Shown here: positions 1 through 39,540 of the stretch, one piece after another
How the letters are laid out: each line of letters begins with the position of its first letter
Position numbering within the stretch: the first letter of the stretch is position 1
Assembly: GCA_031287815.1 (NCBI GenBank)
Contig: JAITSM010000069.1
Coordinates: 1 to 39,540, forward strand
Origin: Prevotellaceae bacterium
GTDB lineage: Bacteria; Bacteroidota; Bacteroidia; Bacteroidales; UBA932
Direction: 5' to 3'
Length of the DNA: 39,540 bases
Made by a program: the position numbers and the translations under genes
Notes under the pieces: generated by a model
Database searches by the model: none
Told to the model about the DNA's origin: nothing
Seen by the model: the letters and a program-made list of their open reading frames with translations, nothing else

Positions 1-116
1 CCCTCTCTTTCGAGAACGACCAGCGCGGCAAAACCCTCTACTTCGCCCTCCGGTGGGAAAACACCCGGGGCGAAAAAGGGCCGTGGAGCACGATGAAGAG
101 CGCGATAATCCCGTAG
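1..116 (+). CDS. 3' end (partial) of a hypothetical protein, paralog of 11480..12172
   Basis: Reading from nt 3 gives ...FENDQRGKTLYFALRWENTRGEKGPWSTMKSAIIP*, with the stop at 114-116. The same C-terminal motif ends the 11480..12172 ORF (RGKTLYFSLRWENTTGEKGPWNQIQNTVIP*). Confidence 0.6.
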   Translation, partial: LSFENDQRGKTLYFALRWENTRGEKGPWSTMKSAIIP

Positions 117-173
117 ACCTCCCCCCAGCCCCCTCCGAAGGAGGGGGAGGCAGAGAGGCGAAGTAATGAAAGA

Positions 174-208
174 CGCCGGCAGATGAATAGGCTGCCGGTG
201 TTTTTTTT
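174..208 (+). terminator. Rho-independent terminator candidate
   Basis: A 9-bp stem, CGCCGGCAG (174-182) with CTGCCGGTG (192-200, one G.U), is followed by T8 (201-208). Confidence 0.6.
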
Positions 209-288
209 GAGTTAAGAACTAAGAACTAAAAGTTAAGAGTTGGCTGGCGCCAGCTAACTTTTAGTTCTTAACTTTTAGTTCTTAACTC
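209..288. repeat. 'Word' hairpin with GGCTGGCGCCAGC core (AAGAACTAA/TTAGTTCTT arms)
   Basis: The sequence gagttaagaactaagaactaaaagttaagagttggctggc|gccagctaacttttagttcttaacttttagttcttaactc is a near-perfect 80-bp palindrome. Its arms are made of repeated short words. Confidence 0.8.
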
Positions 289-290
289 AA

Positions 291-506
291 AAAAGCCCCG
301 AAGGGGCGAAATATGCATAACCGCAGGCAAGCGCAGCGCAGCCTGCGGAAGAAGCCCCCACTGCCTTTCGCGCGGCGCACTGTCCGTGCATAGCGGAAAG
401 CAGGTGCTCCGCGCGAGGGGCAGGGAGTGCATATAGCCCCCATGCTGCGTTCCACTGCGCTCCACTTGCATGGGGTTATGAAAATGTAAGCCCTCCGGGC
501 TTATTT
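291..506. repeat. Structured MITE-like repeat, copy 1 (inverted relative to 16644..16850)
   Basis: About 210 bp align to the reverse complement of 16644-16850. The ends are imperfect inverted repeats (aagccccgaaggggcgaaatatgcataacc / ggttatgaaaatgtaagccctccgggctt). The interior holds three hairpins enclosed by CATAACC...GGTTATG. Confidence 0.7.
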
Positions 507-568
507 AATGGAGAATGAAGGATACCGGCGCCAGCCAATTCTCAATTCTCCATTTTCAATTCTCCATT
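507..568. repeat. 'Word' hairpin with GGCGCCAGCC core (AATGGAGAAT/ATTCTCCATT arms)
   Basis: Sequence: aatggagaatgaagg-ataccGGCGCCAGCC-aattctcaattctccattttcaattctccatt. Confidence 0.7.
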
Positions 569-681
569 AAAAAGGAAGTTCTTATTCTAAAAATACAGGT
601 GGAAATTAGAATAAGTTGTATCTTTGTTCCGATTTCTAAACATAGCCGTTGCTTTTATGGACGGCATTCATCCTTTTGCAA

Positions 682-710
682 ATTGGTCGTTTGATTTCGG
701 GCATTGGTCG
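682..710 (+). promoter_or_regulatory. Direct repeats ATTGGTCG x2, 21 bp centre to centre; candidate LytTR response-regulator site
   Basis: ATTGGTCG occurs at 682-689 and 703-710, upstream of the liaF-like/HK/LytTR operon. LytTR regulators (AgrA-type) bind roughly 9-bp direct repeats separated by a 12-13 bp spacer. Confidence 0.3.
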
Positions 711-763
711 GGAAACATGCTATCTTTGTGGAAAAATTGTAGCCCGGAGCCGGTAAAGAATCG

Positions 764-771
764 TATATTTG
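764..771 (+). promoter_or_regulatory. Bacteroidota -7 promoter box TATATTTG
   Basis: It matches the TAnnTTTG consensus. More boxes (TATCTTTG) lie near 620 and at 721-728. Confidence 0.45.
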
Positions 772-1008
772 TGCCGTAATTTTTTAAACCATTTAAAAAT
801 GGAACCAACCAGAACACATCCAACCCGAAAAACGAGCGCCGTATTTGCGTTGTTATTCATCATGGCCGGCGTGTTGCTATTGCTGTTTTGTGCCGTAATT
901 TTTTAAATCTTTAAAAATGGAACCACTCAGAACCCATCCCTCCCGGATATCAAGCGCTGTATTGGCGCTGTTAATCATCGTCGCAGGCGTGTTGCTGTTG
1001 TTGTTTAA
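771..1008 (+). repeat. 119-bp tandem duplication (x2) of the 5' UTR plus first ~30 codons of the 917..1684 gene
   Basis: Segments 771-889 and 890-1008 both begin gtgccgtaattttttaaa..aaaaATGGAACCA. They encode MEPTRTHPTRKTSAVFALL.. and MEPLRTHPSRISSAVLALL... Confidence 0.85.
799..906 (+). CDS. 35-aa upstream ORF created by the duplication (single TM-like peptide)
   Basis: It reads MEPTRTHPTRKTSAVFALLFIMAGVLLLLFCAVIF*, and its stop falls inside copy 2 of the duplicated 5' UTR. Translation is unproven. Confidence 0.25.
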   Translation: MEPTRTHPTRKTSAVFALLFIMAGVLLLLFCAVIF

Positions 1009-1684
1009 TGCGGGGTATTTGCCGGTTGTTTACAAGCCGGTGATTTTTTCATGGCAAATGGTACTCGTCGCGATAGGCCTTGTGTCTGTTTTTTCGCGCC
1101 CCAAGCGCATTCCCGGCGTATTCCTGATATTGTTGGGATTTTTGTTGCTGTTGCCCAAGCTGAACATAGACGGCCTGACCTGCCTGAAAGGCAACGGCTG
1201 GGCGATAGGCTTAATCGTCGGCGGGCTATTGTTGCTTTTCCGGGTTTTCGGCCCGCGGCGGCGTTGTTGCCGGATGGAACGCCACCGCCGCTATTTCCAC
1301 CGGCATTTTTCCACCGGCCCTTCCTCCAAAATACCGGAAGATGGGGAGGGCTATATGGCAAATTATGTTTTCAGCGGCGGGAAAGAGAAGATAACCTCGC
1401 AAAATTTTAAGGGCGGCGATATCAATTGCGTTTTCGGCGCCGCCGAAATAGATTTCATGGACACACAACTGGCCGAAGGGGAAAGTACGCTTACCGTTAG
1501 CGCGGTGTTTGGCGGCGTTACGCTCTATATTCCCGCCCACTGGAAGGTGGAACTCCGGCAGGACGCCATTCTCGGGCGAATGGAAGACAAGCGCGCGCAC
1601 CCTACCTTTGACGTCAATGAAAACAGGACGCTGATCATTAAAGCGTCTATGGTATTTGGCGGCGGCGAAATAAAAACGCGGTAA
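917..1684 (+). CDS. LiaF-like (cell-wall-active antibiotic response domain) membrane protein
   Basis: It has an N-terminal multi-TM region and a C-terminal soluble domain (..FGGVTLYIPAHWKVEL..). It sits directly upstream of a LytS-type kinase and a LytTR regulator. Confidence 0.6.
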   Translation: MEPLRTHPSRISSAVLALLIIVAGVLLLLFNAGYLPVVYKPVIFSWQMVLVAIGLVSVFSRPKRIPGVFLILLGFLLLLPKLNIDGLTCLKGNGWAIGLIVGGLLLLFRVFGPRRRCCRMERHRRYFHRHFSTGPSSKIPEDGEGYMANYVFSGGKEKITSQNFKGGDINCVFGAAEIDFMDTQLAEGESTLTVSAVFGGVTLYIPAHWKVELRQDAILGRMEDKRAHPTFDVNENRTLIIKASMVFGGGEIKTR

Positions 1685-1711
1685 AACGTTGCCGGACGTG
1701 CTGCGCAAGTT

Positions 1712-2776
1712 ATGGAAAAGAATCCCATTTTTAAAAATTATAAAACCAAAGGGCTCTACCTGTTCATCTGGCTGTGCATAATATGCGGGCAAATCCTGAT
1801 TATTAACGCCACTTCCAGCTATTCGCTGGAATATATTATTATCGAGTCGGTCGTGTTTAATTTTCTTTATGCCTCCCTGTTGATACCGGTGTGGTACCCC
1901 GTGCGCTTCAACAGATGGGAGCATAAGACCTGGCAGTTTAATGTGGTGGTGCACCTGCTGCTGGTGTCGCTGTTCATTTCCCTTTCGGCGCCGGCGGGGT
2001 ATTTCATCATGTGGCTGCTGGAAACGGACAACAACCGTTACATGGACTACCTGCAACTTACGTACGGGTGGAAAATCGTGCAGGGATGCACGTTTTACCT
2101 TGTTATGGTGCTGGTGTATTATTTGTACATTTATGTGGAAAAGCTGCGCGAAAAGGCAGCCAATGAAATCCGCCTGAACCGGCTGATAAAAGACAACGAA
2201 CTGAACCGCCTGAAATCGCAAATCAACCCGCATTTTTTATTCAACAGTTTAAATTCCCTCAATTCCCTAATTATCCGCCACCCCGAACAGGCACAAAAAA
2301 TGCTGGTGGAGTTATCCGATTACTTGCGCTATGCGGTGCTGGCGAACAATGCAATTTATGCTTCGCTGCAACACGAAATGGAAAATATTGAACGGTATTT
2401 GGCGATTGAGCAACTGCGCTTCGGCGAAAAACTGGTTTATGAACGAACAATCGACCCGGCTTGTTTGCCGTTGAAAATCCCGGCCATGCTCTTGCAGCCG
2501 CTGTTCGAGAATGCCGTAAAACACGGCGTATACGAAAGCCTCCAAACGGTTTATATCAACATATCGGCAAAGGCGGACGGGCAGCAGCTCGCCATTGTTA
2601 TCAGCAATAACTACGACGCCGGCAACGGATCGCAGAAAAAAGGCTCCGGCACCGGGCTGAAAAATATCCGCGAACGGCTGCGGCTGTCATACGGCGCCAC
2701 CGCATCGCTGCATACAAAAATGGAAGACGGCAAGTTTATAGCCATCCTGCAAATACCGGTGGACGATAAAAAATAA
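1712..2776 (+). CDS. LytS/YehU-family sensor histidine kinase
   Basis: It has a multi-TM N-terminus, the NPHFLFNSLNSL motif (His_kinase PF06580 type) and an HATPase region (LLQPLFENAVKHG, GSGTGLKNIRERL). Confidence 0.85.
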   Translation: MEKNPIFKNYKTKGLYLFIWLCIICGQILIINATSSYSLEYIIIESVVFNFLYASLLIPVWYPVRFNRWEHKTWQFNVVVHLLLVSLFISLSAPAGYFIMWLLETDNNRYMDYLQLTYGWKIVQGCTFYLVMVLVYYLYIYVEKLREKAANEIRLNRLIKDNELNRLKSQINPHFLFNSLNSLNSLIIRHPEQAQKMLVELSDYLRYAVLANNAIYASLQHEMENIERYLAIEQLRFGEKLVYERTIDPACLPLKIPAMLLQPLFENAVKHGVYESLQTVYINISAKADGQQLAIVISNNYDAGNGSQKKGSGTGLKNIRERLRLSYGATASLHTKMEDGKFIAILQIPVDDKK

Positions 2777-2781
2777 AAATT

Positions 2782-3579
2782 ATGAAAACAGCACAGGAAC
2801 CTGCGGCACAACCAATCGCTGCGTCCCATTCCCCCCTCTCCATCCTTATTGTGGATGATGAAACGCCCGCCCGAGAACTGATACGGCATTATCTGCAAAG
2901 CTACCCCGAAATAACCATTATCGGCGAAGCGGACAACGGCTTCGACGCCATAAAATTTATTAAAGAACGCCACCCGCAGTTGGTGTTCCTCGATATTCAA
3001 ATGCCGAAACTGACCGGCTTCGAGGTCTTGGAACTTATCGACGTTACGCCGGAAATTATTTTCTCCACCGCCTTTGACCAGTATGCCCTGCGCGCCTTTG
3101 AGCTGAATGCGGTGGACTATTTGCTCAAGCCCTATTCCAAAGAACGCTTCGACCGGGCGGTGCAAAAAGCTATGGCGAAAATCCATTCGGGAAACGACAG
3201 TCGCAGCAGCTGGCAAGCCTTCCGGCAGACGCTTGCCGCAGCGCCCGGCGCACTCACCCGCGTGGCGGTAAAAGACCGCCAGCAGATACACGTTATCCCC
3301 ACCGGCGAAATTACCTGCATCGAAGCCGACGGCGACTATGTGAAACTGCACACGGCAACCGGCGCATTCCTGAAAGAAAAAACCATGAAATACTTTGAGG
3401 CGAACTTGCCGCCGCAACAGTTTATACGTATTCACCGCTCGTTTATCGTCAATGTGGACGAGGTGGCGAAAATCGAACTGTTTGAAAAGGAAACCTACCG
3501 CGTGCACCTGAAAAACGGCGCCATCCTGCGCGCCAGCAGCACGGGCTACAAACTGCTGAAAGAAACAGTAAAGTTGTAA
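2782..3579 (+). CDS. LytTR-family response regulator
   Basis: It has a receiver domain (ILIVDDE...FLDIQMP) and a C-terminal LytTR domain (..IHVIPTGEITCIEADGDYVKLHT...FIRIHRSFIVN). Confidence 0.9.
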   Translation: MKTAQEPAAQPIAASHSPLSILIVDDETPARELIRHYLQSYPEITIIGEADNGFDAIKFIKERHPQLVFLDIQMPKLTGFEVLELIDVTPEIIFSTAFDQYALRAFELNAVDYLLKPYSKERFDRAVQKAMAKIHSGNDSRSSWQAFRQTLAAAPGALTRVAVKDRQQIHVIPTGEITCIEADGDYVKLHTATGAFLKEKTMKYFEANLPPQQFIRIHRSFIVNVDEVAKIELFEKETYRVHLKNGAILRASSTGYKLLKETVKL

Positions 3580-3618
3580 TGGGGGAACGGCGGTACGTTA
3601 TTATACCAATATATATTT

Positions 3619-3930
3619 ATGAATAATTTAGGATTCCCGTTTCGTCCCTATCATCCGGGCGAACTATTAAAAGAAGAATTAGAGTGCCGCCACTTATCGC
3701 AAAAAACCGTTGCGAAGCAATTAGGATTATCTTATACGGCGTTCAACGAAATATTAAACGGCAAACGCCCTGTAACAACCGATTTTGCCTTGTTTATGGA
3801 AGCTGCTTTGGAAATACCGGCATATATGTTGGTCGGGATGCAAACGGATTATAATTTGCAAGTAGCGCAAAATGACAACAAATTAAAAAGCCGCCTTGCC
3901 AAAATACGCAAAGTAGCGGCAATGCTTTGA
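3619..3930 (+). CDS. higA: HigA-family HTH (XRE) antitoxin-like protein, solitary
   Basis: PGELLKEELECRHLSQKTVAKQLGLSYTAFNEILNGKRPVTTDFAL is typical of HigA antidote proteins. There is no higB-like ORF upstream. Confidence 0.7.
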   Translation: MNNLGFPFRPYHPGELLKEELECRHLSQKTVAKQLGLSYTAFNEILNGKRPVTTDFALFMEAALEIPAYMLVGMQTDYNLQVAQNDNKLKSRLAKIRKVAAML

Positions 3931-3944
3931 ATGTTTTATAAAAA

Positions 3945-5165
3945 TTACAGTTGGCGGAAACAGCGAACGGCAGCGTTTTGTTGTGCTGCACGGCCGTGTT
4001 TGTATATTTGATCGCATGTATATGCAAGTCCGTCTTCGCGTAAATCGATTTGTAGACCATCTTCCCTGTTTTTGTCATTAGCGTACCATCCCTCAGCACT
4101 CGTAGTTAACTGGCCATTCGATACCGATCGTTCATTTGCGAATCCATAATAATCAAGTCGTGGTGAACAACTGGACGTCTTGGATCGTAGATATTGACAG
4201 ATTGTGGCATCCGATCCCATAGTTTTGGTCATGTTATCAAAATCATCAGTAACCGGCAATAACCATCCGGGTGGGCATATACCTTGTACATTGCCGGTAG
4301 AGCTACTTGACCCGCCGGCATAAGAAGCATATACTTGCGCCCATGGATAACTTCTTCCACATTCATCTTCCGTACAACCGCTCATAGCAGAACCTATAGT
4401 AGAACCATTATAGCTTGCTAATTTTACATTCTGCGCCAGCCACCACTTGCTATCTGACATCAATACAATCCTGTAATATTTGCTATCCCGGCTATCTTTT
4501 ATATAAGCTTCCCAATTCTTCGCGCCGCTGGTGCGTTGCTGGCAAAGGTGCGTAGCATCAATATATAAATCGCTTCCCTGATAAGGGCAGAAAATGCCCG
4601 GACAGTCTGTTTTATCTCTGATAGTAGTAGGCGTAATGGTCAATGCCGAAGTGGCAAGCGTTGTCCCGGTTACTGTTTGAGAGGTTGTGCCGTTTGCTGC
4701 TGCCAGGATAAACGGCGGCGTGCCACGCAAAGTATAAGTTCCGTTGTTCGCTGTTACATTCGGCGGGTAGTCGGAAACATAGGCGCACCAATTGAATTGT
4801 GCCGGCACATTGCTCAACGTTACGGTTACCGTAGCGTTGTATGTGCCGGAACTCCCTGACGTACCTTGCAGCCAAAAGCCTTTGTCGTTTCCTGTTTCCC
4901 GCGAAGGAGTGCCGACAGTAGCTATCGGCGTTCCGGAAACAGGCGCACGCATCCAACTGCCCAACGGCACATTGTCTACTATTGCCCGGTAATCTACAAA
5001 TACCCATACCTTGGAATTGTGTGTACCGGTACGCGAGCTATTCAACCATGATACATTAAATGTAACGGTGTTGCTTTTTGCACTAACCGGCGTAACTGTA
5101 ACGCCACTTTGCGCGCTTACGGCAACGCTTAAAAGCATTGCGAAAAAAAAGAAAAGTTTTTTCAT
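3945..5165 (-). CDS. Secreted paralog A: signal peptide, conserved N-domain and C-terminal Fib_succ_major (FISH)-type domain
   Basis: The signal peptide is MKKLFFFFAMLLSVAVSAQ. It shares motifs with 17389, 25678 and 37181 (V.TFxV.W...VWVxVD; FNWCAY.SDYPPN; YTLRGTPPF). The FISH hallmarks are WWLAQN, CPPGWLLP and the VRCFRQL end. Confidence 0.8.
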   Translation of the reverse strand: MKKLFFFFAMLLSVAVSAQSGVTVTPVSAKSNTVTFNVSWLNSSRTGTHNSKVWVFVDYRAIVDNVPLGSWMRAPVSGTPIATVGTPSRETGNDKGFWLQGTSGSSGTYNATVTVTLSNVPAQFNWCAYVSDYPPNVTANNGTYTLRGTPPFILAAANGTTSQTVTGTTLATSALTITPTTIRDKTDCPGIFCPYQGSDLYIDATHLCQQRTSGAKNWEAYIKDSRDSKYYRIVLMSDSKWWLAQNVKLASYNGSTIGSAMSGCTEDECGRSYPWAQVYASYAGGSSSSTGNVQGICPPGWLLPVTDDFDNMTKTMGSDATICQYLRSKTSSCSPRLDYYGFANERSVSNGQLTTSAEGWYANDKNREDGLQIDLREDGLAYTCDQIYKHGRAAQQNAAVRCFRQL

Positions 5166-5573
5166 AATATTTTTTATTAAAAGGTTTAATATTTTTCTCT
5201 ATGTTCTATTGTCTACAAGTCTATGTTCTGTTTTCGCAGCTTCAGGGTTGTTTTCAAACACAAACCTTTTTCATAAAACAACCCCTTACTGCGATTTTTT
5301 ATTCGCTGACAATTTGTATAACTTTTGTCTGTCTATATGGATTCTATCGAACAAAAATGAAACGTGAACTGATATTAACTCTCTTAAAGGTGTAGACAAC
5401 CTGGTGTAAAAGCCGACATCAACTCACGTTGAAAGATACGGCATTTATTCAGTTACACCTAAATTTGTCTACTCTTTAAGACTTGAACAAAAGCCATTGA
5501 AATGTTATTCAATCCCGATAAATAAAGAACATCATTACCGCTGCAAATATAAAACAATATTTTTAAATTCCAA
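5166..5573 (-). promoter_or_regulatory. Promoter plus ~370-nt structured leader (type II) of paralog A
   Basis: The -33 TTG (5571-5573) and -7 TATATTTG (5544-5551) are on the minus strand with a 19-nt gap. Stacked helices pair 5474-5480/5383-5389, 5465-5472/5392-5399 and 5453-5458/5404-5409. The conserved proximal hairpin is at 5236-5292. Confidence 0.6.
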
Positions 5574-5904
5574 ATATGTTTAAAAATTTTTTTTTAATTA
5601 TATGCTATTTGGAATATTTATGACTAAAAAATCTTGACGGTGTATCGCGAGCGGCCCGCCGTATGCCGTATACCGCAACCGGCTCCCCGCCCCCGCCTTT
5701 AGAAAAACCGCCTTGCCAAGCTTTAATTTTCTCACCCAATTTATTGCAACAACAAAAAACATTTTTGTTTCCGGGATGGGCTGCCTGTTGCCAAAATAAA
5801 ACAAGTTTGTTATCGTTTGTTTTTGTAAATTGAGCGCCTGTCTGTTCATAAAAAGGAGGCATGTTTTTTTGGCCTCTCCGGAAAAAATGCCTATCTTTGC
5901 CATG

Positions 5905-6012
5905 CATAAAAAGAACTATTGATAATTTTTGTCGCTGTCAAGAGGAGAGATTCGCTACATAAATTAAAAATAGTTACCAGCCGCTGAACCTAAAATCAGC
6001 GGCTATTTTTTT
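5905..6012 (+). ncRNA. Candidate ~105-nt small RNA (promoter to terminator unit, no ORF)
   Basis: TTG (5869-5871) and TATCTTTG (5892-5899) are 20 nt apart, with a terminator at 5979-6012. The only ORF is MHKKNY*. Confidence 0.25.
5979..6012 (+). terminator. Rho-independent terminator
   Basis: The AGCCGCTGA/TCAGCGGCT stem is followed by ATTTTTTT. Confidence 0.6.
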
Positions 6013-6014
6013 CC

Positions 6015-6096
6015 GGTGCGTGACATGTGCTTGTCACGGTGCGTGACATGTGCTTGTCACGATGTGTGACATGTGCTTGTCACGATGCGTGACATG
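6015..6096. repeat. 23-bp tandem repeat x3.6, each unit with an internal palindrome
   Basis: GGTGCGTGACATGTGCTTGTCAC occupies 6015-6037 and 6038-6060, with a variant at 6061-6083 and a partial unit at 6084-6096. Each unit contains GTGACA..TGTCAC. Confidence 0.85.
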
Positions 6097-6358
6097 TTTT
6101 TACCTGCCTTATGCCCTATGCGATGTGCGAGTCGCAAATCGCAAATCCTGTGCTTGGCTGTCTTCTCACCGCACGTTGGAGAGATAGTGTTTTGGCTTTT
6201 ATTATCCTGCGCCCGGAAAGTCCAAACAAATGATGAGTAAACGAGTGTAAAATACCTATTATATGGTATTGCGGGGTCTTCCGCTTGTAAGTACTTTTGC
6301 ACTGTTTTTTTTTAGTTCGTTTGAATACGGCATTTACCTTTAAAAATACAAAATATTC

Positions 6359-8515
6359 ATGTACGGAAAAATTTTATTTGCATTATTGTTGTTCTGGGGG
6401 AGTACTGTTCCTGTGTGCGCCCGGGAATGGCGGGCGACGGTGGCGGTGGTCGCCGATACGGTTACTTATCAAATTATCGGGAAGGACATCGACGGGTATA
6501 TGGCCGCGATTGCGGGCGACGGCAAGCGCGCCGTGCTGATTCCGGACCTCTGGCAGCATCCGGATTCTATCCGGAGGGCATTGCAGGCGCTGTATCAAAA
6601 CGAGCAGCTGGAGGGCGTGGTGCTGATTGGCGATATTCCGGTTGTCATGACGCGCGATGCGCAGCACCTGAGCATGGCTTTCAAGATGGATCAGCGGAGG
6701 GACTGGAAGGAGTCGTCCATTCCGTCCGACCGCTTTTACGACGATTTTGATTTGCAGTTTGAGTATATCCGGCAGGACAGTACGGAAAAACTATACCATT
6801 ATTATACGTTGAAAGCTTCGTCGGCGCAATATGTTTCTTCGGATATTTATTCGGCGCGGATAAAAGCGCCGGCGATGCCCGGAAAGGATAAATACCGGGC
6901 GCTGTCGGAGTACCTGCAGAAGGTGGTGCGGGAAAAACAAAGGCGCCGGGCGCTGTCGCATGTTCTCTATTTTACCGGGCATGGCTATAATTCGGAATCC
7001 ATCAATGCCCGGATAGACGAGGGGTGGGTGTTGAAGCATCATTTCCCGTTTTTGGGCAAGCGGCGGGGCAGCCGGCTGGACTTTATCAATTTCGATACGG
7101 ACGAGTTTGTTCGCAACCGTTTACTGGCGCAATTGGCCGACACGACGCTGGATATTGCTATCCTGCATCATCACGGCGACAGCGATACCCAGTATCTCAG
7201 CGAAACGCCCAAAGCCGGCGCGCCCCAGCAATATGCGGACGCATTGAAGGCTTTCTTCCGGTCAAAAATCAGGCGGGCGAAAGATACGGCGGCAACCAGG
7301 CAATATTATATGGAGTATTATGACGTGCCGGAAAGCTGGGTGGCCAACGCCTTTGATTCCGCCACTGCGGAAGCGGACAGCCTGCAAAGCGCTTCGATGG
7401 ATGTGGTGATTCCGGATACCTATGGCCGCGTGTTTAATGCCAAATTCATTATGTTCGATGCGTGTTTTAACGGCTCTTTCCATTTGGACGACTATATCAG
7501 CGGGCACTATATTTTCAATCCGGGCGCTACCATTGTGGCAAAAGCCAATACGGTAAACGCGCTGCAGGATATGTGGCCGAATGAACTGATCGGGTTGCTG
7601 AATGAGGGCGTTTGCGTGGGGAACTGGGCGAAAGAAGCCTTTACGCTGGAGTCGCACCTGATCGGCGATCCGACGTTTCATTTTTCCGCCGGAGGCGCTA
7701 CTTTAGACCGGGACGTGGTGAAGGAAAAGAACAACCCCAAATACTGGCGGAAGCTGTTATCCCATCACGCCGCTTCGCCCGATGTGCGCGCGCTGGCGCT
7801 GGCAAAGCTGCAACATAAACGCGCTATCACTTCGGACGAGTTGCTGGAGGTATTGGCGCACGACGACAACCCGCTGGTACGGTTGGAGGCTTTTTCCCTG
7901 TTGAAAAAACGCTTGAGCCCCCTTCTGCCGCAAGCCATCGCGCTGGCCATGTCTGACACGTATGAGCTGCTCCGGCGGCTGGGCACGCTGACGGCCGGGA
8001 AATCGGGCGACGCCGCCCTGCTGCCCGTCATTGCCCAAGCCTGGTTCAACCCGGCGACCACCAACCGGGAACACTTTCAGTTGCGCTATGCGATTGAACA
8101 GTATCCCTGCGATACGGTGGTGAAATACTTTTCCCTGTGGCGGGCGGAAAACCCGCTCTGGCCGACCGAGAAGGACTTCGCCGCGCTGTTGTCCAACCTC
8201 CAGCGGAACGCCGATTCCGACAGGGAAGACTTTGCCAAATTGAACGACACGGTGGCAAAGCCCATCCGGTTTACGATTTCTACGCAGCGCAACCTGTGCC
8301 AGACCGAACATTTATCCGCCCTGTTCGAATACCTGAAAAACGGCCGCGACGCCGAGCTGCGCAAGCTGGCGGCGGAAACATTCGGGTGGTATGTCTATTC
8401 CTGGAAACGCGGCGAGATACGCGCCTTCTGCCAACAGCTCTGGGCGGAAGAACAGGATGCGGCTGTAAAGAATGAACTGGAGAAAACCATTAACCGCCTG
8501 TCCGCAGGATTTTAA
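6359..8515 (+). CDS. Secreted gingipain/C25-like (clan CD) peptidase-family protein with C-terminal HEAT-like repeats
   Basis: It has a signal peptide. C25-like motifs are VVLIGDIPVV, SDRFYDDFDL, FTGHGYN (candidate His) and MFDACFNGSF (candidate Cys). The C-terminus has ..DDNPLVRLEAFSLLKKR.. HEAT-like repeats. The function is a motif-level guess. Confidence 0.55.
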   Translation: MYGKILFALLLFWGSTVPVCAREWRATVAVVADTVTYQIIGKDIDGYMAAIAGDGKRAVLIPDLWQHPDSIRRALQALYQNEQLEGVVLIGDIPVVMTRDAQHLSMAFKMDQRRDWKESSIPSDRFYDDFDLQFEYIRQDSTEKLYHYYTLKASSAQYVSSDIYSARIKAPAMPGKDKYRALSEYLQKVVREKQRRRALSHVLYFTGHGYNSESINARIDEGWVLKHHFPFLGKRRGSRLDFINFDTDEFVRNRLLAQLADTTLDIAILHHHGDSDTQYLSETPKAGAPQQYADALKAFFRSKIRRAKDTAATRQYYMEYYDVPESWVANAFDSATAEADSLQSASMDVVIPDTYGRVFNAKFIMFDACFNGSFHLDDYISGHYIFNPGATIVAKANTVNALQDMWPNELIGLLNEGVCVGNWAKEAFTLESHLIGDPTFHFSAGGATLDRDVVKEKNNPKYWRKLLSHHAASPDVRALALAKLQHKRAITSDELLEVLAHDDNPLVRLEAFSLLKKRLSPLLPQAIALAMSDTYELLRRLGTLTAGKSGDAALLPVIAQAWFNPATTNREHFQLRYAIEQYPCDTVVKYFSLWRAENPLWPTEKDFAALLSNLQRNADSDREDFAKLNDTVAKPIRFTISTQRNLCQTEHLSALFEYLKNGRDAELRKLAAETFGWYVYSWKRGEIRAFCQQLWAEEQDAAVKNELEKTINRLSAGF

Positions 8516-8518
8516 TAT

Positions 8519-11254
8519 ATGCGCCACTGTTTAAAAATACTGTCATCCGTTTTCCTTTCGTTAGGCTGTTTTTCCCTGCACGCGCAGGTGGAAGGGAAAG
8601 TCTTTGAATATGGAACGCCGGGCGCCCCCATAGAATTTGCCGTAGTAACGCTTTTGCCCGCCAACGTGCATACCCTGACCGATGCGCAGGGAGCCTTCTC
8701 CTTTCCCCAAACGGACGCCGGAAAGCTCACACTCCGCATACAGTTTATCGGCATGGAAACCATTGACACCACCGTTCGCGTAACGGCGGGGCAGCCCAAT
8801 TATTTTACCTTCGGGATGAAAAACGTTGACTTCCGGCTGGAAGAAGTAACGGTAGTAGCCACGCAAAGCAAGGCCGGGCAGTCTACCGCCTCCCACATTT
8901 CCCGCCAGGCCATCGACCACCTGCAAGCCTCCACGCTGGGCGACCTGATGCAGCTGCTGCCGGGCGTCGCCATTTCCAACCCCGATATGAACAGCGCCAA
9001 CACGATAAACATTCGCGGCACGGGCGCCAACAACAGCCTGGGGGCGGCCATTATTGTCGACGGCGTGCAGCTGTCCAACAACGCCAACCTCCAGGCCTTT
9101 GCCGCCACCATGAACGGCGACGCCGGCGACGCCGCCGCCGGCGTAGACACCCGCATGATTGCGCTCGACAACATTGAATCGGTCGAGGTCATTCGCGGCA
9201 TCCCTTCGGCGGAATACGGCGACCTCACCTCCGGCGCCGTGATTGTAAAATCACGCGCGGGGAAAGACCCGCTAAAGGTGAAATTCAAAGCCAACCCCGA
9301 CGTATACCAGGCCTCCGTATCCAAAGGATTTCTCCTCCACGACAAAGGGGGCGTCCTCAACCTCAGCGGCGATTACCTCTATACCGTCAAAAAACCGACG
9401 GAAGCCTACGCCTTCTACCAGCGGCTGGCCGTAAAAGCCCTCTGGACGGCTACCTTCCGAAACAACCTCTATGCCGCCACCTCGCTCGATATAACCTACG
9501 GCAAAGATACCCGCACCTCCAACCCCAACGACAACGCCATAGACTTCCGGGAAAAAGCGCAGGAAACCGGCATCGCCATTGGACACAACGCCCGCCTCAA
9601 CGTCAACAAAGGCTGGCTGAAATCGCTGGAATGGACGATAGCGGGAAAATATAACCACAAACATGCCTGGACGCACGAAATGCTTTACAACGCCACCGGG
9701 CTTTACTCCACCGCCATGGCCGACGGCAGCGTCGTTGCCAGCCGCCCCGGGCTGCAAGTATACGACAACGCCGGAAACGAAATCACCCGCCTCGCCGGAA
9801 ATGCATGGGCGACCATCCTCCCCAATGAATACTACACCGAATGGAGCGTATACGGAAAAGAAATCAACCTTAACGCCAAGCTCAAGGCGAATTTCAACAA
9901 ACAGTGGGGAAACAGCCATAACCGCCTCCTCGCCGGCGCGGACTTTAAAACCGACGGCAACGTGGGCAAAGGAAAAGTCTACGACGAACAAAACCCGCCC
10001 CTGCGCGCCTTTAACAACAAAGCCTACCGCAACCGCCCCTACCACGATATTCCCTTTATTTACCAGCTCGGCGTGTTTGTAGAAGACTACTACCGGCACG
10101 CCTTCGGCGAACGGTACCTCCACCTCGCCGCCGGCGCGCGCCTGGACTATATCAACCGAAAAACCGTCCTCGCCCCCCGCCTCAACGCCTCCTTCGACCT
10201 CTTCCCCGAAACCCTCGCCCTGCGAGCGGCCTACGGCGTCACCGCCAAAGCCCCGACCCTCCTCTACCTCTACCCCGAAAACGCCTACTTCGACTACCTC
10301 CTCACCCCGACCATCGGCCCCGAAGAAATATTATTATCCGAAACCCATATATTCCCCGCCCAAAACCCAAACCTCGAAATCGCCACCAACCGGAAAATCG
10401 AAATCGGAACAGACCTCCTCCTCCGGAAAAAATACCGCCTCTCCCTCACCGCCTACGACGAACTGCGCGAAAACGACTACTCCTTCGCCAATACCCTGAA
10501 TACTTTCCGCCTGGTGGAATACAGACAGTATTCCATCGACCACTGGGTAGCCGGCGCCCCGCCCATACTCCAATTGGATAATACCTACCACGTATTCGCC
10601 AGCTACTCCGAACCCGGCAACAACAGCTATTCCCACAACCGGGGCGTGGAGTTCGAACTGGACCTGGGGCGCTTCGACGCCCTCCGGACTTCCTTCTACC
10701 TCAACGGCGCGTGGGAAAGGCGCACCGCCAAAAACCTGGGCTACTCCTTCAGCACCCTCCCTAACGAGAATGCGCTGGAACAGCACATCGGCGTCTACGA
10801 AAAAGCCCGCCTCCGCTACGAAACCGAAACATGGCTCACCACCCTCCGGATTACCCACAACATCCCCCCCATCGGATTCGTCATCACCCTCACCTCCCAA
10901 ATCCGCTGGCGACACAACACCTGGACGGTATACGGAAACGATATGTTCGAAAAATACATCTCCTACCACGATGGAAAAATACAGGACTTCGACCCCGCCA
11001 AAAAAGACGACCCCGAATTCCAATACCTCTTTCCCGGCATCAACAACCAACGCGGCCTGGTAGAAAAAAGCATCCCCACCCTCTTCTTCCACCTCAACCT
11101 CTCCAAAGAACTGGGCGACTACTTCACCGCCTCCTTCTTTGCCAACAACGTATTCAACAGCCGCCCCGCCTATGAATCCACCGTCACGCCCGGCTCCTTC
11201 ATCGAATCCGGCGCCGACATCTTCTTCGGCTTCGACCTGAAAATCTCTTTTTGA
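8519..11254 (+). CDS. TonB-dependent outer-membrane receptor with N-terminal carboxypeptidase-regulatory-like domain
   Basis: It has a signal peptide, a CarbopepD_reg-like segment (VEGKVFEYGT..VVTLLP..TDAQGAFSF), a plug region (LGDLMQLLPGV, IESVEVIRGIPSAEYGD) and a long beta-barrel ending in ..GFDLKISF. Confidence 0.85.
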   Translation: MRHCLKILSSVFLSLGCFSLHAQVEGKVFEYGTPGAPIEFAVVTLLPANVHTLTDAQGAFSFPQTDAGKLTLRIQFIGMETIDTTVRVTAGQPNYFTFGMKNVDFRLEEVTVVATQSKAGQSTASHISRQAIDHLQASTLGDLMQLLPGVAISNPDMNSANTINIRGTGANNSLGAAIIVDGVQLSNNANLQAFAATMNGDAGDAAAGVDTRMIALDNIESVEVIRGIPSAEYGDLTSGAVIVKSRAGKDPLKVKFKANPDVYQASVSKGFLLHDKGGVLNLSGDYLYTVKKPTEAYAFYQRLAVKALWTATFRNNLYAATSLDITYGKDTRTSNPNDNAIDFREKAQETGIAIGHNARLNVNKGWLKSLEWTIAGKYNHKHAWTHEMLYNATGLYSTAMADGSVVASRPGLQVYDNAGNEITRLAGNAWATILPNEYYTEWSVYGKEINLNAKLKANFNKQWGNSHNRLLAGADFKTDGNVGKGKVYDEQNPPLRAFNNKAYRNRPYHDIPFIYQLGVFVEDYYRHAFGERYLHLAAGARLDYINRKTVLAPRLNASFDLFPETLALRAAYGVTAKAPTLLYLYPENAYFDYLLTPTIGPEEILLSETHIFPAQNPNLEIATNRKIEIGTDLLLRKKYRLSLTAYDELRENDYSFANTLNTFRLVEYRQYSIDHWVAGAPPILQLDNTYHVFASYSEPGNNSYSHNRGVEFELDLGRFDALRTSFYLNGAWERRTAKNLGYSFSTLPNENALEQHIGVYEKARLRYETETWLTTLRITHNIPPIGFVITLTSQIRWRHNTWTVYGNDMFEKYISYHDGKIQDFDPAKKDDPEFQYLFPGINNQRGLVEKSIPTLFFHLNLSKELGDYFTASFFANNVFNSRPAYESTVTPGSFIESGADIFFGFDLKISF

Positions 11255-11321
11255 TGTATGAATTATGATGTATGATGTATGATGGGCGCCAGCAACCTTA
11301 AACTTTAAACCTTTTTAGGGG
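11253..11321. repeat. 'Word' repeat junction: ATGTATGAT words, GGCGCCAGC core, AACCTTAAAC words (arms not self-complementary)
   Basis: Sequence: gatgtatgaattatgatgtatgatgtatgatg-GGCGCCAGC-aaccttaaactttaaacc. The complements of both arms lie at 13098-13118 and 13167-13187. Confidence 0.7.
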
Positions 11322-11346
11322 AAAAAAACAAAACCCAACGCAAAAT

Positions 11347-11436
11347 GACTAAAGCCTGAAGCGAGACGACTAAAGCCTGAAGCGAGACGATTAAAGCCTG
11401 AAGCGAGACGACTAAAGTCTGAAGCAAGACGATTAA
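11347..11436. repeat. 21-bp tandem repeat x4.3 (GACTAAAGCCTGAAGCGAGAC)
   Basis: Units lie at 11347-11367, 11368-11388, 11389-11409 and 11410-11430, followed by a partial unit. Confidence 0.9.
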
Positions 11437-11479
11437 AAATAAAATAAACTAAAAACCAAACATTTAAAACAAAAAAAAC

Positions 11480-12172
11480 ATGTCACACACTGATTGGATC
11501 CCCGGCAGACACGACGCCCTCTACCATCTGGTAATACGCATCTGGAACTACATCATCTCCCCCGGCACCCGCAACCGCATGGGATTAGACCCTGGCGGCA
11601 CTATAGGAAAATGGTTCGACGACACCTTCAGCCCCGCATTTACCAATTACAGCGCCATCATCACCCAATGGCTCGACGTAGCCAACCGGACGCCCACCGT
11701 CATTGCCACCCTCGCCGAAACGGAAAAAACCTTCCTCCCCCTCCTCCGTCAACTCTACAGCCTCCTCAAAGGCGACCCGATGGTGACCAACATCGACCTT
11801 GATGCCATGGGACTCCCCAAACGCCCCTCCGGCGGCAACCAACCGCACCCCGTGCCCACCTCCCACATACTGGTAGCAAAAATTATCGCCGCCGGCCCCG
11901 GCGAACTGACCATCGACTACCGCGATGAAAACAGCGAAACCAAAGGAAAACCCTTCGGCGTACACGGCGCCGAACTCGTATACACCATCAGCGACACCCC
12001 CATCACCGACCACGACGACCTCCTCAACTCCAGGATTGACACCCGCACCCCCTTCCACCTCACCTTCCCCGACCCCCAACGCGGCAAAACCCTCTACTTC
12101 TCCCTCCGATGGGAAAACACCACCGGCGAAAAAGGCCCCTGGAACCAAATCCAAAACACCGTTATCCCTTAA
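11480..12172 (+). CDS. Hypothetical protein (no signal peptide), paralog of the partial gene at 1..116
   Basis: The 230-aa ORF has C-ending codon bias like the neighbouring TonB receptor gene. Its C-terminal motif is shared with the gene at the window start. I recognise no domain. Confidence 0.6.
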   Translation: MSHTDWIPGRHDALYHLVIRIWNYIISPGTRNRMGLDPGGTIGKWFDDTFSPAFTNYSAIITQWLDVANRTPTVIATLAETEKTFLPLLRQLYSLLKGDPMVTNIDLDAMGLPKRPSGGNQPHPVPTSHILVAKIIAAGPGELTIDYRDENSETKGKPFGVHGAELVYTISDTPITDHDDLLNSRIDTRTPFHLTFPDPQRGKTLYFSLRWENTTGEKGPWNQIQNTVIP

Positions 12173-12204
12173 CTAATGGAGAATGTTTTTTAATTATGAA
12201 TTAT

Positions 12205-12330
12205 TTCACCCACAGATTTTCTCAGATTATAACAGATTTCACAGATTTTCACCCACAGATTTTCTCAGATTATAACAGATTTCACAGATTAAATCTGTGA
12301 AATCTAAAAAAATCTGTGTCCATCTGTGGG
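12205..12330. repeat. 43-bp direct repeat x2 of CAGATT words followed by the inverted arm (AATCTGT words)
   Basis: Units at 12205-12247 and 12248-12290 are identical (ttcacccacagattttctcagattataacagatttcacagatt). Segment 12291-12330 is complementary (aaatctgtgaaatct...atctgtggg). Confidence 0.85.
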
Positions 12331-12340
12331 AGAACTTTAA

Positions 12341-12430
12341 ATATGAATTATGAATTATGAATTAGCTTGCGCCAGCAACCTCATACTTCATAACTCATAA
12401 TTCATACATCATAATTCATAATTATTTTGC
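12341..12430. repeat. 'Word' hairpin, ATGAATTAT/ATAATTCAT arms, GCGCCAGC core
   Basis: Sequence: atatgaattatgaattatgaatta-gcttGCGCCAGCaacc-tcatacttcataactcataattcatacatcataattcataatt. Confidence 0.8.
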
Positions 12431-12431
12431 G

Positions 12432-12439
12432 TATATTTG
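12432..12439 (+). promoter_or_regulatory. -7 promoter box TATATTTG for the MNT/HepT pair
   Basis: The context gcgTATATTTGcg lies 24 nt before the ATG at 12463. The same context recurs before secA and the deacetylase gene. Confidence 0.45.
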
Positions 12440-12462
12440 CGAGAGCATAAACTAAAAACAGG

Positions 12463-12756
12463 ATGTCTTATTTAGAAGAAGTAAAAATGGGGTTAAGAGC
12501 GCTCAAGCCGGAGCTGTCCGTGAAATTTCACGTGCGCGCTATCGGTTTATTCGGCTCTATTGTCCGCAATGATTTTTCCCCATCCACCAGCGATATAGAT
12601 ATTATTGTCGATTTTTCGCAACCGGTAGGCGTAGAATTTATAGACCTTGCCGATTATCTGGAAAATAAATTCCACAGGAAGGTAGACCTCGTTTCAAGGA
12701 GAGGCATAAAACCCCTGTATTATTCCGCCATAGAGAAAGATATTGTTTATGTCTGA
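12463..12756 (+). CDS. mntA: MNT-type nucleotidyltransferase (type VII antitoxin MntA-like)
   Basis: It carries the GLFGSIVRNDFSPSTSDIDIIV minimal NTase motif and overlaps the downstream HEPN gene by 14 nt. Confidence 0.8.
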   Translation: MSYLEEVKMGLRALKPELSVKFHVRAIGLFGSIVRNDFSPSTSDIDIIVDFSQPVGVEFIDLADYLENKFHRKVDLVSRRGIKPLYYSAIEKDIVYV

Positions 12757-13081
12757 AAGAAATGCCGGAATATTATTGAACGACATCATCGAAAGCGGTG
12801 AAAAAATTCTTCACTACGTTCAAGGCTTAAGCTACGAACAATTCCTTGATGACGACAAAACTATTGACGCCGTCATCCGGAACTTTGAAATCATCGGGGA
12901 AGCGGCCAACCGCCTTCCCGACGGCTTTAAAGAAAGCCATCAGGAGATAGATTGGTATAGAATCAGGGGATTTCGCAACAGAATAGTACATCACTATTTC
13001 GGTATAGATTATAGCATCCTTTGGCAAATTAAAGAAACCTTTTTGCCGGAAATGTTATCGGCAATCAAGCAATTTATTTAA
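12743..13081 (+). CDS. hepT: HepT/DUF86 HEPN-domain toxin-like protein
   Basis: It carries the Rx4HxY motif (RNRIVHHY) and is about 110 aa, the usual DUF86 size. Confidence 0.8.
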   Translation: MFMSERNAGILLNDIIESGEKILHYVQGLSYEQFLDDDKTIDAVIRNFEIIGEAANRLPDGFKESHQEIDWYRIRGFRNRIVHHYFGIDYSILWQIKETFLPEMLSAIKQFI

Positions 13082-13095
13082 CGCCCTATCCAGTG

Positions 13096-13187
13096 TAGTT
13101 TAAGGTTTAAGGTTTGAGGTGAGCTGGCGCCAGCCACTTTTAACTTTTAACTTTTAGTTTTTAACTCATAATTCATAACTCATAATT
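13096..13187. repeat. 'Word' repeat junction: GGTTTAAGG words, GCTGGCGCCAGCC core, AACTTTTA words, CATAATTCAT words
   Basis: Sequence: gtagtttaaggtttaaggtttgaggtga-GCTGGCGCCAGCC-acttttaacttttaacttttagtttttaact-cataattcataactcataatt. Confidence 0.75.
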
Positions 13188-13193
13188 ATTTCG

Positions 13194-13201
13194 TACATTT
13201 G
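13194..13201 (+). promoter_or_regulatory. -7 promoter box TACATTTG upstream of secA
   Basis: It matches TAnnTTTG and lies 50 nt before the secA ATG. Confidence 0.4.
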
Positions 13202-13251
13202 CGAAAATAAAAACACAGCGTTATTAACGCTGTCAAGCAATTCAAAAAAGT

Positions 13252-16527
<3,276 letters not shown>

Positions 16528-16643
16528 AAGTTAAGAACTAAAAGTTAAAAACTAAGAGTTGGCTGGCGCTAGCTAACTTTTAGTTTTTAACTTTTAACTT
16601 TAAAAAGGCGCCAGCCCACTCTCCATTTTCCATTCTCCATTGA
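16528..16643. repeat. 'Word' hairpin (AAGTTAAGAACT arms, GGCTGGCGCTAGC core) plus GGCGCCAGCC core and TCTCCATT arm
   Basis: Segment 16528-16601 is palindromic around ggctggcgctagc. At 16602-16642, the sequence aaaaaGGCGCCAGCCcactctccattttccattctccattg is complementary to 16853-16876, on the far side of the MITE-like copy. Confidence 0.75.
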
Positions 16644-16850
16644 ATAAGCCCGAAGGGCTTGAATTTTCATAACCCCATGCAAGTGCAGCGAAGCGTAACG
16701 CAGCATGGGGCAACATGGCACTTCCTGCTTTTCGCGCGGCGCACAGGTTTTCCGCTATGCATGGACAGTGCTCCGCGCGAAAGGCAGTAGGGTCTTCGTA
16801 CCCCCGCACTGCGTACGGGGTTATGAATATTTCGCCCCTTCGGGGCTTTA
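16644..16850. repeat. Structured MITE-like repeat, copy 2 (inverted relative to 291..506)
   Basis: Its reverse complement aligns with 291-506 along its length. The two internal hairpins differ in sequence but remain self-complementary (CCGCAGGC..GCCTGCGG versus CCCCG..CGGGG). Confidence 0.7.
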
Positions 16851-16916
16851 TTTAATGGAGAATGGAAAATTGAGAATGCTCGCCACCTTTCGGTAAAAAA
16901 ATTTTTCGAAAAAAAC

Positions 16917-17388
16917 TTGCAATTAAAAAATATTGTTTTATATTTGCACCGTTCTTTGACGTATTGAAAAGGATATAAAAAAAAATATCGCTTTAACTTT
17001 TATTCTGCGTATACTTCGAAATCAGGAAAATTTCAACTATGTCCGAATATAAGTCTGAGCAACCTCGCCAAGAGTGGATGGGGGTTGTAATACTTATCGA
17101 CATAGTGGGTTTCCTGAACCTCGAAGTATGATAAATATAACACCCCTTTCCACTTTTGGTTTTTTAGTGGAATTGAGAAAAAATCACCATAAAAGTTAAA
17201 GAAACAAATTGTAGAAAATGTGTGTTAAAATTTTCTGCAATGATTGGCAGCGGATAAAAATCGCAGCAGGGGGTTGTTTATAAAGTTGGTTTGTGTTTGC
17301 AAAACAGCCCCAAAGCTGCGAAAACAGAGCATAGACTTGTAGACAATAGAACATAGACAAAAATATTAACCATAAATAAAAAAATGCT
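16917..17388 (+). promoter_or_regulatory. Promoter plus ~440-nt structured leader (type I) of paralog B
   Basis: TTG (16917-16919) and TATATTTG (16939-16946) have a 19-nt gap. Helices are ATACTTCGA (17011-19)/TCGAAGTAT (17121-29), CAGGAAA (17023-29)/TTTCCTG (17110-16), CTATGTC/GACATAG and ATAAGT/ACTTAT. Loop CCAAGAGTGGA (17068-78) pairs with TCCACTTTTGG (17149-59), followed by T6. The proximal hairpin is at 17263-17319. Confidence 0.65.
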
Positions 17389-18306
17389 ATGAAAAAAAAT
17401 TTCTTTCTTTTCGCCATGCTTGCAAGCATGGCAGCAAACGCCACCGTAAAGGTAACGCCGCTTTCTACGGATTATTCCACCAACAAAGTAACCTTTAAAG
17501 TGGAATGGACTGGCACCCCCTCTGCGCCCCACAATAATCGTGTGTGGGTATGGATAGATTTTTGTCCGGTAGCAGGCACAACGCCGGCAACTTCTTTTTC
17601 TACCGCTACCATTTCCAACCCCGCTAAAACAGGCGGGAACGGCACGATTACCGGAGCCACCACGCGCGGATTTTTCATTGAATACAGCAGCGCCACCAAC
17701 GCCGGTACTACCGTTACCGCCACCCTGAGCAACGCCGCCGGCAAATTCAACTGGTGCGCCTACGGCAGCGATTTCCCGCCGAATGCGGTGGACAACTCCG
17801 GCGGCGGCTATGACTTGAGGGGCACGCCGCCGTTTATTATCAACGGCTCGATTGAATGGAGTTCCTACACTTATTCCGGCGGTACGATAAATACCCTCAC
17901 CGACGCTACCGGCTGTCCGGGCGTGTTGTGCGGCAAGGACGGCGAGTCGGCAGGATTATTGAACTGCTGCATTCCCGGAACAACGAATTGCAGCGGGACG
18001 TGTAAAACTACCGGGACATATACATCCAATGACGGCGCGTGCACCAATGCCTGCAATACTGCATATGTACAGGTGAGAAACCAATGCGGAAATGTAATAA
18101 ATGCGACAAGCAGTACATATTATAATAGTGGTTGCCGTATAGGATGTGCTGCGAGCTGGAGCCAAAGCTGCCGGGACTGGAACCAAGACTGTAGCTGGAT
18201 CATCGAAGAGCTTGACAAATGCCAATACTGCTGTACCGCCCAAGGATATCGGTACTATAATCTTGTTTCACGCGAGGGCTCTTCCGATTGTTCTTGTTGT
18301 AACTAA
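17389..18306 (+). CDS. Secreted paralog B: signal peptide, conserved N-domain and Cys-rich C-terminal module (no FISH domain)
   Basis: It shows MKKNFFLFAMLASMAANA, then VTFKVEWTG..NNRVWVWIDFCPV, FNWCAYGSDFPPN and YDLRGTPPFI. The last ~130 aa contain about 24 Cys and end in ..SSDCSCCN. Confidence 0.8.
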   Translation: MKKNFFLFAMLASMAANATVKVTPLSTDYSTNKVTFKVEWTGTPSAPHNNRVWVWIDFCPVAGTTPATSFSTATISNPAKTGGNGTITGATTRGFFIEYSSATNAGTTVTATLSNAAGKFNWCAYGSDFPPNAVDNSGGGYDLRGTPPFIINGSIEWSSYTYSGGTINTLTDATGCPGVLCGKDGESAGLLNCCIPGTTNCSGTCKTTGTYTSNDGACTNACNTAYVQVRNQCGNVINATSSTYYNSGCRIGCAASWSQSCRDWNQDCSWIIEELDKCQYCCTAQGYRYYNLVSREGSSDCSCCN

Positions 18307-18337
18307 ACCGTGATGATGTAGAATGAACTCAAAATAA

Positions 18338-18430
18338 TTTGCGAATATTATAGCGTTTTTTCCAACGCTCCCCTCCTTGCGCCCTGTTCCCCTTAAGGCT
18401 TCCTCGCGCAACTTGAAATAAAATGTTCTT
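18338..18430 (+). other. Conserved 3'-flank module shared with the decayed paralog at 32165..32265(-)
   Basis: The sequence tttgcgaatattatAGCGTTttttccAACGCTcccctccTTGCGCcctgttccccttaaggcttcctcGCGCAActtgaaataaaatgttc aligns at about 75% identity with the reverse complement of 32165-32265. Confidence 0.6.
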
Positions 18431-18953
18431 TGCATACCACACAGGGGCAAAATAAATATAGCCCCTGTTTCACGCCGTTCAATAGTCCCGATTAAAACTA
18501 TATCGAACGGCTGAGGTGCCGGAGCACCCGAAAAAGGAGCTATAATAGCTTCGGTGCTTTGGCACCTTTTATATTAAAGCGGACACAAAAATACAAAAAA
18601 TATGAAACTAAAACTAATATGGATAAAAATACACCTGCTTTTGCTGCGGGTAACGGCAGAGGTGAACATGCCGGTATGGTTGCAGCTGCTATGGGAAGCG
18701 ATTTTTAAAAGTTAAGAACTAAAAACTAAAAAAAAGCAGTACGCCTCCCCCGCAAGGGGGCGCGCCCCCAATAAATAGGGAACTAATATATTAACTTAAA
18801 AAAGGGAGATCATATGAGAGAATTTCATGACTGCCGACTGCCTTCCTGCGCCAGCCACTGCCTACTGCTACTGAAAACTGCCTACTGCCCTCCTGCGCCA
18901 GCCATTCTCCATTAAATTTGCTACCTTTGCGGAAACGTTGCGAAGCCTTGCCA

Positions 18954-20123
18954 ATGGAAATCAAAAACGAGCTGAACAGGTTATCTTGTTGCGTTATTAT
19001 TCCTGTGTATAATAATGCCGGTACGCTGGCGGAGGTGATTGCCGGCGTGCAACGTTATGCCGGCGCCGTGATTGTGGTGAACGACGGCTCAACGGACGCT
19101 ACGCCGGAAATCCTTTCCGCCATCCCGTCAATTACCGTGCTGACGCATCCCGCAAACAGGGGCAAGGGGGGCGCCCTGCGTACCGGCTTCCGGTACGCCT
19201 TGCACAACGGCTTCCGGTATGCCATTACGCTGGACGCCGACGGGCAGCATTTCCCGGAAGATATTCCGCTTTTTGCCGAAGCGATAGCAAAGGGCTCCGG
19301 CGCATTGGTGCTCGGGGCGAGAAGGCTGAAGCAGGAAAATATGCCCGGAAAAAATACGTTTGCCAACAGGTTCTCCAATTTCTGGGTATGGGTGGAAACG
19401 GGAAAGCGGCTGGAAGATACGCAGTCGGGGTTCCGCGCCTATCCGCTCCGGGCGTTTGCGGACGCGAAGTTTTTTACGCGCCGGTATGATTTTGAACTGG
19501 AAATCCTCGTCCGTTCCGCATGGAAGGGGCTTCCGGTGATCACCGTTCCTGTCCGGGTATTTTATGCGCCGGAGGGGAAACGGGTATCTCATTTCAAGCC
19601 CCTGCGCGATTTTATGCGGATAAGCCTCCTCAATGTTTTCCTGGTATTGCTGGCGCTCCTGTGGTTTCGCCCTTTTGCCTTTGTCCGCAGCCTCCGCCGG
19701 GAAAATCTCCGGAAATGGTTCCGCGAACATATCCTCCAGTCTTCCGAACCCAACCGCAAGATAACCCTCTCGGTCATGCTGGGGGTATTTATGGGCATTG
19801 TTCCCGCATGGGGATGGCAGATGCTGGCGGCTTTTTCGCTGGCGCACCTCCTGCGGCTGAATAAGGCGATAGCCGTAGTGGCGTCCAATATCAGCGTTCC
19901 GCCGATGATTCCGCTGATTTTGTTTGGAAGTTTTTCCTGCGGCGCCTGGGCGCTGGGGCGCCCGCTTGCCCTGTCGCTGCATACGGCGTCTTTCGAGGCG
20001 GTGTACCGGGATTTGTTACAGTATATCGTCGGGAGCTTTGTGCTGGCCGTCCTGTGCGCACTGGCGGCCGGAGCGGTTACCGGGTTGCTGTTATACTTTT
20101 TTAGAAAACCGCCATTGAAATGA
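18954..20123 (+). CDS. Family-2 glycosyltransferase fused to a DUF2062-type membrane domain
   Basis: GT2 motifs are IIPVYNNAGTL, VVNDGSTDAT and TLDADGQH. The C-terminal TM region resembles DUF2062 (LGVFMGIVPAWGWQMLAAF...NKAIAVVASNISVPPMIP). The ATG at 18954 is preferred over the TTG at 18918 because a TACCTTTG box sits at 18921-18928. Confidence 0.8.
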   Translation: MEIKNELNRLSCCVIIPVYNNAGTLAEVIAGVQRYAGAVIVVNDGSTDATPEILSAIPSITVLTHPANRGKGGALRTGFRYALHNGFRYAITLDADGQHFPEDIPLFAEAIAKGSGALVLGARRLKQENMPGKNTFANRFSNFWVWVETGKRLEDTQSGFRAYPLRAFADAKFFTRRYDFELEILVRSAWKGLPVITVPVRVFYAPEGKRVSHFKPLRDFMRISLLNVFLVLLALLWFRPFAFVRSLRRENLRKWFREHILQSSEPNRKITLSVMLGVFMGIVPAWGWQMLAAFSLAHLLRLNKAIAVVASNISVPPMIPLILFGSFSCGAWALGRPLALSLHTASFEAVYRDLLQYIVGSFVLAVLCALAAGAVTGLLLYFFRKPPLK

Positions 20124-23100
20124 TACGGATATTTATAGCCTGCTATTATTTTTTCCGGACGCGCCGCATTTTGTTTTATGCACTGGGCGGCTTATTGACG
20201 GCGACAATGATTTGCCTGGCCTGGCAAATCGGATGGCGGGAAGATATTAACAGCCTCCTGCCGCAAACCGAAGATACGCGTTCTATCGGAACGGTTTTTA
20301 AGCACGTCCGGGTAAAAGATAAAATCGCCGTCCTCATCACTTCCAGAGACACGGCGCACCCGGCGGCGCCCGAAACGATGATACAGGGCTGTGAAGCCTT
20401 TTTTTCGCGGCTGCTGCAAACCCCTGCGGGGAGATCGCATATCAGGAAAGTGCAGTCTACGGTAGATAGCCGGCTGGCGGAATCGTTGCATCAGTACGTC
20501 ATGGAGCAGCTGCCGGCCTTCCTCGACGACGCCGGCTACGCCCGCCTGGACAGCTTGCTGCAGCCGCCACAGCTGGAGCAACAGCTGGCGCAACAATATA
20601 GCCGGCTGCTCTCGCCGCTGGGTATGGTTTCTTCCAAATTCATCGCCGCCGACCCGCTCAACCTTTCGGGAAATATCCTGAAATCACTGGAAGCGTTGGA
20701 GCCGGACAGCCGCTACGCCCTGTACGACGGGCATATCTTTTCGGACGACAAACGGTACCTGGCGGCGTTCATTTCGCCGGTTTTCGGCGCCGGCGAGCTT
20801 TCCCGCAACGAGGCGCTGGTGGAAGAAATAGAACGCACGATTGCTGCGGTGGAGCAACAATATCCCGCATTGTCGGCCGCTTATTTCGGCGGCATTCCCG
20901 TAGGCATCTACAACGCCCGGCAGATTAAATCCGACGCGGCGGCGGCAATGGCGGTAACCGCGCTCCTCATCGGGCTGGTTATTATTTTTGCCTTCCGCCG
21001 GAAGTCGGCGGTGTGGCTGATTTTGCTGCCGGTGTTGATGGGCGGGCTCTTTGCGCTGGCGTTGATGTATGTGATCCAGGGCGCGATTTCTACCATCGCC
21101 GTCGGCGCGGGGTCTGTCATTCTCGGGGTGGCGTTGAGCTACTCCATCCACGTGTTTTGCCATTCGCTCCATGCGCCTTCGGCGGAACAGCTCATTCGCG
21201 AACTCGCCTACCCGATGACCATCGGGAGCTTTACTACCATTGCCGCCTTTGCCGGCCTTGCTTTCATGCACACGGAGGCGTTGCGTGACTTCGGGCTGTT
21301 TTCCTGTTTTACATTGATTGGAACGACCCTGTGCTGCCTGGTTTTCATGCCCCACCTGCTGACGTTCCATCGCCCGCCGCCCCGCCGCCTGATGCGCCGG
21401 ATAGAAAAATGGACGGCCTACCCGTTTGAAAAAAACGGCGTGTTGATTCTGTTAATCGTCCTGGTTTTTGGCGTATCGTGCTTTTTCTGCGGAAAAGTAA
21501 CCTTCAACGCCGACATGGAGCGGCTGAACTACCTGCCCGCCCCTTTGGCGCAAGCGGAAAAGGTATTGAAAGACGTTTTCCAGGGCGACGCCCCGACCGT
21601 GTACCTGGTGGCTGTCGGCGCTACGCCCGACGAGGCGTTGCGCCATTACCGGCAGGCGGCGGAAAAATGCCAGTCATTGAAAGAAGCATCGCTGATTAAG
21701 GACTATTCGTCGGCGCATCATTTACTGCTTCCGGCAGCCGAACAGCAGGAGCGCATCGACCGCTGGAACGCTTTCTGGACGCCCGGAAAACGCGCATGGC
21801 TCCAAACCAACCTGCCGGCAATGGCGGAAAAATACAAATTCAAAGCCCATAGCTTTGACGGCTTCCTGCAGCGCCTGGACAAGGATTACCAACCGGTGGA
21901 CTATATGCAGCCGGGCTTCCTCGATACGTTTGTCCTGAACGAATGGATAGAGGACGCCGGCGGGCTGCCTGTGGCGATTATCCAGGCGCAGCTGCCCGAA
22001 GAAAACAAAGAGCGGGTATACCAAGCCTTCGAAAGCGACAGGCACCTCGTTATCCTCGACAAAACCTATTTCGCCGGCAAATTTTCCACATTAGTCAATG
22101 AGGATTTTAATGCGCTGTTGTTTATTGTGTCGGTCATCGTATTTTTATCCATCCTCGCGTCGTACGGGAGAATAGAAATCGCCGTCGTAACCTTCCTGCC
22201 CATGCTGGTCAGCTGGGTCATTATACTGGGGCTGATGGCGCTTTTCGGCATAGAATTTAATGTAATCAACATTATCATCTCTACCTTTATCTTCGGTATC
22301 GGGGATGATTTCAGCATTTTTGTCAGCGACGGCCTGTTGCTGGAATATAAAACAGGGCAAAAAATCATCGCGTCCCACAAAACGGCCATTTTCTTTTCGG
22401 CCTTCGCCGTCATAGCGGGCATGGGCGCCATGATTTTTTCGAAACACCCGGCGCTGTATTCCATCTCCGTGACTTCCGTGATAGGCATGCTGGCCATCCT
22501 GCTTATTTCCTATACCGTCCAGCCCTTTCTTTTCAAACTTTTTATCACCGGGCGCACGGCGAAACGGAAATTCCCGCATACCTGGTACAGCCTGCTGATT
22601 ACCGTAACGGCATTAACCGTTTTTGTTGCCGGGAGCCTTTTCCTCACGCTGGCAAGCTATATCCTCTTTCTCCTTCCGGTACGGAAAAAAGCCAAACAGG
22701 CGTTTTTCCATTATTTATTATATGGCTTCGGCTTCCTGCAACTGTATGTGATGCCCAATGAAAAGAAAGTGCGGCAAAACCCCTCGCGTGAAACCTTTGA
22801 AAAGCCGGCGATGATTATTGCCAATCATCAATCGGTGATAGATATTATGCAGGCGCTGACGTGGCATCCCAAAATTATTATGGTTACCAAAGCATGGGTC
22901 AGCCGGTCGCCGCTGTTCGGGAAAATAGCCCGCTTCGCCGGCTTTGTGGACATCACCAAAGGCTATGAGCCGGCGGTGGCGCACATCCGGCAGTATATGG
23001 ACGACGGCTATTCGGTGGTGATATTTCCCGAAGGCACGCGCTCGCCCGACGGCAAATTACAGCGGTTTCACAAGGGCGCCTTTTATTTGGCGGAAGCCCT

Positions 23101-23983
23101 GAAAGCCGACATTGTCCCGGCGCTGCTTTACGGGCACGGGCAAGCCATGTCGAAAAATGATTCCCTGTATTTGAAAGACGGCGTGCTGGCGACGAAAATC
23201 CTGCCCCGCATGCCCTACCGCGAAGGGGAAACGTACCAGGAACGGTACAAACAGGCGGCGCGCCTCTTTAAAAGGGAACATGCAGCGTTGGCCGATGAAA
23301 TAGACCGCTCCGGAAATCCCTACTACCGCTACAAGCTGATGAAAAACTACCTCTACAAGGGGCCTGTCCTCGAATGGTACCTGCGGGTAAAGGCGGCGAT
23401 GGAAAAGAATTACCGGCTGTTCGAGCAATTAGTCCCGGCAAAGGCCGTCATCACCGATATAGGCTGCGGATACGGCTTTTTGTCCTACATGCTGGCTTTC
23501 CGGTCGGGCGAACGGCGCATTACAGGCATCGACTACGACGCCGAAAAGATTGCCACCGCGCAAAATAACTTCTCCAAAACCGACCGGCTGCAATTCATCG
23601 CAGCCGATGCGTCGGCCTTCGCCTTCGCCCCTTCCGACGTATTTATCCTGAACGACGTGTTGCATTACCTGCCGGAAGAAAAACAGCACGCCGTGTTGAT
23701 GCAATGCGTAAAGAATTTGAACGCCGGCGGGAAAATCATCATTCGCGACGGCGACAGGGAACAGCGCAGGAAACATGCGCTCACCCAATGGTCGGAGTTC
23801 TTTTCCACCCGCCTGCTGAAGTTCAACCGGGCGGACTATGCCCTGCATTTCATCTCCACCACCTCTCTGGAAGCGTTTGCGCAACGCCACCACTTATCGC
23901 TGTCGATTGTGGAAAACAGCAAGTACAGCTCTAACAGGATACACGTGCTTAGCCGGGAGCCGGGAGTGAAGAGTGAAGGGTGA
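20120..23983 (+). CDS. Tri-domain fusion: MMPL/RND-like exporter, PlsC-type lysophospholipid acyltransferase and SAM-dependent methyltransferase
   Basis: It has two multi-TM bundles (about aa 270-410 and 680-800). The acyltransferase motifs are HX4D (NHQSVID) and FPEGTRS. The methyltransferase motif I is ITDIGCGYGFLSYMLA. Its start overlaps the GT2 stop (ATGA at 20120-20123). Confidence 0.8.
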   Translation: MIRIFIACYYFFRTRRILFYALGGLLTATMICLAWQIGWREDINSLLPQTEDTRSIGTVFKHVRVKDKIAVLITSRDTAHPAAPETMIQGCEAFFSRLLQTPAGRSHIRKVQSTVDSRLAESLHQYVMEQLPAFLDDAGYARLDSLLQPPQLEQQLAQQYSRLLSPLGMVSSKFIAADPLNLSGNILKSLEALEPDSRYALYDGHIFSDDKRYLAAFISPVFGAGELSRNEALVEEIERTIAAVEQQYPALSAAYFGGIPVGIYNARQIKSDAAAAMAVTALLIGLVIIFAFRRKSAVWLILLPVLMGGLFALALMYVIQGAISTIAVGAGSVILGVALSYSIHVFCHSLHAPSAEQLIRELAYPMTIGSFTTIAAFAGLAFMHTEALRDFGLFSCFTLIGTTLCCLVFMPHLLTFHRPPPRRLMRRIEKWTAYPFEKNGVLILLIVLVFGVSCFFCGKVTFNADMERLNYLPAPLAQAEKVLKDVFQGDAPTVYLVAVGATPDEALRHYRQAAEKCQSLKEASLIKDYSSAHHLLLPAAEQQERIDRWNAFWTPGKRAWLQTNLPAMAEKYKFKAHSFDGFLQRLDKDYQPVDYMQPGFLDTFVLNEWIEDAGGLPVAIIQAQLPEENKERVYQAFESDRHLVILDKTYFAGKFSTLVNEDFNALLFIVSVIVFLSILASYGRIEIAVVTFLPMLVSWVIILGLMALFGIEFNVINIIISTFIFGIGDDFSIFVSDGLLLEYKTGQKIIASHKTAIFFSAFAVIAGMGAMIFSKHPALYSISVTSVIGMLAILLISYTVQPFLFKLFITGRTAKRKFPHTWYSLLITVTALTVFVAGSLFLTLASYILFLLPVRKKAKQAFFHYLLYGFGFLQLYVMPNEKKVRQNPSRETFEKPAMIIANHQSVIDIMQALTWHPKIIMVTKAWVSRSPLFGKIARFAGFVDITKGYEPAVAHIRQYMDDGYSVVIFPEGTRSPDGKLQRFHKGAFYLAEALKADIVPALLYGHGQAMSKNDSLYLKDGVLATKILPRMPYREGETYQERYKQAARLFKREHAALADEIDRSGNPYYRYKLMKNYLYKGPVLEWYLRVKAAMEKNYRLFEQLVPAKAVITDIGCGYGFLSYMLAFRSGERRITGIDYDAEKIATAQNNFSKTDRLQFIAADASAFAFAPSDVFILNDVLHYLPEEKQHAVLMQCVKNLNAGGKIIIRDGDREQRRKHALTQWSEFFSTRLLKFNRADYALHFISTTSLEAFAQRHHLSLSIVENSKYSSNRIHVLSREPGVKSEG

Positions 23984-24106
23984 AGAGTGAAGAGTGAAGG
24001 GTGAAAAGGGTGAAGAGTGAAGAGTGAAGGGTGAAGAGTGAAGAGTGAAGAGTCACCCTTCACCGAGATACTCATCACCCATCACCCTTCACTCTTCACC
24101 TTTCAC
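23965..24106. repeat. 'Word' hairpin of GTGAAGA/GTGAAGG words and their complement, spanning two convergent stop codons
   Basis: The left arm (23965-24052) is gtgaagagtgaagggtgaagag... The right arm (24052-24106) is tcacccttcac...cttcactcttcacctttcac. The stop of the 20120 gene (23981-83) and the radC stop (24103-05) both lie inside the arms. Confidence 0.8.
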
Positions 24107-24804
24107 ACCCTCCGGTGTTCCGCGAAGCTATAAAAGTCATTGCCGGCAATAATGATATGGTCGTGAAATTGAATGTCGAGCAGGGCGGCGGCTTGCTGTA
24201 CCTTCCCGGTCAGGAGCAGGTCTTCGGAGCTGGGGTTCGCGCTGCCCGAAGGGTGGTTATGCACCAGAATAATCCCCGACGCCAGCTTTTCAATGGCCTG
24301 TTTCAATATCATCCGCGTGTCGGCGGCTGTGGCGTGAATGCCGCCCTGACTGATTTTAATGCGTTCCATCACGCAGTTGGCGCGGTTCAGGAGCAGCAGC
24401 CACATTTCTTCATGGGGCAGGTCTGCCAATAGCGGCGACATCAGCCGCACCACTTCTTCGGCCGCCCGTATCTTCGCACGCGGCGCGGCTTGGGCGGCGG
24501 CGCGCCGCCGCCCAAGCTCCAGCGCGGCAAGCAACGTAATAGCTTTGGTGGCGCCGATGCCTTTGATTTTTTGCAACCGGCTGCGTTCAATTTTCCCCAG
24601 TTCGTTCAGGTTGTTACCCGACAAGGCCAGTACCTGTTGCGCTACTTCCACCACCGTTTCGGAACGTGTGCCGGAGCGTAGCAGGATAGCAATCAATTCC
24701 GCGTCGGTCAGCGCGGCGGCGCCTTTGGCTATCATCTTTTCGCGCGGCCGGTCATCGGGGCTCAGGTCTTTTATTTTTAAGGGGCTCATAACAGGTTCTC
24801 CCAA
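24103..24804 (-). CDS. radC: RadC-family JAB-domain protein
   Basis: It has an N-terminal HhH region and the C-terminal JAMM motif HNHPSGSANPSSEDLLLT. Confidence 0.9.
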   Translation of the reverse strand: MGEPVMSPLKIKDLSPDDRPREKMIAKGAAALTDAELIAILLRSGTRSETVVEVAQQVLALSGNNLNELGKIERSRLQKIKGIGATKAITLLAALELGRRRAAAQAAPRAKIRAAEEVVRLMSPLLADLPHEEMWLLLLNRANCVMERIKISQGGIHATAADTRMILKQAIEKLASGIILVHNHPSGSANPSSEDLLLTGKVQQAAALLDIQFHDHIIIAGNDFYSFAEHRRV

Positions 24805-24842
24805 ATTTCATGGCTGCAAAAATACAAATAAATTCGTGTTTC

Positions 24843-24976
24843 AACTAAAACGCGCCAGCGCTTTTAGTTTTTAACCTTCAGTTTTCAACACCCGGTTCAA
24901 AACGGCCTCCTGAAACCTGCCTGCTGCCTTCCGCCGCCGGCTAACTTTTAACGTTTAGTTTTTAACTTTTAACGTT
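24843..24976. repeat. 'Word' repeat cluster (GCGCCAGCG core with TTTTAGTTTTTAAC words; CTGCCTGCTGCC words; GCCGGCTAAC with TTTTAACG words)
   Basis: The same word classes occur at 255-288, 13136-13166, 16575-16600 and 18845-18900. Confidence 0.6.
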
Positions 24977-25064
24977 CATTCGTCCGATTAAGCCGGCATT
25001 GTCTATGCCGTGCTTTTCATCCCACCATACGGGTTCAACAACCCTTTTTCTTATTCCGACAATC

Positions 25065-25484
25065 AATTTAGGGGACTACATAAATAATTTAGGGGACTAC
25101 ATAAATAATTTAGGGGACTACATAAATGATTTAGGGGACTACCTAAATGATTTAGGGGACTACCTAAATGATTTAGGGGACTACCTAAATGATTTAGGGG
25201 ACTACCTAAATGATTTAGGGGACTACCTAAATAATTTAGGGGACTACATAAATGATTTAGGGGACTACATAAATGATTTAGGGGACTACCTAAATGATTT
25301 AGGGGACTACCTAAATGATTTAGGGGACTACATAAATAAATTAGGGGACTACATAAATGATTTAGGGGACTACATAAATGATTTAGGGGACTACATAAAT
25401 GATTCAGGGGACTACCTAAATGATTCAGGGGACTACATAAATGAATTAGGGGGCTACATAAATGAATTAGGGGACTACATAAAA
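25065..25484. repeat. 21-bp tandem array, ~20 units (consensus RATTTAGGGGACTACMTAAAT)
   Basis: The 420-bp array has an exact 21-bp period. Variant units occur in runs (ACATAAAT versus ACCTAAAT; AATTT, GATTT, GATTC, GAATT). There are no unique spacers. Confidence 0.95.
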
Positions 25485-25677
25485 TAGAGGAAGGACAAGT
25501 TTTTTGTACGGGGATTAAAATATGCCGGACGGCTTAGAACGCCAAAGCGTAAATCCAAAACAAAAAAACCAATGGCGGCAAAAAATGTTTGGTTGCCGAA
25601 GAACGCTTCGCCCTTGACGCTTTACCCTTCACCCTTGACGCTTTACCATTGACGCTTTACCGCTTCACTTACCTTTT

Positions 25678-26637
25678 TTATCTTACACACAATAATGGTT
25701 GATAGTAGTTTCTCCCGCAATTATTGATTTTCCACCATCTCCATTGCCCGCGATACACACCACATGACGTAGCTAGCAATTCACCAAAGTACCATAATTT
25801 CATCGTGGTGCCGCTGCAATCATTGCACACATGGTTATTCGACGCGCATCCATCGTTTATCCACGCACCGGTCGGGCCCTCTACACCCCAGATAGCGGTA
25901 CGCTCAGTGTTCATTATTTGGACTTCCGTAAGGGTCGGGTAGCGCCAACCGGATGGACAGCCGGTCGTACCATCACAGTTAGCATGTGAAGGCATGACAG
26001 CGTTTTTAATTTCTATTCCTAAACCAACATAAGTACTCGCTTCGTCAGCTATCGCATCCCTGCAATGAGTGCTAAACGCTATTAACCCTTCCACACATAT
26101 TCCGCCATTGTGTACTTCATCTCGTCCTACGCCTCCGGGACAGCCTGTCGCGTCGGTCAAAGAAGTAATAGTCGTTACGGCATATTTGTCATTATTTACA
26201 GTCGTACCATTTACAATAAACGGTTTTGTTCCTTTTAACGTATAGCTTCCGTTGTTATATGATATGGCGTTGGGCGGGTAGTCGCTGCCATAGGCGCACC
26301 AGTTGAATTGCCCTGCTGCGTTGTTCAGTTTGGCGGTAACGGTCGAAGGATTGGTGGTTACATAAAAGCCGCGCATATTGCCGGTAACGGTTAGTATACT
26401 GCCGGCGGTAGCCGTAGCCCCGCTGATAACGGCTTTTTCAAATGTGCCCGAAGAAGTTCCCGACACCGGGCACAAATCCACAAACACCCACACGCGGTCG
26501 TTGGCGACGTCGCCTGTCCATTCCACGCGGAAGGTTACGGTTTTGTTGATATAATCCGTCGAGAGCGGCGTGATGTACACATTGGCGCTTGCGGTTATGC
26601 CGGCAAGCATTGCTAAAAAGAAAATTTTTGTTTTCAT
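25678..26637 (-). CDS. Secreted paralog C: signal peptide, conserved N-domain and divergent FISH-type C-terminal domain
   Basis: I place the start at the internal ATG (MKTKIFFLAMLAGITASA). Motifs are VTFRVEWTGDVANDRVWVFVDLCPV, FNWCAYGSDYPPN, YTLKGTKPFI and CPSGWRYPT, and it ends in LLCVR. Confidence 0.8.
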   Translation of the reverse strand: MKTKIFFLAMLAGITASANVYITPLSTDYINKTVTFRVEWTGDVANDRVWVFVDLCPVSGTSSGTFEKAVISGATATAGSILTVTGNMRGFYVTTNPSTVTAKLNNAAGQFNWCAYGSDYPPNAISYNNGSYTLKGTKPFIVNGTTVNNDKYAVTTITSLTDATGCPGGVGRDEVHNGGICVEGLIAFSTHCRDAIADEASTYVGLGIEIKNAVMPSHANCDGTTGCPSGWRYPTLTEVQIMNTERTAIWGVEGPTGAWINDGCASNNHVCNDCSGTTMKLWYFGELLATSCGVYRGQWRWWKINNCGRNYYQPLLCVR

Positions 26638-26972
26638 AAAAATGTTTTTTAAGTTAATATTGTTTTTCGCAGCCTTTGGGGTTGTTTCCAAACACAAACT
26701 TTTTCCCATAAAACAACCCCTTGCTGCGAATTTTTATTCGCTGCCAATCCCCATCCGTTCCATTTTTACTTAAGGTACTATAGACAAAAAATGAAACGTG
26801 AACTTATTTTGCCGTGTATAGAGGTTCTGAGCAACCTTGTCACAAAAACAAACTAAATCCACGTTAGTTCATGGTATTCTCTTTGTGACAGTAGAAATTG
26901 CTCAGATTCCTATACACAGAAAAAAGAACGTTAATAACGCTGCAAATATATTACTTTATTTTTTAATTGCAA
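26638..26972 (-). promoter_or_regulatory. Promoter plus ~300-nt structured leader (type II) of paralog C
   Basis: On the minus strand, TTG (26970-72) and TATATTTG (26943-50) have a 19-nt gap. Helices pair 26910-17/26814-21, 26898-905/26827-34 and 26882-90/26838-46. Loop AACGTGGA (26858-65) pairs with TTCACGTT (26795-802), next to a U-tract (26786-94). The proximal hairpin is at 26669-26727. Confidence 0.65.
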
Positions 26973-27001
26973 CTGTTTTTGAAAAAATTTTTGTCGGGGA
27001 A

Positions 27002-28351
27002 CTACCGGATACGCTTTACCGCTTCGTCGAACGGGATGCTTTGCTGCACGCCGGAGTTGAGGTCTTTGAGGGAAATGACGCCGCGCGCCAGCTCCTCTTC
27101 CCCGACAATGGCGGCAAAGGGAATGCCGCGCCGGGCGGCGTAGTCGAATTGTTTTTTGAGTTTGTGGCGGTCGGGGTAGAGTTCCGCCACTATGCCCTGC
27201 GCCCGCATTTGTTGTACATATTTCAAGGCTTGCCGTTCTTCTGCGCCGCCCAGGTTGAAAAACAGCACGCGCGTGCTTTCGGCGGCAGCGGCGGGGAATT
27301 TGCCCAGCTGCCACAGCACGTCGTAAATGCGGTCGGCGCCGAACGAAATGCCCACGCCCGAGACATTGCTCAACCCGAAAATGCCGGTGAGGTCGTCGTA
27401 ACGCCCGCCGCCGCAGATGCTGCCCATTTCCGCATCTTTCGCCTTCACTTCAAAGATAGCGCCGGTGTAGTAGTTCAGCCCGCGCGCCAGCGAAAGGTCC
27501 AGTTCGAGGGTTTGCCGGAGGGGCGCTGTTTGCAGGTAATCCAGTATTTTTTGCAATTCTTCCACGCCCGCCATTCCCGCAGGGGAAGCGGCCAGCGTCG
27601 TTTGCAATGCCGCCAGTTTTTCGCAGTTGCTTCCGGAGAGTGATAAAACCGGCTGCAATTTTTCAATCGCCGCCGCCGGAATGCCTTTTGCAAGCAATTC
27701 TGCCGTTACGGCTTCGCGCCCGATCTTGTCCATCTTGTCTATCGCTACCGTGAGGTCGACCAATTTATCCGCTGCGCCCATAATATCGGCAACGCCGCTC
27801 AACACTTTGCGGTTATTGAGTTTTATCGCCACATTTATATCCAGCAGGGAAAATACTTCGTCGATAATTTGCAGCAGTTCCACCTCGTTCAGCAGCGATG
27901 CGCTGCCGATAACGTCGGCGTCGCACTGGTAAAATTCGCGGTAGCGCCCTTTTTGCGGGCGGTCGGCGCGCCATACCGGCTGCAGCTGGTAGCGTTTGAA
28001 GGGAAAAACAATGTCGTTCTGGTGCTGCACCACAAAGCGGGCAAAGGGCACCGTCAGGTCGTAGCGCAATCCTTTTTCGCATGTTTTTAATGCCAGCGCC
28101 GCGCTGTCGGCGAGGTCGCCGGCCGCCACGCCGGCAAAAGCGTCGCCGGAGTTAAGGATTTTGAACAGCAGCTTATCGCCTTCGTCGCCGTATTTCCCCA
28201 GCAGCGTGGAGAGGTTTTCCATTGCCGGCGTTTCAATAGGCGCATAGCCATACTTTTTATATACATTTCGAATGGTGTCGAAAATATAGTTCCGCCGCGC
28301 CGTTTCAAGCGGCAGGAAATCTCGCGTACCTTTGGGAATAGAGGGCTTCAT
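27002..28351 (-). CDS. hisS: Histidine--tRNA ligase
   Basis: The 449-aa protein starts [14 protein letters not shown] and has class II motifs (FRYERPQ-like [19 protein letters not shown]; GGGRYDDL). Confidence 0.97.
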
Positions 28352-28358
28352 TTTTTTA

Positions 28359-28443
28359 AATTATGAATTATAGATTATGAATTATGGGTTATGAATTATG
28401 GGTTATGAGTTGGCTGGCGCCGGAGTTTATACTTCATAATTCA
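28359..28443. repeat. 'Word' hairpin (ATGAATTAT/ATGGGTTAT words, GGCTGGCGCCGG core)
   Basis: It fills the gap between the stop of the 28441 gene and the hisS start. The right arm overlaps the stop codon at 28441-43. Confidence 0.7.
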
Positions 28444-29826
28444 CCGGAATATATGCAGGCTGCCTTTGTATTCCGAAGTGTTGTACTGCACGCCGTCCCA
28501 GCCTTCGCCGTTAATTACGTAGTAATAGACGCCGTCGGCTGCGTTGCTGCCGGCGCCCATCCACTTGCCGTCCCAGCCCTGCCATTCGTCCAGGCGGCCT
28601 TCGTAGCGATACGCCAGCGCGCCCGAGCGGCTGAAGATATACACCTGGATATGTTCTATCGACTCCGGCTCTTTGCCTGTAACGAAGCGGAACACGTCGT
28701 TATAGCCGTCGCCGTTTGGCGTGAAAGCGTTAGGAATAGCGTCGGTGCTGAATTTCGACGGGGAAATAATCAGGCCTGTTTCCGTGCTGTCGGCGCAACC
28801 GGAGGCTGTATTGTAAACGGTTAAGCGCACGACATAGCTGCCCGGCACATAGCCGTCCACCCAATCGTTTTTGTACGGCGAATGAGGGGTTACCGGCAGG
28901 GGCGGCACGGTAGTGGAGTCGCTCCACATGACTAATTGCCCGTAATTTTTATTGGCGTCGCCGAAGCCTTTCCAGTAGTATTTGTCTGCATTCTTGCTCT
29001 TCTCCGAAGAAAACTGTACGCGGTATAACGCTTCGCCTTTCATGGGGTTCTCGGAGGCCGTTTCCCACCGGCCGTCCGCCCATGCTTCGGCGGTGATTTT
29101 TGCATACGCGGCAATGGCCGGCACGGTGTAGGGCGTGGTATAGCTGGCGCTTTTGCCGAACGCGTCCGTAACGGTTACGCTGTAGTTTGATTCTTTCAGC
29201 GGCGGCGGCGCGGCGATAATCGTGTTATAACTGTTGCCCCGCTGCTTCCACGATTCGTCGGCGCCTTCCACCCCTTCGTGGATATTTTCGCCGGAAGTCC
29301 ACCGGATAGCTTGCCAGCCGCTAAAAGTAGAATCGCCGGTATGCGACGGCGAATGTAAAAATTCTTCAAAATTATAAATGGTATAGCCGGCGCGCATCTT
29401 TGGCGTGGTCGTCATTTCCAATCGCAAACCGTTGCACTCGTTGAAGGAGGTGATCGTGTCGATTTTGAAGTTATCAAAAAACACCCAGCACGAAAACGCC
29501 GTGTCGCGCAACGTATTTTTGACCTGCACCCGGTACCCCCCGTCCATTGTAATCTCCAGCGAAGAAGCGGTTACGCCCGGCTCGTCTTTCTGTATAGTGA
29601 AACTTGCATCCGCCGGATTAAGCATCCGCCATGTGAACGTAGAAGCCTGTCCGTCGATGTCCCGCGCGGTTAGCGTGGCGGCGGTTTTGTCAAAAAAAAC
29701 AAATACCTGTTCCGGCTGCCCGGTCAGCCATTGTGTAGGTTTCACCGCATCGGGGCTCACGGCCGACAACTGCGCCGCCGCCGCCAATGGAACAAATAAA
29801 AATATCAGGGAAAAGTACTTTTTCAT
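28441..29826 (-). CDS. Secreted protein with T9SS type-B (gliding-motility C-terminal, CHU_C-like) sorting domain
   Basis: The signal peptide is MKKYFSLIFLFVPLAAAAQ. The C-terminal IPNAFTPNGDGYNDVFRF...GVYYYVI...GSLHIFR is typical of the TIGR04131-type domain. Confidence 0.8.
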   Translation of the reverse strand: MKKYFSLIFLFVPLAAAAQLSAVSPDAVKPTQWLTGQPEQVFVFFDKTAATLTARDIDGQASTFTWRMLNPADASFTIQKDEPGVTASSLEITMDGGYRVQVKNTLRDTAFSCWVFFDNFKIDTITSFNECNGLRLEMTTTPKMRAGYTIYNFEEFLHSPSHTGDSTFSGWQAIRWTSGENIHEGVEGADESWKQRGNSYNTIIAAPPPLKESNYSVTVTDAFGKSASYTTPYTVPAIAAYAKITAEAWADGRWETASENPMKGEALYRVQFSSEKSKNADKYYWKGFGDANKNYGQLVMWSDSTTVPPLPVTPHSPYKNDWVDGYVPGSYVVRLTVYNTASGCADSTETGLIISPSKFSTDAIPNAFTPNGDGYNDVFRFVTGKEPESIEHIQVYIFSRSGALAYRYEGRLDEWQGWDGKWMGAGSNAADGVYYYVINGEGWDGVQYNTSEYKGSLHIFR

Positions 29827-30122
29827 TTTTTGTAAAATAATTTACCCACGCGCCCGATATGTTCCATCAAATCGGGGTTGGTTAGCTGGTGGTAGATAGA
29901 CAAGTCGACGGTATAGGGAAGCAGCAGGTCGTCCAATGCCTGCGTCACTTCTGCGGCGACGGTTCCGTCCAGCCGGCCGCCGCGCATCGCCAGGTCGATA
30001 TCGGAATTGGCGCGGTAATTGCCTTTGGCGCGCGAGCCGTACAATACGACCTCTTCCACTTCGGGAAACCGTGCAAATACGCCGTGAAGTTTTTCAATAT
30101 CATTGTCCCGCAGCCCGAACAT
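29823..30122 (-). CDS. MNT-type nucleotidyltransferase (antitoxin-like)
   Basis: It carries the VVLYGSRAKGNYRANSDIDLAM motif. Its stop overlaps the start of the 28441..29826 gene (ATGA). Confidence 0.8.
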   Translation of the reverse strand: MFGLRDNDIEKLHGVFARFPEVEEVVLYGSRAKGNYRANSDIDLAMRGGRLDGTVAAEVTQALDDLLLPYTVDLSIYHQLTNPDLMEHIGRVGKLFYKK

Positions 30123-30529
30123 TATAGAAGCCCCTCCATCTTTTTTTCAAACTGTGTAAACAGCCGGAAATAGGTATGGGTGATTTTCGCCACTATCTCC
30201 TGTGCGACGGCTTCATTGTAGGTGTGTACCGAATCGATACGGCTACTTATCATCTCCATCCAATGGCGCCCGTCGTCGATGATACCCCTTTGGAATGCCG
30301 TACGGATAGCGTCGCGGCTTCCCATAATCGTTACGTGGGCTTGCTCGTATAGCAGATAATCTTTCATCACATTCCACGCCAATTCGTAGGTGTACTCAAA
30401 GGCCTGTATCAGCCCCTGCTGCTCCAGTTCGTTGAGCGTTTCTTTCTCGAAAAACTTGCGTAACTGCTCCAATGCTTTTTGGTAATTTGCAAATCGCTGT
30501 TTCCACCGTATATCCTGCGTTCCGGTCAT
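30122..30529 (-). CDS. HI0074-family NTase substrate-binding protein (HEPN fold, toxin-like)
   Basis: It has a [15 protein letters not shown] start and an Rx4HxY motif (RIDSVHTY). Its start overlaps the tyrS stop (ATGA at 30526-30529). Confidence 0.75.
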
Positions 30530-31815
30530 TTTGCACGAATGATAAAATAATTTTTTTTCCCTTTTTGTACCAGTAAATATTTGCCGTTAATTAACCGCTC
30601 TTCGGTTACCTGGAGCTCTACGCTGCCGGCTTTTCCCTTGTTCAGGCTGACGCCGCCGCCCTGTATCATTTTGCGGCATTCTCCTTTGGAAGGGAACACC
30701 GGCGCGGCCACCGCCAACAATTCCACAATATTCAGCGGTAACGCCGTACGGTCGATGTCGAACACCGGCACGCCGTCGAATACTTCTAAAAATGTTTGTT
30801 CATCGAGCTTTTGCAAGGCGTCGGAGGTAGCGTTGCCGAACAATATTTGCGAAGCTTCTACCGCCGCCTGATAATCGGCTTCGGAATGTACCATGCAGGT
30901 AATTTCCCGCGCCAGCCGTTTCTGCAATTCGCGCAGGTGCGGCGCGGCGGCATGCGCAGCCACCAGTTCTTCTATCTCGTCACGCCCGAGCAATGTGAAA
31001 ATTTTGATATACCGTACCGCATCTTCGTCGCCCACGTTCAGCCAAAACTGGTAGAACGCATAAGGCGATGTGCGTTGGGGGTCGAGCCAGACGTTGCCGC
31101 TCTCCGTTTTCCCAAACTTGCCGCCGTCCGCCTTTGTGATGAGCGGGCAGGTGAGTGCAAACGCTTCGCCGCCGAGTTTGCGGCGTATCAGTTCCGTGCC
31201 GGTAGTGACGTTGCCCCACTGGTCGCTGCCGCCCATTTGCAGCCGGCAGTTCCTGGTTTCGTACAAATACAAAAAGTCGTAGCCCTGCAACAGCTGATAA
31301 GTAAATTCGGTGAACGACATTCCCTCACGTTCTTCGCCGGAAATGCGTTTCCGCACGGAATCCTTACTCATCATATAATTTACCGTGATGTGCTTCCCGA
31401 TGTCGCGGGCAAACGAAAGAAACGTATAATCTTTTGTCCAGTCATAATTATTCAGCACCTCCGCTACATTGGGCGCAGGCGAAGCGAAGTCAAGGAATTT
31501 GTATAATTGTTTTTGTACTCCCTCCTGATTTTTCCGTAGCGTTTCTTCGTCCAGCAGGTTTCGTTCCGCCGATTTCATGCTCGGGTCGCCAATCATGCCG
31601 GTAGCGCCGCCGAGCACCGCCAGCGGCTTATGGCCGCACAATTGCAGATGCCGCAGCATCATTATACTTACCAAGTGCCCGATGTGCAGCGAATCGGCCG
31701 TCGGGTCAAAGCCCACGTAAGCCGTTACCATTTCTTTTAACAGCAATTCTTCCGTTCCGGGCATTACATCATGCAACATTCCCCGCCACCGCAACTCTTC
31801 GATAAAATTTTTCAT
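30526..31815 (-). CDS. tyrS: Tyrosine--tRNA ligase
   Basis: It has the HIGH motif (LHIGHL), a KMSKS-like motif (KFGKT) and a C-terminal S4-like domain. Confidence 0.97.
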
Positions 31816-32016
31816 GCATATAAATTATTACTTTGCAAAGGTAACAATTTTTTACGGCACAGGTAAAGTTGAATGCGGCTAATTATTTAATGTACTAATG
31901 AGCCTAATTGGGCTGACGCCGCCGCTCTTTATGCTGCACGCTTCACTCAAATTGTTGTAATAACGCAAAAGAGCCTGCCATAGCGGCAAGCTCTTTTAAT
32001 TACTTGATTTTTTCAG

Positions 32017-32091
32017 GGTGAAAGATGGGATTCGAACCCACGACCTCCAGAGCCACAATCTGGCGCTCTAACCAACTGAGCTACGATCACC
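32017..32091 (-). tRNA. tRNA-His (GTG) with G-1; the acceptor stem has two adjacent mismatches
   Basis: The sense sequence is G-GTGATCG-TA-GCTCAGTTGGTTAGAGC-G-CCAGA-TTGTGGC-TCTGG-AGGTC-GTGGG-TTCGAAT-CCCAT-CTTTCAC-C. The D, anticodon and T arms are canonical. Pairs 5:68 (T:T) and 6:67 (C:T) do not form. Confidence 0.8.
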
Positions 32092-32164
32092 ATTGTATAA
32101 CCGTTTTTGTAAACGGCGTGCAAAGGTACGAAAAAAATTATATATGCTCTATTTTCCTAAGTTT

Positions 32165-32265
32165 TCAAGAATATTTTATTTTTTCACAGTTGCGCGAGGA
32201 AAGCCTAAGGAAAACAAAACGCAACAAAGGTAGCGTTTAGAAAAAACGCCATAATAGTGATTTGC
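32165..32265 (-). other. Conserved 3'-flank module (homolog of 18338..18430)
   Basis: The reverse complement reads ..caaatcactattatGGCGTTttttctaAACGCTacctttgTTGCGttttgttttccttaggctttcctcGCGCAActgtgaaaaaataaaatattc. Confidence 0.6.
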
Positions 32266-32369
32266 TTCTTCAAATTTTGCCAAAGTTTTCGATGCAGTCT
32301 TACGTACTGAACCCGGCTGGATTTTTAGTAGACAGTTTATTAAATAAATCGTGTTCATTAAAGTGGATT

Positions 32370-32810
32370 TTATCGAACGCAACGTCCCAGCAGCCTCCCC
32401 GTTAATGGGCTTACGAGATGTTTTTCAAATTGCACTCCACCTAAATTATAGCTGCCGCAAGTAGCAGCGTTCGCGCAATCACCGCCCCAGTAATTCGAGA
32501 TAATCCATCTTGAACTACCGCTTACGCAGCATGCTTGTGTGCTGGCAGACCACCCGGCAGTCAATACATCAGCAGCGACGCCACTCATTACATTATTGTT
32601 CCATTTACCGCTTTGAGCTGCACATAGCATATCACCATACATCGCAGGCCTCCATCCCGCCGGACATTCATGATTTGAAGACGAGTAATTAGCAACTATT
32701 TTATAACTCTCCTTTTTCCACTCCATATCACATACTTATACTGCATTATCATCCGCCAAATCTCTACAGTAACTACCGACAACGGTCAAATGTGGAAGGC
32801 ATGAACAATT
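32370..32810 (-). pseudogene. 5'-truncated, stop-interrupted remnant of a secreted-paralog gene (FISH-type C-terminal domain only)
   Basis: The 118-aa ORF (CPAGWRPAM..., ending LLGRCVR) continues upstream in frame as ..CSCLPHLTVVGSYCRDLADDNAV*VCD. That matches paralog C (..STHCRDAIADEAS..). There is no signal peptide, N-domain or leader. The in-frame TAA is at 32736-32738. Confidence 0.65.
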
Positions 32811-32874
32811 AGTTGAAAGTTGCCGCCTGTTTTCGCAGGCGGCTTTGCTTTGGAGGGCAATGGAATATTTTGCG

Positions 32875-32882
32875 TATATTTG
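32875..32882 (+). promoter_or_regulatory. -7 promoter box TATATTTG for the deacetylase gene
   Basis: The context is gcgTATATTTGtg, matching the TAnnTTTG consensus. Confidence 0.4.
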
Positions 32883-32956
32883 TGGGAAAATAAGAGCTAT
32901 GCATTAAGTTGTAAATTAGAACATCATCATTCAACTAACCATTAACCACTAAACTC

Positions 32957-33568
32957 ATGCGCTTCAGCCCGCCGCGATTTATACGCAATTTATTCCCGAA
33001 CTTCATCTGGAATTTCCCTGCGGAAAAGGATGGTATTTATTTGACTTTCGACGACGGGCCTACCGCCGAAGTTACGCCCTGGGTGCTTGATCAGCTGACG
33101 AAATTCAACGCCAAAGCGACCTTTTTCTGTTTGGGAAAAAATGTGGAAATGAACCCTGAATTATTCGAACAAATTAAGGCGCGGGGGCATGCCGTCGGCA
33201 ATCATTCCTACAGCCATATCAAAGGCTGGGGCATGGATACCGGCATTTACCTGCGCGATGTGGATTTGGCGGAAAGTTTTATCGGCAACAATTTGTTCCG
33301 CCCGCCGTATGCGCGTATCGGGCCGTATCAGGCGCGAATGGTCGGGGAACGCTATAATATTATTATGTGGAGCGTGCTGAGCCGCGACTATAGCCGCAGC
33401 TTGACAGGCAAAGCCTGTGTGCGCGGCGTAATAAAATCCTTGCGTCCGGGCGACATTGTGGTATTCCACGATTCCCGCAAGTCGGCGAAAAACCTTTGGT
33501 TTGCCCTGCCGGTAGTGCTGGATTTTATTTATTCCAAAGGCTGGAAATGCAAAGCGATTATGATGTGA
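32957..33568 (+). CDS. Polysaccharide deacetylase (NodB homology domain)
   Basis: It has the YLTFDDGPT motif, HSYSH and the usual ~200-aa size. Confidence 0.85.
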   Translation: MRFSPPRFIRNLFPNFIWNFPAEKDGIYLTFDDGPTAEVTPWVLDQLTKFNAKATFFCLGKNVEMNPELFEQIKARGHAVGNHSYSHIKGWGMDTGIYLRDVDLAESFIGNNLFRPPYARIGPYQARMVGERYNIIMWSVLSRDYSRSLTGKACVRGVIKSLRPGDIVVFHDSRKSAKNLWFALPVVLDFIYSKGWKCKAIMM

Positions 33569-33634
33569 TGGCAGGCGTGAAGGGTGAAGCGATGATGAGG
33601 TGGTGCTAAATCCATAAATTCGTAAAATAAAAAA

Positions 33635-34915
33635 ATGATGTATCGTGTATTATTGACAGGGTCGGGGGGAAGAGAGCATGCGCTGGCATGGAAGCTGGCG
33701 CAGAGCAAGCGTTTGGAGAAGCTGTTCATTGCGCCCGGCAATCCCGGCACCGCTGCCGTCGGCGAAAATATCGCCGTTGCCGTAAATGATTTTGAAGCGT
33801 TGAAAAAAATAACGCTGGAGCAAAAAATAAACCTGATTGTCGTAGGCCCCGAAGAGCCTTTGGTGAACGGCATCGTTGATTTTTTCGCCGCTGACAAGGC
33901 GGTAAGCAACATACCTGTCATCGGGCCTTGCAGGCGGGGCGCGCAATTGGAGGGCAGCAAGGATTTTGCCAAGAATTTCATGCAGCGCTACGGTATCCCT
34001 ACGGCGCGTTACCAAACCGTTACGGCGGAAACCATTGCTGCGGGCGAACAGTTCCTCGACGAACTGCCGGCGCCTTACGTACTCAAGGCCGACGGGCTGG
34101 CCGCCGGCAAGGGCGTGCTGATTATCCATTCGCGCGACGAGGCGAAACGGCAATTGCGGAACATGCTGCAAGGAATGTTCGGCGCGGCAAGCAACAAGGT
34201 GGTGATTGAAGAATTTTTGCAGGGAATAGAACTTTCGGCGTTTATTTTGACCGACGGGAAAAACTACAAATTATTGCCCGAAGCGAAGGATTACAAACGC
34301 GCGGGCGATAATGACACCGGGCTGAATACCGGCGGCATGGGCGCTGTTTCGCCTGTGCCTTTTGCCACGCCGGCGTTCCTGCAAAAAGTGGAACGGCAGA
34401 TAATACAACCCACCATTGCCGGGCTGCAACAGGAGGGCATTACCTACAAAGGTTTTCTTTTCTTTGGGTTGATGAATGTGAACGGCACGCCCTGCGTGAT
34501 TGAGTACAACGTCCGCATGGGCGATCCCGAAACCGAAGTGGTGTTGCCGCGCCTGCAATCCGATTTGCTGGATTTGTTCGACGGCGTGGCTCAGCAAACG
34601 CTGGATGCGAAAGCCTGCGCCATAGCTCCGGAAACGGCTGTGGCGGTGGTGTGCGTGTCGGGCGGCTATCCCGGAACGTACGGGAAAGGCTATCCGGTAA
34701 CCGGACTGGAGGAAGTGAAGGGAAGCATCGTCTTTCATGCCGGCACGGCGCGGCAGCAGGATACGCTGGTAACTGCCGGCGGGCGCGTGCTGGCGGTTAC
34801 GTCGTTGGCGGAAAGCGTGCCGGCGGCGCGCAAAAAATCGTATGACGCTGCGGCTGCCATTCATTTCCAAGACATCTGTTTCCGGCGGGACATCGGGCTG
34901 GACTGTTTGAACTAA
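33635..34915 (+). CDS. purD: Phosphoribosylamine--glycine ligase
   Basis: VLLTGSGGREHALAWKL, the ATP-grasp core and GGRVLAVT are typical of PurD. Confidence 0.97.
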   Translation: MMYRVLLTGSGGREHALAWKLAQSKRLEKLFIAPGNPGTAAVGENIAVAVNDFEALKKITLEQKINLIVVGPEEPLVNGIVDFFAADKAVSNIPVIGPCRRGAQLEGSKDFAKNFMQRYGIPTARYQTVTAETIAAGEQFLDELPAPYVLKADGLAAGKGVLIIHSRDEAKRQLRNMLQGMFGAASNKVVIEEFLQGIELSAFILTDGKNYKLLPEAKDYKRAGDNDTGLNTGGMGAVSPVPFATPAFLQKVERQIIQPTIAGLQQEGITYKGFLFFGLMNVNGTPCVIEYNVRMGDPETEVVLPRLQSDLLDLFDGVAQQTLDAKACAIAPETAVAVVCVSGGYPGTYGKGYPVTGLEEVKGSIVFHAGTARQQDTLVTAGGRVLAVTSLAESVPAARKKSYDAAAAIHFQDICFRRDIGLDCLN

Positions 34916-34958
34916 GAACGCATCCGTACGATTTTTTTAATGCCAAACCGTAAAGTTT

Positions 34959-35960
34959 ATGATCACAGGCTCCTTTAAACAAAATACTTTTTCTGCACTA
35001 ATCATTTGTTTTTTGCTGTTGTTCGTACTGTGGATACCGTCATTGTTTTCGCTCCTGCAAATTCCTGCCGGCGAAGCGTACCAACAAATGCAAGCGCATT
35101 CGTTATGGATGGGGCTGTTGCCGGGCGCAAAAATCTGGACATACATTGCCTTTATTTTAACCTTCGTTTCCGCCACCGCGCTGCTGATTCTTAACAACCG
35201 TCATTTATTTCATCCGGTAAATGACTTTTTATTGCCGTTGCTGTATGTTTTGTTTTCTTCTGCTATCCCTGCCACGCAATGGTTTTCGGGCACACAGGCC
35301 GTTGTGCTATTCGTTTTTATAGGGCTGCATTATTTATTCCTTTCCCATCAACGCCATCCGGGACTGGCGGAACTGTTTATTGCATCGTTTTGTTTTTCGT
35401 TGGCGTCGCTGTGTTTCCCGCCGGCGTTGCTGTTATTGCTGTTGCTGCCTGTGGCAATAATTATTTTGCGTACCTTCGCCTGGCGCGATTGGGTGGCCTC
35501 TTTCTTCGGCGCGCTCACGCCGTATGCCTACTTGCTTTTCTACTACCGGCTGGCCGCAAAGGATATTGCCGGTACACAGGAAGCGTTTTTGAAACTGTTG
35601 CCGCAAGGCTTGCCCGAAGCGGCTTTTGCCGATACGCCATTGCTCGTTTTTTTCGCGGGCACGGCGCTCCTGTTGTGTTTATCGTTGACGCACACTTTAA
35701 CCAAAGCGTCGGTAAATAAAATAAAAATAATGCACATTCGCACGATTTTCACGTGGATGTTGCTGCTGGTGATCGCCGGCATCATCTTTTACCCTTCCTA
35801 CAATTACCAGGCAATGCCCCTGCTGGCGGCGCCGGTAACGGTGATTACGGCTAATTATTTGGCGCAGCCGGGCAAACGGAAAACGAAAATGCTTTGCTGG
35901 TTGTTTTTATTGGCGGCGATTATTTATTTACAATATAGTGGAATTTTTGTAATTTTGTAA
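34959..35960 (+). CDS. Hypothetical polytopic membrane protein
   Basis: The 333-aa protein has about 9 hydrophobic segments. I recognise no catalytic motif. Confidence 0.6.
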   Translation: MITGSFKQNTFSALIICFLLLFVLWIPSLFSLLQIPAGEAYQQMQAHSLWMGLLPGAKIWTYIAFILTFVSATALLILNNRHLFHPVNDFLLPLLYVLFSSAIPATQWFSGTQAVVLFVFIGLHYLFLSHQRHPGLAELFIASFCFSLASLCFPPALLLLLLLPVAIIILRTFAWRDWVASFFGALTPYAYLLFYYRLAAKDIAGTQEAFLKLLPQGLPEAAFADTPLLVFFAGTALLLCLSLTHTLTKASVNKIKIMHIRTIFTWMLLLVIAGIIFYPSYNYQAMPLLAAPVTVITANYLAQPGKRKTKMLCWLFLLAAIIYLQYSGIFVIL

Positions 35961-36014
35961 AAAAACACAGCGCGTTAAAACGAACGGCAGGCGCGCAAAT
36001 AAACGAATCAGACA

Positions 36015-36701
36015 ATGAAATTTGGCGTAGTAATTTTTCCCGGCTCCAATTGCGACCACGACATGATTTATACTTTCCGCGATAAATTGCGGCAGGAAGT
36101 GGTTGCGTTATGGCACAAAGAACATGACTTAAAAAAAGTGGACGGTATCCTGTTGCCTGGCGGCTTTTCGTATGGCGACTATTTGCGCTGCGGCGCGTTG
36201 GCGAAGTTTTCGCCCATTATGCGCGAAGTAATGGAATTTGCCGGCAAGGGCGGTTTTGTCATGGGCGTATGCAATGGATTTCAAATCCTGTGCGAAAGCG
36301 GATTATTGCCGGGCGCCTTGCTGCCCAACGTAAGCCAGAAATTTATCTGTAAAAATACCTGCTTGTTGCCCGACAGCAAAACGTCGTATGCTACGAAATT
36401 TTTGAACCCTACGCAGCCGCTGAAAATCCCTATTGCGCACGCCGAAGGGCGCTACTACGCCGGCGCGGAAGCATTGGCGGCATTGCAACAGAACGGCCAG
36501 GTGCTGTTCCGCTATTGCGACGAAAACGGCGTGATTTCGGAACAGGCCAACCCCAACGGCTCGGTGAATAACATTGCCGGCATTTGCAATAAGGCGAAGA
36601 ACGTATACGGCATGATGCCGCACCCCGAACGCGCCGCCGACCCGGAATTGGGCAACACCGACGGGCTGCTCATCTTTCAATCCATATTGAGGATGCTATA
36701 A
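36015..36701 (+). CDS. purQ: Phosphoribosylformylglycinamidine synthase subunit PurQ (glutaminase)
   Basis: It shows MKFGVVIFPGSNCDHDM, GVCNGFQIL (nucleophile Cys) and MMPHPER. Confidence 0.95.
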   Translation: MKFGVVIFPGSNCDHDMIYTFRDKLRQEVVALWHKEHDLKKVDGILLPGGFSYGDYLRCGALAKFSPIMREVMEFAGKGGFVMGVCNGFQILCESGLLPGALLPNVSQKFICKNTCLLPDSKTSYATKFLNPTQPLKIPIAHAEGRYYAGAEALAALQQNGQVLFRYCDENGVISEQANPNGSVNNIAGICNKAKNVYGMMPHPERAADPELGNTDGLLIFQSILRML

Positions 36702-36732
36702 CAAACTTCCCTGAAACTTTTTTTCAAAAAAC

Positions 36733-37180
36733 TTGCCATTAAAAAATATTGTTTTATATTTGCACCGGTTATTATGTGCTCTTTGACATTCTGAAATAGA
36801 TATAAAAAATATATATCGCTTTAACTTTTATTCTGCGGATACCAGAAATCTGGAAAATTTCAATCACGTACGAATAATAAGTAAAAGCAACCTCGCCAAG
36901 AGTGGATGTGGGTTGTTCTGCTTATTTACGTGATGGGTCTTCCAGAACCTCTGGTATCAATAAGCATAACGCCCATTCCACTCTTGGTTTTTTAGTGGAA
37001 TCAGGAAAAAATCACCATAAAAGTTGAAGAAACAAATTGCAGAAAACGTTTATTAAAAACTTCTGCAATGATTGGCAGCGGATAAAAATTCGCAGCAAGG
37101 GGTTGTTTTATAAAGTTGGTTTGTGTTTGCAAAACAACCCCAAGGCTGCAAAAATAATAACAATTTAAAAATTTACTTTT
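36733..37180 (+). promoter_or_regulatory. Promoter plus ~420-nt structured leader (type I) of paralog D
   Basis: TTG (36733-35) and TATATTTG (36755-62) have a 19-nt gap. Helices are GATACCAGA (36838-46)/TCTGGTATC (36950-58), CTGGAA/TTCCAG, CACGTA/TACGTG and AATAAG/CTTATT. Loop CCAAGAGTGGA (36896-906) pairs with TCCACTCTTGG (36977-87), followed by T6 (36988-93). Further hairpins are at 37037-44/37061-68 and 37092-37149. Confidence 0.65.
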
Positions 37181-38323
37181 ATGAAAACAATTCTTTTCTT
37201 TTTTACAATGCTTATAAGCATTGCAGCAGGCGCACAGGTAACAAATGTTACACCAATTAGCGCAAATTATACGGACAAAACCGTGTCTTTTCGCGTGTGG
37301 TGGAACGCCGGCTCGCGCGATGTTACGCACCTCTCCAAAGTATGGGTGTGGGTAGATTATATCACGGTAAACAGTAACAACACCACTTCAGGAAATTTGT
37401 GGACACGCGCCACTGCGGGAACAGTTTCCGGCGGCGTAATTTCTTACGACGGCAGCAACCGGCAAGGGTTTTGGTTGCAAGGCAACAGCGGCAGCTATAG
37501 CGCTACCGTTAGCGTTAAACTAAACATTACCGCAAGCAAATTCAATTGGTGTGCCTACGTGTCCGACTATCCGCCGAATATAACACTAAATAACGGAACT
37601 TATACTTTCAGCGGCACGCCGCCATTTATATTGACTGCCACTAGTGGAGCCACTCAAACGGTAACCGGAACAACGCTTGCCACTTCTGCATTGACTATTA
37701 CGCCCACAACTATTATGGATAAAACAGCCTGTCCGAGCGTTTTCTGCCCTTATCAGGGCAGTGATTTATTTATTGATGCTACGCATCTTTGCCAACAGCG
37801 CGCCGGCGGCGCAAAAAATTGGGAAGCGTGGATAAAAGACACGCGAGATAAGGAATTGTATAGAATTGTTTTGATGCCTGACGAACTTTGGTGGACAGCT
37901 GAAGAAATGAGATACGATGCTTCAGCTACAAAACAAAGCTACAAATGTCCGACTGGCGCACAGCGGACAATTTATAATCGTCCTGTTGTCGCATGTCCAG
38001 CAGGATGGATACTTCCATCAGTAGCTCAATTTACCTATATACACAATATAGCTAGCGAAGAAGAACTACTGGCTGCTAATACATATGCTGTATACGGAAC
38101 AGGAATCGACTTCTATGGGTATGCTGTAATCCCAGATCCCAGTAGAGCTGATGGTGCGGACGAAACGATCCCAACAGGATGCATCTATGACATAACATGG
38201 TTCCCTAACGCTTGGGAGTCTATGGAGGGAAGACGAACTTTCTGTTGGGACCGAACTACTGCGCATCCCCCCGTATGCTACGAGAACCATCTCAGTTGGA
38301 ATCAAGTCCGCTGCATTCGCTAA
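37181..38323 (+). CDS. Secreted paralog D: signal peptide, conserved N-domain and divergent FISH-type C-terminal domain
   Basis: It starts MKTILFFFTMLISIAAGAQ. It is about 80% nt-identical to paralog A through ..YRIVLMPDELWW and then diverges. It has CPAGWILP and ends in VRCIR. Confidence 0.8.
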   Translation: MKTILFFFTMLISIAAGAQVTNVTPISANYTDKTVSFRVWWNAGSRDVTHLSKVWVWVDYITVNSNNTTSGNLWTRATAGTVSGGVISYDGSNRQGFWLQGNSGSYSATVSVKLNITASKFNWCAYVSDYPPNITLNNGTYTFSGTPPFILTATSGATQTVTGTTLATSALTITPTTIMDKTACPSVFCPYQGSDLFIDATHLCQQRAGGAKNWEAWIKDTRDKELYRIVLMPDELWWTAEEMRYDASATKQSYKCPTGAQRTIYNRPVVACPAGWILPSVAQFTYIHNIASEEELLAANTYAVYGTGIDFYGYAVIPDPSRADGADETIPTGCIYDITWFPNAWESMEGRRTFCWDRTTAHPPVCYENHLSWNQVRCIR

Positions 38324-38407
38324 GTATAATTTGAACCAAATAATAAAATAGAGGCGTGCTACTGCTGCAACTGAAACCTATACAAATGAATTAAAATATC
38401 AGACAAC

Positions 38408-38533
38408 CGAAATGTGTACGTACGCAATCGAAATGTGTACGTACGCAATTGAAATGGGGACGTACACATTCGCAATGGGGACGTACACATTTGAAATGGG
38501 GACGTACACAATGGCGATGGGAACGATAATAAA
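38408..38533. repeat. 21-bp tandem array x6 (CGAAATGTGTACGTACGCAAT x2, then TGAAATGGGGACGTACACATT-type units)
   Basis: Units start at 38408, 38429, 38450, 38471, 38492 and 38513. The core GGGGACGTACA resembles the GGGGACTACA core of the 25065-25484 array. Confidence 0.85.
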
Positions 38534-38596
38534 TAATCAACCTGTCAATAAGTTATAAATAAAAGAAGAGGGGGCCGGAGGGGCAAAAGGAAAACG

Positions 38597-38632
38597 GCAG
38601 GGGGCGAAAGATTTTTCGCCCCTGCTGTTTTT
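38597..38632 (+). terminator. Rho-independent terminator downstream of paralog D and its 21-bp array
   Basis: The stem GCAGGGGGCGAAA / TTTCGCCCCTGC (one bulge) is followed by TGTTTTT. Confidence 0.6.
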
Positions 38633-38854
38633 GCGCCTTACCCTCCCCTGTTTGCAGTAATTTCCGCACTTAAAAATACCGACAAATGAGGATTGTCTGT
38701 AAAAATTATTGCCCCTGCCTTTGTACGGTCAATTTAAACAATTTTTACCGATGAACGAATGTATATATAAAATTTTATTGGCTGCGCTGTCACTTTTGCG
38801 ACGGGTTTGATCATCCTTTTCAGCTTGAGTTTTCTTAAACCAATTTCAGCGTCA

Positions 38855-39037
38855 TCACATAATCGTGTTCGTTTTCTTTCCGAAATCCCGAATATAGGCT
38901 TCTATTTCGGGATTTTTGATAATATCGCGCGGCAGCCGGCCTGCGCCTTCGGGTTGAAAAATGGTTTCGTACAGCAAATCCTCCAGAATGGGGAAATCTT
39001 CCTGCCGAAAAAAACGGTGGACTACATTGTTGGTCAT
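38855..39037 (-). pseudogene. N-terminal ~60-aa remnant of a GNAT-type acetyltransferase
   Basis: MTNNVVHRFFRQEDFPILEDLLYETIFQPEGAGRLPRDIIKNPEIEAYIRDFGKK resembles GNAT N-termini. The ORF stops about 100 aa short, and no acetyl-CoA-binding segment follows. Confidence 0.35.
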
Positions 39038-39045
39038 ATTCAAAT

Positions 39046-39522
39046 TTATATTTTCTCAATGTTTTCCGCCATGAACTTCCATAGCGGAGCAGCCATCAGG
39101 GATTGTTTTATTTCATCGTTGTCCAGTATTTTTTTGACTTCTTCGCAGGAAAACAGGTGCACGCTGAGGTCTTCCGTGTCCTCCAAGTGCGGTTCGCTGA
39201 CTTTTTCCACATCCCTTGCCAAAAAACAGTGGGTTGTGTTTTTAATCGTTGAAGGGTTTGGCGACAGGCGCATGTATTCTTCCCAAATTCCGTTGCCGTA
39301 ACCGGTTTCTTCCATCAGTTCCCTTTGCGCCGAAATCAGGGGCGAAGCGTCCTTCTTTTCGCAGACGCCTGCGCACAACTCGAAATGTACGCTTCCGATG
39401 CCGTGGCGGTACTGTTTTACGAAAATAAATTGTTTCTCCTTCGTTATTGCAATTACGTTCACCCAATCGGGATATTCCGTCACATAATAAGACGGTATCT
39501 GACGTCCGTTGGGTAATTTCAC
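39046..39522 (-). CDS. NUDIX hydrolase
   Basis: It has a Nudix-box-like segment, GVCEKKDASPLISAQRELMEETGY (one-residue spacing variant), in a 158-aa protein. Confidence 0.75.
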   Translation of the reverse strand: MKLPNGRQIPSYYVTEYPDWVNVIAITKEKQFIFVKQYRHGIGSVHFELCAGVCEKKDASPLISAQRELMEETGYGNGIWEEYMRLSPNPSTIKNTTHCFLARDVEKVSEPHLEDTEDLSVHLFSCEEVKKILDNDEIKQSLMAAPLWKFMAENIEKI

Positions 39523-39540
39523 GGTGTCGCACCTGACGGT

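Follow-up and report, generated by a model that had tools for sequence, protein, structure and literature searches.

In Bacillus-type attenuators that work with RNA-binding proteins (trp/TRAP, pyr/PyrR, the bgl-sac/LicT-SacY RAT, rplJL, and infC), a leader between promoter and gene carries an antiterminator helix that shares a strand with an intrinsic terminator and its U-run, and the outcome is decided during transcription. Classical attenuation is described in general terms in PMC3064811, PMC4538822, and PMC1865079. The leader RNA described here has the same layout, its outcome would likewise be decided during transcription, and its pairing logic resembles that of the classical trp attenuator (1:2 plus 3:4 versus an alternative pairing). 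It nevertheless has no sequence or structure similarity to the Bacillus-type leaders. Its predicted antiterminator is a four-helix hairpin of 100–125 nt, the entire 3′ arm of which turns into the terminator loop, and four conserved segments swap partners (seg1:seg4 plus seg2:seg3 versus seg1:seg2 plus seg3:seg4). Furthermore, it has no (G/U)AG-like binding-site repeats and no conserved leader peptide, and its host is an uncultured Bacteroidales lineage with dozens of copies per genome attached to one protein family.

An antiterminator also competes with a terminator in leaders of the ANTAR (EutV/NasR) type, as described in PMC3369931 and PMC3369936. The ANTAR substrate consists of two short tandem hairpins with hexanucleotide loops, whereas our leader forms one long irregular hairpin in which no dual-hexaloop motif was seen and for which Rfam gave no match. 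Phase-variable Bacteroidales surface structures (invertible promoters, UpxY/UpxZ) offer a different kind of likeness, being large families of surface products with individual switching of their members. The capsule loci of Bacteroides have a long 5′ UTR on which the NusG-like UpxY acts as an antiterminator. UpxY acts on elongation complexes; the leader instead has a defined terminator/antiterminator pair, and no UpxY-like or UpxZ-like gene was seen beside the paralogs. Unlike in the phase-variable loci, the promoter in the window (the whole stretch of 39,540 nucleotides analyzed) is fixed, and the switch is predicted to operate at the RNA level. At gathering thresholds, Rfam 15 recovered only a tRNA from the whole window; with the cut-off relaxed to E ≤ 10, the leaders of paralogs A and D scored 10–18 bits at best, against thresholds of 35–114. 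Literature searches on attenuation in Bacteroidetes and on the protein family in termites returned general attenuation papers only.

The window has four copies of the leader, upstream of paralogs A, B, C, and D. Paralog A (3945–5165, minus strand, as are all features of leader A below) encodes a 406-amino acid secreted protein with the family's N-terminal domain and a C-terminal FISUMP domain (TIGR02145). Bacteroidetes promoters have the consensus TTTG / TAnnTTTG. The predicted promoter of paralog A (5542–5575) has a −7 box, TATATTTG, at 5544–5551 and a TTTG-type −33 element some 19–20 nt upstream, and by this consensus match the block upstream of the leader is a putative promoter of the Bacteroidetes type. 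The initial annotation had placed the same block before the other paralogs, and this holds: A, B, and D have the very same block (AAAAATATTGTTTTATATTTGCA), the four differences in C (AAAAATAAAGTAATATATTTGCA) all fall at N positions of the pattern, and the pattern had no matches in shuffled sequence. Close to the 5′ end of the transcript is a conserved GTTCTTT motif (5524–5530), which nearly every leader has, whichever its class.

The genes behind the leader encode homologous secreted proteins of the FISUMP type in related uncultured Bacteroidales metagenome-assembled genomes (MAGs), with dozens of copies per genome. The family comprises at least 57 leaders, those outside the window coming from these MAGs. 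MAGs with the leader include Cc175_bin61, Cd354_bin9, Pcl387_bin40, and Kf353_bin101, whereas the relatives Nc350_bin165 and Cd354_bin121 lack it. A leader was found upstream of 47 of the 57 family genes that had enough upstream DNA. What follows a leader is always a family gene, except for five leaders that are followed by a small lipoprotein ORF; coordinates were checked for one of the five (L014), and there a family gene comes immediately after. In more distant MAGs, family members sit behind an apparent invertible promoter (L053) or a 17-copy heptamer repeat (L046). These settings make individually variable expression plausible, and the family looks like a variable surface-protein family. 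Palindromic intergenic repeats are abundant in the window.

All eight strings that the initial annotation had listed for leader A occur on the minus strand exactly where it had placed them. They comprise the cores of P1 (CTTAAAG at 5474–5480, CTTTAAG at 5383–5389) and P3 (GTGTAA at 5453–5458, TTACAC at 5404–5409), both strands of P2 (GTAGACAA at 5465–5472, TTGTCTAC at 5392–5399), and a loop/tail pair (AACGTGAG at 5423–5430, TTCACGTT at 5361–5368, then TCATTTTT). The three helices are present, with P1 and P3 each one base pair longer than had been listed. String checks and constrained folding place P1 at 5474–5481 (5′ strand UCUUAAAG) with 5382–5389 and P2 at 5465–5472 (5′ strand GUAGACAA) with 5392–5399; constrained folding places P3 at 5453–5459 (GGUGUAA) with 5403–5409. 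The internal-loop motif AUUUA (5460–5464) is the counterpart of the family consensus AAUUUCA. The apical region had been drawn as an open loop. Constrained folding closes it instead into an antiterminator hairpin, P4 (5′ half, 5431–5442), with an outer pairing of GCCG (5439–5442) with CGGC (5412–5415) and an inner pairing of UCAAC (5428–5432) with GUUGA (5419–5423) around a GUGA loop, an arrangement that recurs in the leader listings of L032 and L061. The 3′ arm of the long hairpin (5382–5415) reads CGGC, the 3′ strand of P3 (5403–5409), AGG (5400–5402), the 3′ strand of P2 (5392–5399), AC, and the 3′ strand of P1 (5382–5389).

The proposal that A shares its architecture (promoter, three helices, and internal-loop positions) with the B/D type of leader, for which a structure-aware superposition had been suggested, also stands. 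A covariance model seeded only with B/D-type leaders matched A end to end (24.7 bits, E = 3.6e-4, filters off) and put its three helices on P1–P3. By this comparison, the predicted helices of A are the family-wide P1, P2, and P3. The long-class copy of paralog B (17009–17165, plus strand; 120 bits, among the model's seed sequences) has its antiterminator hairpin at 17009–17132, terminator strands at 17067–17098 and 17130–17159 (duplex of −37.9 kcal/mol), and a U-run at 17160–17165. Paralog D has the other long-class copy (36836–36993, plus strand), with a hairpin at 36836–36961, terminator strands at 36895–36926 and 36959–36987 (−41.0 kcal/mol), and a U-run at 36988–36993. The short-class copy of paralog C (26785–26919, minus strand), which was outside the seed, matched at 44.7 bits (E = 2.3e-9) and has its hairpin at 26811–26919 and its tail, UUCACGUU, at 26795–26802 next to the U-run.

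Pairing in the long hairpin (Fold 1) is kept across the family, with the caveat that the copies are related paralogs and orthologs and their counts are not independent events. In an alignment-free test of 49 copies, with strands excised solely by their distance from conserved motifs, P2 paired at 7/7 positions in 47 of the 49 (non-cognate control, 2.1%; 35 distinct strand sequences), P1 at 8/9 or better in 38 of 49 (control, 4.9%), and P3 at 8/8 in 35 of 48 (control, 1.1%). In a plain MAFFT alignment of the 17 long-class copies, 94.7% of the Fold 1 cells pair (slid controls, 32–43%), 24 of the 44 pairs have changed on both sides, and compensatory cells number 123 against 34.6 in shuffles. The 31 short-class copies, A included, have 135 such cells against 41.3. 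Among 55 model-aligned copies, 94.2% of cells pair versus 65.0% in shuffles, with 608 compensatory cells versus 166.

Nearly every copy has its own helices (35, 46, and 44 distinct strand sequences across P1–P3). The initial annotation had speculated that this variety was a set of addresses, read by trans-acting RNAs or other targets, that would let the paralogs be switched one at a time, and the family's resemblance to variable surface proteins and the L053 and L046 settings do make individual expression plausible. Varied sequence with kept pairing is, however, the ordinary mark of any conserved helix, and the differences look like compensatory drift. Furthermore, the arms of Fold 1 pair with each other and are not displayed, and the elements that would decide termination are common within classes, not copy-specific. 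Some copies from different MAGs that are apparent counterparts share helices (D and L002 have the same P1 and P2 and a different P3; L016 and L029 are alike in all three), so the helices are not hypervariable. A search of the 39.5-kb window for complements to the copy-specific helices found none beyond each helix's own partner and chance-level short matches. The address reading is without support here and very improbable; the second fold described next explains the shared scaffold, so that addresses are not needed.

The loop-to-tail pairing proposed for A is real and spans 15 bp rather than 8 bp. Positions 5416–5430 (AACGUGAGUUGAUGU, which includes AACGTGAG and overlaps the 3′ strand of P4) pair with 5361–5375 (AUAUCAGUUCACGUU, which includes TTCACGTT), with three G·U pairs, and a U-rich tract, UCAUUUUUGUU (5350–5360), lies directly 3′ of this terminator stem. 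The predicted duplex of loop strand and tail has an energy of −20.8 kcal/mol, versus −11.3 kcal/mol for shuffled tails. As had been proposed, the pairing is present in all four copies of the window, in two sequence classes: A and C have AACGTG/CACGTT, and B and D have CCAAGAGTGGA/TCCACTCTTGG. L076 has a third loop/tail pair, AGAGCA/TGCTCT. Across the family, the loop-tail pairing forms the core of a stem of 15–31 bp (15 bp in A, 19 bp in L032, and about 30 bp in B and D), stem energies range from −15 to −41 kcal/mol, and UUUUUU or UUUCNUUUUU follows each listed stem, with 1–4 nt between stem and U-run in the short class. A simple terminator scan does not flag the stem because the enclosed loop is long (about 40–75 nt), unlike in textbook terminators. 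In A, this loop (5382–5415, about 40 nt) contains a small AGGU/ACCU hairpin (5399–5402 with 5388–5391).

The terminator takes its 5′ strand from the 3′ side of P4/P3b, and the 3′ strand of P0 forms part of the terminator's 3′ strand, so Fold 1 and the terminator-ending fold (Fold 2) are mutually exclusive. This bears on whether the loop and tail could instead form a static structure (a pseudoknot or long-range helix), shaping or stabilizing the 5′ end of the mRNA or affecting translation, with the U-run incidental. The apical loop of the short class (about 25 nt) is roomy enough for such pairing to coexist with P1–P3, and Fold 1 is usually the more stable fold. Yet the complementarity runs past the loop into the 3′ strands of P4, P3b, and P0, the extra pairs also show compensatory changes (columns 105–123 with 157–174), and a stem that long cannot coexist with the long hairpin. 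A U-run also follows the stem in the listed copies across three unrelated stem sequences. We regard a static structure as unlikely.

Fold 2 was absent from the initial annotation, which had treated the conserved segments between P1, P2, and P3 as internal loops. These segments (GAAA..AAUUUCA, GGGU..ACCUC, and UUUAUUC..GAAUAA..UUAUU..AAUAAG) are conserved in Fold 1 largely because they are helices of Fold 2, in which GAAA/AUUUC, GGGU/ACCU, and UUAUUC/GAAUAA pair with each other and the tail forms the terminator; GUUCUUU at the 5′ end and GUUUGUGUUUG stay unaccounted for. The small GAAAU/AUUUC hairpin is weakly supported in the long class (90.6% of cells pair, and no pair has changed on both sides), with compensatory variants seen by eye (e.g., UAAA/UUUA in A). 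Conserved unpaired nucleotides between covarying helices, with a competing terminator, are also what a metabolite-binding riboswitch would present if the long hairpin were an aptamer and the terminator its expression platform, and the overall logic would be the same as in attenuation. However, essentially all of the conserved loop nucleotides are accounted for by helices of the alternative fold. The leader also forms one unbranched hairpin that lacks a multi-helix junction (0 branch points in the covariance model), the genes regulated would be dozens coding for secreted surface-type proteins rather than metabolic or transport genes, and nothing relevant was found in Rfam 15 even at E ≤ 10. A riboswitch thus appears quite unlikely. 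A pairing of the hairpin tail with a downstream AGUGGAA in the long class was rejected as a selected helix, as inspection showed that the tail covaries with the apical loop instead and duplex z-scores were weak.

Covariation in Fold 2 was measured on alignments not fitted to it. In the long class, 15 pairs have changed on both sides versus 7.0 ± 1.8 in shuffles (0 of 500 shuffles reach this number), 11 of them in the 29-bp terminator stem. The 5′ hairpin has compensatory changes too, among them columns 11–83 and 25–68 (each CG:16, UA:1), where the change is in one sequence each and the columns are otherwise invariant. The 31 short-class copies have 10 such pairs versus 5.6 ± 1.4 (1 of 500 shuffles) and 34 compensatory cells versus 12.6. 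These modest values reflect the good conservation of the Fold 2 strands inside each class. Unconstrained RNAalifold chooses the terminator stem in both classes. Furthermore, over 48 copies, the tail and the 3′ half of the apical hairpin form duplexes of −25 kcal/mol on average, versus −11 kcal/mol for shuffled tails; three unrelated sequence pairs are used, and cross-class combinations fall to the shuffled level. Within classes, cognate duplexes have a moderate advantage over non-cognate ones (−31.9 versus −25.4 and −20.6 versus −15.5 kcal/mol), in a comparison in which two short-class copies were misfiled and to which the alignment-based counts are preferred.

The pairs tolerated in these helices indicate the molecule in which they form. 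G·U pairs far outnumber A·C pairs in each of the two folds (terminator stem, 81:12 and 58:5; P1/P2, 25:2), as expected of an RNA of the sense strand rather than a DNA repeat. A function of the inverted repeats as DNA, whether in recombination or inversion, as a cruciform, or as a mobile palindromic element, might be suspected from the palindromic repeats of the window and from the related MAGs that appear to invert DNA upstream of family genes. The complementarity, however, holds on the sense strand only, and the element never occurs away from promoter and gene. We rejected an invertible-promoter or DNA-inversion switch, given that the promoter lies outside the repeats and that an inverted 3′ arm was found in none of the 49 parsed copies, the apparent exceptions being L012 (strands not extractable) and L061 (6/7 P2 pairs). 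Inversion between the loop and tail repeats was rejected given the G·U/A·C asymmetry. A role of the repeats as DNA is extremely improbable.

Downstream of the U-run, leader A has a conserved 3′ module (5236–5310), the pattern of which has four matches in the window and none in shuffled sequence. It contains the helices S1 (GCAGU at 5288–5292 with GCUGC at 5236–5240; CG:21/UA:19 at one pair) and S2 (GGGGUUGUUUU at 5275–5285 with AAAACAACCCU at 5244–5254; GC:23/AU:10/GU:8 at one pair), with the invariant GUUUGUGUUUG in the S2 loop. A small hairpin upstream of S1/S2 (GUCAGCGAA.../...UCGCAGU) is more weakly supported. The start codon follows the module by 24–31 nt in most copies. Scanning a metagenome collection with the exact pattern GGGGTTGTTTN{5,16}GTTTGTGTTTG gave 47 matches, all spurious and G/T-rich; none fit the leader HMMs and no copies were added, an exact pattern of this kind saying little about diverged relatives.

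The 3′ module bears on whether promoter, hairpin, and terminator could form a stand-alone sRNA gene, the paralog having its own promoter downstream, for example near GTTTGTGTTTG. From promoter to U-run the unit looks complete (190–230 nt, with a 5′ hairpin and a terminator hairpin in Fold 2), and GTTTGTGTTTG is invariant and loosely like a −7 box. The 5′ strands of S1 and S2, however, lie upstream of this putative inner promoter and covary with many G·U pairs, which suggests that the module is transcribed as a single RNA from upstream. Such an RNA must span the terminator, and read-through transcripts would thus be functional. Leader listings read by eye also showed no clear TAnnTTTG box between U-run and start codon, and the unit was found solely directly upstream of family genes. 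An independent sRNA gene is, in our judgment, unlikely, though terminated leaders may still build up as by-products.

These results lead us to propose that the region 5350–5541 is probably the sensor and decision part of a 5′ leader of about 380 nt that controls paralog A by transcription attenuation. The leader lies between the CDS and a promoter recognized by consensus match, has a stable stem followed by a U-rich tract (with a loop of 40–75 nt), and contains an alternative helix that shares a terminator strand. The helices of both folds are present, covary, and have strands in common, and the U-run adjoins the terminator stem. In Fold 1, P1, P2, P3, and P4 would leave the tail (AUAUCAGUUCACGUU) single-stranded or otherwise engaged, and the polymerase would pass the U-run into the gene. 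In Fold 2, the hairpin would be split, with the 5′ arm folding on itself and 5416–5430 pairing with 5361–5375; the 15-bp stem followed by UCAUUUUU would then act as an intrinsic terminator and stop transcription ahead of the gene. A leader-peptide attenuator was rejected: A has an 8-codon ORF (ATGATGTTC...), but no short ORF is conserved, and the ATG is absent at that site in B, C, L006, and many others (CCGTTC, AACGTTC, ACGTTC).

The two folds of A are nearly isoenergetic (−46.5 versus −45.9 kcal/mol). The minimum-energy folds of B and D use the terminator stem, and nearest-neighbor energies favor Fold 1 by about 6 kcal/mol on average over 48 copies. Given this average advantage, the default without a factor could be constant read-through. 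The choice between the folds is presumably regulated by a family-wide factor, most plausibly an RNA-binding protein that would read the conserved motifs of the 5′ arm and nothing copy-specific.

A more elaborate proposal is that the leader is a bistable device for phase variation at the RNA level, in which a kinetically bistable switch would commit each transcript, or each cell via feedback, to termination or read-through. The more than 25 co-resident copies would then keep their arms mutually orthogonal, so that terminated leaders do not cross-pair with other nascent transcripts. Conversely, terminated leaders might act in trans on leaders of the same loop/tail class for class-wise or mutually exclusive expression. 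Such a purely RNA-based switch would have supplanted the DNA inversion and repeat slippage of the relatives (L053 and L046). We hold this proposal to be unlikely. The leader, an undescribed RNA with many copies that can form either a long hairpin or a terminator, most likely serves as an on/off attenuator rather than an address.

If the attenuator reading holds, this is a new family of structured leader RNAs for which the comparative evidence (at least 57 copies, with two covarying folds that exclude each other) is unusually clean. To our knowledge, terminator/antiterminator control is poorly documented in the host phylum. The exchange of partners among four conserved segments around three helices that are free to vary would be a compact natural example of an RNA switch, and its many natural variants could be used directly in studies of co-transcriptional folding. 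The proteins encoded behind the leader are secreted and probably surface-exposed, and their family is massively expanded in these uncultured Bacteroidales; the leader points to a family-wide regulator. Together with the relatives behind an invertible-promoter-like element or a repeat tract, it suggests strong selection for switchable expression of this family.

The window (39.5 kb, 50% G+C) carries housekeeping genes of Bacteroidales type, recognized from ORF translations (secA, hisS, tyrS, purD and purQ), and dispersed among them are four paralogous genes for secreted proteins: A (3945–5165, minus strand), B (17389–18306, plus), C (25678–26637, minus) and D (37181–38323, plus). The four proteins have in common a signal peptide and an N-terminal domain of ~170 amino acids; their C-termini are unlike, with a FISUMP/TIGR02145 domain in A and D. 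Each gene is preceded by the block AAAAATATTGTTTTATATTTGCA (four matches in the window, none in shuffled sequence), which has a TAnnTTTG -7 box and TTTG ~19 nt upstream and which we take to fit the Bacteroidetes promoter consensus and to be a putative promoter. It is followed by a leader of 330–450 nt: first a long, variable hairpin, then a T-rich tail and a conserved 3′ module (CGCAGNANGGGGTTG...GTTTGTGTTTG; 5236–5310, 17244–17328, 26662–26747 and 37072–37156).

No candidate regulator was evident beside the paralogs in the window. Genes for a LiaF-like membrane protein, a LytS-type histidine kinase and a LytTR response regulator (917–3579) adjoin the 3′ end of A, and we found no tie between them and the leader. 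The window also contains two toxin-antitoxin pairs of the nucleotidyltransferase/HepT-like (MntA-HepT) type (12463–13081, plus; 29823–30529, minus) and a 21-nt repeat in ~27 tandem copies (24982–25567) within an ORF (24999–25487) whose Pfam matches are low-complexity and collagen-like only. GTGAAGA heptamer arrays in palindromic layout adjoin these repeats (23952–24120). A ~340-nt intergenic element occurs twice in inverted relative orientation (178–517 and 16529–16876). In it, 7-nt repeats (AGTTAAG/AACTAAG) surround the palindrome GGCTGGCGCCAGCC, and there are also GCCCCTTCGGGGC hairpins; related but smaller elements lie at 12332–12407 and 28375–28421 and within the leader of one related locus (L124).

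A protein-guided scan of representative genomes gathered 76 related loci (L numbers). Their sources are all uncultured MAGs under the labels 'Prevotellaceae bacterium' or 'Bacteroidales bacterium', and a single MAG supplied as many as ~25 family loci; a protein search returned at least 483 homologs with like source labels. HMMs matched the promoter at 35 places and the 3′ module at 52 in these loci and the window. Among the family genes whose upstream sequence extends for at least 500 nt, 47 of 57 are preceded by the module, which usually ends 24–31 nt before the ATG. The next ORF after every leader is a family gene or a lipoprotein-like ORF of 51–63 amino acids. The latter (MKKILLFLCLLLLAASCATQKQ...) comes first in five loci (L014, L040, L051, L055 and L020); in L014, the one case checked by coordinates, a family gene follows just 3′ of it. 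The leader is absent in more distant MAGs (L046 and L053), and a metagenome scan with the exact 3′-module pattern gave only spurious matches and added no copies, so the leader is known here only from the window and a few related MAGs. In L069 one family gene is preceded by two tandem copies of the entire promoter-leader unit (2503–2623 and 2786–2898), each with a shorter, different 3′ part (GCUAC...GUAGC); a truncated ATGAAAAAATTATTC gene start comes after the first copy. This duplication shows the putative switch to be modular.

The leaders share the layout UUUUAUUC-[P1]GA-AA-[P2, 7 bp]-AAUUUCA-[P3]-GAAUAA-apical region, continuing as UUUAUU-[P3′]-GGGU(n)-[P2′]-ACC-UC[P1′]-AUAAAU..-tail-U-run, in which helices P1–P3 and an apical P4 form a long hairpin (Fold 1). 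The initial annotation had read a three-helix hairpin in the A leader: all the strings it quoted lie at their coordinates on the minus strand, RNAfold recovers its three helices, and the ATTTAG/CAGG of A is a local form of AAUUUCA/GGGU. Its two sets of loop-to-tail pairs also hold. In the short class, to which A and C belong, pairing joins the apical AAACGUGg/a to the tail UUCACGUUUC; in the long class, which includes B and D, an extra apical helix presents the loop CCAAGAGUGGA to UCCACUCUUGG. L076 adds a third pair, AGAGCA/UGCUCU.

To leave no alignment freedom, the P1–P3 strands were excised purely by distance from conserved motifs. Cognate strands paired at 7/7 positions of P2 in 47 of 49 copies (2.1% in the non-cognate control; 35 distinct strands), at ≥8/9 of P1 in 38 of 49 (4.9%; 46 distinct strands) and at 8/8 of P3 in 35 of 48 (1.1%; 44 distinct strands). 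Plain MAFFT alignments gave 123 compensatory cells for Fold 1 in the long class versus 34.6 in shuffles (slid controls pair 32–43%) and 135 versus 41.3 in the short class, A included; because the copies are related, these counts, like those for the alternative fold below, overstate the number of independent events. G·U exceeds A·C by 25:2 in P1/P2, indicating that selection for pairing acts on the sense-strand RNA. Furthermore, a covariance model seeded with long-class copies only recovers C at 44.7 bits and A at 24.7 bits (filters off, rough E-value of 3.6e-4), each end to end, placing the helices of A on P1–P3, so the two types superimpose in a structure-aware alignment. Run on 377 kb of family-flanking DNA, the model detects 55 copies, and 94.2% of cells pair in the model-fitted alignment versus 65.0% in shuffles. 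This comparative evidence identifies the long hairpin as a conserved RNA structure.

The loop-to-tail pairing of the initial annotation exists, but as the predicted core of a far longer putative terminator stem (Fold 2), which in A comprises 15 bp (5416–5430 with 5361–5375). The stem has 19 bp in L032; in B (-37.9 kcal/mol) and D (-41.0 kcal/mol) its length is ~30 bp. It ends in a U-run in the copies compared. Across 48 copies, the predicted duplex between the apical 3′ half and the tail averages -25 kcal/mol versus -11 with shuffled tails. The stem incorporates the 3′ strands of hairpin helices, those of the apical ones in its 5′ strand and that of the basal one in its 3′ strand; the full hairpin and the terminator stem are thus mutually exclusive. 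Unconstrained RNAalifold picks the stem in both classes and, in the long class, also a 5′ hairpin of the conserved blocks GCUUUAACUUUUAUUC and GAAUAAUAAGUAAAAGC. On alignments not fitted to Fold 2, 15 long-class pairs changed on both sides versus 7.0 ± 1.8 in shuffles (0/500), 11 of them in the 29-bp terminator stem. The 5′ hairpin has compensatory changes too, including columns 11–83 and 25–68, where one sequence alters both sides of otherwise invariant columns. The short class had 10 such pairs versus 5.6 ± 1.4 (1/500) and 34 compensatory cells versus 12.6. G·U to A·C ratios in the stem were 81:12 and 58:5. This support suggests that the 'internal loops' conserved in Fold 1 serve mostly as Fold 2 helices (UUAUUC/GAAUAA, GAAA/UUUC, GGGU/ACCU and UUAUU/AAUAAG).

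With P2 forced for Fold 1 and its 3′ strand kept unpaired for Fold 2, mean energies over 48 copies were -51.4 and -45.4 kcal/mol, respectively. Fold 2 is favoured in 6 copies and 13 lie within 5 kcal/mol; the A leader is nearly balanced (-46.5 and -45.9 kcal/mol). The minimum-energy structure contains the terminator stem in B and D and the hairpin in A and C.

Downstream of the U-run, the 3′ module holds two covarying helices, S1 (CG:21/UA:19 at one pair) and S2 (GC:23/AU:10/GU:8 at one pair); the 5′ strands of both precede any internal promoter that could be envisaged. A small hairpin upstream of S1 competes with it for the strand CG(C/U)AGC, and GUUUGUGUUUG, carried in the S2 loop, is nearly invariant among 42 aligned copies. 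In many short-class leaders, the A subclass excepted, the apical sequence recurs (GAAAyyGUGAAA) 8–16 nt before the module (26750–26765 region of the window; L047, L017, L006 and L030 among others), and this second copy is complementary to the terminator tail, with z between -2 and -4 in 14 of 48 copies. Long-class leaders have AGUGGAAU directly after the U-run; in transcripts that read through, it may pair with the tail again. An extra segment, CAGAACATAGACTTGTAGACAATAGAACATAGA, separates module and ATG in the window only in A and B (5190–5232 and 17325–17365); similar CATAGAC-rich inserts were seen by eye in L002 and L018. The insert holds GTAGACAA, identical to the P2 5′ strand of A, probably by chance, given that the insert is also present in B, whose P2 differs.

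Copy-specific helices had been proposed to act as regulatory addresses. We found no further sites complementary to any of them in the window, and some copies from different MAGs have helices in common (P1 and P2 in D and L002, all three in L016 and L029). The variation instead looks like the pattern that compensatory drift produces. Individual switching of family members is still plausible, and not far-fetched given the repeats 5′ of family genes at two leaderless loci. In L053 (2689–2911), perfect 30-nt inverted repeats (TTACTTCTGATAATATACATTATCGGAAGT and its complement) flank 163 nt ~90 nt 5′ of a family gene (ATG at 3003), with a -7-like box, TAATTTTG, between them on the opposite strand; the unit resembles an invertible promoter lying in its OFF orientation. 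In L046 (2718–2839), 17.4 perfect tandem GCACAGC heptamers, which could be a slipped-strand contingency tract, lie ~160 nt 5′ of a family gene, with further 7-nt (AGTTCAT) repeats at 2491–2557.

On comparative and thermodynamic evidence throughout, the arrangement appears to contain every component of a transcription attenuator: promoter, 5′ arm, apical antiterminator, 3′ arm, and tail with U-run, arranged in two exclusive folds. The read-through RNA must be functional, since S1 and S2 covary strongly downstream of the U-run. We infer that an RNA-binding factor shared across the family would choose between the folds by acting on the conserved 5′ arm. This reading is favoured because the variable helices have no conserved information, the alternative fold accounts for the conserved nucleotides, and no conserved leader peptide was found among the leader copies. 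No Rfam 15 family matches the leader, and we found nothing on it in the literature on the protein family or on attenuation in Bacteroidetes. The predicted mechanism would belong to the known terminator/antiterminator class; what is new is its architecture, host lineage, copy number and regulon.

Follow-up and report, generated by a model that had tools for sequence, protein, structure and literature searches.

A previously uncatalogued leader RNA with two predicted, mutually exclusive folds ahead of secreted FISUMP-family genes in Prevotellaceae

The window analysed here is a 39,540-nt stretch of contig JAITSM010000069.1 (assembly GCA_031287815.1) from a Prevotellaceae bacterium, and it holds four copies of a structured leader, termed A to D, each ahead of a gene for a secreted FISUMP-family paralog (Table 1). 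Leader B spans ~435 nt within positions 16917–17388, starts from a promoter of the Bacteroidota type and has a terminator-like hairpin (16834–16846) just upstream of that promoter. The sequence-only reading of this locus had described TTG and TATATTTG boxes 19 nt apart, which we confirmed in B and D, and a promoter nearly identical at all four loci, which holds for A, B and D and fails for C, where several spacer positions differ. The 26-nt promoter core of B has further matches at 36739–36764 (+) and 5542–5567 (−), with 0 expected by chance. A second promoter of the form TTG-N17–21-TAnnTTTG ahead of the gene was found in 0 of the 38 leaders searched; GTTTGTGTTTG, considered as its −7 box, was rejected, as it reads TGnnTTTG with a 16-nt spacer and not TAnnTTTG with 19 nt. 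With no separate promoter before it, the paralog gene depends on read-through from the leader for its expression.

Table 1. Coordinates of the leader features and associated genes in the window. MFE, minimum free energy.
Feature	Position	Strand	Details
Promoter of copy B	16917–16946	+	−33 TTG 16917–16919, 19-nt spacer, −7 TATATTTG 16939–16946; letters read directly
P0 small hairpin	16972–16989	+	GATAT-A8-ATATC; in MFE fold
Block 1	16990–17005	+	GCTTTAACTTTTATTC; partner block 2 (OFF) or block 6 via helix P1 (ON)
Long hairpin H1–H5 of B (ON fold, proposed antiterminator)	17010–17130	+	121 nt; RNAalifold, pair counts
H1 of B	17010–17019 / 17121–17130	+	TATACTTCGA / TCGAAGTATG
Block 2	17045–17066	+	GAATATAAGTCTGAGC and H5 5′ strand; partner block 1 (OFF) or block 3 via H4/H5 (ON)
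Block 3	about 17067–17102	+	X, H5 3′ strand, H4 3′ strand
T hairpin (OFF fold, proposed terminator stem)	17067–17159	+	block 3 pairs with block 4
Apical loop X of B	17068–17078	+	CCAAGAGTGGA
Block 4	X′ at 17149–17159	+	linker ATAAAT.., CACCCC, X′ TCCACTTTTGG
U-run	17160–17165	+	TTTTTT; abuts 3′ side of T hairpin
Block 5	17166–17188	+	X″ AGTGGAA and A-run GAGAAAAAATCACC; can pair with X′ and U-run in read-through RNA
Block 6	17189–17201	+	ATAAAAGTTAAAG; P1 3′ strand; closes whole domain in read-through RNA
P5 hairpin	17209–17240	+	TTGTAGAAAAT...ATTTTCTGCAA; type I only; in MFE fold
3′ module, common to all leaders	17246–17324	+	small A-loop hairpin, then P6
P6	17264–17268 / 17315–17319	+	GCAGC / GCTGC; invariant loop GTTTGTGTTTG at 17289–17299
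Secreted paralog B	17389–18306	+	305 aa; signal peptide and shared N-terminal domain
Copy D, type-I leader	36733–37180	+	long hairpin 36838–36958, X 36896–36906
Promoter of copy D	36733–36762	+	TTG 36733–36735, 19-nt spacer, TATATTTG 36755–36762
P1 of D	36819–36831 / 37017–37029	+	
H1 of D	36838–36846 / 36950–36958	+	GATACCAGA / TCTGGTATC
T hairpin of D	about 36895–36987	+	U-run 36988–36993
P6 of D	37102–37159	+	
Gene D	37181–38323	+	
Copy C, type-II leader	26710–26990	−	hairpin 26806–26928; R1 51.2 bits, E about 8e-11; T −24.6 kcal/mol
Gene C	25678–26709	−	
Copy A, type-II leader	5166–5590	−	hairpin 5373–5493; R1 30.4 bits, E about 2e-5; T −23.9 kcal/mol
Gene A	3945–5165	−	FISUMP domain

Including the copies in the window, at least 48 such hairpins were identified in the genome of the window, five related Prevotellaceae MAGs and two metagenome contigs. 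The downstream gene lies on the same strand for all 48 hairpins examined, and an N-domain gene starts 150–290 nt past the hairpin in about 36 of them. Loci picked by protein similarity alone also carry the leader wherever upstream DNA is present (L072, L073, L074 and L076); a further protein-selected locus, L075, is uninformative, its sequence beginning 17 nt before the gene with no upstream DNA. The protein family itself is extensive, with at least 666 homologues of the FISUMP-domain family detected across these MAGs and metagenomes. The FISUMP domain has been reported in the literature as a DGR target; a link to the leader was set aside, the leader lying at the 5′ end. The leaders are mosaic, B sharing its hairpin type with D and its 3′ tail with A, and other small palindromic elements are inserted in those of L072, L037, L008 and L034. 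Orphan or tandem copies with no family gene nearby occur in L053 (2081–2209) and L024 (4853–4977). Genome-scan loci outside the Prevotellaceae (Bacillota, Verrucomicrobia and others) were dismissed as chance, having neither promoter nor R1 match, as were two metagenome matches to ATCGCTTTRACTTTTATTCT that show no leader features and five viral-contig matches to the 3′-module pattern, which fall in GT-rich coding repeats.

The long hairpin described earlier as four stacked helices is present and comprises five (H1–H5). H2 reads CAGGAAA/TTTCCTG in B versus CTGGAA/TTCCAG in D, and H3 reads CTATGTC/GACATAG versus CACGTA/TACGTG; the junctions AAT/AACC and ATTTCAA/TGGGT and the apical CAACCTCGCCAAGAGTGGATG.GGGTTG are common to both copies. 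Identity between B and D is 59% (33/56) over the paired columns of H1–H3 and 88% (141/160) over the remaining columns. Compensation in H1–H3, as first proposed from these two copies, was borne out by nine double-sided changes with pairing kept and no one-sided change, six of the 29 pairs being unscorable (pair missing or gap in one copy) owing to a register shift in the H1 alignment. Single-sequence folds gave z-scores of −5.0 (B) and −7.2 (D) against shuffles. The pattern holds in larger alignments: the 13 type-I copies pair in 94.7% of long-hairpin cells versus 40–46% in slid controls (0/500 shuffles as high), with double changes in 31 of 69 pairs of the long-hairpin alignment, and 41 copies of both types pair in 93.3% of cells versus 34–44%, with double changes in 40 of 45 pairs, all copies being from one narrow lineage, many of them paralogs, and the cell counts not independent events. 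The covariance model R1 scores 139 bits at the B hairpin on the sense strand and 17–19 bits on the antisense strand, and one U·G pair is invariant (40/40 copies) and another almost so (37/40). Together with the homologous leaders of related genomes, in which the helices are kept, covariation and the strand asymmetry of R1 support the sequence-only reading in its claim of a functional, structured sense-strand leader RNA. That reading was also correct that D lacks the start codon of the 30-codon ORF of B (ATG at 17039). With orientation and distance to the gene fixed and R1 favouring one strand, the copies do not behave like a transposable element.

The junctions and the apical loop that had been described as fixed are indeed shared by the copies; what had been missed is that they can re-pair in a second, terminator-like fold. 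Judged from their letters, they appear to be conserved because they are complementary to other conserved blocks, which would define this fold (OFF, with the long hairpin as ON). Its first element is the helix between blocks 1 and 2 (1:2), into which the 5′ part folds at its MFE in all 13 type-I copies (−13 to −22 kcal/mol versus −8 to −11 kcal/mol for shuffles) and which is 97% paired versus 35–45% in slid controls; the support for this helix is that two conserved blocks are complementary, covariation inside type I being almost zero, and type II retains it with different letters. The second element, the T hairpin, includes an apical mini-hairpin (GGGTT/AACCT) and is the MFE structure of the segment from X to the U-run in all 13 type-I copies (−26 to −46 kcal/mol) and in all 20 type-II copies (−17.5 to −37 kcal/mol versus −9 to −16 kcal/mol for shuffles). 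In alignment A2 its pairs are 90.7% paired versus 42–50% in slid controls, with 15 double-change pairs and 0/500 shuffles as high, although the T pairs were taken from MFE folds of the same sequences and the slid control thereby favours T. Column pair 106/161 (UA in 7 copies, CG in 4) covaries specifically in the T fold, and the X:X′ pairing stands at 92.9% in type-I copies, with double changes in six of its 11 pairs.

Intrinsic terminators seldom have a stem as long as that of T (25–33 bp), and the apical region of T reaches ~40 nt. Because this region is so large, a simple terminator scanner that considers loops of 3–8 nt only did not report T. The U-run lies 2–3 nt from the T helix in type II. 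Across 37 copies the 12 nt after the helix contain a mean of 6.8 U, with a mean longest run of 5.2, against a background of 32% U; these means include 24 type-II rows in which X′ was placed by requiring TTTT within 16 nt, about four of them on the wrong site. The 13 type-I rows, placed by the alignment alone, contain 4–8 U in the 12 nt, in runs of 3–7. The 3′ strands of H4 and H5 can be used in either the long hairpin or T, and each pair set is ~90–95% paired with double changes. Folded up to the U-run, six of 13 copies have OFF and five have ON as the MFE, some ON energies being underestimated by alignment register errors that entered the forced pairs; the two folds would thus be roughly equal in energy at that point.

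Conserved structure continues 3′ of the U-run. The full-length MFE of copy B contains a local hairpin X′:X″; we rejected it as the main partnership of X′, since it is weaker than X:X′ (86% versus 93% paired; one versus six double changes), and kept it as a read-through partner. P1, with 13 pairs, is 99.4% paired, and its changes are solely A-U/G-U. Folded at full length, with blocks 5 and 6 included, copy B has the ON (nested) fold as its MFE. The stems of P0 and P5 keep their pairing with changed letters, P0 reading GATGTT/AACATC in L053 and GGCATAT/ATATGCC in L018 and L061, and P5 reading CAGAAACAA/TTGTTTCTG in L012 and changing likewise in L013. The 3′ module contains 15 pairs, one of them covarying (CG 14/UA 11), and many one-sided GC to GU changes; its P6 loop motif is confined to the four leaders. 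In reverse complement this module resembles a stem plus T-run, but we discarded the reading as an antisense terminator, because the one-sided changes turn GC into GU in the sense RNA and there is nothing convergent with the module.

The sequence comparisons show that the helices of each fold are conserved and covary, that a U-run is present, which strand carries the RNA and that the leader goes with the gene. Taken together, these features suggest that the leader is a real, previously uncatalogued structured RNA with two mutually exclusive folds; whether the downstream gene is transcribed probably depends on it. We lean, with a little better than even confidence, towards a transcription attenuator in which the long hairpin would act as the antiterminator and T as the terminator. 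Two of the features that mark attenuators are found here, namely a leader stem-loop followed directly by a U-tract and a mutually exclusive alternative that shares a strand with it. According to the model, a cis-acting sense-strand leader, made from its own Bacteroidota-type promoter, would form a two-state switch before each secreted FISUMP-family paralog, with six conserved blocks swapping partners. The OFF fold, possible once the RNA reaches the U-run, would combine 1:2 with 3:4, so that T abuts the U-run and resembles an intrinsic terminator. In the ON fold, blocks 2 and 3 would form the apical part of the long hairpin, which H1–H3 would extend to about 45 bp, and after read-through block 5 would take block 4 and block 6 would take block 1 (helix P1). 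Transcription would end at T, and some input would set the ratio of the two folds; as candidates we would rank an RNA-binding protein above a small ligand, and either above purely kinetic or temperature control. No conserved leader peptide was found, the short ATG frames near the 5′ end not lying in a conserved frame, and ribosome position therefore cannot be the sensor.

This attenuator model would account for the pattern of variation: letters with two alternative partners are near-invariant for that reason, and H1–H3, which pair in one fold only, drift by compensation. The three tandem U·G pairs of H2 have U's that match GAAAU and G's that match AACC in the OFF fold. Against the model, the ON hairpin is local and should zip first during transcription, so that a route to OFF would need some factor, and the X:X′ pairing, taken by itself, would also fit a single static fold that makes it as a tertiary (pseudoknot) contact. 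Such a static fold, in which the long hairpin, an X:X′ pseudoknot, P1 and P6 would form a compact 5′-UTR domain acting post-transcriptionally, is in our estimate unlikely, though the likeliest of the rivals. The domain might stabilise or present a processing site in the mRNA, or serve as a protein platform for control of translation or localisation of the secreted paralog, with the U-run as a linker pairing with the A-run. The full-length MFE of copy B matches this nested fold, the level of X:X′ pairing and its double changes fit a pseudoknot equally, the U-run has a conserved A-run partner downstream, and P6 lies just before the A-rich start region. A static fold leaves unexplained, however, why the linker repeats the H4 5′ strand and ..CACCC.. 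matches the H5 3′ strand, giving a continuous helix of ~29 pairs, and why block 1 matches block 2; on geometric grounds, inferred and not computed, a linker of ~20 nt would also need to bridge the ~45-bp hairpin if X were to reach X′ with that hairpin intact.

If the unit from promoter to U-run were instead a separate sRNA gene, yielding a stable, trans-acting RNA of ~210 nt that ends at T, the paralog mRNA would arise only incidentally, when termination leaks. Promoter, strong hairpin and U-run do make a plausible sRNA unit, and the orphan or tandem copies in L053 and L024 would suit it, but we hold this to be improbable: a second promoter is missing before the gene in the leaders searched, blocks 5 and 6, P5 and P6 are conserved past the U-run, with blocks 5 and 6 pairing back upstream, and dozens of copies with differing H1–H3 are each tied to one gene. 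Least credible of all, and very nearly negligible, is a DNA-level repeat devoid of RNA function, whether a mobile element of MITE type, a segment that inverts between the repeats X and X′ or a recombination cassette spreading a common 5′ end among paralogs. Its multi-copy state, the mosaic make-up of the leaders and the palindromic elements that do insert into some of them would be expected of such a repeat. Against it, orientation and spacing to promoter and gene are fixed in 48/48 copies examined, and copies differ by compensation rather than sharing arm sequences, which is also unlike a MITE, as are the restriction to the gene strand at a fixed distance and the strand-asymmetric R1 scores (139 versus 17–19 bits). 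Read from the complementary strand, the frequent, even invariant, G·U pairs would become A/C mismatches. As for an inverton, the X/X′ arms do not enclose the promoter, which is about 120 nt upstream of X, the arms hold G·U-type mismatches, and no inverted X–X′ segment occurs among the 48 copies examined.

Were the attenuator model true, it would describe a large regulatory RNA, with a switch of about 210 nt in a leader of 280–440 nt, whose two conformations, supported by comparative analysis, can be read from sequence alone and which controls one of the most expanded secreted-protein families of the host genomes. To our knowledge, transcription attenuation is little documented in Bacteroidota. 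The natural variants would provide a ready mutational series, and variation confined to the single-state helices would be an unusually clear signature of a bistable RNA, making the leader well suited to testing methods of switch detection and to studies of co-transcriptional folding. It would also point to some regulator or signal governing the cell-surface repertoire of uncultured Prevotellaceae. A bolder and doubtful extension is that the leaders represent RNA switches of a new, effector-sensing class, the effector being a ligand, as in riboswitches, or a dedicated RNA-binding protein. One signal would then gate a large family of secreted FISUMP-domain surface proteins, and the fast-evolving H1–H3 might give each locus an identity or threshold, with only subsets of paralogs expressed at a time.

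We consider the leader a new RNA family whose type of mechanism is already known. Its place outside known families, as the sequence-only reading had it, agrees with Rfam 15, where the sole match in the whole window at gathering thresholds is a tRNA (32017–32090). In E-value mode (E up to 10), leaders A, B and D reach at best 15–29 bits, at E 0.3–9, versus thresholds of 33–200 bits. These scans of the leaders gave no match to a known riboswitch aptamer class, and an expression-platform-like switch is present. The type-I loop CCAAGAGUGG resembles a PyrR site; this candidate was rejected, as there is no Rfam PyrR match, the type-II loop differs and the loop covaries with X′.

Among known systems, the protein-controlled leaders of Bacillus (pyr operon/PyrR, trp/TRAP, infC/L20 and rplJL/L10) are alike in their long 5′ leader, terminator-like hairpin with U-run and strand-sharing antiterminator. 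In pyr, the terminator strand can be released by a third pairing further upstream, and the leader described here likewise has one (1:2). The infC leader, about 200 nt in length, is reported to use long-range pairing as well (PMC1865079), and TRAP is reported to block the antiterminator so that the terminator forms (PMC3064811). The present leader differs from these in lacking any sequence or Rfam match to them and in its phylum, Bacteroidota; in its five-helix antiterminator of ~45 bp, its 25–33-bp terminator stem and blocks 5 and 6, which would lock the read-through state; and in its target, a secreted-protein family with dozens of copies per genome and not a biosynthetic or ribosomal operon. 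Four-segment attenuators of the trp type (1:2/2:3/3:4) share the topology, in that their segments change partners and a U-run comes after 3:4, but here no leader peptide is conserved. T-box leaders are alike in their 200–400 nt, in a first long hairpin of stacked covarying helices with conserved internal loops and in the choice between terminator and antiterminator. Here, however, the T-box sequence and specifier-loop context are absent, no T-box match was obtained in Rfam at E up to 10, and the genes belong to the secreted FISUMP family rather than to aminoacyl-tRNA synthetase or amino-acid functions; T-boxes are, as far as we know, not typical of Bacteroidota. The capsular-polysaccharide loci of Bacteroides have long 5′ UTRs and locus-specific NusG-like UpxY antiterminators, with premature termination as the control point. 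They resemble the present system in belonging to Bacteroidales, in the many paralogous surface-structure loci per genome and in pairing an own promoter with a long leader. Whereas those loci are long operons whose 5′ end carries genes for dedicated UpxY/UpxZ regulators, the units described here comprise a single gene with no regulator gene, and the proposed control element is an RNA with two supported folds.

The element ahead of the four secreted FISUMP-family paralog genes (leader copies A-D) is almost certainly a functional, structured, sense-strand leader RNA. The sequence-only reading had claimed such an RNA for copies B and D, and it is supported by covariation and strand asymmetry. All the features it described for these copies were found in place, save that five helices (H1-H5) rather than four were counted in the long hairpin. 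The leaders comprise type I (B and D), with ~350-370 nt from promoter to the common 3' module near the gene start, and type II (A and C), with ~250-300 nt. Single-sequence folds of B and D were far better than those of shuffles (z = -5.0 and -7.2, respectively). A terminator-like hairpin (16834-16846) lies upstream of the B promoter.

Coordinates of the leader features in the window
Feature	Position	Strand	Remarks
Copy B promoter	TTG 16917-16919; TATATTTG 16939-16946	+	19-nt spacing, read from sequence
Copy B hairpin	17010-17130	+	121 nt; 3' of promoter
Copy B paralog start	ATG at 17389	+	
Copy D	promoter 36733-36762; hairpin 36838-36958; ATG 37181	+	layout as in B
Copy A	5166-5590	-	type II
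Copy C	26710-26990	-	type II
Type I X (apical loop) and X' (its downstream complement), copy B	X 17068-17078; X' 17149-17159	+	X = CCAAGAGTGGA
U-run, copy B	17160-17165	+	directly 3' of T (3:4 hairpin)
Block 1	16990-17005	+	GCTTTAACTTTTATTC; complementary to block 2
Block 2	from 17045	+	GAATATAAGT..AGC
Mosaic tail, copy B	17325-17375		
Mosaic tail, copy A	5175-5228	-	

The compensated helix changes reported between B and D are borne out, as nine pairs are changed on both sides with pairing kept and none on one side only, and identity is 59% in the paired columns of H1-H3 versus 88% in the remaining aligned columns. Covariation extends to larger alignments. In alignment A2 (13 type-I copies), whose consensus fold is the long hairpin enclosed by P1 (the helix of conserved blocks 1 and 6), 94.7% of cells were paired versus 40-46% with partners slid by 1-3 columns, both-side changes occurred in 31 of 69 pairs, and none of 500 shuffles reached the observed values. 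Alignment A5 (41 copies of both types), which was fitted to the model and is hence somewhat favourable, gave 93.3% paired cells versus 34-44% in slid controls, with double changes in 40 of 45 pairs (466 cells versus 123 in shuffles) and all four Watson-Crick pair types at most H1-H3 positions. Because many copies are paralogs, cells are not independent events; paralogy notwithstanding, the variety of pair types per position calls for many separate compensations.

In H2, one U.G pair is invariant (40/40) and a second almost so (37/40); P1, H5, X:X' and the 3' module frequently show G.U replacements, which would read as A/C mismatches on the opposite strand. At the same loci, the covariance model R1, built for the type-I hairpin, scored 17-19 bits antisense versus 139 bits sense, the latter reached on B and D by construction. 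It is thus the transcript running from the promoter into the paralog gene that carries the structure.

Within the window, R1 matched C (51 bits, E ~8e-11) and A (30 bits, E ~2e-5), these E-values being rough owing to a short calibration, and gave no further matches beyond A-D. Homologous leaders are present in relatives, R1 recovering 41 hairpin copies across all fetched loci, with no match on the non-Prevotellaceae chance loci. When species-representative genomes were scanned once for the 3'-module pattern, at least 64 loci were listed; ~40 of them are real leaders, and all of these belong to three MAGs named "Prevotellaceae bacterium" (JAIRLT01, JAIROQ01 and JAITKG01). Five loci were also picked by protein similarity alone; the leader was found on the gene strand in all four with upstream DNA (L072, L073, L074 and L076), the fifth (L075), which starts 17 nt before its gene, being left out of the count, and three further copies precede other paralogs in these loci. 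The range seen covers the genome of the window, five MAGs and metagenome contigs from JGI and ENA, all copies representing one narrow uncultured lineage.

Hairpin hits were tallied at 47 (another appeared later in L076), and in the ~36 with enough downstream DNA a gene for the paralogs' shared N-terminal domain (N-domain) follows 150-290 nt on. The four window paralogs have in common a signal peptide and this ~175-aa domain, with variable C-terminal parts; A and D match TIGR02145 (FISUMP/Fib_succ_major). At least 666 members of the protein family are detectable, the best 120 all coming from these MAGs or from metagenomes; the search also listed members with the NCBI locus tag LBU42 (P0086, P0113 and P0054). 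In L007, L013 and L059 a small lipoprotein-like ORF (MKKILLFLCLLLLAASC...) comes first after the leader, the N-domain gene of L013 not following until ~670 nt past the hairpin, so the link between the leader and a single protein family is not strict. An insert with CCCCCTAACCCCCAAAGGGG(G/A)A just past the 3' module displaces the paralog ATG in L008 and L034, and no N-domain gene follows it within the locus DNA. Hairpins without a recognisable 3' module, in tandem in L053 (2081-2209 and 1615-1751), orphaned in L024 (4853-4977) and also present in L054 (5620-5757), may be decaying or rearranged leaders.

The leaders are mosaic, in that B has the hairpin type of D but the tail (3' module to ATG, CAGAGCATAGACTTGTAGACAATAGAACATAGACAAAAATATTAA) of type-II A, which suggests recombination among leaders; ATAGAC repeats related to this tail occur in L061 and L043. 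Intergenic tandem-repeat arrays have 21-nt units (25066-25483, also 25606-25647; 38403-38525; 11347-11437) or 23-nt units (6017-6097) that differ from array to array, with 20 copies of ATTTAGGGGACTACATAAATG just 3' of gene C and ~5 repeat copies just 3' of gene D. AT-rich palindromes with a GC core (AGTTAAGAACTAAGA..GTTGGCTGGCGCCAGC..TCTTAACT) lie at 205-287, 12332-12423, 16524-16596 and 28360-28421, as well as at L072 ~7820-7860 and the 3' end of L037, and score as long terminator-like hairpins after genes (e.g. 16544-16591 after secA). In the L072 and L037 leaders such a palindrome is inserted between 3' module and ATG, so that it resembles a mobile terminator and looks REP- or MITE-like. 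An exact 43-nt tandem duplication rich in CACAGATTT units occupies 12204-12290, and a similar ACAGAT/ATCTGT-rich palindromic insert separates 3' module from ATG in L074 (~2560-2640). Elsewhere, a 7-nt repeat (GAGTGAA x12.6, 23964-24053) spans the stop of a 1287-aa ORF (20120-23983) encoding an MMPL/acyltransferase/methyltransferase fusion, a tandemly duplicated 118-nt unit (768-1006, 83% identity) overlaps the start of ORF 917-1684, and a tRNA gene (32017-32090, minus strand) is the sole window match to Rfam at gathering thresholds.

The conserved "junction" and "loop" letters define a second fold. In type I, X:X' is 92.9% paired with double changes in 6 of 11 pairs; in type II (X = AAACGTGGAyTTTgt, X' = ..AAAAyTTCACGTTT) its outer part covaries. 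The linker 3' of H1' (ATAAGT..) repeats the H4 5' strand, and ..CACCC.., which comes next, matches the H5 3' strand. One long hairpin, T, can therefore form between block 3 (the 3' strands of H5 and H4 together with X) and block 4 (X' and the linker); a GGGTT/AACCT mini-hairpin built from both conserved 3' junctions makes up its tip. Energy minimisation of the X-to-U-run segment yields T in 13/13 type-I copies (-26 to -46 kcal/mol) and in 20/20 type-II copies (-17.5 to -37 kcal/mol; shuffles -9 to -16). On A2 its 40 pairs, derived from the very sequences scored, which favours T, were 90.7% paired versus 42-50% when slid, with double changes in 15 pairs and none of 500 shuffles as high; column pair 106/161 (UA 7, CG 4) covaries specifically in T. 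The 12 nt past the helix in 37 copies hold a mean of 6.8 U and a mean longest run of 5.2 (background U 32%). X' placement in the 24 type-II rows used a filter demanding TTTT within 16 nt and misplaced ~4 of them. Type I (13 rows), placed by alignment alone, has 4-8 U with runs of 3-7. In 13/13 type-I copies the 5' part reaches its minimum energy as the 1:2 helix (-13 to -22 kcal/mol; shuffles -8 to -11), which is 97% paired versus 35-45% when slid and hardly varies inside type I; type II retains it with other letters (TTTTATTC/GAATAAAA; in copy A, GGCTTTTGTTCA/TGAATAAATGCC). Past the U-run, block 5 (X'' AGTGGAA plus an A-run) is able to pair with block 4, and block 6 (ATAAAAGTTAAAG) pairs with block 1.

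The likeliest reading, held with modest confidence, is that the leader is a transcription attenuator, for which we infer termination and an input signal. The OFF state would combine 1:2, T and the U-run, and the ON state the long hairpin (H1-H3 plus 2:3), 4:5 and 1:6. When the RNA extends only to the U-run, the two have roughly equal energies, the minimum being OFF in 6/13, ON in 5/13 and undecided in 2 type-I copies, with some ON values underestimated through alignment register errors. With blocks 5 and 6 included, the full-length minimum is the ON fold in copy B and still contains a T-type helix in copy D. A single static, pseudoknotted UTR domain acting post-transcriptionally seems unlikely. 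The two-state model accounts for the conservation: hardly any change is seen in letters that have two alternative partners, for example the H2 triple U.G, whose U's pair in OFF with GAAAU and whose G's pair with AACC, and H1-H3, which pair in one state only, are the fast-evolving, compensating part (59% versus 88% identity between B and D). A separate sRNA of ~210 nt appears improbable; none of 38 leaders has a second TTG-N17-21-TAnnTTTG promoter 3' of the main one, and the paralog gene therefore relies on read-through. That the element is a DNA-level repeat, a MITE or an inverton is very hard to credit, features of MITEs and of invertons being absent from the leader.

Under attenuation, the long hairpin would serve as antiterminator, T as terminator and 1:2 as anti-antiterminator. 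No conserved leader peptide was found in the leaders. Candidate sensors, in order of preference, are a protein binding the 5' half or the hairpin internal loops, a small ligand, kinetic or temperature control, and a trans-acting RNA on loop X.

The sequence-only reading could not match the RNA to a family, and comparison with Rfam likewise assigned it to none; we regard it as a new RNA family. T-box features were sought in the leader and were absent. Its first hairpin, long and made of several helices, is reminiscent of T-box Stem I, and its logic is the same as that of the classical 1:2/2:3/3:4 scheme and of the protein-controlled attenuators of Bacillus.

Follow-up and report, generated by a model that had tools for sequence, protein, structure and literature searches.

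Upstream of the gene for a secreted protein, here called paralog C, positions 26638-26972 of the analysed DNA (39,540 nt in full, referred to as the window) hold a long imperfect inverted repeat, and the question that this locus raises is whether the repeat acts as RNA, how it folds and what it does for the gene. In the original prediction it was read as the structured leader of paralog C and as a further, independent case of the design of another leader (A), built from helices private to each leader, junctions in common and a contact between loop and tail; the analysis supports that reading, and the window holds four such hairpins with covarying helices. Our preferred interpretation, to which we give even chances, is that 26638-26972 (minus strand) comprises a promoter and an mRNA leader of ~300 nt that is attenuator-like and bistable, with a terminator/antiterminator output. 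The leader probably sets how much of the paralog C gene is made. Positions of all features are collected in Table 1.

Table 1. Positions in the window of the elements of leader C and of the related leaders.
Feature	Position	Strand	Sequence and remarks
Paralog C gene	25678-26637	minus	319 aa; signal peptide MKTKIFFLAMLAGITASA; N-terminal beta-sandwich domain common to a large family
3' module	26666-26744	minus	e GCAGCGAA 26737-44; f TTCGCAGC 26723-30; g GCTGCGAA 26666-73
3' module, inner stem	26711-20 / 26678-87	minus	GGGGTTGTTT / AAACAACCCC; UG-rich loop GUUUGUGUUUG
Tail hairpin	26756-26798	minus	CGTTTCATTTTT 26787-98 with AAAAATGGAACG 26756-67
U-rich tract	26786-26794	minus	TCATTTTTT, directly 3' of segment 4
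Segment 4 (X' + tail)	26795-26813	minus	GGCAAAATAAGTTCACGTT; with segment 3, 18/19 positions
Helix 1, 3' arm	26812-26821	minus	CTATACACGG
Internal loop 1	26907-08 / 26823-25	minus	AA opposite ACC
Helix 2, 3' arm	26826-26834	minus	TTGCTCAGA; in the beta fold, loop of local hairpin AGGUU 26833-37 / AACCU 26822-26
Internal loop 2, 5' side	26891-26897	minus	TTTCTAC, opposite AGG 26835-37
Helix 3, 3' arm	26838-26846	minus	TTTGTGACA
Segment 3 (A3 + Y')	26847-26865	minus	AACGTGGATTTAGTTTGTT; partner is segment 2 (long hairpin) or segment 4 (beta)
Segment 2 (X + A5)	26866-26881	minus	Apical 5' half; CCAUG 26870-74 pairs with CGUGG 26859-63 at the tip
Helix 3, 5' arm	26882-26890	minus	TGTCACAAA
Helix 2, 5' arm	26898-26906	minus	TCTGAGCAA; in the alpha fold, loop of local hairpin UAGGAAU 26906-12 / AUUUCUA 26892-98
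Helix 1, 5' arm	26910-26919	minus	CTGTGTATAG
Segment 1 (Y)	26920-26932	minus	AACGTTCTTTTTT, with conserved GTTCTTT box; from prefix folds and the alpha-alone fold
Promoter of leader C	26943-26972	minus	-33 TTG 26970-72; 19-nt spacer; -7 TATATTTG 26943-50; read from sequence
Leader C hairpin	26814-26917	minus	Type II
Leader A	5166-5560	minus	Type IIb; promoter to ATG of gene 3945-5165; hairpin 5380-5483
Leader B	16930-17388	plus	Type I; hairpin 17011-17129
Leader D	36746-37180	plus	Type I; hairpin 36838-36958

Locus, gene and promoter

The window is ordinary chromosome, with secA, hisS, tyrS, purD, a TonB-dependent receptor and a LytTR two-component system, and 364 nt of non-coding DNA separate the paralog C gene from the hisS stop at 27002. 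The encoded protein is secreted and starts at the ATG at 26637; an in-frame ATG at 26707-09, which would lengthen the ORF, was rejected as the start, as it is unconserved and the deposited protein begins at 26637. Protein C gave no match in Pfam, and a look-up of its exact sequence returned no record. Its AlphaFold model has an N-terminal beta sandwich (mean pLDDT 69), and comparison of the model with PDB structures yielded nothing at E<=0.001. Related proteins form a family of more than 330 members, all unnamed and from uncultured Prevotellaceae/Bacteroidales, in which the N-terminal beta sandwich is conserved and the C-terminal parts are variable.

The predicted promoter (TTG-N19-TATATTTG) lies 25 nt from helix 1 and its box agrees with the Bacteroidales promoter consensus TTTG / TANNTTTGY quoted in PMC8748976; transcription from it would start near 26936-40. 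A TAnnTTTG box is present in 36 of 37 homologous leaders and is located 25-75 nt 5' of helix 1 in nearly all of them.

Homologous leaders

Exactly four hairpins of this architecture were found in the window (A, B, C and D), each with the same kind of promoter upstream and a paralogous secreted protein downstream; the proteins of the other three leaders are 34-39% identical to C. For a wider sample, species-representative genomes were scanned with a 20-nt pattern from the 3' module, which gave at least 41 loci; seven of the listed matches were chance ones in unrelated taxa and the rest lay in five Prevotellaceae MAGs, with up to about 14 copies per MAG among the matches listed. A protein-guided metagenome scan added a more distant lineage (QMCD/QMCE contigs; 31-50% protein identity) in which the hairpin is kept. 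From these uncultured Prevotellaceae/Bacteroidales genomes and metagenomes 53 hairpins were detected and 37 full-length leaders were parsed. All 37 share the plan H1 - [AA / RCC] - H2 - [AAUUUCA / RGG(G)U] - H3 - apical region, where H1 to H3 are the three helices, and the asymmetric junctions have the same polarity relative to the gene in every one.

A search of the whole window with Rfam 15 at gathering scores returned tRNA only, and with permissive filters (E<=10) the best hits in 26600-27010 reached 11-20 bits, against gathering scores of 40-153; at these settings the leader belongs to none of the Rfam families, T-box included. A literature search found no description of this motif. The leader is a member of a multi-copy, apparently undescribed family of structured leaders, best classed as attenuator-like leader switches in a form not previously described.

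Leaders A and C had been predicted to share an identical tail, and the 18-nt sequence AGTTCACGTTTCATTTTT indeed has exactly two occurrences in the window (5353-70 and 26787-804; 0.08 chance matches expected). The companion claim, that the two hairpins had diverged completely, holds for the helix arms, which are unrelated, but not for the whole hairpins, which are identical at 68 of 114 positions because the junctions and the apical motif are common to both.

Pairing and covariation of the long hairpin

The three helices of leader C lie on the minus strand where they had been placed: GTGTATAG (26910-17) pairs with CTATACAC (26814-21) in helix 1, which grows to 10 bp (26910-19 / 26812-21), CTGAGCAA (26898-905) pairs with TTGCTCAG (26827-34) in helix 2, to which a ninth pair, T26906-A26826, can be added, and TGTCACAAA pairs with TTTGTGACA in helix 3. 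The junctions, AA(T) opposite (A)ACC and TTTCTAC opposite AGG, are likewise present as described. In the long hairpin (fold L), the private helices H1, H2 and H3 are capped by an apical hairpin in which segment 2 is paired with segment 3. The structure of leader C is not due to chance (z = -6.7 for its folding against dinucleotide shuffles).

Among the 37 leaders the 5' arm is distinct in 35 for H1, in 29 for H2 and in 36 for H3, and cognate arms pair at 8.6/9, 7.0/7 and 7.9/8 positions, compared with 4.9, 4.2 and 6.0 for non-cognate arms. When the natural sequences were aligned with MAFFT and folded with RNAalifold, H2 and part of H1 were all that emerged, since indels shift the arms out of register; the MAFFT alignment was replaced by junction-anchored extraction, giving a gap-free alignment of the 29 type II leaders (of the three helices, only H3 had its register fitted, within a small window). 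In this alignment 92% of cells pair, compared with 64% for shuffles and 33-43% for slid partners, and 0 of 500 shuffles reached the observed value; helix 2 is 100% paired and all seven of its pairs covary. Among 853 helix positions, G.U occurs 28 times and A.C once, and selection has therefore acted on RNA of the gene-sense strand and not on double-stranded DNA. With a predicted promoter in place and covarying helices, this bias argues for a leader RNA over a DNA inverted repeat.

The alternative fold

The loop segment AACGTGGA (26858-65) had been predicted to pair with TTCACGTT (26795-802), which is followed directly by TCATTTTTT. The two are complementary as described, but instead of a small pseudoknot on a static hairpin the match belongs, as its core, to an alternative helix of 19 positions, in which AACGUGGAUUUAGUUUGUU (26865-26847) faces GGCAAAAUAAGUUCACGUU (26813-26795) and 18 of 19 positions are paired. 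This helix between segments 3 and 4 excludes the apical part of the long hairpin. In the proposed alternative (fold K), the same sequence is split into two hairpins: in alpha, segment 1 (5' of H1) would pair with segment 2, with a local hairpin GAAAU[H2 5' arm]AUUUC midway; in beta, segment 3 would pair with segment 4, with RGGU[H2 3' arm]ACCU as the tip and the U-rich tract directly after. For leader C the alpha fold pairs GUUCUUUU (26922-29) with AAGAGAAU (26876-83), and the beta hairpin folded alone has -24.3 kcal/mol and the tip AGGUU[GCUCAG]AACCU. The conserved "junctions" are thus the stems of the local hairpins GAAAU[H2]AUUUC and RGGU[H2']ACCU of the alternative fold, and their sequences are conserved because each must fit two structures. 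On this scheme segments with two partners (the junctions, the apical AAACGUGGA and the tail UUCACGUUU) would stay conserved, and arms with a single partner would drift by compensatory change.

Pairs specific to fold K covary as well. In the 29 type II leaders 93% of cells of the loop-tail core pair, compared with 26-45% for slid partners; conservation of the core keeps covariation there modest (three pairs with double changes; observed score matched by 3 of 500 shuffles). One-sided changes in the 3:4 core are nearly all G.U-compatible, and a true double change is found in leader L041 (AAUGUG/CACAUU). The four type IIb leaders, A included, have a 3:4 helix of 15-19 bp whose differences are G.U-preserving transitions, and the leader of the closest homologue of C (L079; 56% identity) keeps the design with a 3:4 core of 13 bp. 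Cognate 3:4 duplexes of type II have a mean of -17.6 kcal/mol, which is 4.4 better than the -13.2 kcal/mol of non-cognate ones (median rank of the cognate partner, 3 of 28), and those of type I have -29.0 versus -23.6 kcal/mol (5.4 better); segments 3 and 4 co-evolve beyond the conserved core. In the GAAAU/AUUUC stem the pair col8-col24 is GC in 17, AU in 5 and GU in 3 cases, and 0 of 500 shuffles reach the covariation score. The segment 1:2 (Y:X) pairing is present in most leaders, with duplexes down to -18 kcal/mol and compensatory variants in L010, L016, L037, type IIb and type I, but roughly one in three type IIa leaders has only a weak pairing. Both folds exist in this 5' leader, with 1:2, 2:3 and 3:4 as mutually exclusive pairings, the pattern of an attenuator.

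Stability and order of folding

Fold L is the minimum free energy (MFE) structure in 33 of the 37 leaders. In leader A, L028 and L041 the full MFE is reached by alpha and beta together, whose sum elsewhere lies 2-20 kcal/mol above fold L; in leader C the values are -51.9 kcal/mol for fold L and -35.8 kcal/mol for alpha plus beta. The energy gap between the two folds varies by paralog. When the transcript is ended at the tail, fold K is the MFE structure in 4 of 37 leaders (A among them) and fold L with a free tail in 22. In prefix folds of C, alpha is the MFE structure until the apical 3' half emerges, and the long hairpin takes over from there. Leader C itself also allows the base of fold L to pair with the tail (AACGU 26928-32 with ACGUU 26795-99), a contact that blurs the on/off reading for this copy.

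Elements downstream of the U-rich tract

Two further structures lie between the U-rich tract and the AUG. The tail hairpin is present in types IIa and I and absent from the four type IIb leaders. The 3' module is strongly conserved, and its segment f (UCGYAGC) pairs with either e or g, two mutually exclusive pairings that are both backed by covariation. The distance from the end of segment g to the AUG is ~28 nt in C and about 25-75 nt in other copies. Masking of the A-rich region before the AUG by the UG-rich loop was considered and rejected, with cognate duplexes at -5.3 kcal/mol and shuffled ones at -6.4 kcal/mol. The e:f / f:g module and the tail hairpin are unexplained by the attenuator model.

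Proposed function and alternative explanations

The layout is that of an attenuator because the beta hairpin meets the U-rich tract directly, and the proposed logic is that of a transcription attenuator, 1:2 / 2:3 / 3:4. Pairings 1:2 and 3:4 would lead to termination, with beta and the U tract acting as a putative intrinsic terminator; the long hairpin (2:3, locked by H1-H3) would serve as antiterminator, and RNA polymerase would continue into the gene. In C the stem with 18 of 19 paired positions is followed by UCAUUUUUU, in type I by UUUUUU, and every one of the 37 leaders has 5-10 U in the 12 nt after segment 4, even the four of type IIb, which lack a tail hairpin and in which no downstream partner requires the U's. 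The tract is interrupted in type II (UUUCNNUUUUU) and poor in part of the QMCD lineage (CCACGUUUAAAAGUUUA). A terminator scan found only the 5-bp tip hairpin and did not call beta, because the loop of beta exceeds the limit of the scan. As fold L is much the stabler in most leaders, C included, termination would need a kinetic trap or a further factor, and we infer that the balance between the folds is regulated. Searches for a sensor returned no aptamer match in Rfam, no conserved leader peptide and, in the Pfam searches of the window, no regulator gene adjoining the leaders. A leader peptide in particular was rejected: the GTTCTTT box contains an ATG in some leaders only (ACG in C), and the resulting ORFs differ in length and frame.

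A variant that would dispense with a sensor seems quite unlikely to us: a ligand-free bistable RNA toggle, in which the nascent transcript commits either to the terminating two-hairpin fold or to the read-through long-hairpin fold, with odds set by the private helices and with the complementary H2/H2' loops as a kissing toehold for refolding. If true, it would provide phase-variation-like heterogeneity at the RNA level across dozens of surface proteins.

The covariation of fold L, the strongest by far, and its rank as MFE structure in 33 of 37 leaders are also what would be expected of a static leader in which the long hairpin alone has a function (in RNA stability, in RNase III-type processing or as a protein platform), the loop-tail match is a tertiary pseudoknot and the other pairings are by-products of conserved A/U-rich sequence. 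Such a role would suit the internal loops, which are conserved in sequence as in protein-binding or cleavage-directing loops, and a family that is co-regulated at least at the promoter level. We nevertheless consider it doubtful: the pairs specific to fold K covary too (the GAAAU/AUUUC stem, and 3:4 beyond the core), alpha plus beta matches the stability of fold L in several copies, and the 3:4 helix (18/19 in C, 15-19 bp in type IIb) is too long for a pseudoknot of this kind and cannot coexist topologically with an intact H1-H3 rod, whose two ends it would have to bring together. Another alternative is suggested by the position of the tail hairpin and the e:f/f:g module between the hairpin and the AUG: a translational or mRNA-fate switch in which the choice between folds L and K is relayed through the tail hairpin and e/f/g to the A-rich region before the AUG and changes ribosome access or decay. 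In its favour, start sites in Bacteroidetes rely on A-rich, unstructured leaders, and the U tract is poor in some lineages. This account appears unlikely, as the UG-rich loop lacks complementarity to the region before the AUG, g ends at the distances from the AUG given above, and type IIb leaders have segments 3 and 4 and the U tract but no tail hairpin.

A function at the level of DNA, as a recombinase or invertase site, an attC-like site, a cruciform or a MITE-like repeat, would fit an imperfect inverted repeat of ~105 bp in many copies per genome, and is very improbable: the ratio of G.U to A.C points to selection on one strand, the promoter lies outside the repeat and not between its arms, the polarity of the junctions relative to the gene is constant (37/37), and no recombinase, invertase or integrase was found by Pfam in the window ORFs searched. 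Arm sequences that change from copy to copy, with few exceptions, make a common recombinase site or a recent transposition unlikely. Specific candidates of this kind were rejected. In invertible promoters the inverted repeats flank the promoter and are shared within a class, and the invertase is encoded nearby (PMC8748976); those of Bacteroidales resemble the present leaders in having inverted repeats upstream of surface-protein genes and the same promoter consensus, whereas the promoter of leader C (26943-26972) lies outside the repeat (26812-26919) and the repeats are private to each locus, which, with the strand bias of 28:1 and the lack of a recombinase domain in the window ORFs searched, led to rejection. 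An integron attC site would be a folded single-strand site 3' of promoterless cassettes, near a gene for an integron integrase; against it stand the position of the hairpin between promoter and gene 5' end, always before one paralogous family, and the lack of an integrase in the window ORFs searched. A MITE or Correia-like repeat would share sequence over the whole element and in its terminal inverted repeats, which is absent here, the 5' arms being distinct in nearly all leaders.

Relation to known regulatory elements

With trp/pyrBI-type attenuators and riboswitch platforms the leader family has in common four segments with exclusive pairings in which 2:3 excludes 3:4, a U-rich tract after 3:4 and a position in the 5' leader directly after the promoter. 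It differs from them in several respects: no leader peptide, aptamer, known protein or tRNA sensor was detected and termination is put forward here as a prediction; three long private helices formed between spacers 1-2 and 3-4 strengthen the 2:3 state, which makes the whole element one inverted repeat of ~170 nt; and each arm has its own local hairpin, the loops of the two being mutually complementary. T-box leaders likewise combine a long stem, conserved internal loops and a conserved distal loop with a downstream choice between terminator and antiterminator; a T-box was rejected, as Rfam gave no match at the settings above, a specifier loop and the T-box motif are both missing, and the product of the gene downstream is a secreted beta-sandwich protein, not one related to amino acids. 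As in hok/sok-type mRNAs, an early 5' hairpin (alpha) can form before its competitor, the stabler final fold (L) needs refolding and the shared segments are conserved, whereas antisense RNA, toxin and 3' processing have no counterpart in the leader family, for which a kinetic role is suggested by prefix folds only.

If the attenuator model is correct, a structured leader of ~300-450 nt would control a major secreted or surface protein family of an uncultured Bacteroidales lineage; to our knowledge, few cis-regulatory RNAs besides riboswitches have been described from this phylum. The architecture is unusual in that each arm of one long inverted repeat folds by itself and both global folds are selected. 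For a result obtained by computation alone, the structure has unusually strong backing, whereas its output and input are predictions. It illustrates a general rule, that segments with two partners are conserved and segments with one partner covary, which may be used to find other RNA switches. Long imperfect hairpins (~100-150 nt) in the leaders of many genes per genome are also known as Correia and ERIC repeats; those are near-identical mobile copies, whereas the leader family has private helices, compensatory changes and duplication together with the paralogous gene.

3′ module of the leaders

The 3′ module, which lies between tail hairpin and ATG and has homologues in all leaders, forms a second element of a switch-like kind: segment f can pair with either e or g, both pairings are backed by covariation that extends to a distant lineage (GCAAUGAG / CUCAUAGC / GCUAUGA), and the UG-rich loop GUUUGUGUUUG is conserved. 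An in-frame ATG at 26707–26709 lies within the loop of the module in leader C, and the ORF listing thereby lengthens ORF C to 343 aa; this upstream start was rejected, as the ATG is not conserved from leader to leader and the deposited protein begins at 26637.

Palindromes and repeats

In the paralogs, the signal-peptide coding stretch is itself a palindrome of ~20 nt (GCAATGCTTGCAAGCATTGC), within which changes compensate each other: B reads GCCATGC...GCATGGC, and D has a central TTATAA. The pattern suggests that a hairpin is conserved ~25 nt inside the paralog ORFs. Long palindromes with arms of periodic 7 or 14 nt repeats and a GC-rich centre (e.g. AGTTAAGAACTAAAAGTTAAGAGTTGGCTGGCGCCAGCTAACTTTTAGTTCTTAACT) are located at gene ends; at some loci in metagenome-assembled genomes one of this kind is inserted between the 3′ module and the ATG.

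Intergenic tandem arrays of 21-nt units adjoin paralog genes in the window. The array just 3′ of the gene C stop comprises 19.9 copies with 95% identity; another 21-nt array is on the downstream side of gene D, and an array of 23-nt units is upstream of the leader A promoter. Comparable 21-nt arrays are found on the upstream side of three homologous leaders outside the window (L017, L041 and L063).

Between secA and the leader B promoter, a GC-rich insert of ~250 nt has CCATTTTCCATTCTCCATT and AATGGAGAATGGAAAATTG on either side as inverted repeats and matched no Rfam family. Comparable GC-rich inserts are present at L057 and L066, also outside the window.

Features and their positions in the window
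Feature	Positions	Remarks
3′ module	26666–26744	leader C
Signal-peptide palindrome	17413–17432	coordinates for B; found at the corresponding place in A, in D and in most paralogs from metagenome-assembled genomes
Gene-end palindromes	205–292; 12332–12423; 16524–16611; 23952–24100; 28356–28421	also at outside loci L011, L017, L033
Tandem arrays	25066–25483; 38403–38525; 11347–11437; 25606–25647; 6017–6097	
GC-rich insert	16620–16880	
Nucleotidyltransferase + HEPN-family gene pairs	12463–13081 (+); 29823–30529 (−)	n = 2

Candidate toxin–antitoxin pairs

Both nucleotidyltransferase/HEPN pairs look like toxin–antitoxin modules of the MNT/HEPN type, the HEPN-family partner being in each a HepT-like ribonuclease or nucleotidyltransferase substrate-binding protein.

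Follow-up and report, generated by a model that had tools for sequence, protein, structure and literature searches.

A conserved leader RNA with two covarying structures precedes paralogous secreted-protein genes in uncultured Prevotellaceae and may act as a transcription attenuator

The window, by which we mean the whole stretch of 39,540 nt that was analysed, contains four homologous leaders, two on the plus and two on the minus strand, dispersed among housekeeping genes (Table 1). The preliminary description of this DNA had named two leader copies, which are indeed homologous (copies A and B, type I), but had left out the two on the minus strand (type II). The first gene after the leader encodes a secreted protein of the TIGR02145 family and forms a single-gene unit rather than an operon, and more than 550 homologs of the protein encoded downstream were found, many per MAG. 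All four leaders of the window and all related leaders keep a Bacteroidetes-type promoter block, TAnnTTTG/TTTG being the consensus of Bacteroides promoters. Across paralogs, promoter and leader are much more conserved than the coding regions.

Table 1 Features of the leaders in the window; lettered and numbered elements refer to copy A unless stated otherwise.
Feature	Position	Strand	Remarks
Promoter, -33 element TTG	36733-36735	+	sequence reading
Promoter, -7 box TATATTTG	36755-36762	+	sequence reading
Predicted transcription start	~36768-36772	+	
Segment 1, GCTTTAACTTTTATTC	36818-36833	+	nearly invariant among type I leaders
P1a, GATACCAGA	36838-36846	+	5′ strand of lower long hairpin
Internal loop AA		+	between P1a and P2a
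P2a, TCTGGAA	36849-36855	+	
Junction AATTTCAA	36856-36863	+	between P2a and P3a
P3a, TCACGTA	36864-36870	+	
Segment 2, AATAAGTAAAAGCAACC	36876-36892	+	upper-stem 5′ strand, P4a/P5a; hairpin-region fold
Segment 3	36896-36926	+	apical-loop core CCAAGAGTGGA (36896-36906) and upper-stem 3′ strand; 5′ arm of terminator-like helix
P3b, TACGTGA	36927-36933	+	
Junction TGGGTC		+	between P3b and P2b
P2b, TTCCAGA	36940-36946	+	
Loop ACC		+	between P2b and P1b
P1b, TCTGGTATC	36950-36958	+	
Segment 4	36959-36987	+	linker AATAAGCATAACGCCCAT and tail core TCCACTCTTGG (36977-36987); 3′ arm of terminator-like helix
U run, T6	36988-36993	+	adjoins helix; predicted premature termination site
Segment 5, AGTGGAAT	36994-37001	+	pairs with tail; putative post-read-through partner
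Segment 6, ATAAAAGTTGAAG	37017-37029	+	pairs with segment 1 (P0); putative post-read-through partner
Type I-specific hairpin, ATTGCAGAA / TTCTGCAAT	37036-37044 / 37061-37069	+	
Common 3′ module	37078-37149	+	
Small hairpin GCGGAT-AAAA-ATTCGC	37078-37093	+	part of common 3′ module
Long hairpin of 3′ module, GCAGC-AA-GGGGTTGTTTT...AAAACAACCCC-AAG-GCTGC	37092-37149	+	near-invariant loop GTTTGTGTTTG
Inner arms of this hairpin, GGGGTTGTTTT / AAAACAACCCC	37099-37114 / 37126-37141	+	
Gene of copy A	37181-38323	+	380-aa secreted protein, TIGR02145 / Fib_succ_major paralogous family
Copy B, type I leader	16917-17388	+	gene 17389-18306
Copy B, P1; P2; P3	17011-19/17121-29; 17022-29/17110-17; 17036-43/17099-106	+	
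Copy B, loop; tail; T6; P0	17068-78; 17149-59; 17160-65; 16991-17003/17189-17201	+	
Type II leader	26992->26638	-	-7 box starts 26950; gene 26637->25678
Apical AACGTGGA; tail TTCACGTT of this leader	26865->26858; 26802->26795	-	tail followed by TCATTTTTT
Type II leader	5593->5166	-	-7 box starts 5551; gene 5165->3945
Apical AACGTGA; tail TTCACGTT of this leader	5430->5424; 5368->5361	-	tail followed by TCATTTTT

For comparison, 18 leaders were gathered from at least six assemblies; 17 of them entered the quantitative analyses and the 18th (L016) was read by eye, and L015, which has no sequence upstream of its gene, was excluded. The chance expectation of the 24-nt pattern common to the four window leaders is 0 matches. 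Scanning a genome collection with the shared 3′ module returned a single locus, L001, and metagenome matches to the type I 20-mer TCGCTTTAACTTTTATTCTG (L002-L005) were discarded as chance hits in unrelated coding or other contexts. Only tRNAs were found by Rfam in the whole window at gathering thresholds, every match at E<=10 on 36650-37250 was far below threshold, and nothing specific to the motif was found in the literature. In 16 of the 17 leaders folding is better for the sense than for the antisense strand, which, with the G.U pairs described below, points to an RNA read from the sense strand. Found ahead of many paralogous genes for secreted proteins in uncultured Prevotellaceae, the leader is a conserved 5′ RNA family of about 400 nt that is absent from Rfam and of a known regulatory kind.

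The pairing of the apical loop with the tail had been pointed out in the preliminary description, and the coordinates and sequences given there are all correct. Loop CCAAGAGTGGA (36896-36906) and tail TCCACTCTTGG (36977-36987) of copy A are perfect complements (100%) separated by 70 nt; in copy B the same loop pairs with TCCACTTTTGG, one of the pairs being G.U, and T6 follows. The helix is real but is not confined to the loop, reaching into the 3′ strand of the upper stem. In this extended form, apical loop and upper-stem 3′ strand pair with linker and tail over 19-27 bp depending on the leader, copy A having 27 pairs between 36896-36926 and 36959-36987 (-35.9 kcal/mol). Among dinucleotide shuffles of 36733-37180 (n = 3000), 5% hold some perfect inverted repeat of at least 11 nt and 0.17% hold one followed by a T-rich run, so that the pairing is only suggestive when a single copy is considered.

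At the sequence level, the comparative evidence for apex-to-tail pairing is decisive. The complementarity is conserved beyond the window, in 17/17 homologous leaders analysed and, by eye, in L016. The best complement of the 13-nt tail in the whole upstream leader is the hairpin apex in all 17 (-8 to -17 kcal/mol), and the extended helix averages -25.3 kcal/mol with its own partner vs -17.0 kcal/mol with the partners from other leaders, a difference reached in 0 of 20000 permutations. A joint MAFFT alignment of both types (A3) misregisters loop and tail, and covariation was scored instead on anchor-based, N-padded blocks (A5, A6). RNAalifold, given an unguided MAFFT alignment of the 13 type II leaders, returned exactly the 19-bp tail helix. 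In the alignment test 91.9% of the cells of this helix are paired, compared with 34-48% in slid registers, and 8 pairs have changed on both sides; the paired fraction or the covariation score was equalled in 0/500 shuffles, and the count of doubly changed pairs in 6/500. The 9-bp core is 96% paired across the 17 leaders, with C-G to A-U and A-U to G-C replacements between the types, and G.U accounts for 67 of 441 tail-helix pairs (15%).

The apex is carried by a long hairpin whose lower part, P1-P3, also covaries. In the block alignment 98.7% of the cells are paired, both sides have changed in 22 of 23 pairs, and the covariation score is 1.16 vs 0.24 in shuffles. As this alignment was registered by complementarity, an alignment-free partner test without that bias was also used, in which the strands average -33.2 kcal/mol with their own partner vs -12.6 kcal/mol with others, the own partner ranking first in 17/17. 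The sequence of P1-P3 is wholly different in every copy, yet complementarity is kept, which indicates selection on pairing rather than recent copying. The internal loops GA|AA|UC / GA|ACC|UC and AAUUUCAA / UGGGU are nearly invariant, and the conserved junction strands are complementary in pairs (GAAAU/AUUUC and GGGU/ACCU). The upper stem reaches -17.4 kcal/mol in copy A and -14 to -18 kcal/mol among type I leaders; it is weak and poorly covarying in type II, with -10.1 kcal/mol for the own partner vs -7.9 for others, and segment 3 pairs with segment 4 at -18.3 kcal/mol vs -11.0 for the partners of other leaders.

Further downstream, both hairpins noted earlier are present. The one formed by ATTGCAGAA and TTCTGCAAT is found in 4/4 type I leaders, its stem showing G.U changes and its loop varying, and the one formed by GGGGTTGTTTT and AAAACAACCCC belongs to a 3′ module common to most leaders that reach that far. 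Inspection by eye revealed compensatory variants of the module, namely GTAGC/GCTAC in L009, L010 and L012 and GGGATTGTT/AACAATCCC in L013. In most leaders of sufficient length a co-oriented family gene comes after the module, whereas L013_4503 lacks both. The suggestion that the leader is a target of processive antitermination by a UpxY- or LoaP-like NusG found no positive evidence, as there is no upxY-first operon and no NusG paralog (KOW/NGN protein) among the window ORFs scanned, though such a paralog could be encoded elsewhere.

The U run next to the tail helix is positionally conserved: a run of at least five T within 12 nt of the helix end occurs in 13 of 17 leaders vs 3.2% of background windows, the run being weak or interrupted in the other four (L001, with T4, L006_14892, L007_15036 and L013_9671). 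The 27-pair helix of copy A followed by GTTTTTT combines the stable helix and the U-rich run of an intrinsic terminator. A simple scan of 36500-37400 for compact terminators with short loops (3-8 nt) gave 0 sites, because the loop inside the helix is long, measuring about 32 nt (36927-36958) in copy A and 35-45 nt in the other leaders. Ordinary hairpin-plus-T-run terminators occur at intergenic positions of the same genome. From these features we infer that the leader most likely ends transcription early at the U run.

Both structures, the P1-P3 hairpin and the tail helix, exist and covary, and the two folds are nearly isoenergetic (mean energies of -45.2 and -42.7 kcal/mol). They share nucleotides to a degree that depends on the type, the overlap of the tail helix with the long hairpin being strong in type I and limited in type II to the weak upper stem. 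The ends of the tail helix adjoin the top of P3 and the base of P1, which lie about 27 bp apart in a straight rod. Judged sterically, such a rod and the full tail helix probably cannot coexist, and the leader is therefore read as a two-state transcription attenuator. For type II this exclusivity rests mainly on the steric argument, which sharp bends at the two conserved internal loops could defeat.

The earlier proposal of two mutually exclusive structures stands insofar as the tail helix is opposed to another conserved structure, but its partner is the long hairpin, with exclusivity towards P1-P3 being steric. The local fold of the tail (CCACT..AGTGG), which had been taken for the anti-terminator, is present as ATTCCACT (36975-82) / AGTGGAAT; its 3′ arm emerges only after the U run, too late for this hairpin to form ahead of the termination decision, and the 5′ strand of the putative terminator is sequestered by the long hairpin P1-P5 instead. 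The local hairpin looks like a post-read-through structure, as does its type II counterpart, in which tail and U run pair with a downstream A-rich GAAACG segment.

The order in which these helices could form was followed by prefix folding. The helix between segments 1 and 2 (1:2) is the MFE structure once segment 2 is out in 12/17 leaders, and the lower hairpin is so once P1b is out in 17/17. By the emergence of the U run the terminator fold is the MFE in 3/4 type I copies, including copy A, and after 60-110 further nt the hairpin fold is back as the MFE in two of these three, namely copy B and L012rc, though not in copy A. When energies are restricted to nested structures, the hairpin fold is still the MFE at the U run in 13/17 leaders. 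The MFE structure of copy A pairs segment 1 with 36866-36888, and the 1:2 helix has -15 to -20.5 kcal/mol in all four type I copies. Segment 1 is also part of an inverted repeat (P0, 36819-31 / 37017-29), 92% complementary in copy A and perfect in copy B, where the long hairpin and the tail hairpin both lie inside P0 in the full-length MFE. P0 was rejected as a general feature, since over all leaders the own partner (-13.4 kcal/mol) is no better than others (-13.1 kcal/mol); it is confined to type I (4/4), where its sequences are too invariant for a covariation test, and is treated as type I-specific. Type I copies carry the full set of alternative partners, 1:2, 2:3 and 3:4, plus 1:6 and 4:5.

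A conditional terminator, or attenuator, as had been proposed, is the best reading of a long-range, conserved and covarying helix that ends at an enriched U run, because this helix competes with another conserved structure. We hold with about even confidence that the region is the regulatory core of the leader and works as a two-fold attenuator with predicted termination at the U run. Transcription would begin at the Bacteroidetes-type promoter ahead of the secreted TIGR02145-family gene. In the read-through fold, 36838-36958 would form a long irregular hairpin of P1-P3 and the upper stem, acting as an antiterminator by sequestering segment 3, i.e. the apical loop and the 3′ strand of the upper stem. 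In the termination fold, segment 3 would instead pair with linker and tail, and the resulting 19-27-bp helix abutting the U run would have the configuration of an intrinsic terminator; the freed 5′ half would pair with segment 1. Invasion of the hairpin by the tail may start at the unpaired 11-nt apical loop, which would serve as a toehold. Once read-through has taken place, tail and U run would be sequestered, by AGTGGAAT in type I and by an A-rich GAAACG-like segment in type II, and in type I segment 1 would pair with 37017-29. The choice between folds is presumably regulated by some protein, small molecule or RNA that would read the conserved internal loops or segment 1; a search for the fold-selecting signal found no conserved leader ORF, Rfam aptamer or adjacent regulator gene.

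The evidence for two covarying structures can also be read without any RNA switch. A single, static, compact pseudoknot, with P1-P3 sharply bent and the tail helix alongside, could serve as a binding platform, as an mRNA-stability or processing element, or as a constitutive pause or terminator that is overridden via a factor acting on RNA polymerase, as in processive antitermination. Such a fold agrees with the covariation of both helix sets, which share no nucleotides except those of the weak upper stem, with the preference of segment 3 for segment 4 over the upper-stem 5′ strand (-18.3/-11.0 vs -10.1/-7.9) and with the near-invariant internal loops, as expected of tertiary or protein-binding motifs; UpxY-type factors are moreover known to act on Bacteroides leaders (PMC11685472). 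We nevertheless regard it as somewhat unlikely: linkers of 0-5 nt over about 27 bp would demand two sharp kinks, the pairwise-complementary junction strands are explained by a two-fold design without tertiary motifs, the alternative partners of type I (1:2, 1:6 and 4:5) would be superfluous in a static fold, and the window has neither a NusG paralog nor an operon context. The product could instead be the terminated leader of about 220 nt itself, a small RNA acting in trans, possibly on the nascent leaders of other family members via the shared loop and tail, with read-through into the gene being secondary. The cores are conserved across paralogs and pair between copies almost as within one (-9.5 vs -12.2 kcal/mol), the family is very large (>550 proteins, many per MAG), and promoter and leader are far more conserved than the coding regions. 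Most sufficiently long leaders, however, run into the 3′ module and a family gene in the same orientation, which favours a role in cis, and the helix flanks covary with their own partner and not with other copies (own rank 1-6 of 17), so we find the trans reading quite improbable.

Two further explanations appear very unlikely. One places the element at the DNA level, as a site of recombination or inversion, or as a repeat that spread recently, such as a promoter cassette or a MITE-like element, the complementarities being by-products of cruciforms or inverted repeats. Many leader copies are scattered among housekeeping genes, and an inverted repeat of 11 nt, with an A run in one arm and a T run in the other (36736-46 / 36988-98), flanks the promoter; this repeat is of low complexity, however, and degraded in copy B, P1-P3 have diverged in every copy yet remain complementary, and the 15% of G.U pairs in the tail helix would correspond to A-C mismatches in DNA or on the opposite strand. 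The promoter-flanking repeat was not seen, by eye, in the type II leaders inspected. An inverton was rejected on account of the 11-nt length of the repeat, compared with the flanking repeats of about 15-30 bp of the Bacteroides type, and of its low complexity and lack of conservation. The other explanation, which we find hardly credible either, is ribosome-mediated attenuation, a short leader ORF coupling translation to the fold. Copy A does have a 29-codon ORF from an ATG in the apical loop (36906) to a TAG past the U run (36995), and several type II leaders have short ATG-TTC-TTT ORFs near their 5′ end. But the loop ORF is shorter in copy B (17 codons) and L012 (16 codons), is reduced to ATG-TAG in L001 and is absent from type II, the 5′ box reads ACG or AAG instead of ATG in about half of the leaders, and mini-ORFs in the loop of the 3′ hairpin vary in frame and length. 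Leader-peptide models were discarded, neither the apical-loop ORF nor the 5′ ATG-TTC-TTT ORF being conserved.

If termination at the U run is true, the two-state attenuator would represent a large regulatory RNA supported by covariation and absent from Rfam, controlling a surface-protein family that may be among the largest of uncultured Prevotellaceae. Hundreds of paralogous secreted-protein genes would then be gated after initiation, a layer of control that, apart from UpxY, has received little attention in Bacteroidota. An antiterminator consisting of a 120-nt rod with an apical toehold would be an unusual form of attenuation and a natural case of toehold-mediated strand displacement, for which the many diverged copies provide a ready mutational series. 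More speculatively, and on the unlikely side in our estimation, the leaders may constitute a new class of riboregulator, a bistable RNA whose conserved internal loops or segment 1 would respond to a so-far-unseen ligand, protein or RNA and which would serve lectin-like secreted proteins of a very large family, with pairing across loci. Since the loop and tail cores are common to all copies, terminated leaders could pair with the nascent leaders of other loci; such pairing would allow family-wide cross-talk through RNA alone, with expression that is either coordinated or mutually exclusive.

Several known systems share parts of this architecture. As in trp-type attenuators and riboswitch platforms, alternative helices overlap and one of them ends at a U run, and a competitor for the 5′ arm of the terminator lies upstream, type I having the 1:2/2:3/3:4 set. 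Unlike them, the leader has no conserved leader peptide or recognisable aptamer; its antiterminator would be a rod of about 120 nt with two invariant internal loops, its terminator helix is unusually long (19-27 bp), encloses about 35-45 nt and would be formed by invasion from an apical-loop toehold, and extra partners are located past the U run (4:5, and in type I also 1:6). T-box leaders are similar in that terminator and antiterminator helices compete downstream of a long, irregular stem, which contains conserved internal loops and bears a conserved UGGA-like element at its apex. In our leaders, however, type II does not conserve the UGG and may have GUGAA or GUGUA instead, the genes encode secreted lectin-like proteins instead of amino-acid functions, and neither an RF00230 match, even at E<=10, nor a specifier loop was identified. 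The UpxY (NusG-SP) ops leaders of Bacteroides capsule operons, considered here together with LoaP leaders, are likewise 5′ leaders of Bacteroidales that govern elongation into multi-locus surface-structure genes, as proposed here, and hairpins of the nascent leader matter there too (PMC11685472). Each UpxY locus, however, is a long operon headed by upxY/upxZ genes of its own. Recognition by UpxY involves non-template DNA at a pause site, and the present leaders differ in preceding a single gene with no NusG paralog nearby. The targets of BglG/SacY (RAT), PyrR and ANTAR proteins are cis RNAs overlapping a terminator, and the conserved loops of the leader could similarly bind a protein, but those targets are short (about 30-60 nt) with a defined consensus; no such consensus was recognised in the leader, nor was a cognate regulator gene adjacent. 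In countertranscript-driven attenuation and kissing-loop systems such as pT181 and ColE1 RNA I/II, pairing nucleates at an exposed hairpin loop, spreads, remodels the RNA and creates a terminator, much as suggested here, except that the invader there is a separate antisense RNA and here would be the tail of the same transcript. Finally, contingency surface-protein families, for instance Mycoplasma vsp/vlp, resemble the present one in being large, paralogous and secreted, with a promoter and 5′ region much better conserved than the coding sequence. Their conservation is at the sequence level and serves recombination or phase variation, whereas the stems of the leader covary, which indicates that here it is the RNA structure that is under selection.

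Four leader units lie in the window, against two in the preliminary description: the type I copies A and B and two type II leaders on the minus strand, which have their promoter, overall architecture and 3' module in common with type I. The units are dispersed between housekeeping genes (e.g. secA, purQ/purD, hisS and tyrS), and the proteins encoded downstream of the four are paralogs with a common N-terminal region of about 190 amino acids and divergent Fib_succ_major/TIGR02145-type C-termini. A profile search returned more than 550 homologs of the downstream protein, many in each Prevotellaceae MAG. A publication about diversity-generating retroelements (PMC11661182) reportedly mentions the Fib_succ_major/TIGR02145 domain found at the C-terminus of these proteins (window example 3945-5165, minus strand). 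No match was found in Rfam 15, either for the whole window at gathering thresholds or for the leader at E<=10. In the genome collection, a pattern scan gave one match, a diverged type I leader in a Prevotellaceae MAG (L001), and a metagenome scan gave chance matches only; the remaining leaders were obtained from contigs that encode homologous proteins. In all, at least six assemblies supplied 18 distinct leaders, of which 4 are type I (copies A and B, L001 and L012rc, the minus-strand leader of locus L012) and 14 type II. Quantitative tests were conducted on 17 of them, while L016, a later find, was read by eye only. One of the leader copies, at 4503-4700 of locus L013, with promoter, long hairpin, tail helix and U run but neither the 3' module nor a downstream family gene, could be decayed or re-used.

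Leader units, associated features and intergenic repeats of the window
Feature	Position	Strand	Remark
Copy A unit	36733-37180	+	Bacteroidetes-type promoter at start, gene ATG right after end
Copy A promoter	TTG at 36733; TATATTTG at 36755-62	+	Bacteroidetes type
Copy A gene	ATG at 37181	+	380-aa secreted protein
Copy B unit	16917-17388	+	
Type II leader	5593->5166	minus	
Type II leader	26992->26638	minus	
Tandem arrays	25066-25483; 38403-38525; 11347-11437; 23964-24053; 11252-11284; 12381-12423; 28359-28408		
TTGGCTGGCGCCAGC palindrome element	205-287; 16524-16596; 12332-12399; 28375-28423		

In copy A, the apical-loop segment CCAAGAGTGGA (36896-36906) is 100% complementary to TCCACTCTTGG in the tail (36977-36987), with T6 at 36988-93; in copy B, loop 17068-78 pairs with tail 17149-59 through one G.U, with T6 at 17160-65. 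Sequence reading and an inverted-repeat search found all coordinates of the preliminary description to be correct. Taken alone, the pairing of copy A is only suggestive: when the 448-nt region is dinucleotide-shuffled, a perfect inverted repeat of 11 nt turns up somewhere in about 5% of the shuffles, and one followed by a T-rich run in 0.17%. The pairing is nevertheless kept in all 17 leaders (and by eye in L016), where it covaries, and in none of the 17 does any other part of the upstream leader complement the 13-nt tail better than the hairpin apex does. The proposed loop/tail pairing is thus real, although its extent had been understated, as it continues from the loop into the upper-stem 3' strand (together segment 3) and from the tail back across the linker (segment 4). 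The extended helix has 23-28 pairs per leader (copy A: 36896-36926 with 36959-36987, -35.9 kcal/mol), with a mean of -25.3 kcal/mol for own partners versus -17.0 with those of other leaders, which 0 of 20000 permutations reach. This tail helix is also the consensus structure of 13 type II leaders according to RNAalifold on an unguided MAFFT alignment, in which 91.9% of it is paired (34-48% in slid registers) and 8 of 19 pairs have changes on both sides; among 500 shuffles, none reached the paired fraction or the covariation score, and 6 reached the number of doubly changed pairs. Its 9-bp core is 96% paired over all 17 leaders, with C-G to A-U and A-U to G-C exchanges between type I and type II, and L016, read by eye, carries a matched one-nucleotide change in both strands (AACGTGATTT with AAATCACGTT). 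G.U pairs make up 15% of the tail helix, and folding favours the sense over the antisense strand in 16 of 17 leaders, which identifies the helix as an RNA structure of the sense transcript.

Folding shows a rod in every leader, consisting of P1 (9 bp), P2 (7 bp), P3 (at least 7 bp) and a variable upper stem, with helix sequences in P1-P3 that differ from copy to copy. In an alignment-free test, the 5' half paired with its own 3' half at a mean of -33.2 kcal/mol, versus -12.6 with the halves of other leaders; the own half ranked first in 17/17 and no permutation out of 20000 matched the observed mean. Block alignment around anchors (A5) shows pairing in 98.7% of cells (31-45% in slid registers), with both-side changes in 22 of 23 pairs and a covariation score of 1.16 (0.24 in shuffles), but as A5 was registered by complementarity, the alignment-free test is the cleaner one. 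The helices are separated by two near-invariant internal loops, GA-AA-UC facing GA-ACC-UC and AAUUUCAA facing UGGGU. Their four junction strands (copy A 36846-36863 and 36934-36951, with equivalents elsewhere) are complementary in pairs, GAAAU/AUUUC and GGGU/ACCU, so dual pairing could explain their conservation. An alternative fold is conceivable, in which both P2 strands could be the 7-nt loops of two small, mutually kissing hairpins.

Segment 3 has two partners, the upper-stem 5' strand (segment 2) and segment 4. In type I, the upper stem amounts to -14 to -18 kcal/mol, and the freed segment 2 pairs with the invariant segment 1 (36818-33) in a 1:2 helix of -15 to -20.5 kcal/mol. Segment 1 also pairs with 37017-29, 3' of the U run (P0, perfect in copy B), and the tail has AGTGGAAT as its downstream partner. 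As segments 1, 2, 3 and the tail each have alternative partners, we propose for type I that 1:2 and 3:4 would form in the terminated state, versus 2:3, 4:5 and 1:6 upon read-through. In nested-energy calculations the two folds are close (means -45.2 vs -42.7 kcal/mol). Upon prefix folding, 1:2 is the MFE structure after segment 2 emerges in 12/17 leaders, and the lower hairpin after the P1 3' strand emerges in 17/17; the terminator fold is the MFE by U-run emergence in three of the four type I copies, copy A included, and with 60-110 more nt the hairpin fold is back in two of these three (copy B and L012rc, not copy A). The type I upper-stem 3' strand GGGTTGTTCTGC (36910-36921) is also 92% complementary to the 3' arm GCAAAACAACCC of the GGGG hairpin (37129-37140), a possible extra long-range alternative pairing. 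Type II leaders have a weak upper stem with poor covariation (mean of -10.1 kcal/mol for own partners vs -7.9 with those of other leaders); segment 3 reaches -18.3 kcal/mol with its own segment 4 vs -11.0 with those of other leaders.

A T run of at least five lies within 12 nt of the helix end in 13/17 leaders, against 3.2% of other 12-nt windows of the same leaders; in L001 (T4), L006_14892, L007_15036 and L013_9671 the run is weak or interrupted. Ordinary GC-hairpin-plus-T-run sites occur at intergenic positions of the same genome, which makes intrinsic termination plausible here. A simple terminator scan made no call at the leader site, which it misses because the helix encloses a long loop. 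The local tail hairpin ATTCCACT/AGTGGAAT of copy A (CCACT..AGTGG), suggested earlier as an anti-terminator, does exist and spans the T run, but cannot prevent termination since transcription reaches its 3' arm only past the U run. Its type II counterpart joins the tail and U run to an A-rich GAAACG(TGAA)-like segment (mostly between -11 and -15 kcal/mol), own partners being better than those of other leaders (40 of 20000 permutations reach the observed mean). In both types, these pairings would form after read-through and hold the tail away from segment 3.

Further downstream, copy A has the hairpins ATTGCAGAA/TTCTGCAAT (37036-44 / 37061-69) and GGGGTTGTTTT.../...AAAACAACCCC (37099-114 / 37126-141). 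The 3'-hairpin loop (AAAAA)GTTTGTGTTTG (37113-37130) is near-invariant in most leaders with the 3' module and resembles the Bacteroidetes -7 promoter box twice. Just 5' of it, an ATG in type II opens non-conserved mini-ORFs (MKKVCV* and others), where the type I copies of the window have ATA. Several leaders carry variable heptamer-like repeat insertions between the 3' hairpin module and the start codon (window 17325-17365 and, on the minus strand, 5235->5195; L006, L010 and L012 leaders), such as ACAGAACATAGACTTGTAGACAATAGAAC or CTCAGCG-type repeats that form long hairpins; copy A is without them.

Intergenic tandem arrays with a period of 7, 14 or 21 nt are unusually frequent in the window (e.g. 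about 20 copies of a 21-nt unit at 95% identity, and about 12.6 copies of GAGTGAA). One sits just 3' of the copy A gene, and the largest contains a 162-aa ORF (24999-25487) that may be an artefact. The GC-rich palindrome TTGGCTGGCGCCAGC, between inverted heptamer repeats (AGTTAAG/AACTAAG-type), recurs at gene ends, resembling a long terminator hairpin family, and is also found within the L006 leader (~7860). Other repeats are a perfect 43-nt tandem duplication (12204-12290) and a 118-nt unit present twice (83% identity, 768-1006), extending into the start of a LiaF-like ORF (917-1684). The nucleotidyltransferase/HEPN (MNT-HepT-like) gene pairs at 12463-13081 (+) and 29823-30529 (-), with a third in the related locus L013, look like toxin-antitoxin modules.

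Regulated premature termination is the most likely function predicted for the leader, with about an even chance of being correct; the long hairpin would then serve as antiterminator and the apical loop as toehold. The main rival, in which the leader keeps one static pseudoknotted fold that a factor bound to the polymerase may override, is given roughly one chance in four. The closing pairs of the tail helix bring together the base of P1 and the top of P3, separated by about 27 bp, over linkers of 0-5 nt. In type II, where mutual exclusivity would rest on this geometry, a straight rod and the full helix presumably cannot coexist; sharp kinks at the two conserved internal loops could nonetheless permit a single compact pseudoknot. 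The complementarity of the junction strands, on the other hand, favours a two-fold design. It is also possible that the terminated leader acts in trans, for which there is no specific support. As for processive antitermination by a specialised NusG, raised in the preliminary description, no NusG paralog is present among the window genes examined, and UpxY-type control is not supported, its defining gene context being absent. Leader-peptide control was discarded, the leader peptides not being conserved, as was the promoter-flanking inverted repeat, a low-complexity A/T run that is not conserved either.

This leader family is unusually testable thanks to its many diverged natural copies. The leader is a new RNA family, while the kind of regulation it would represent is already known.
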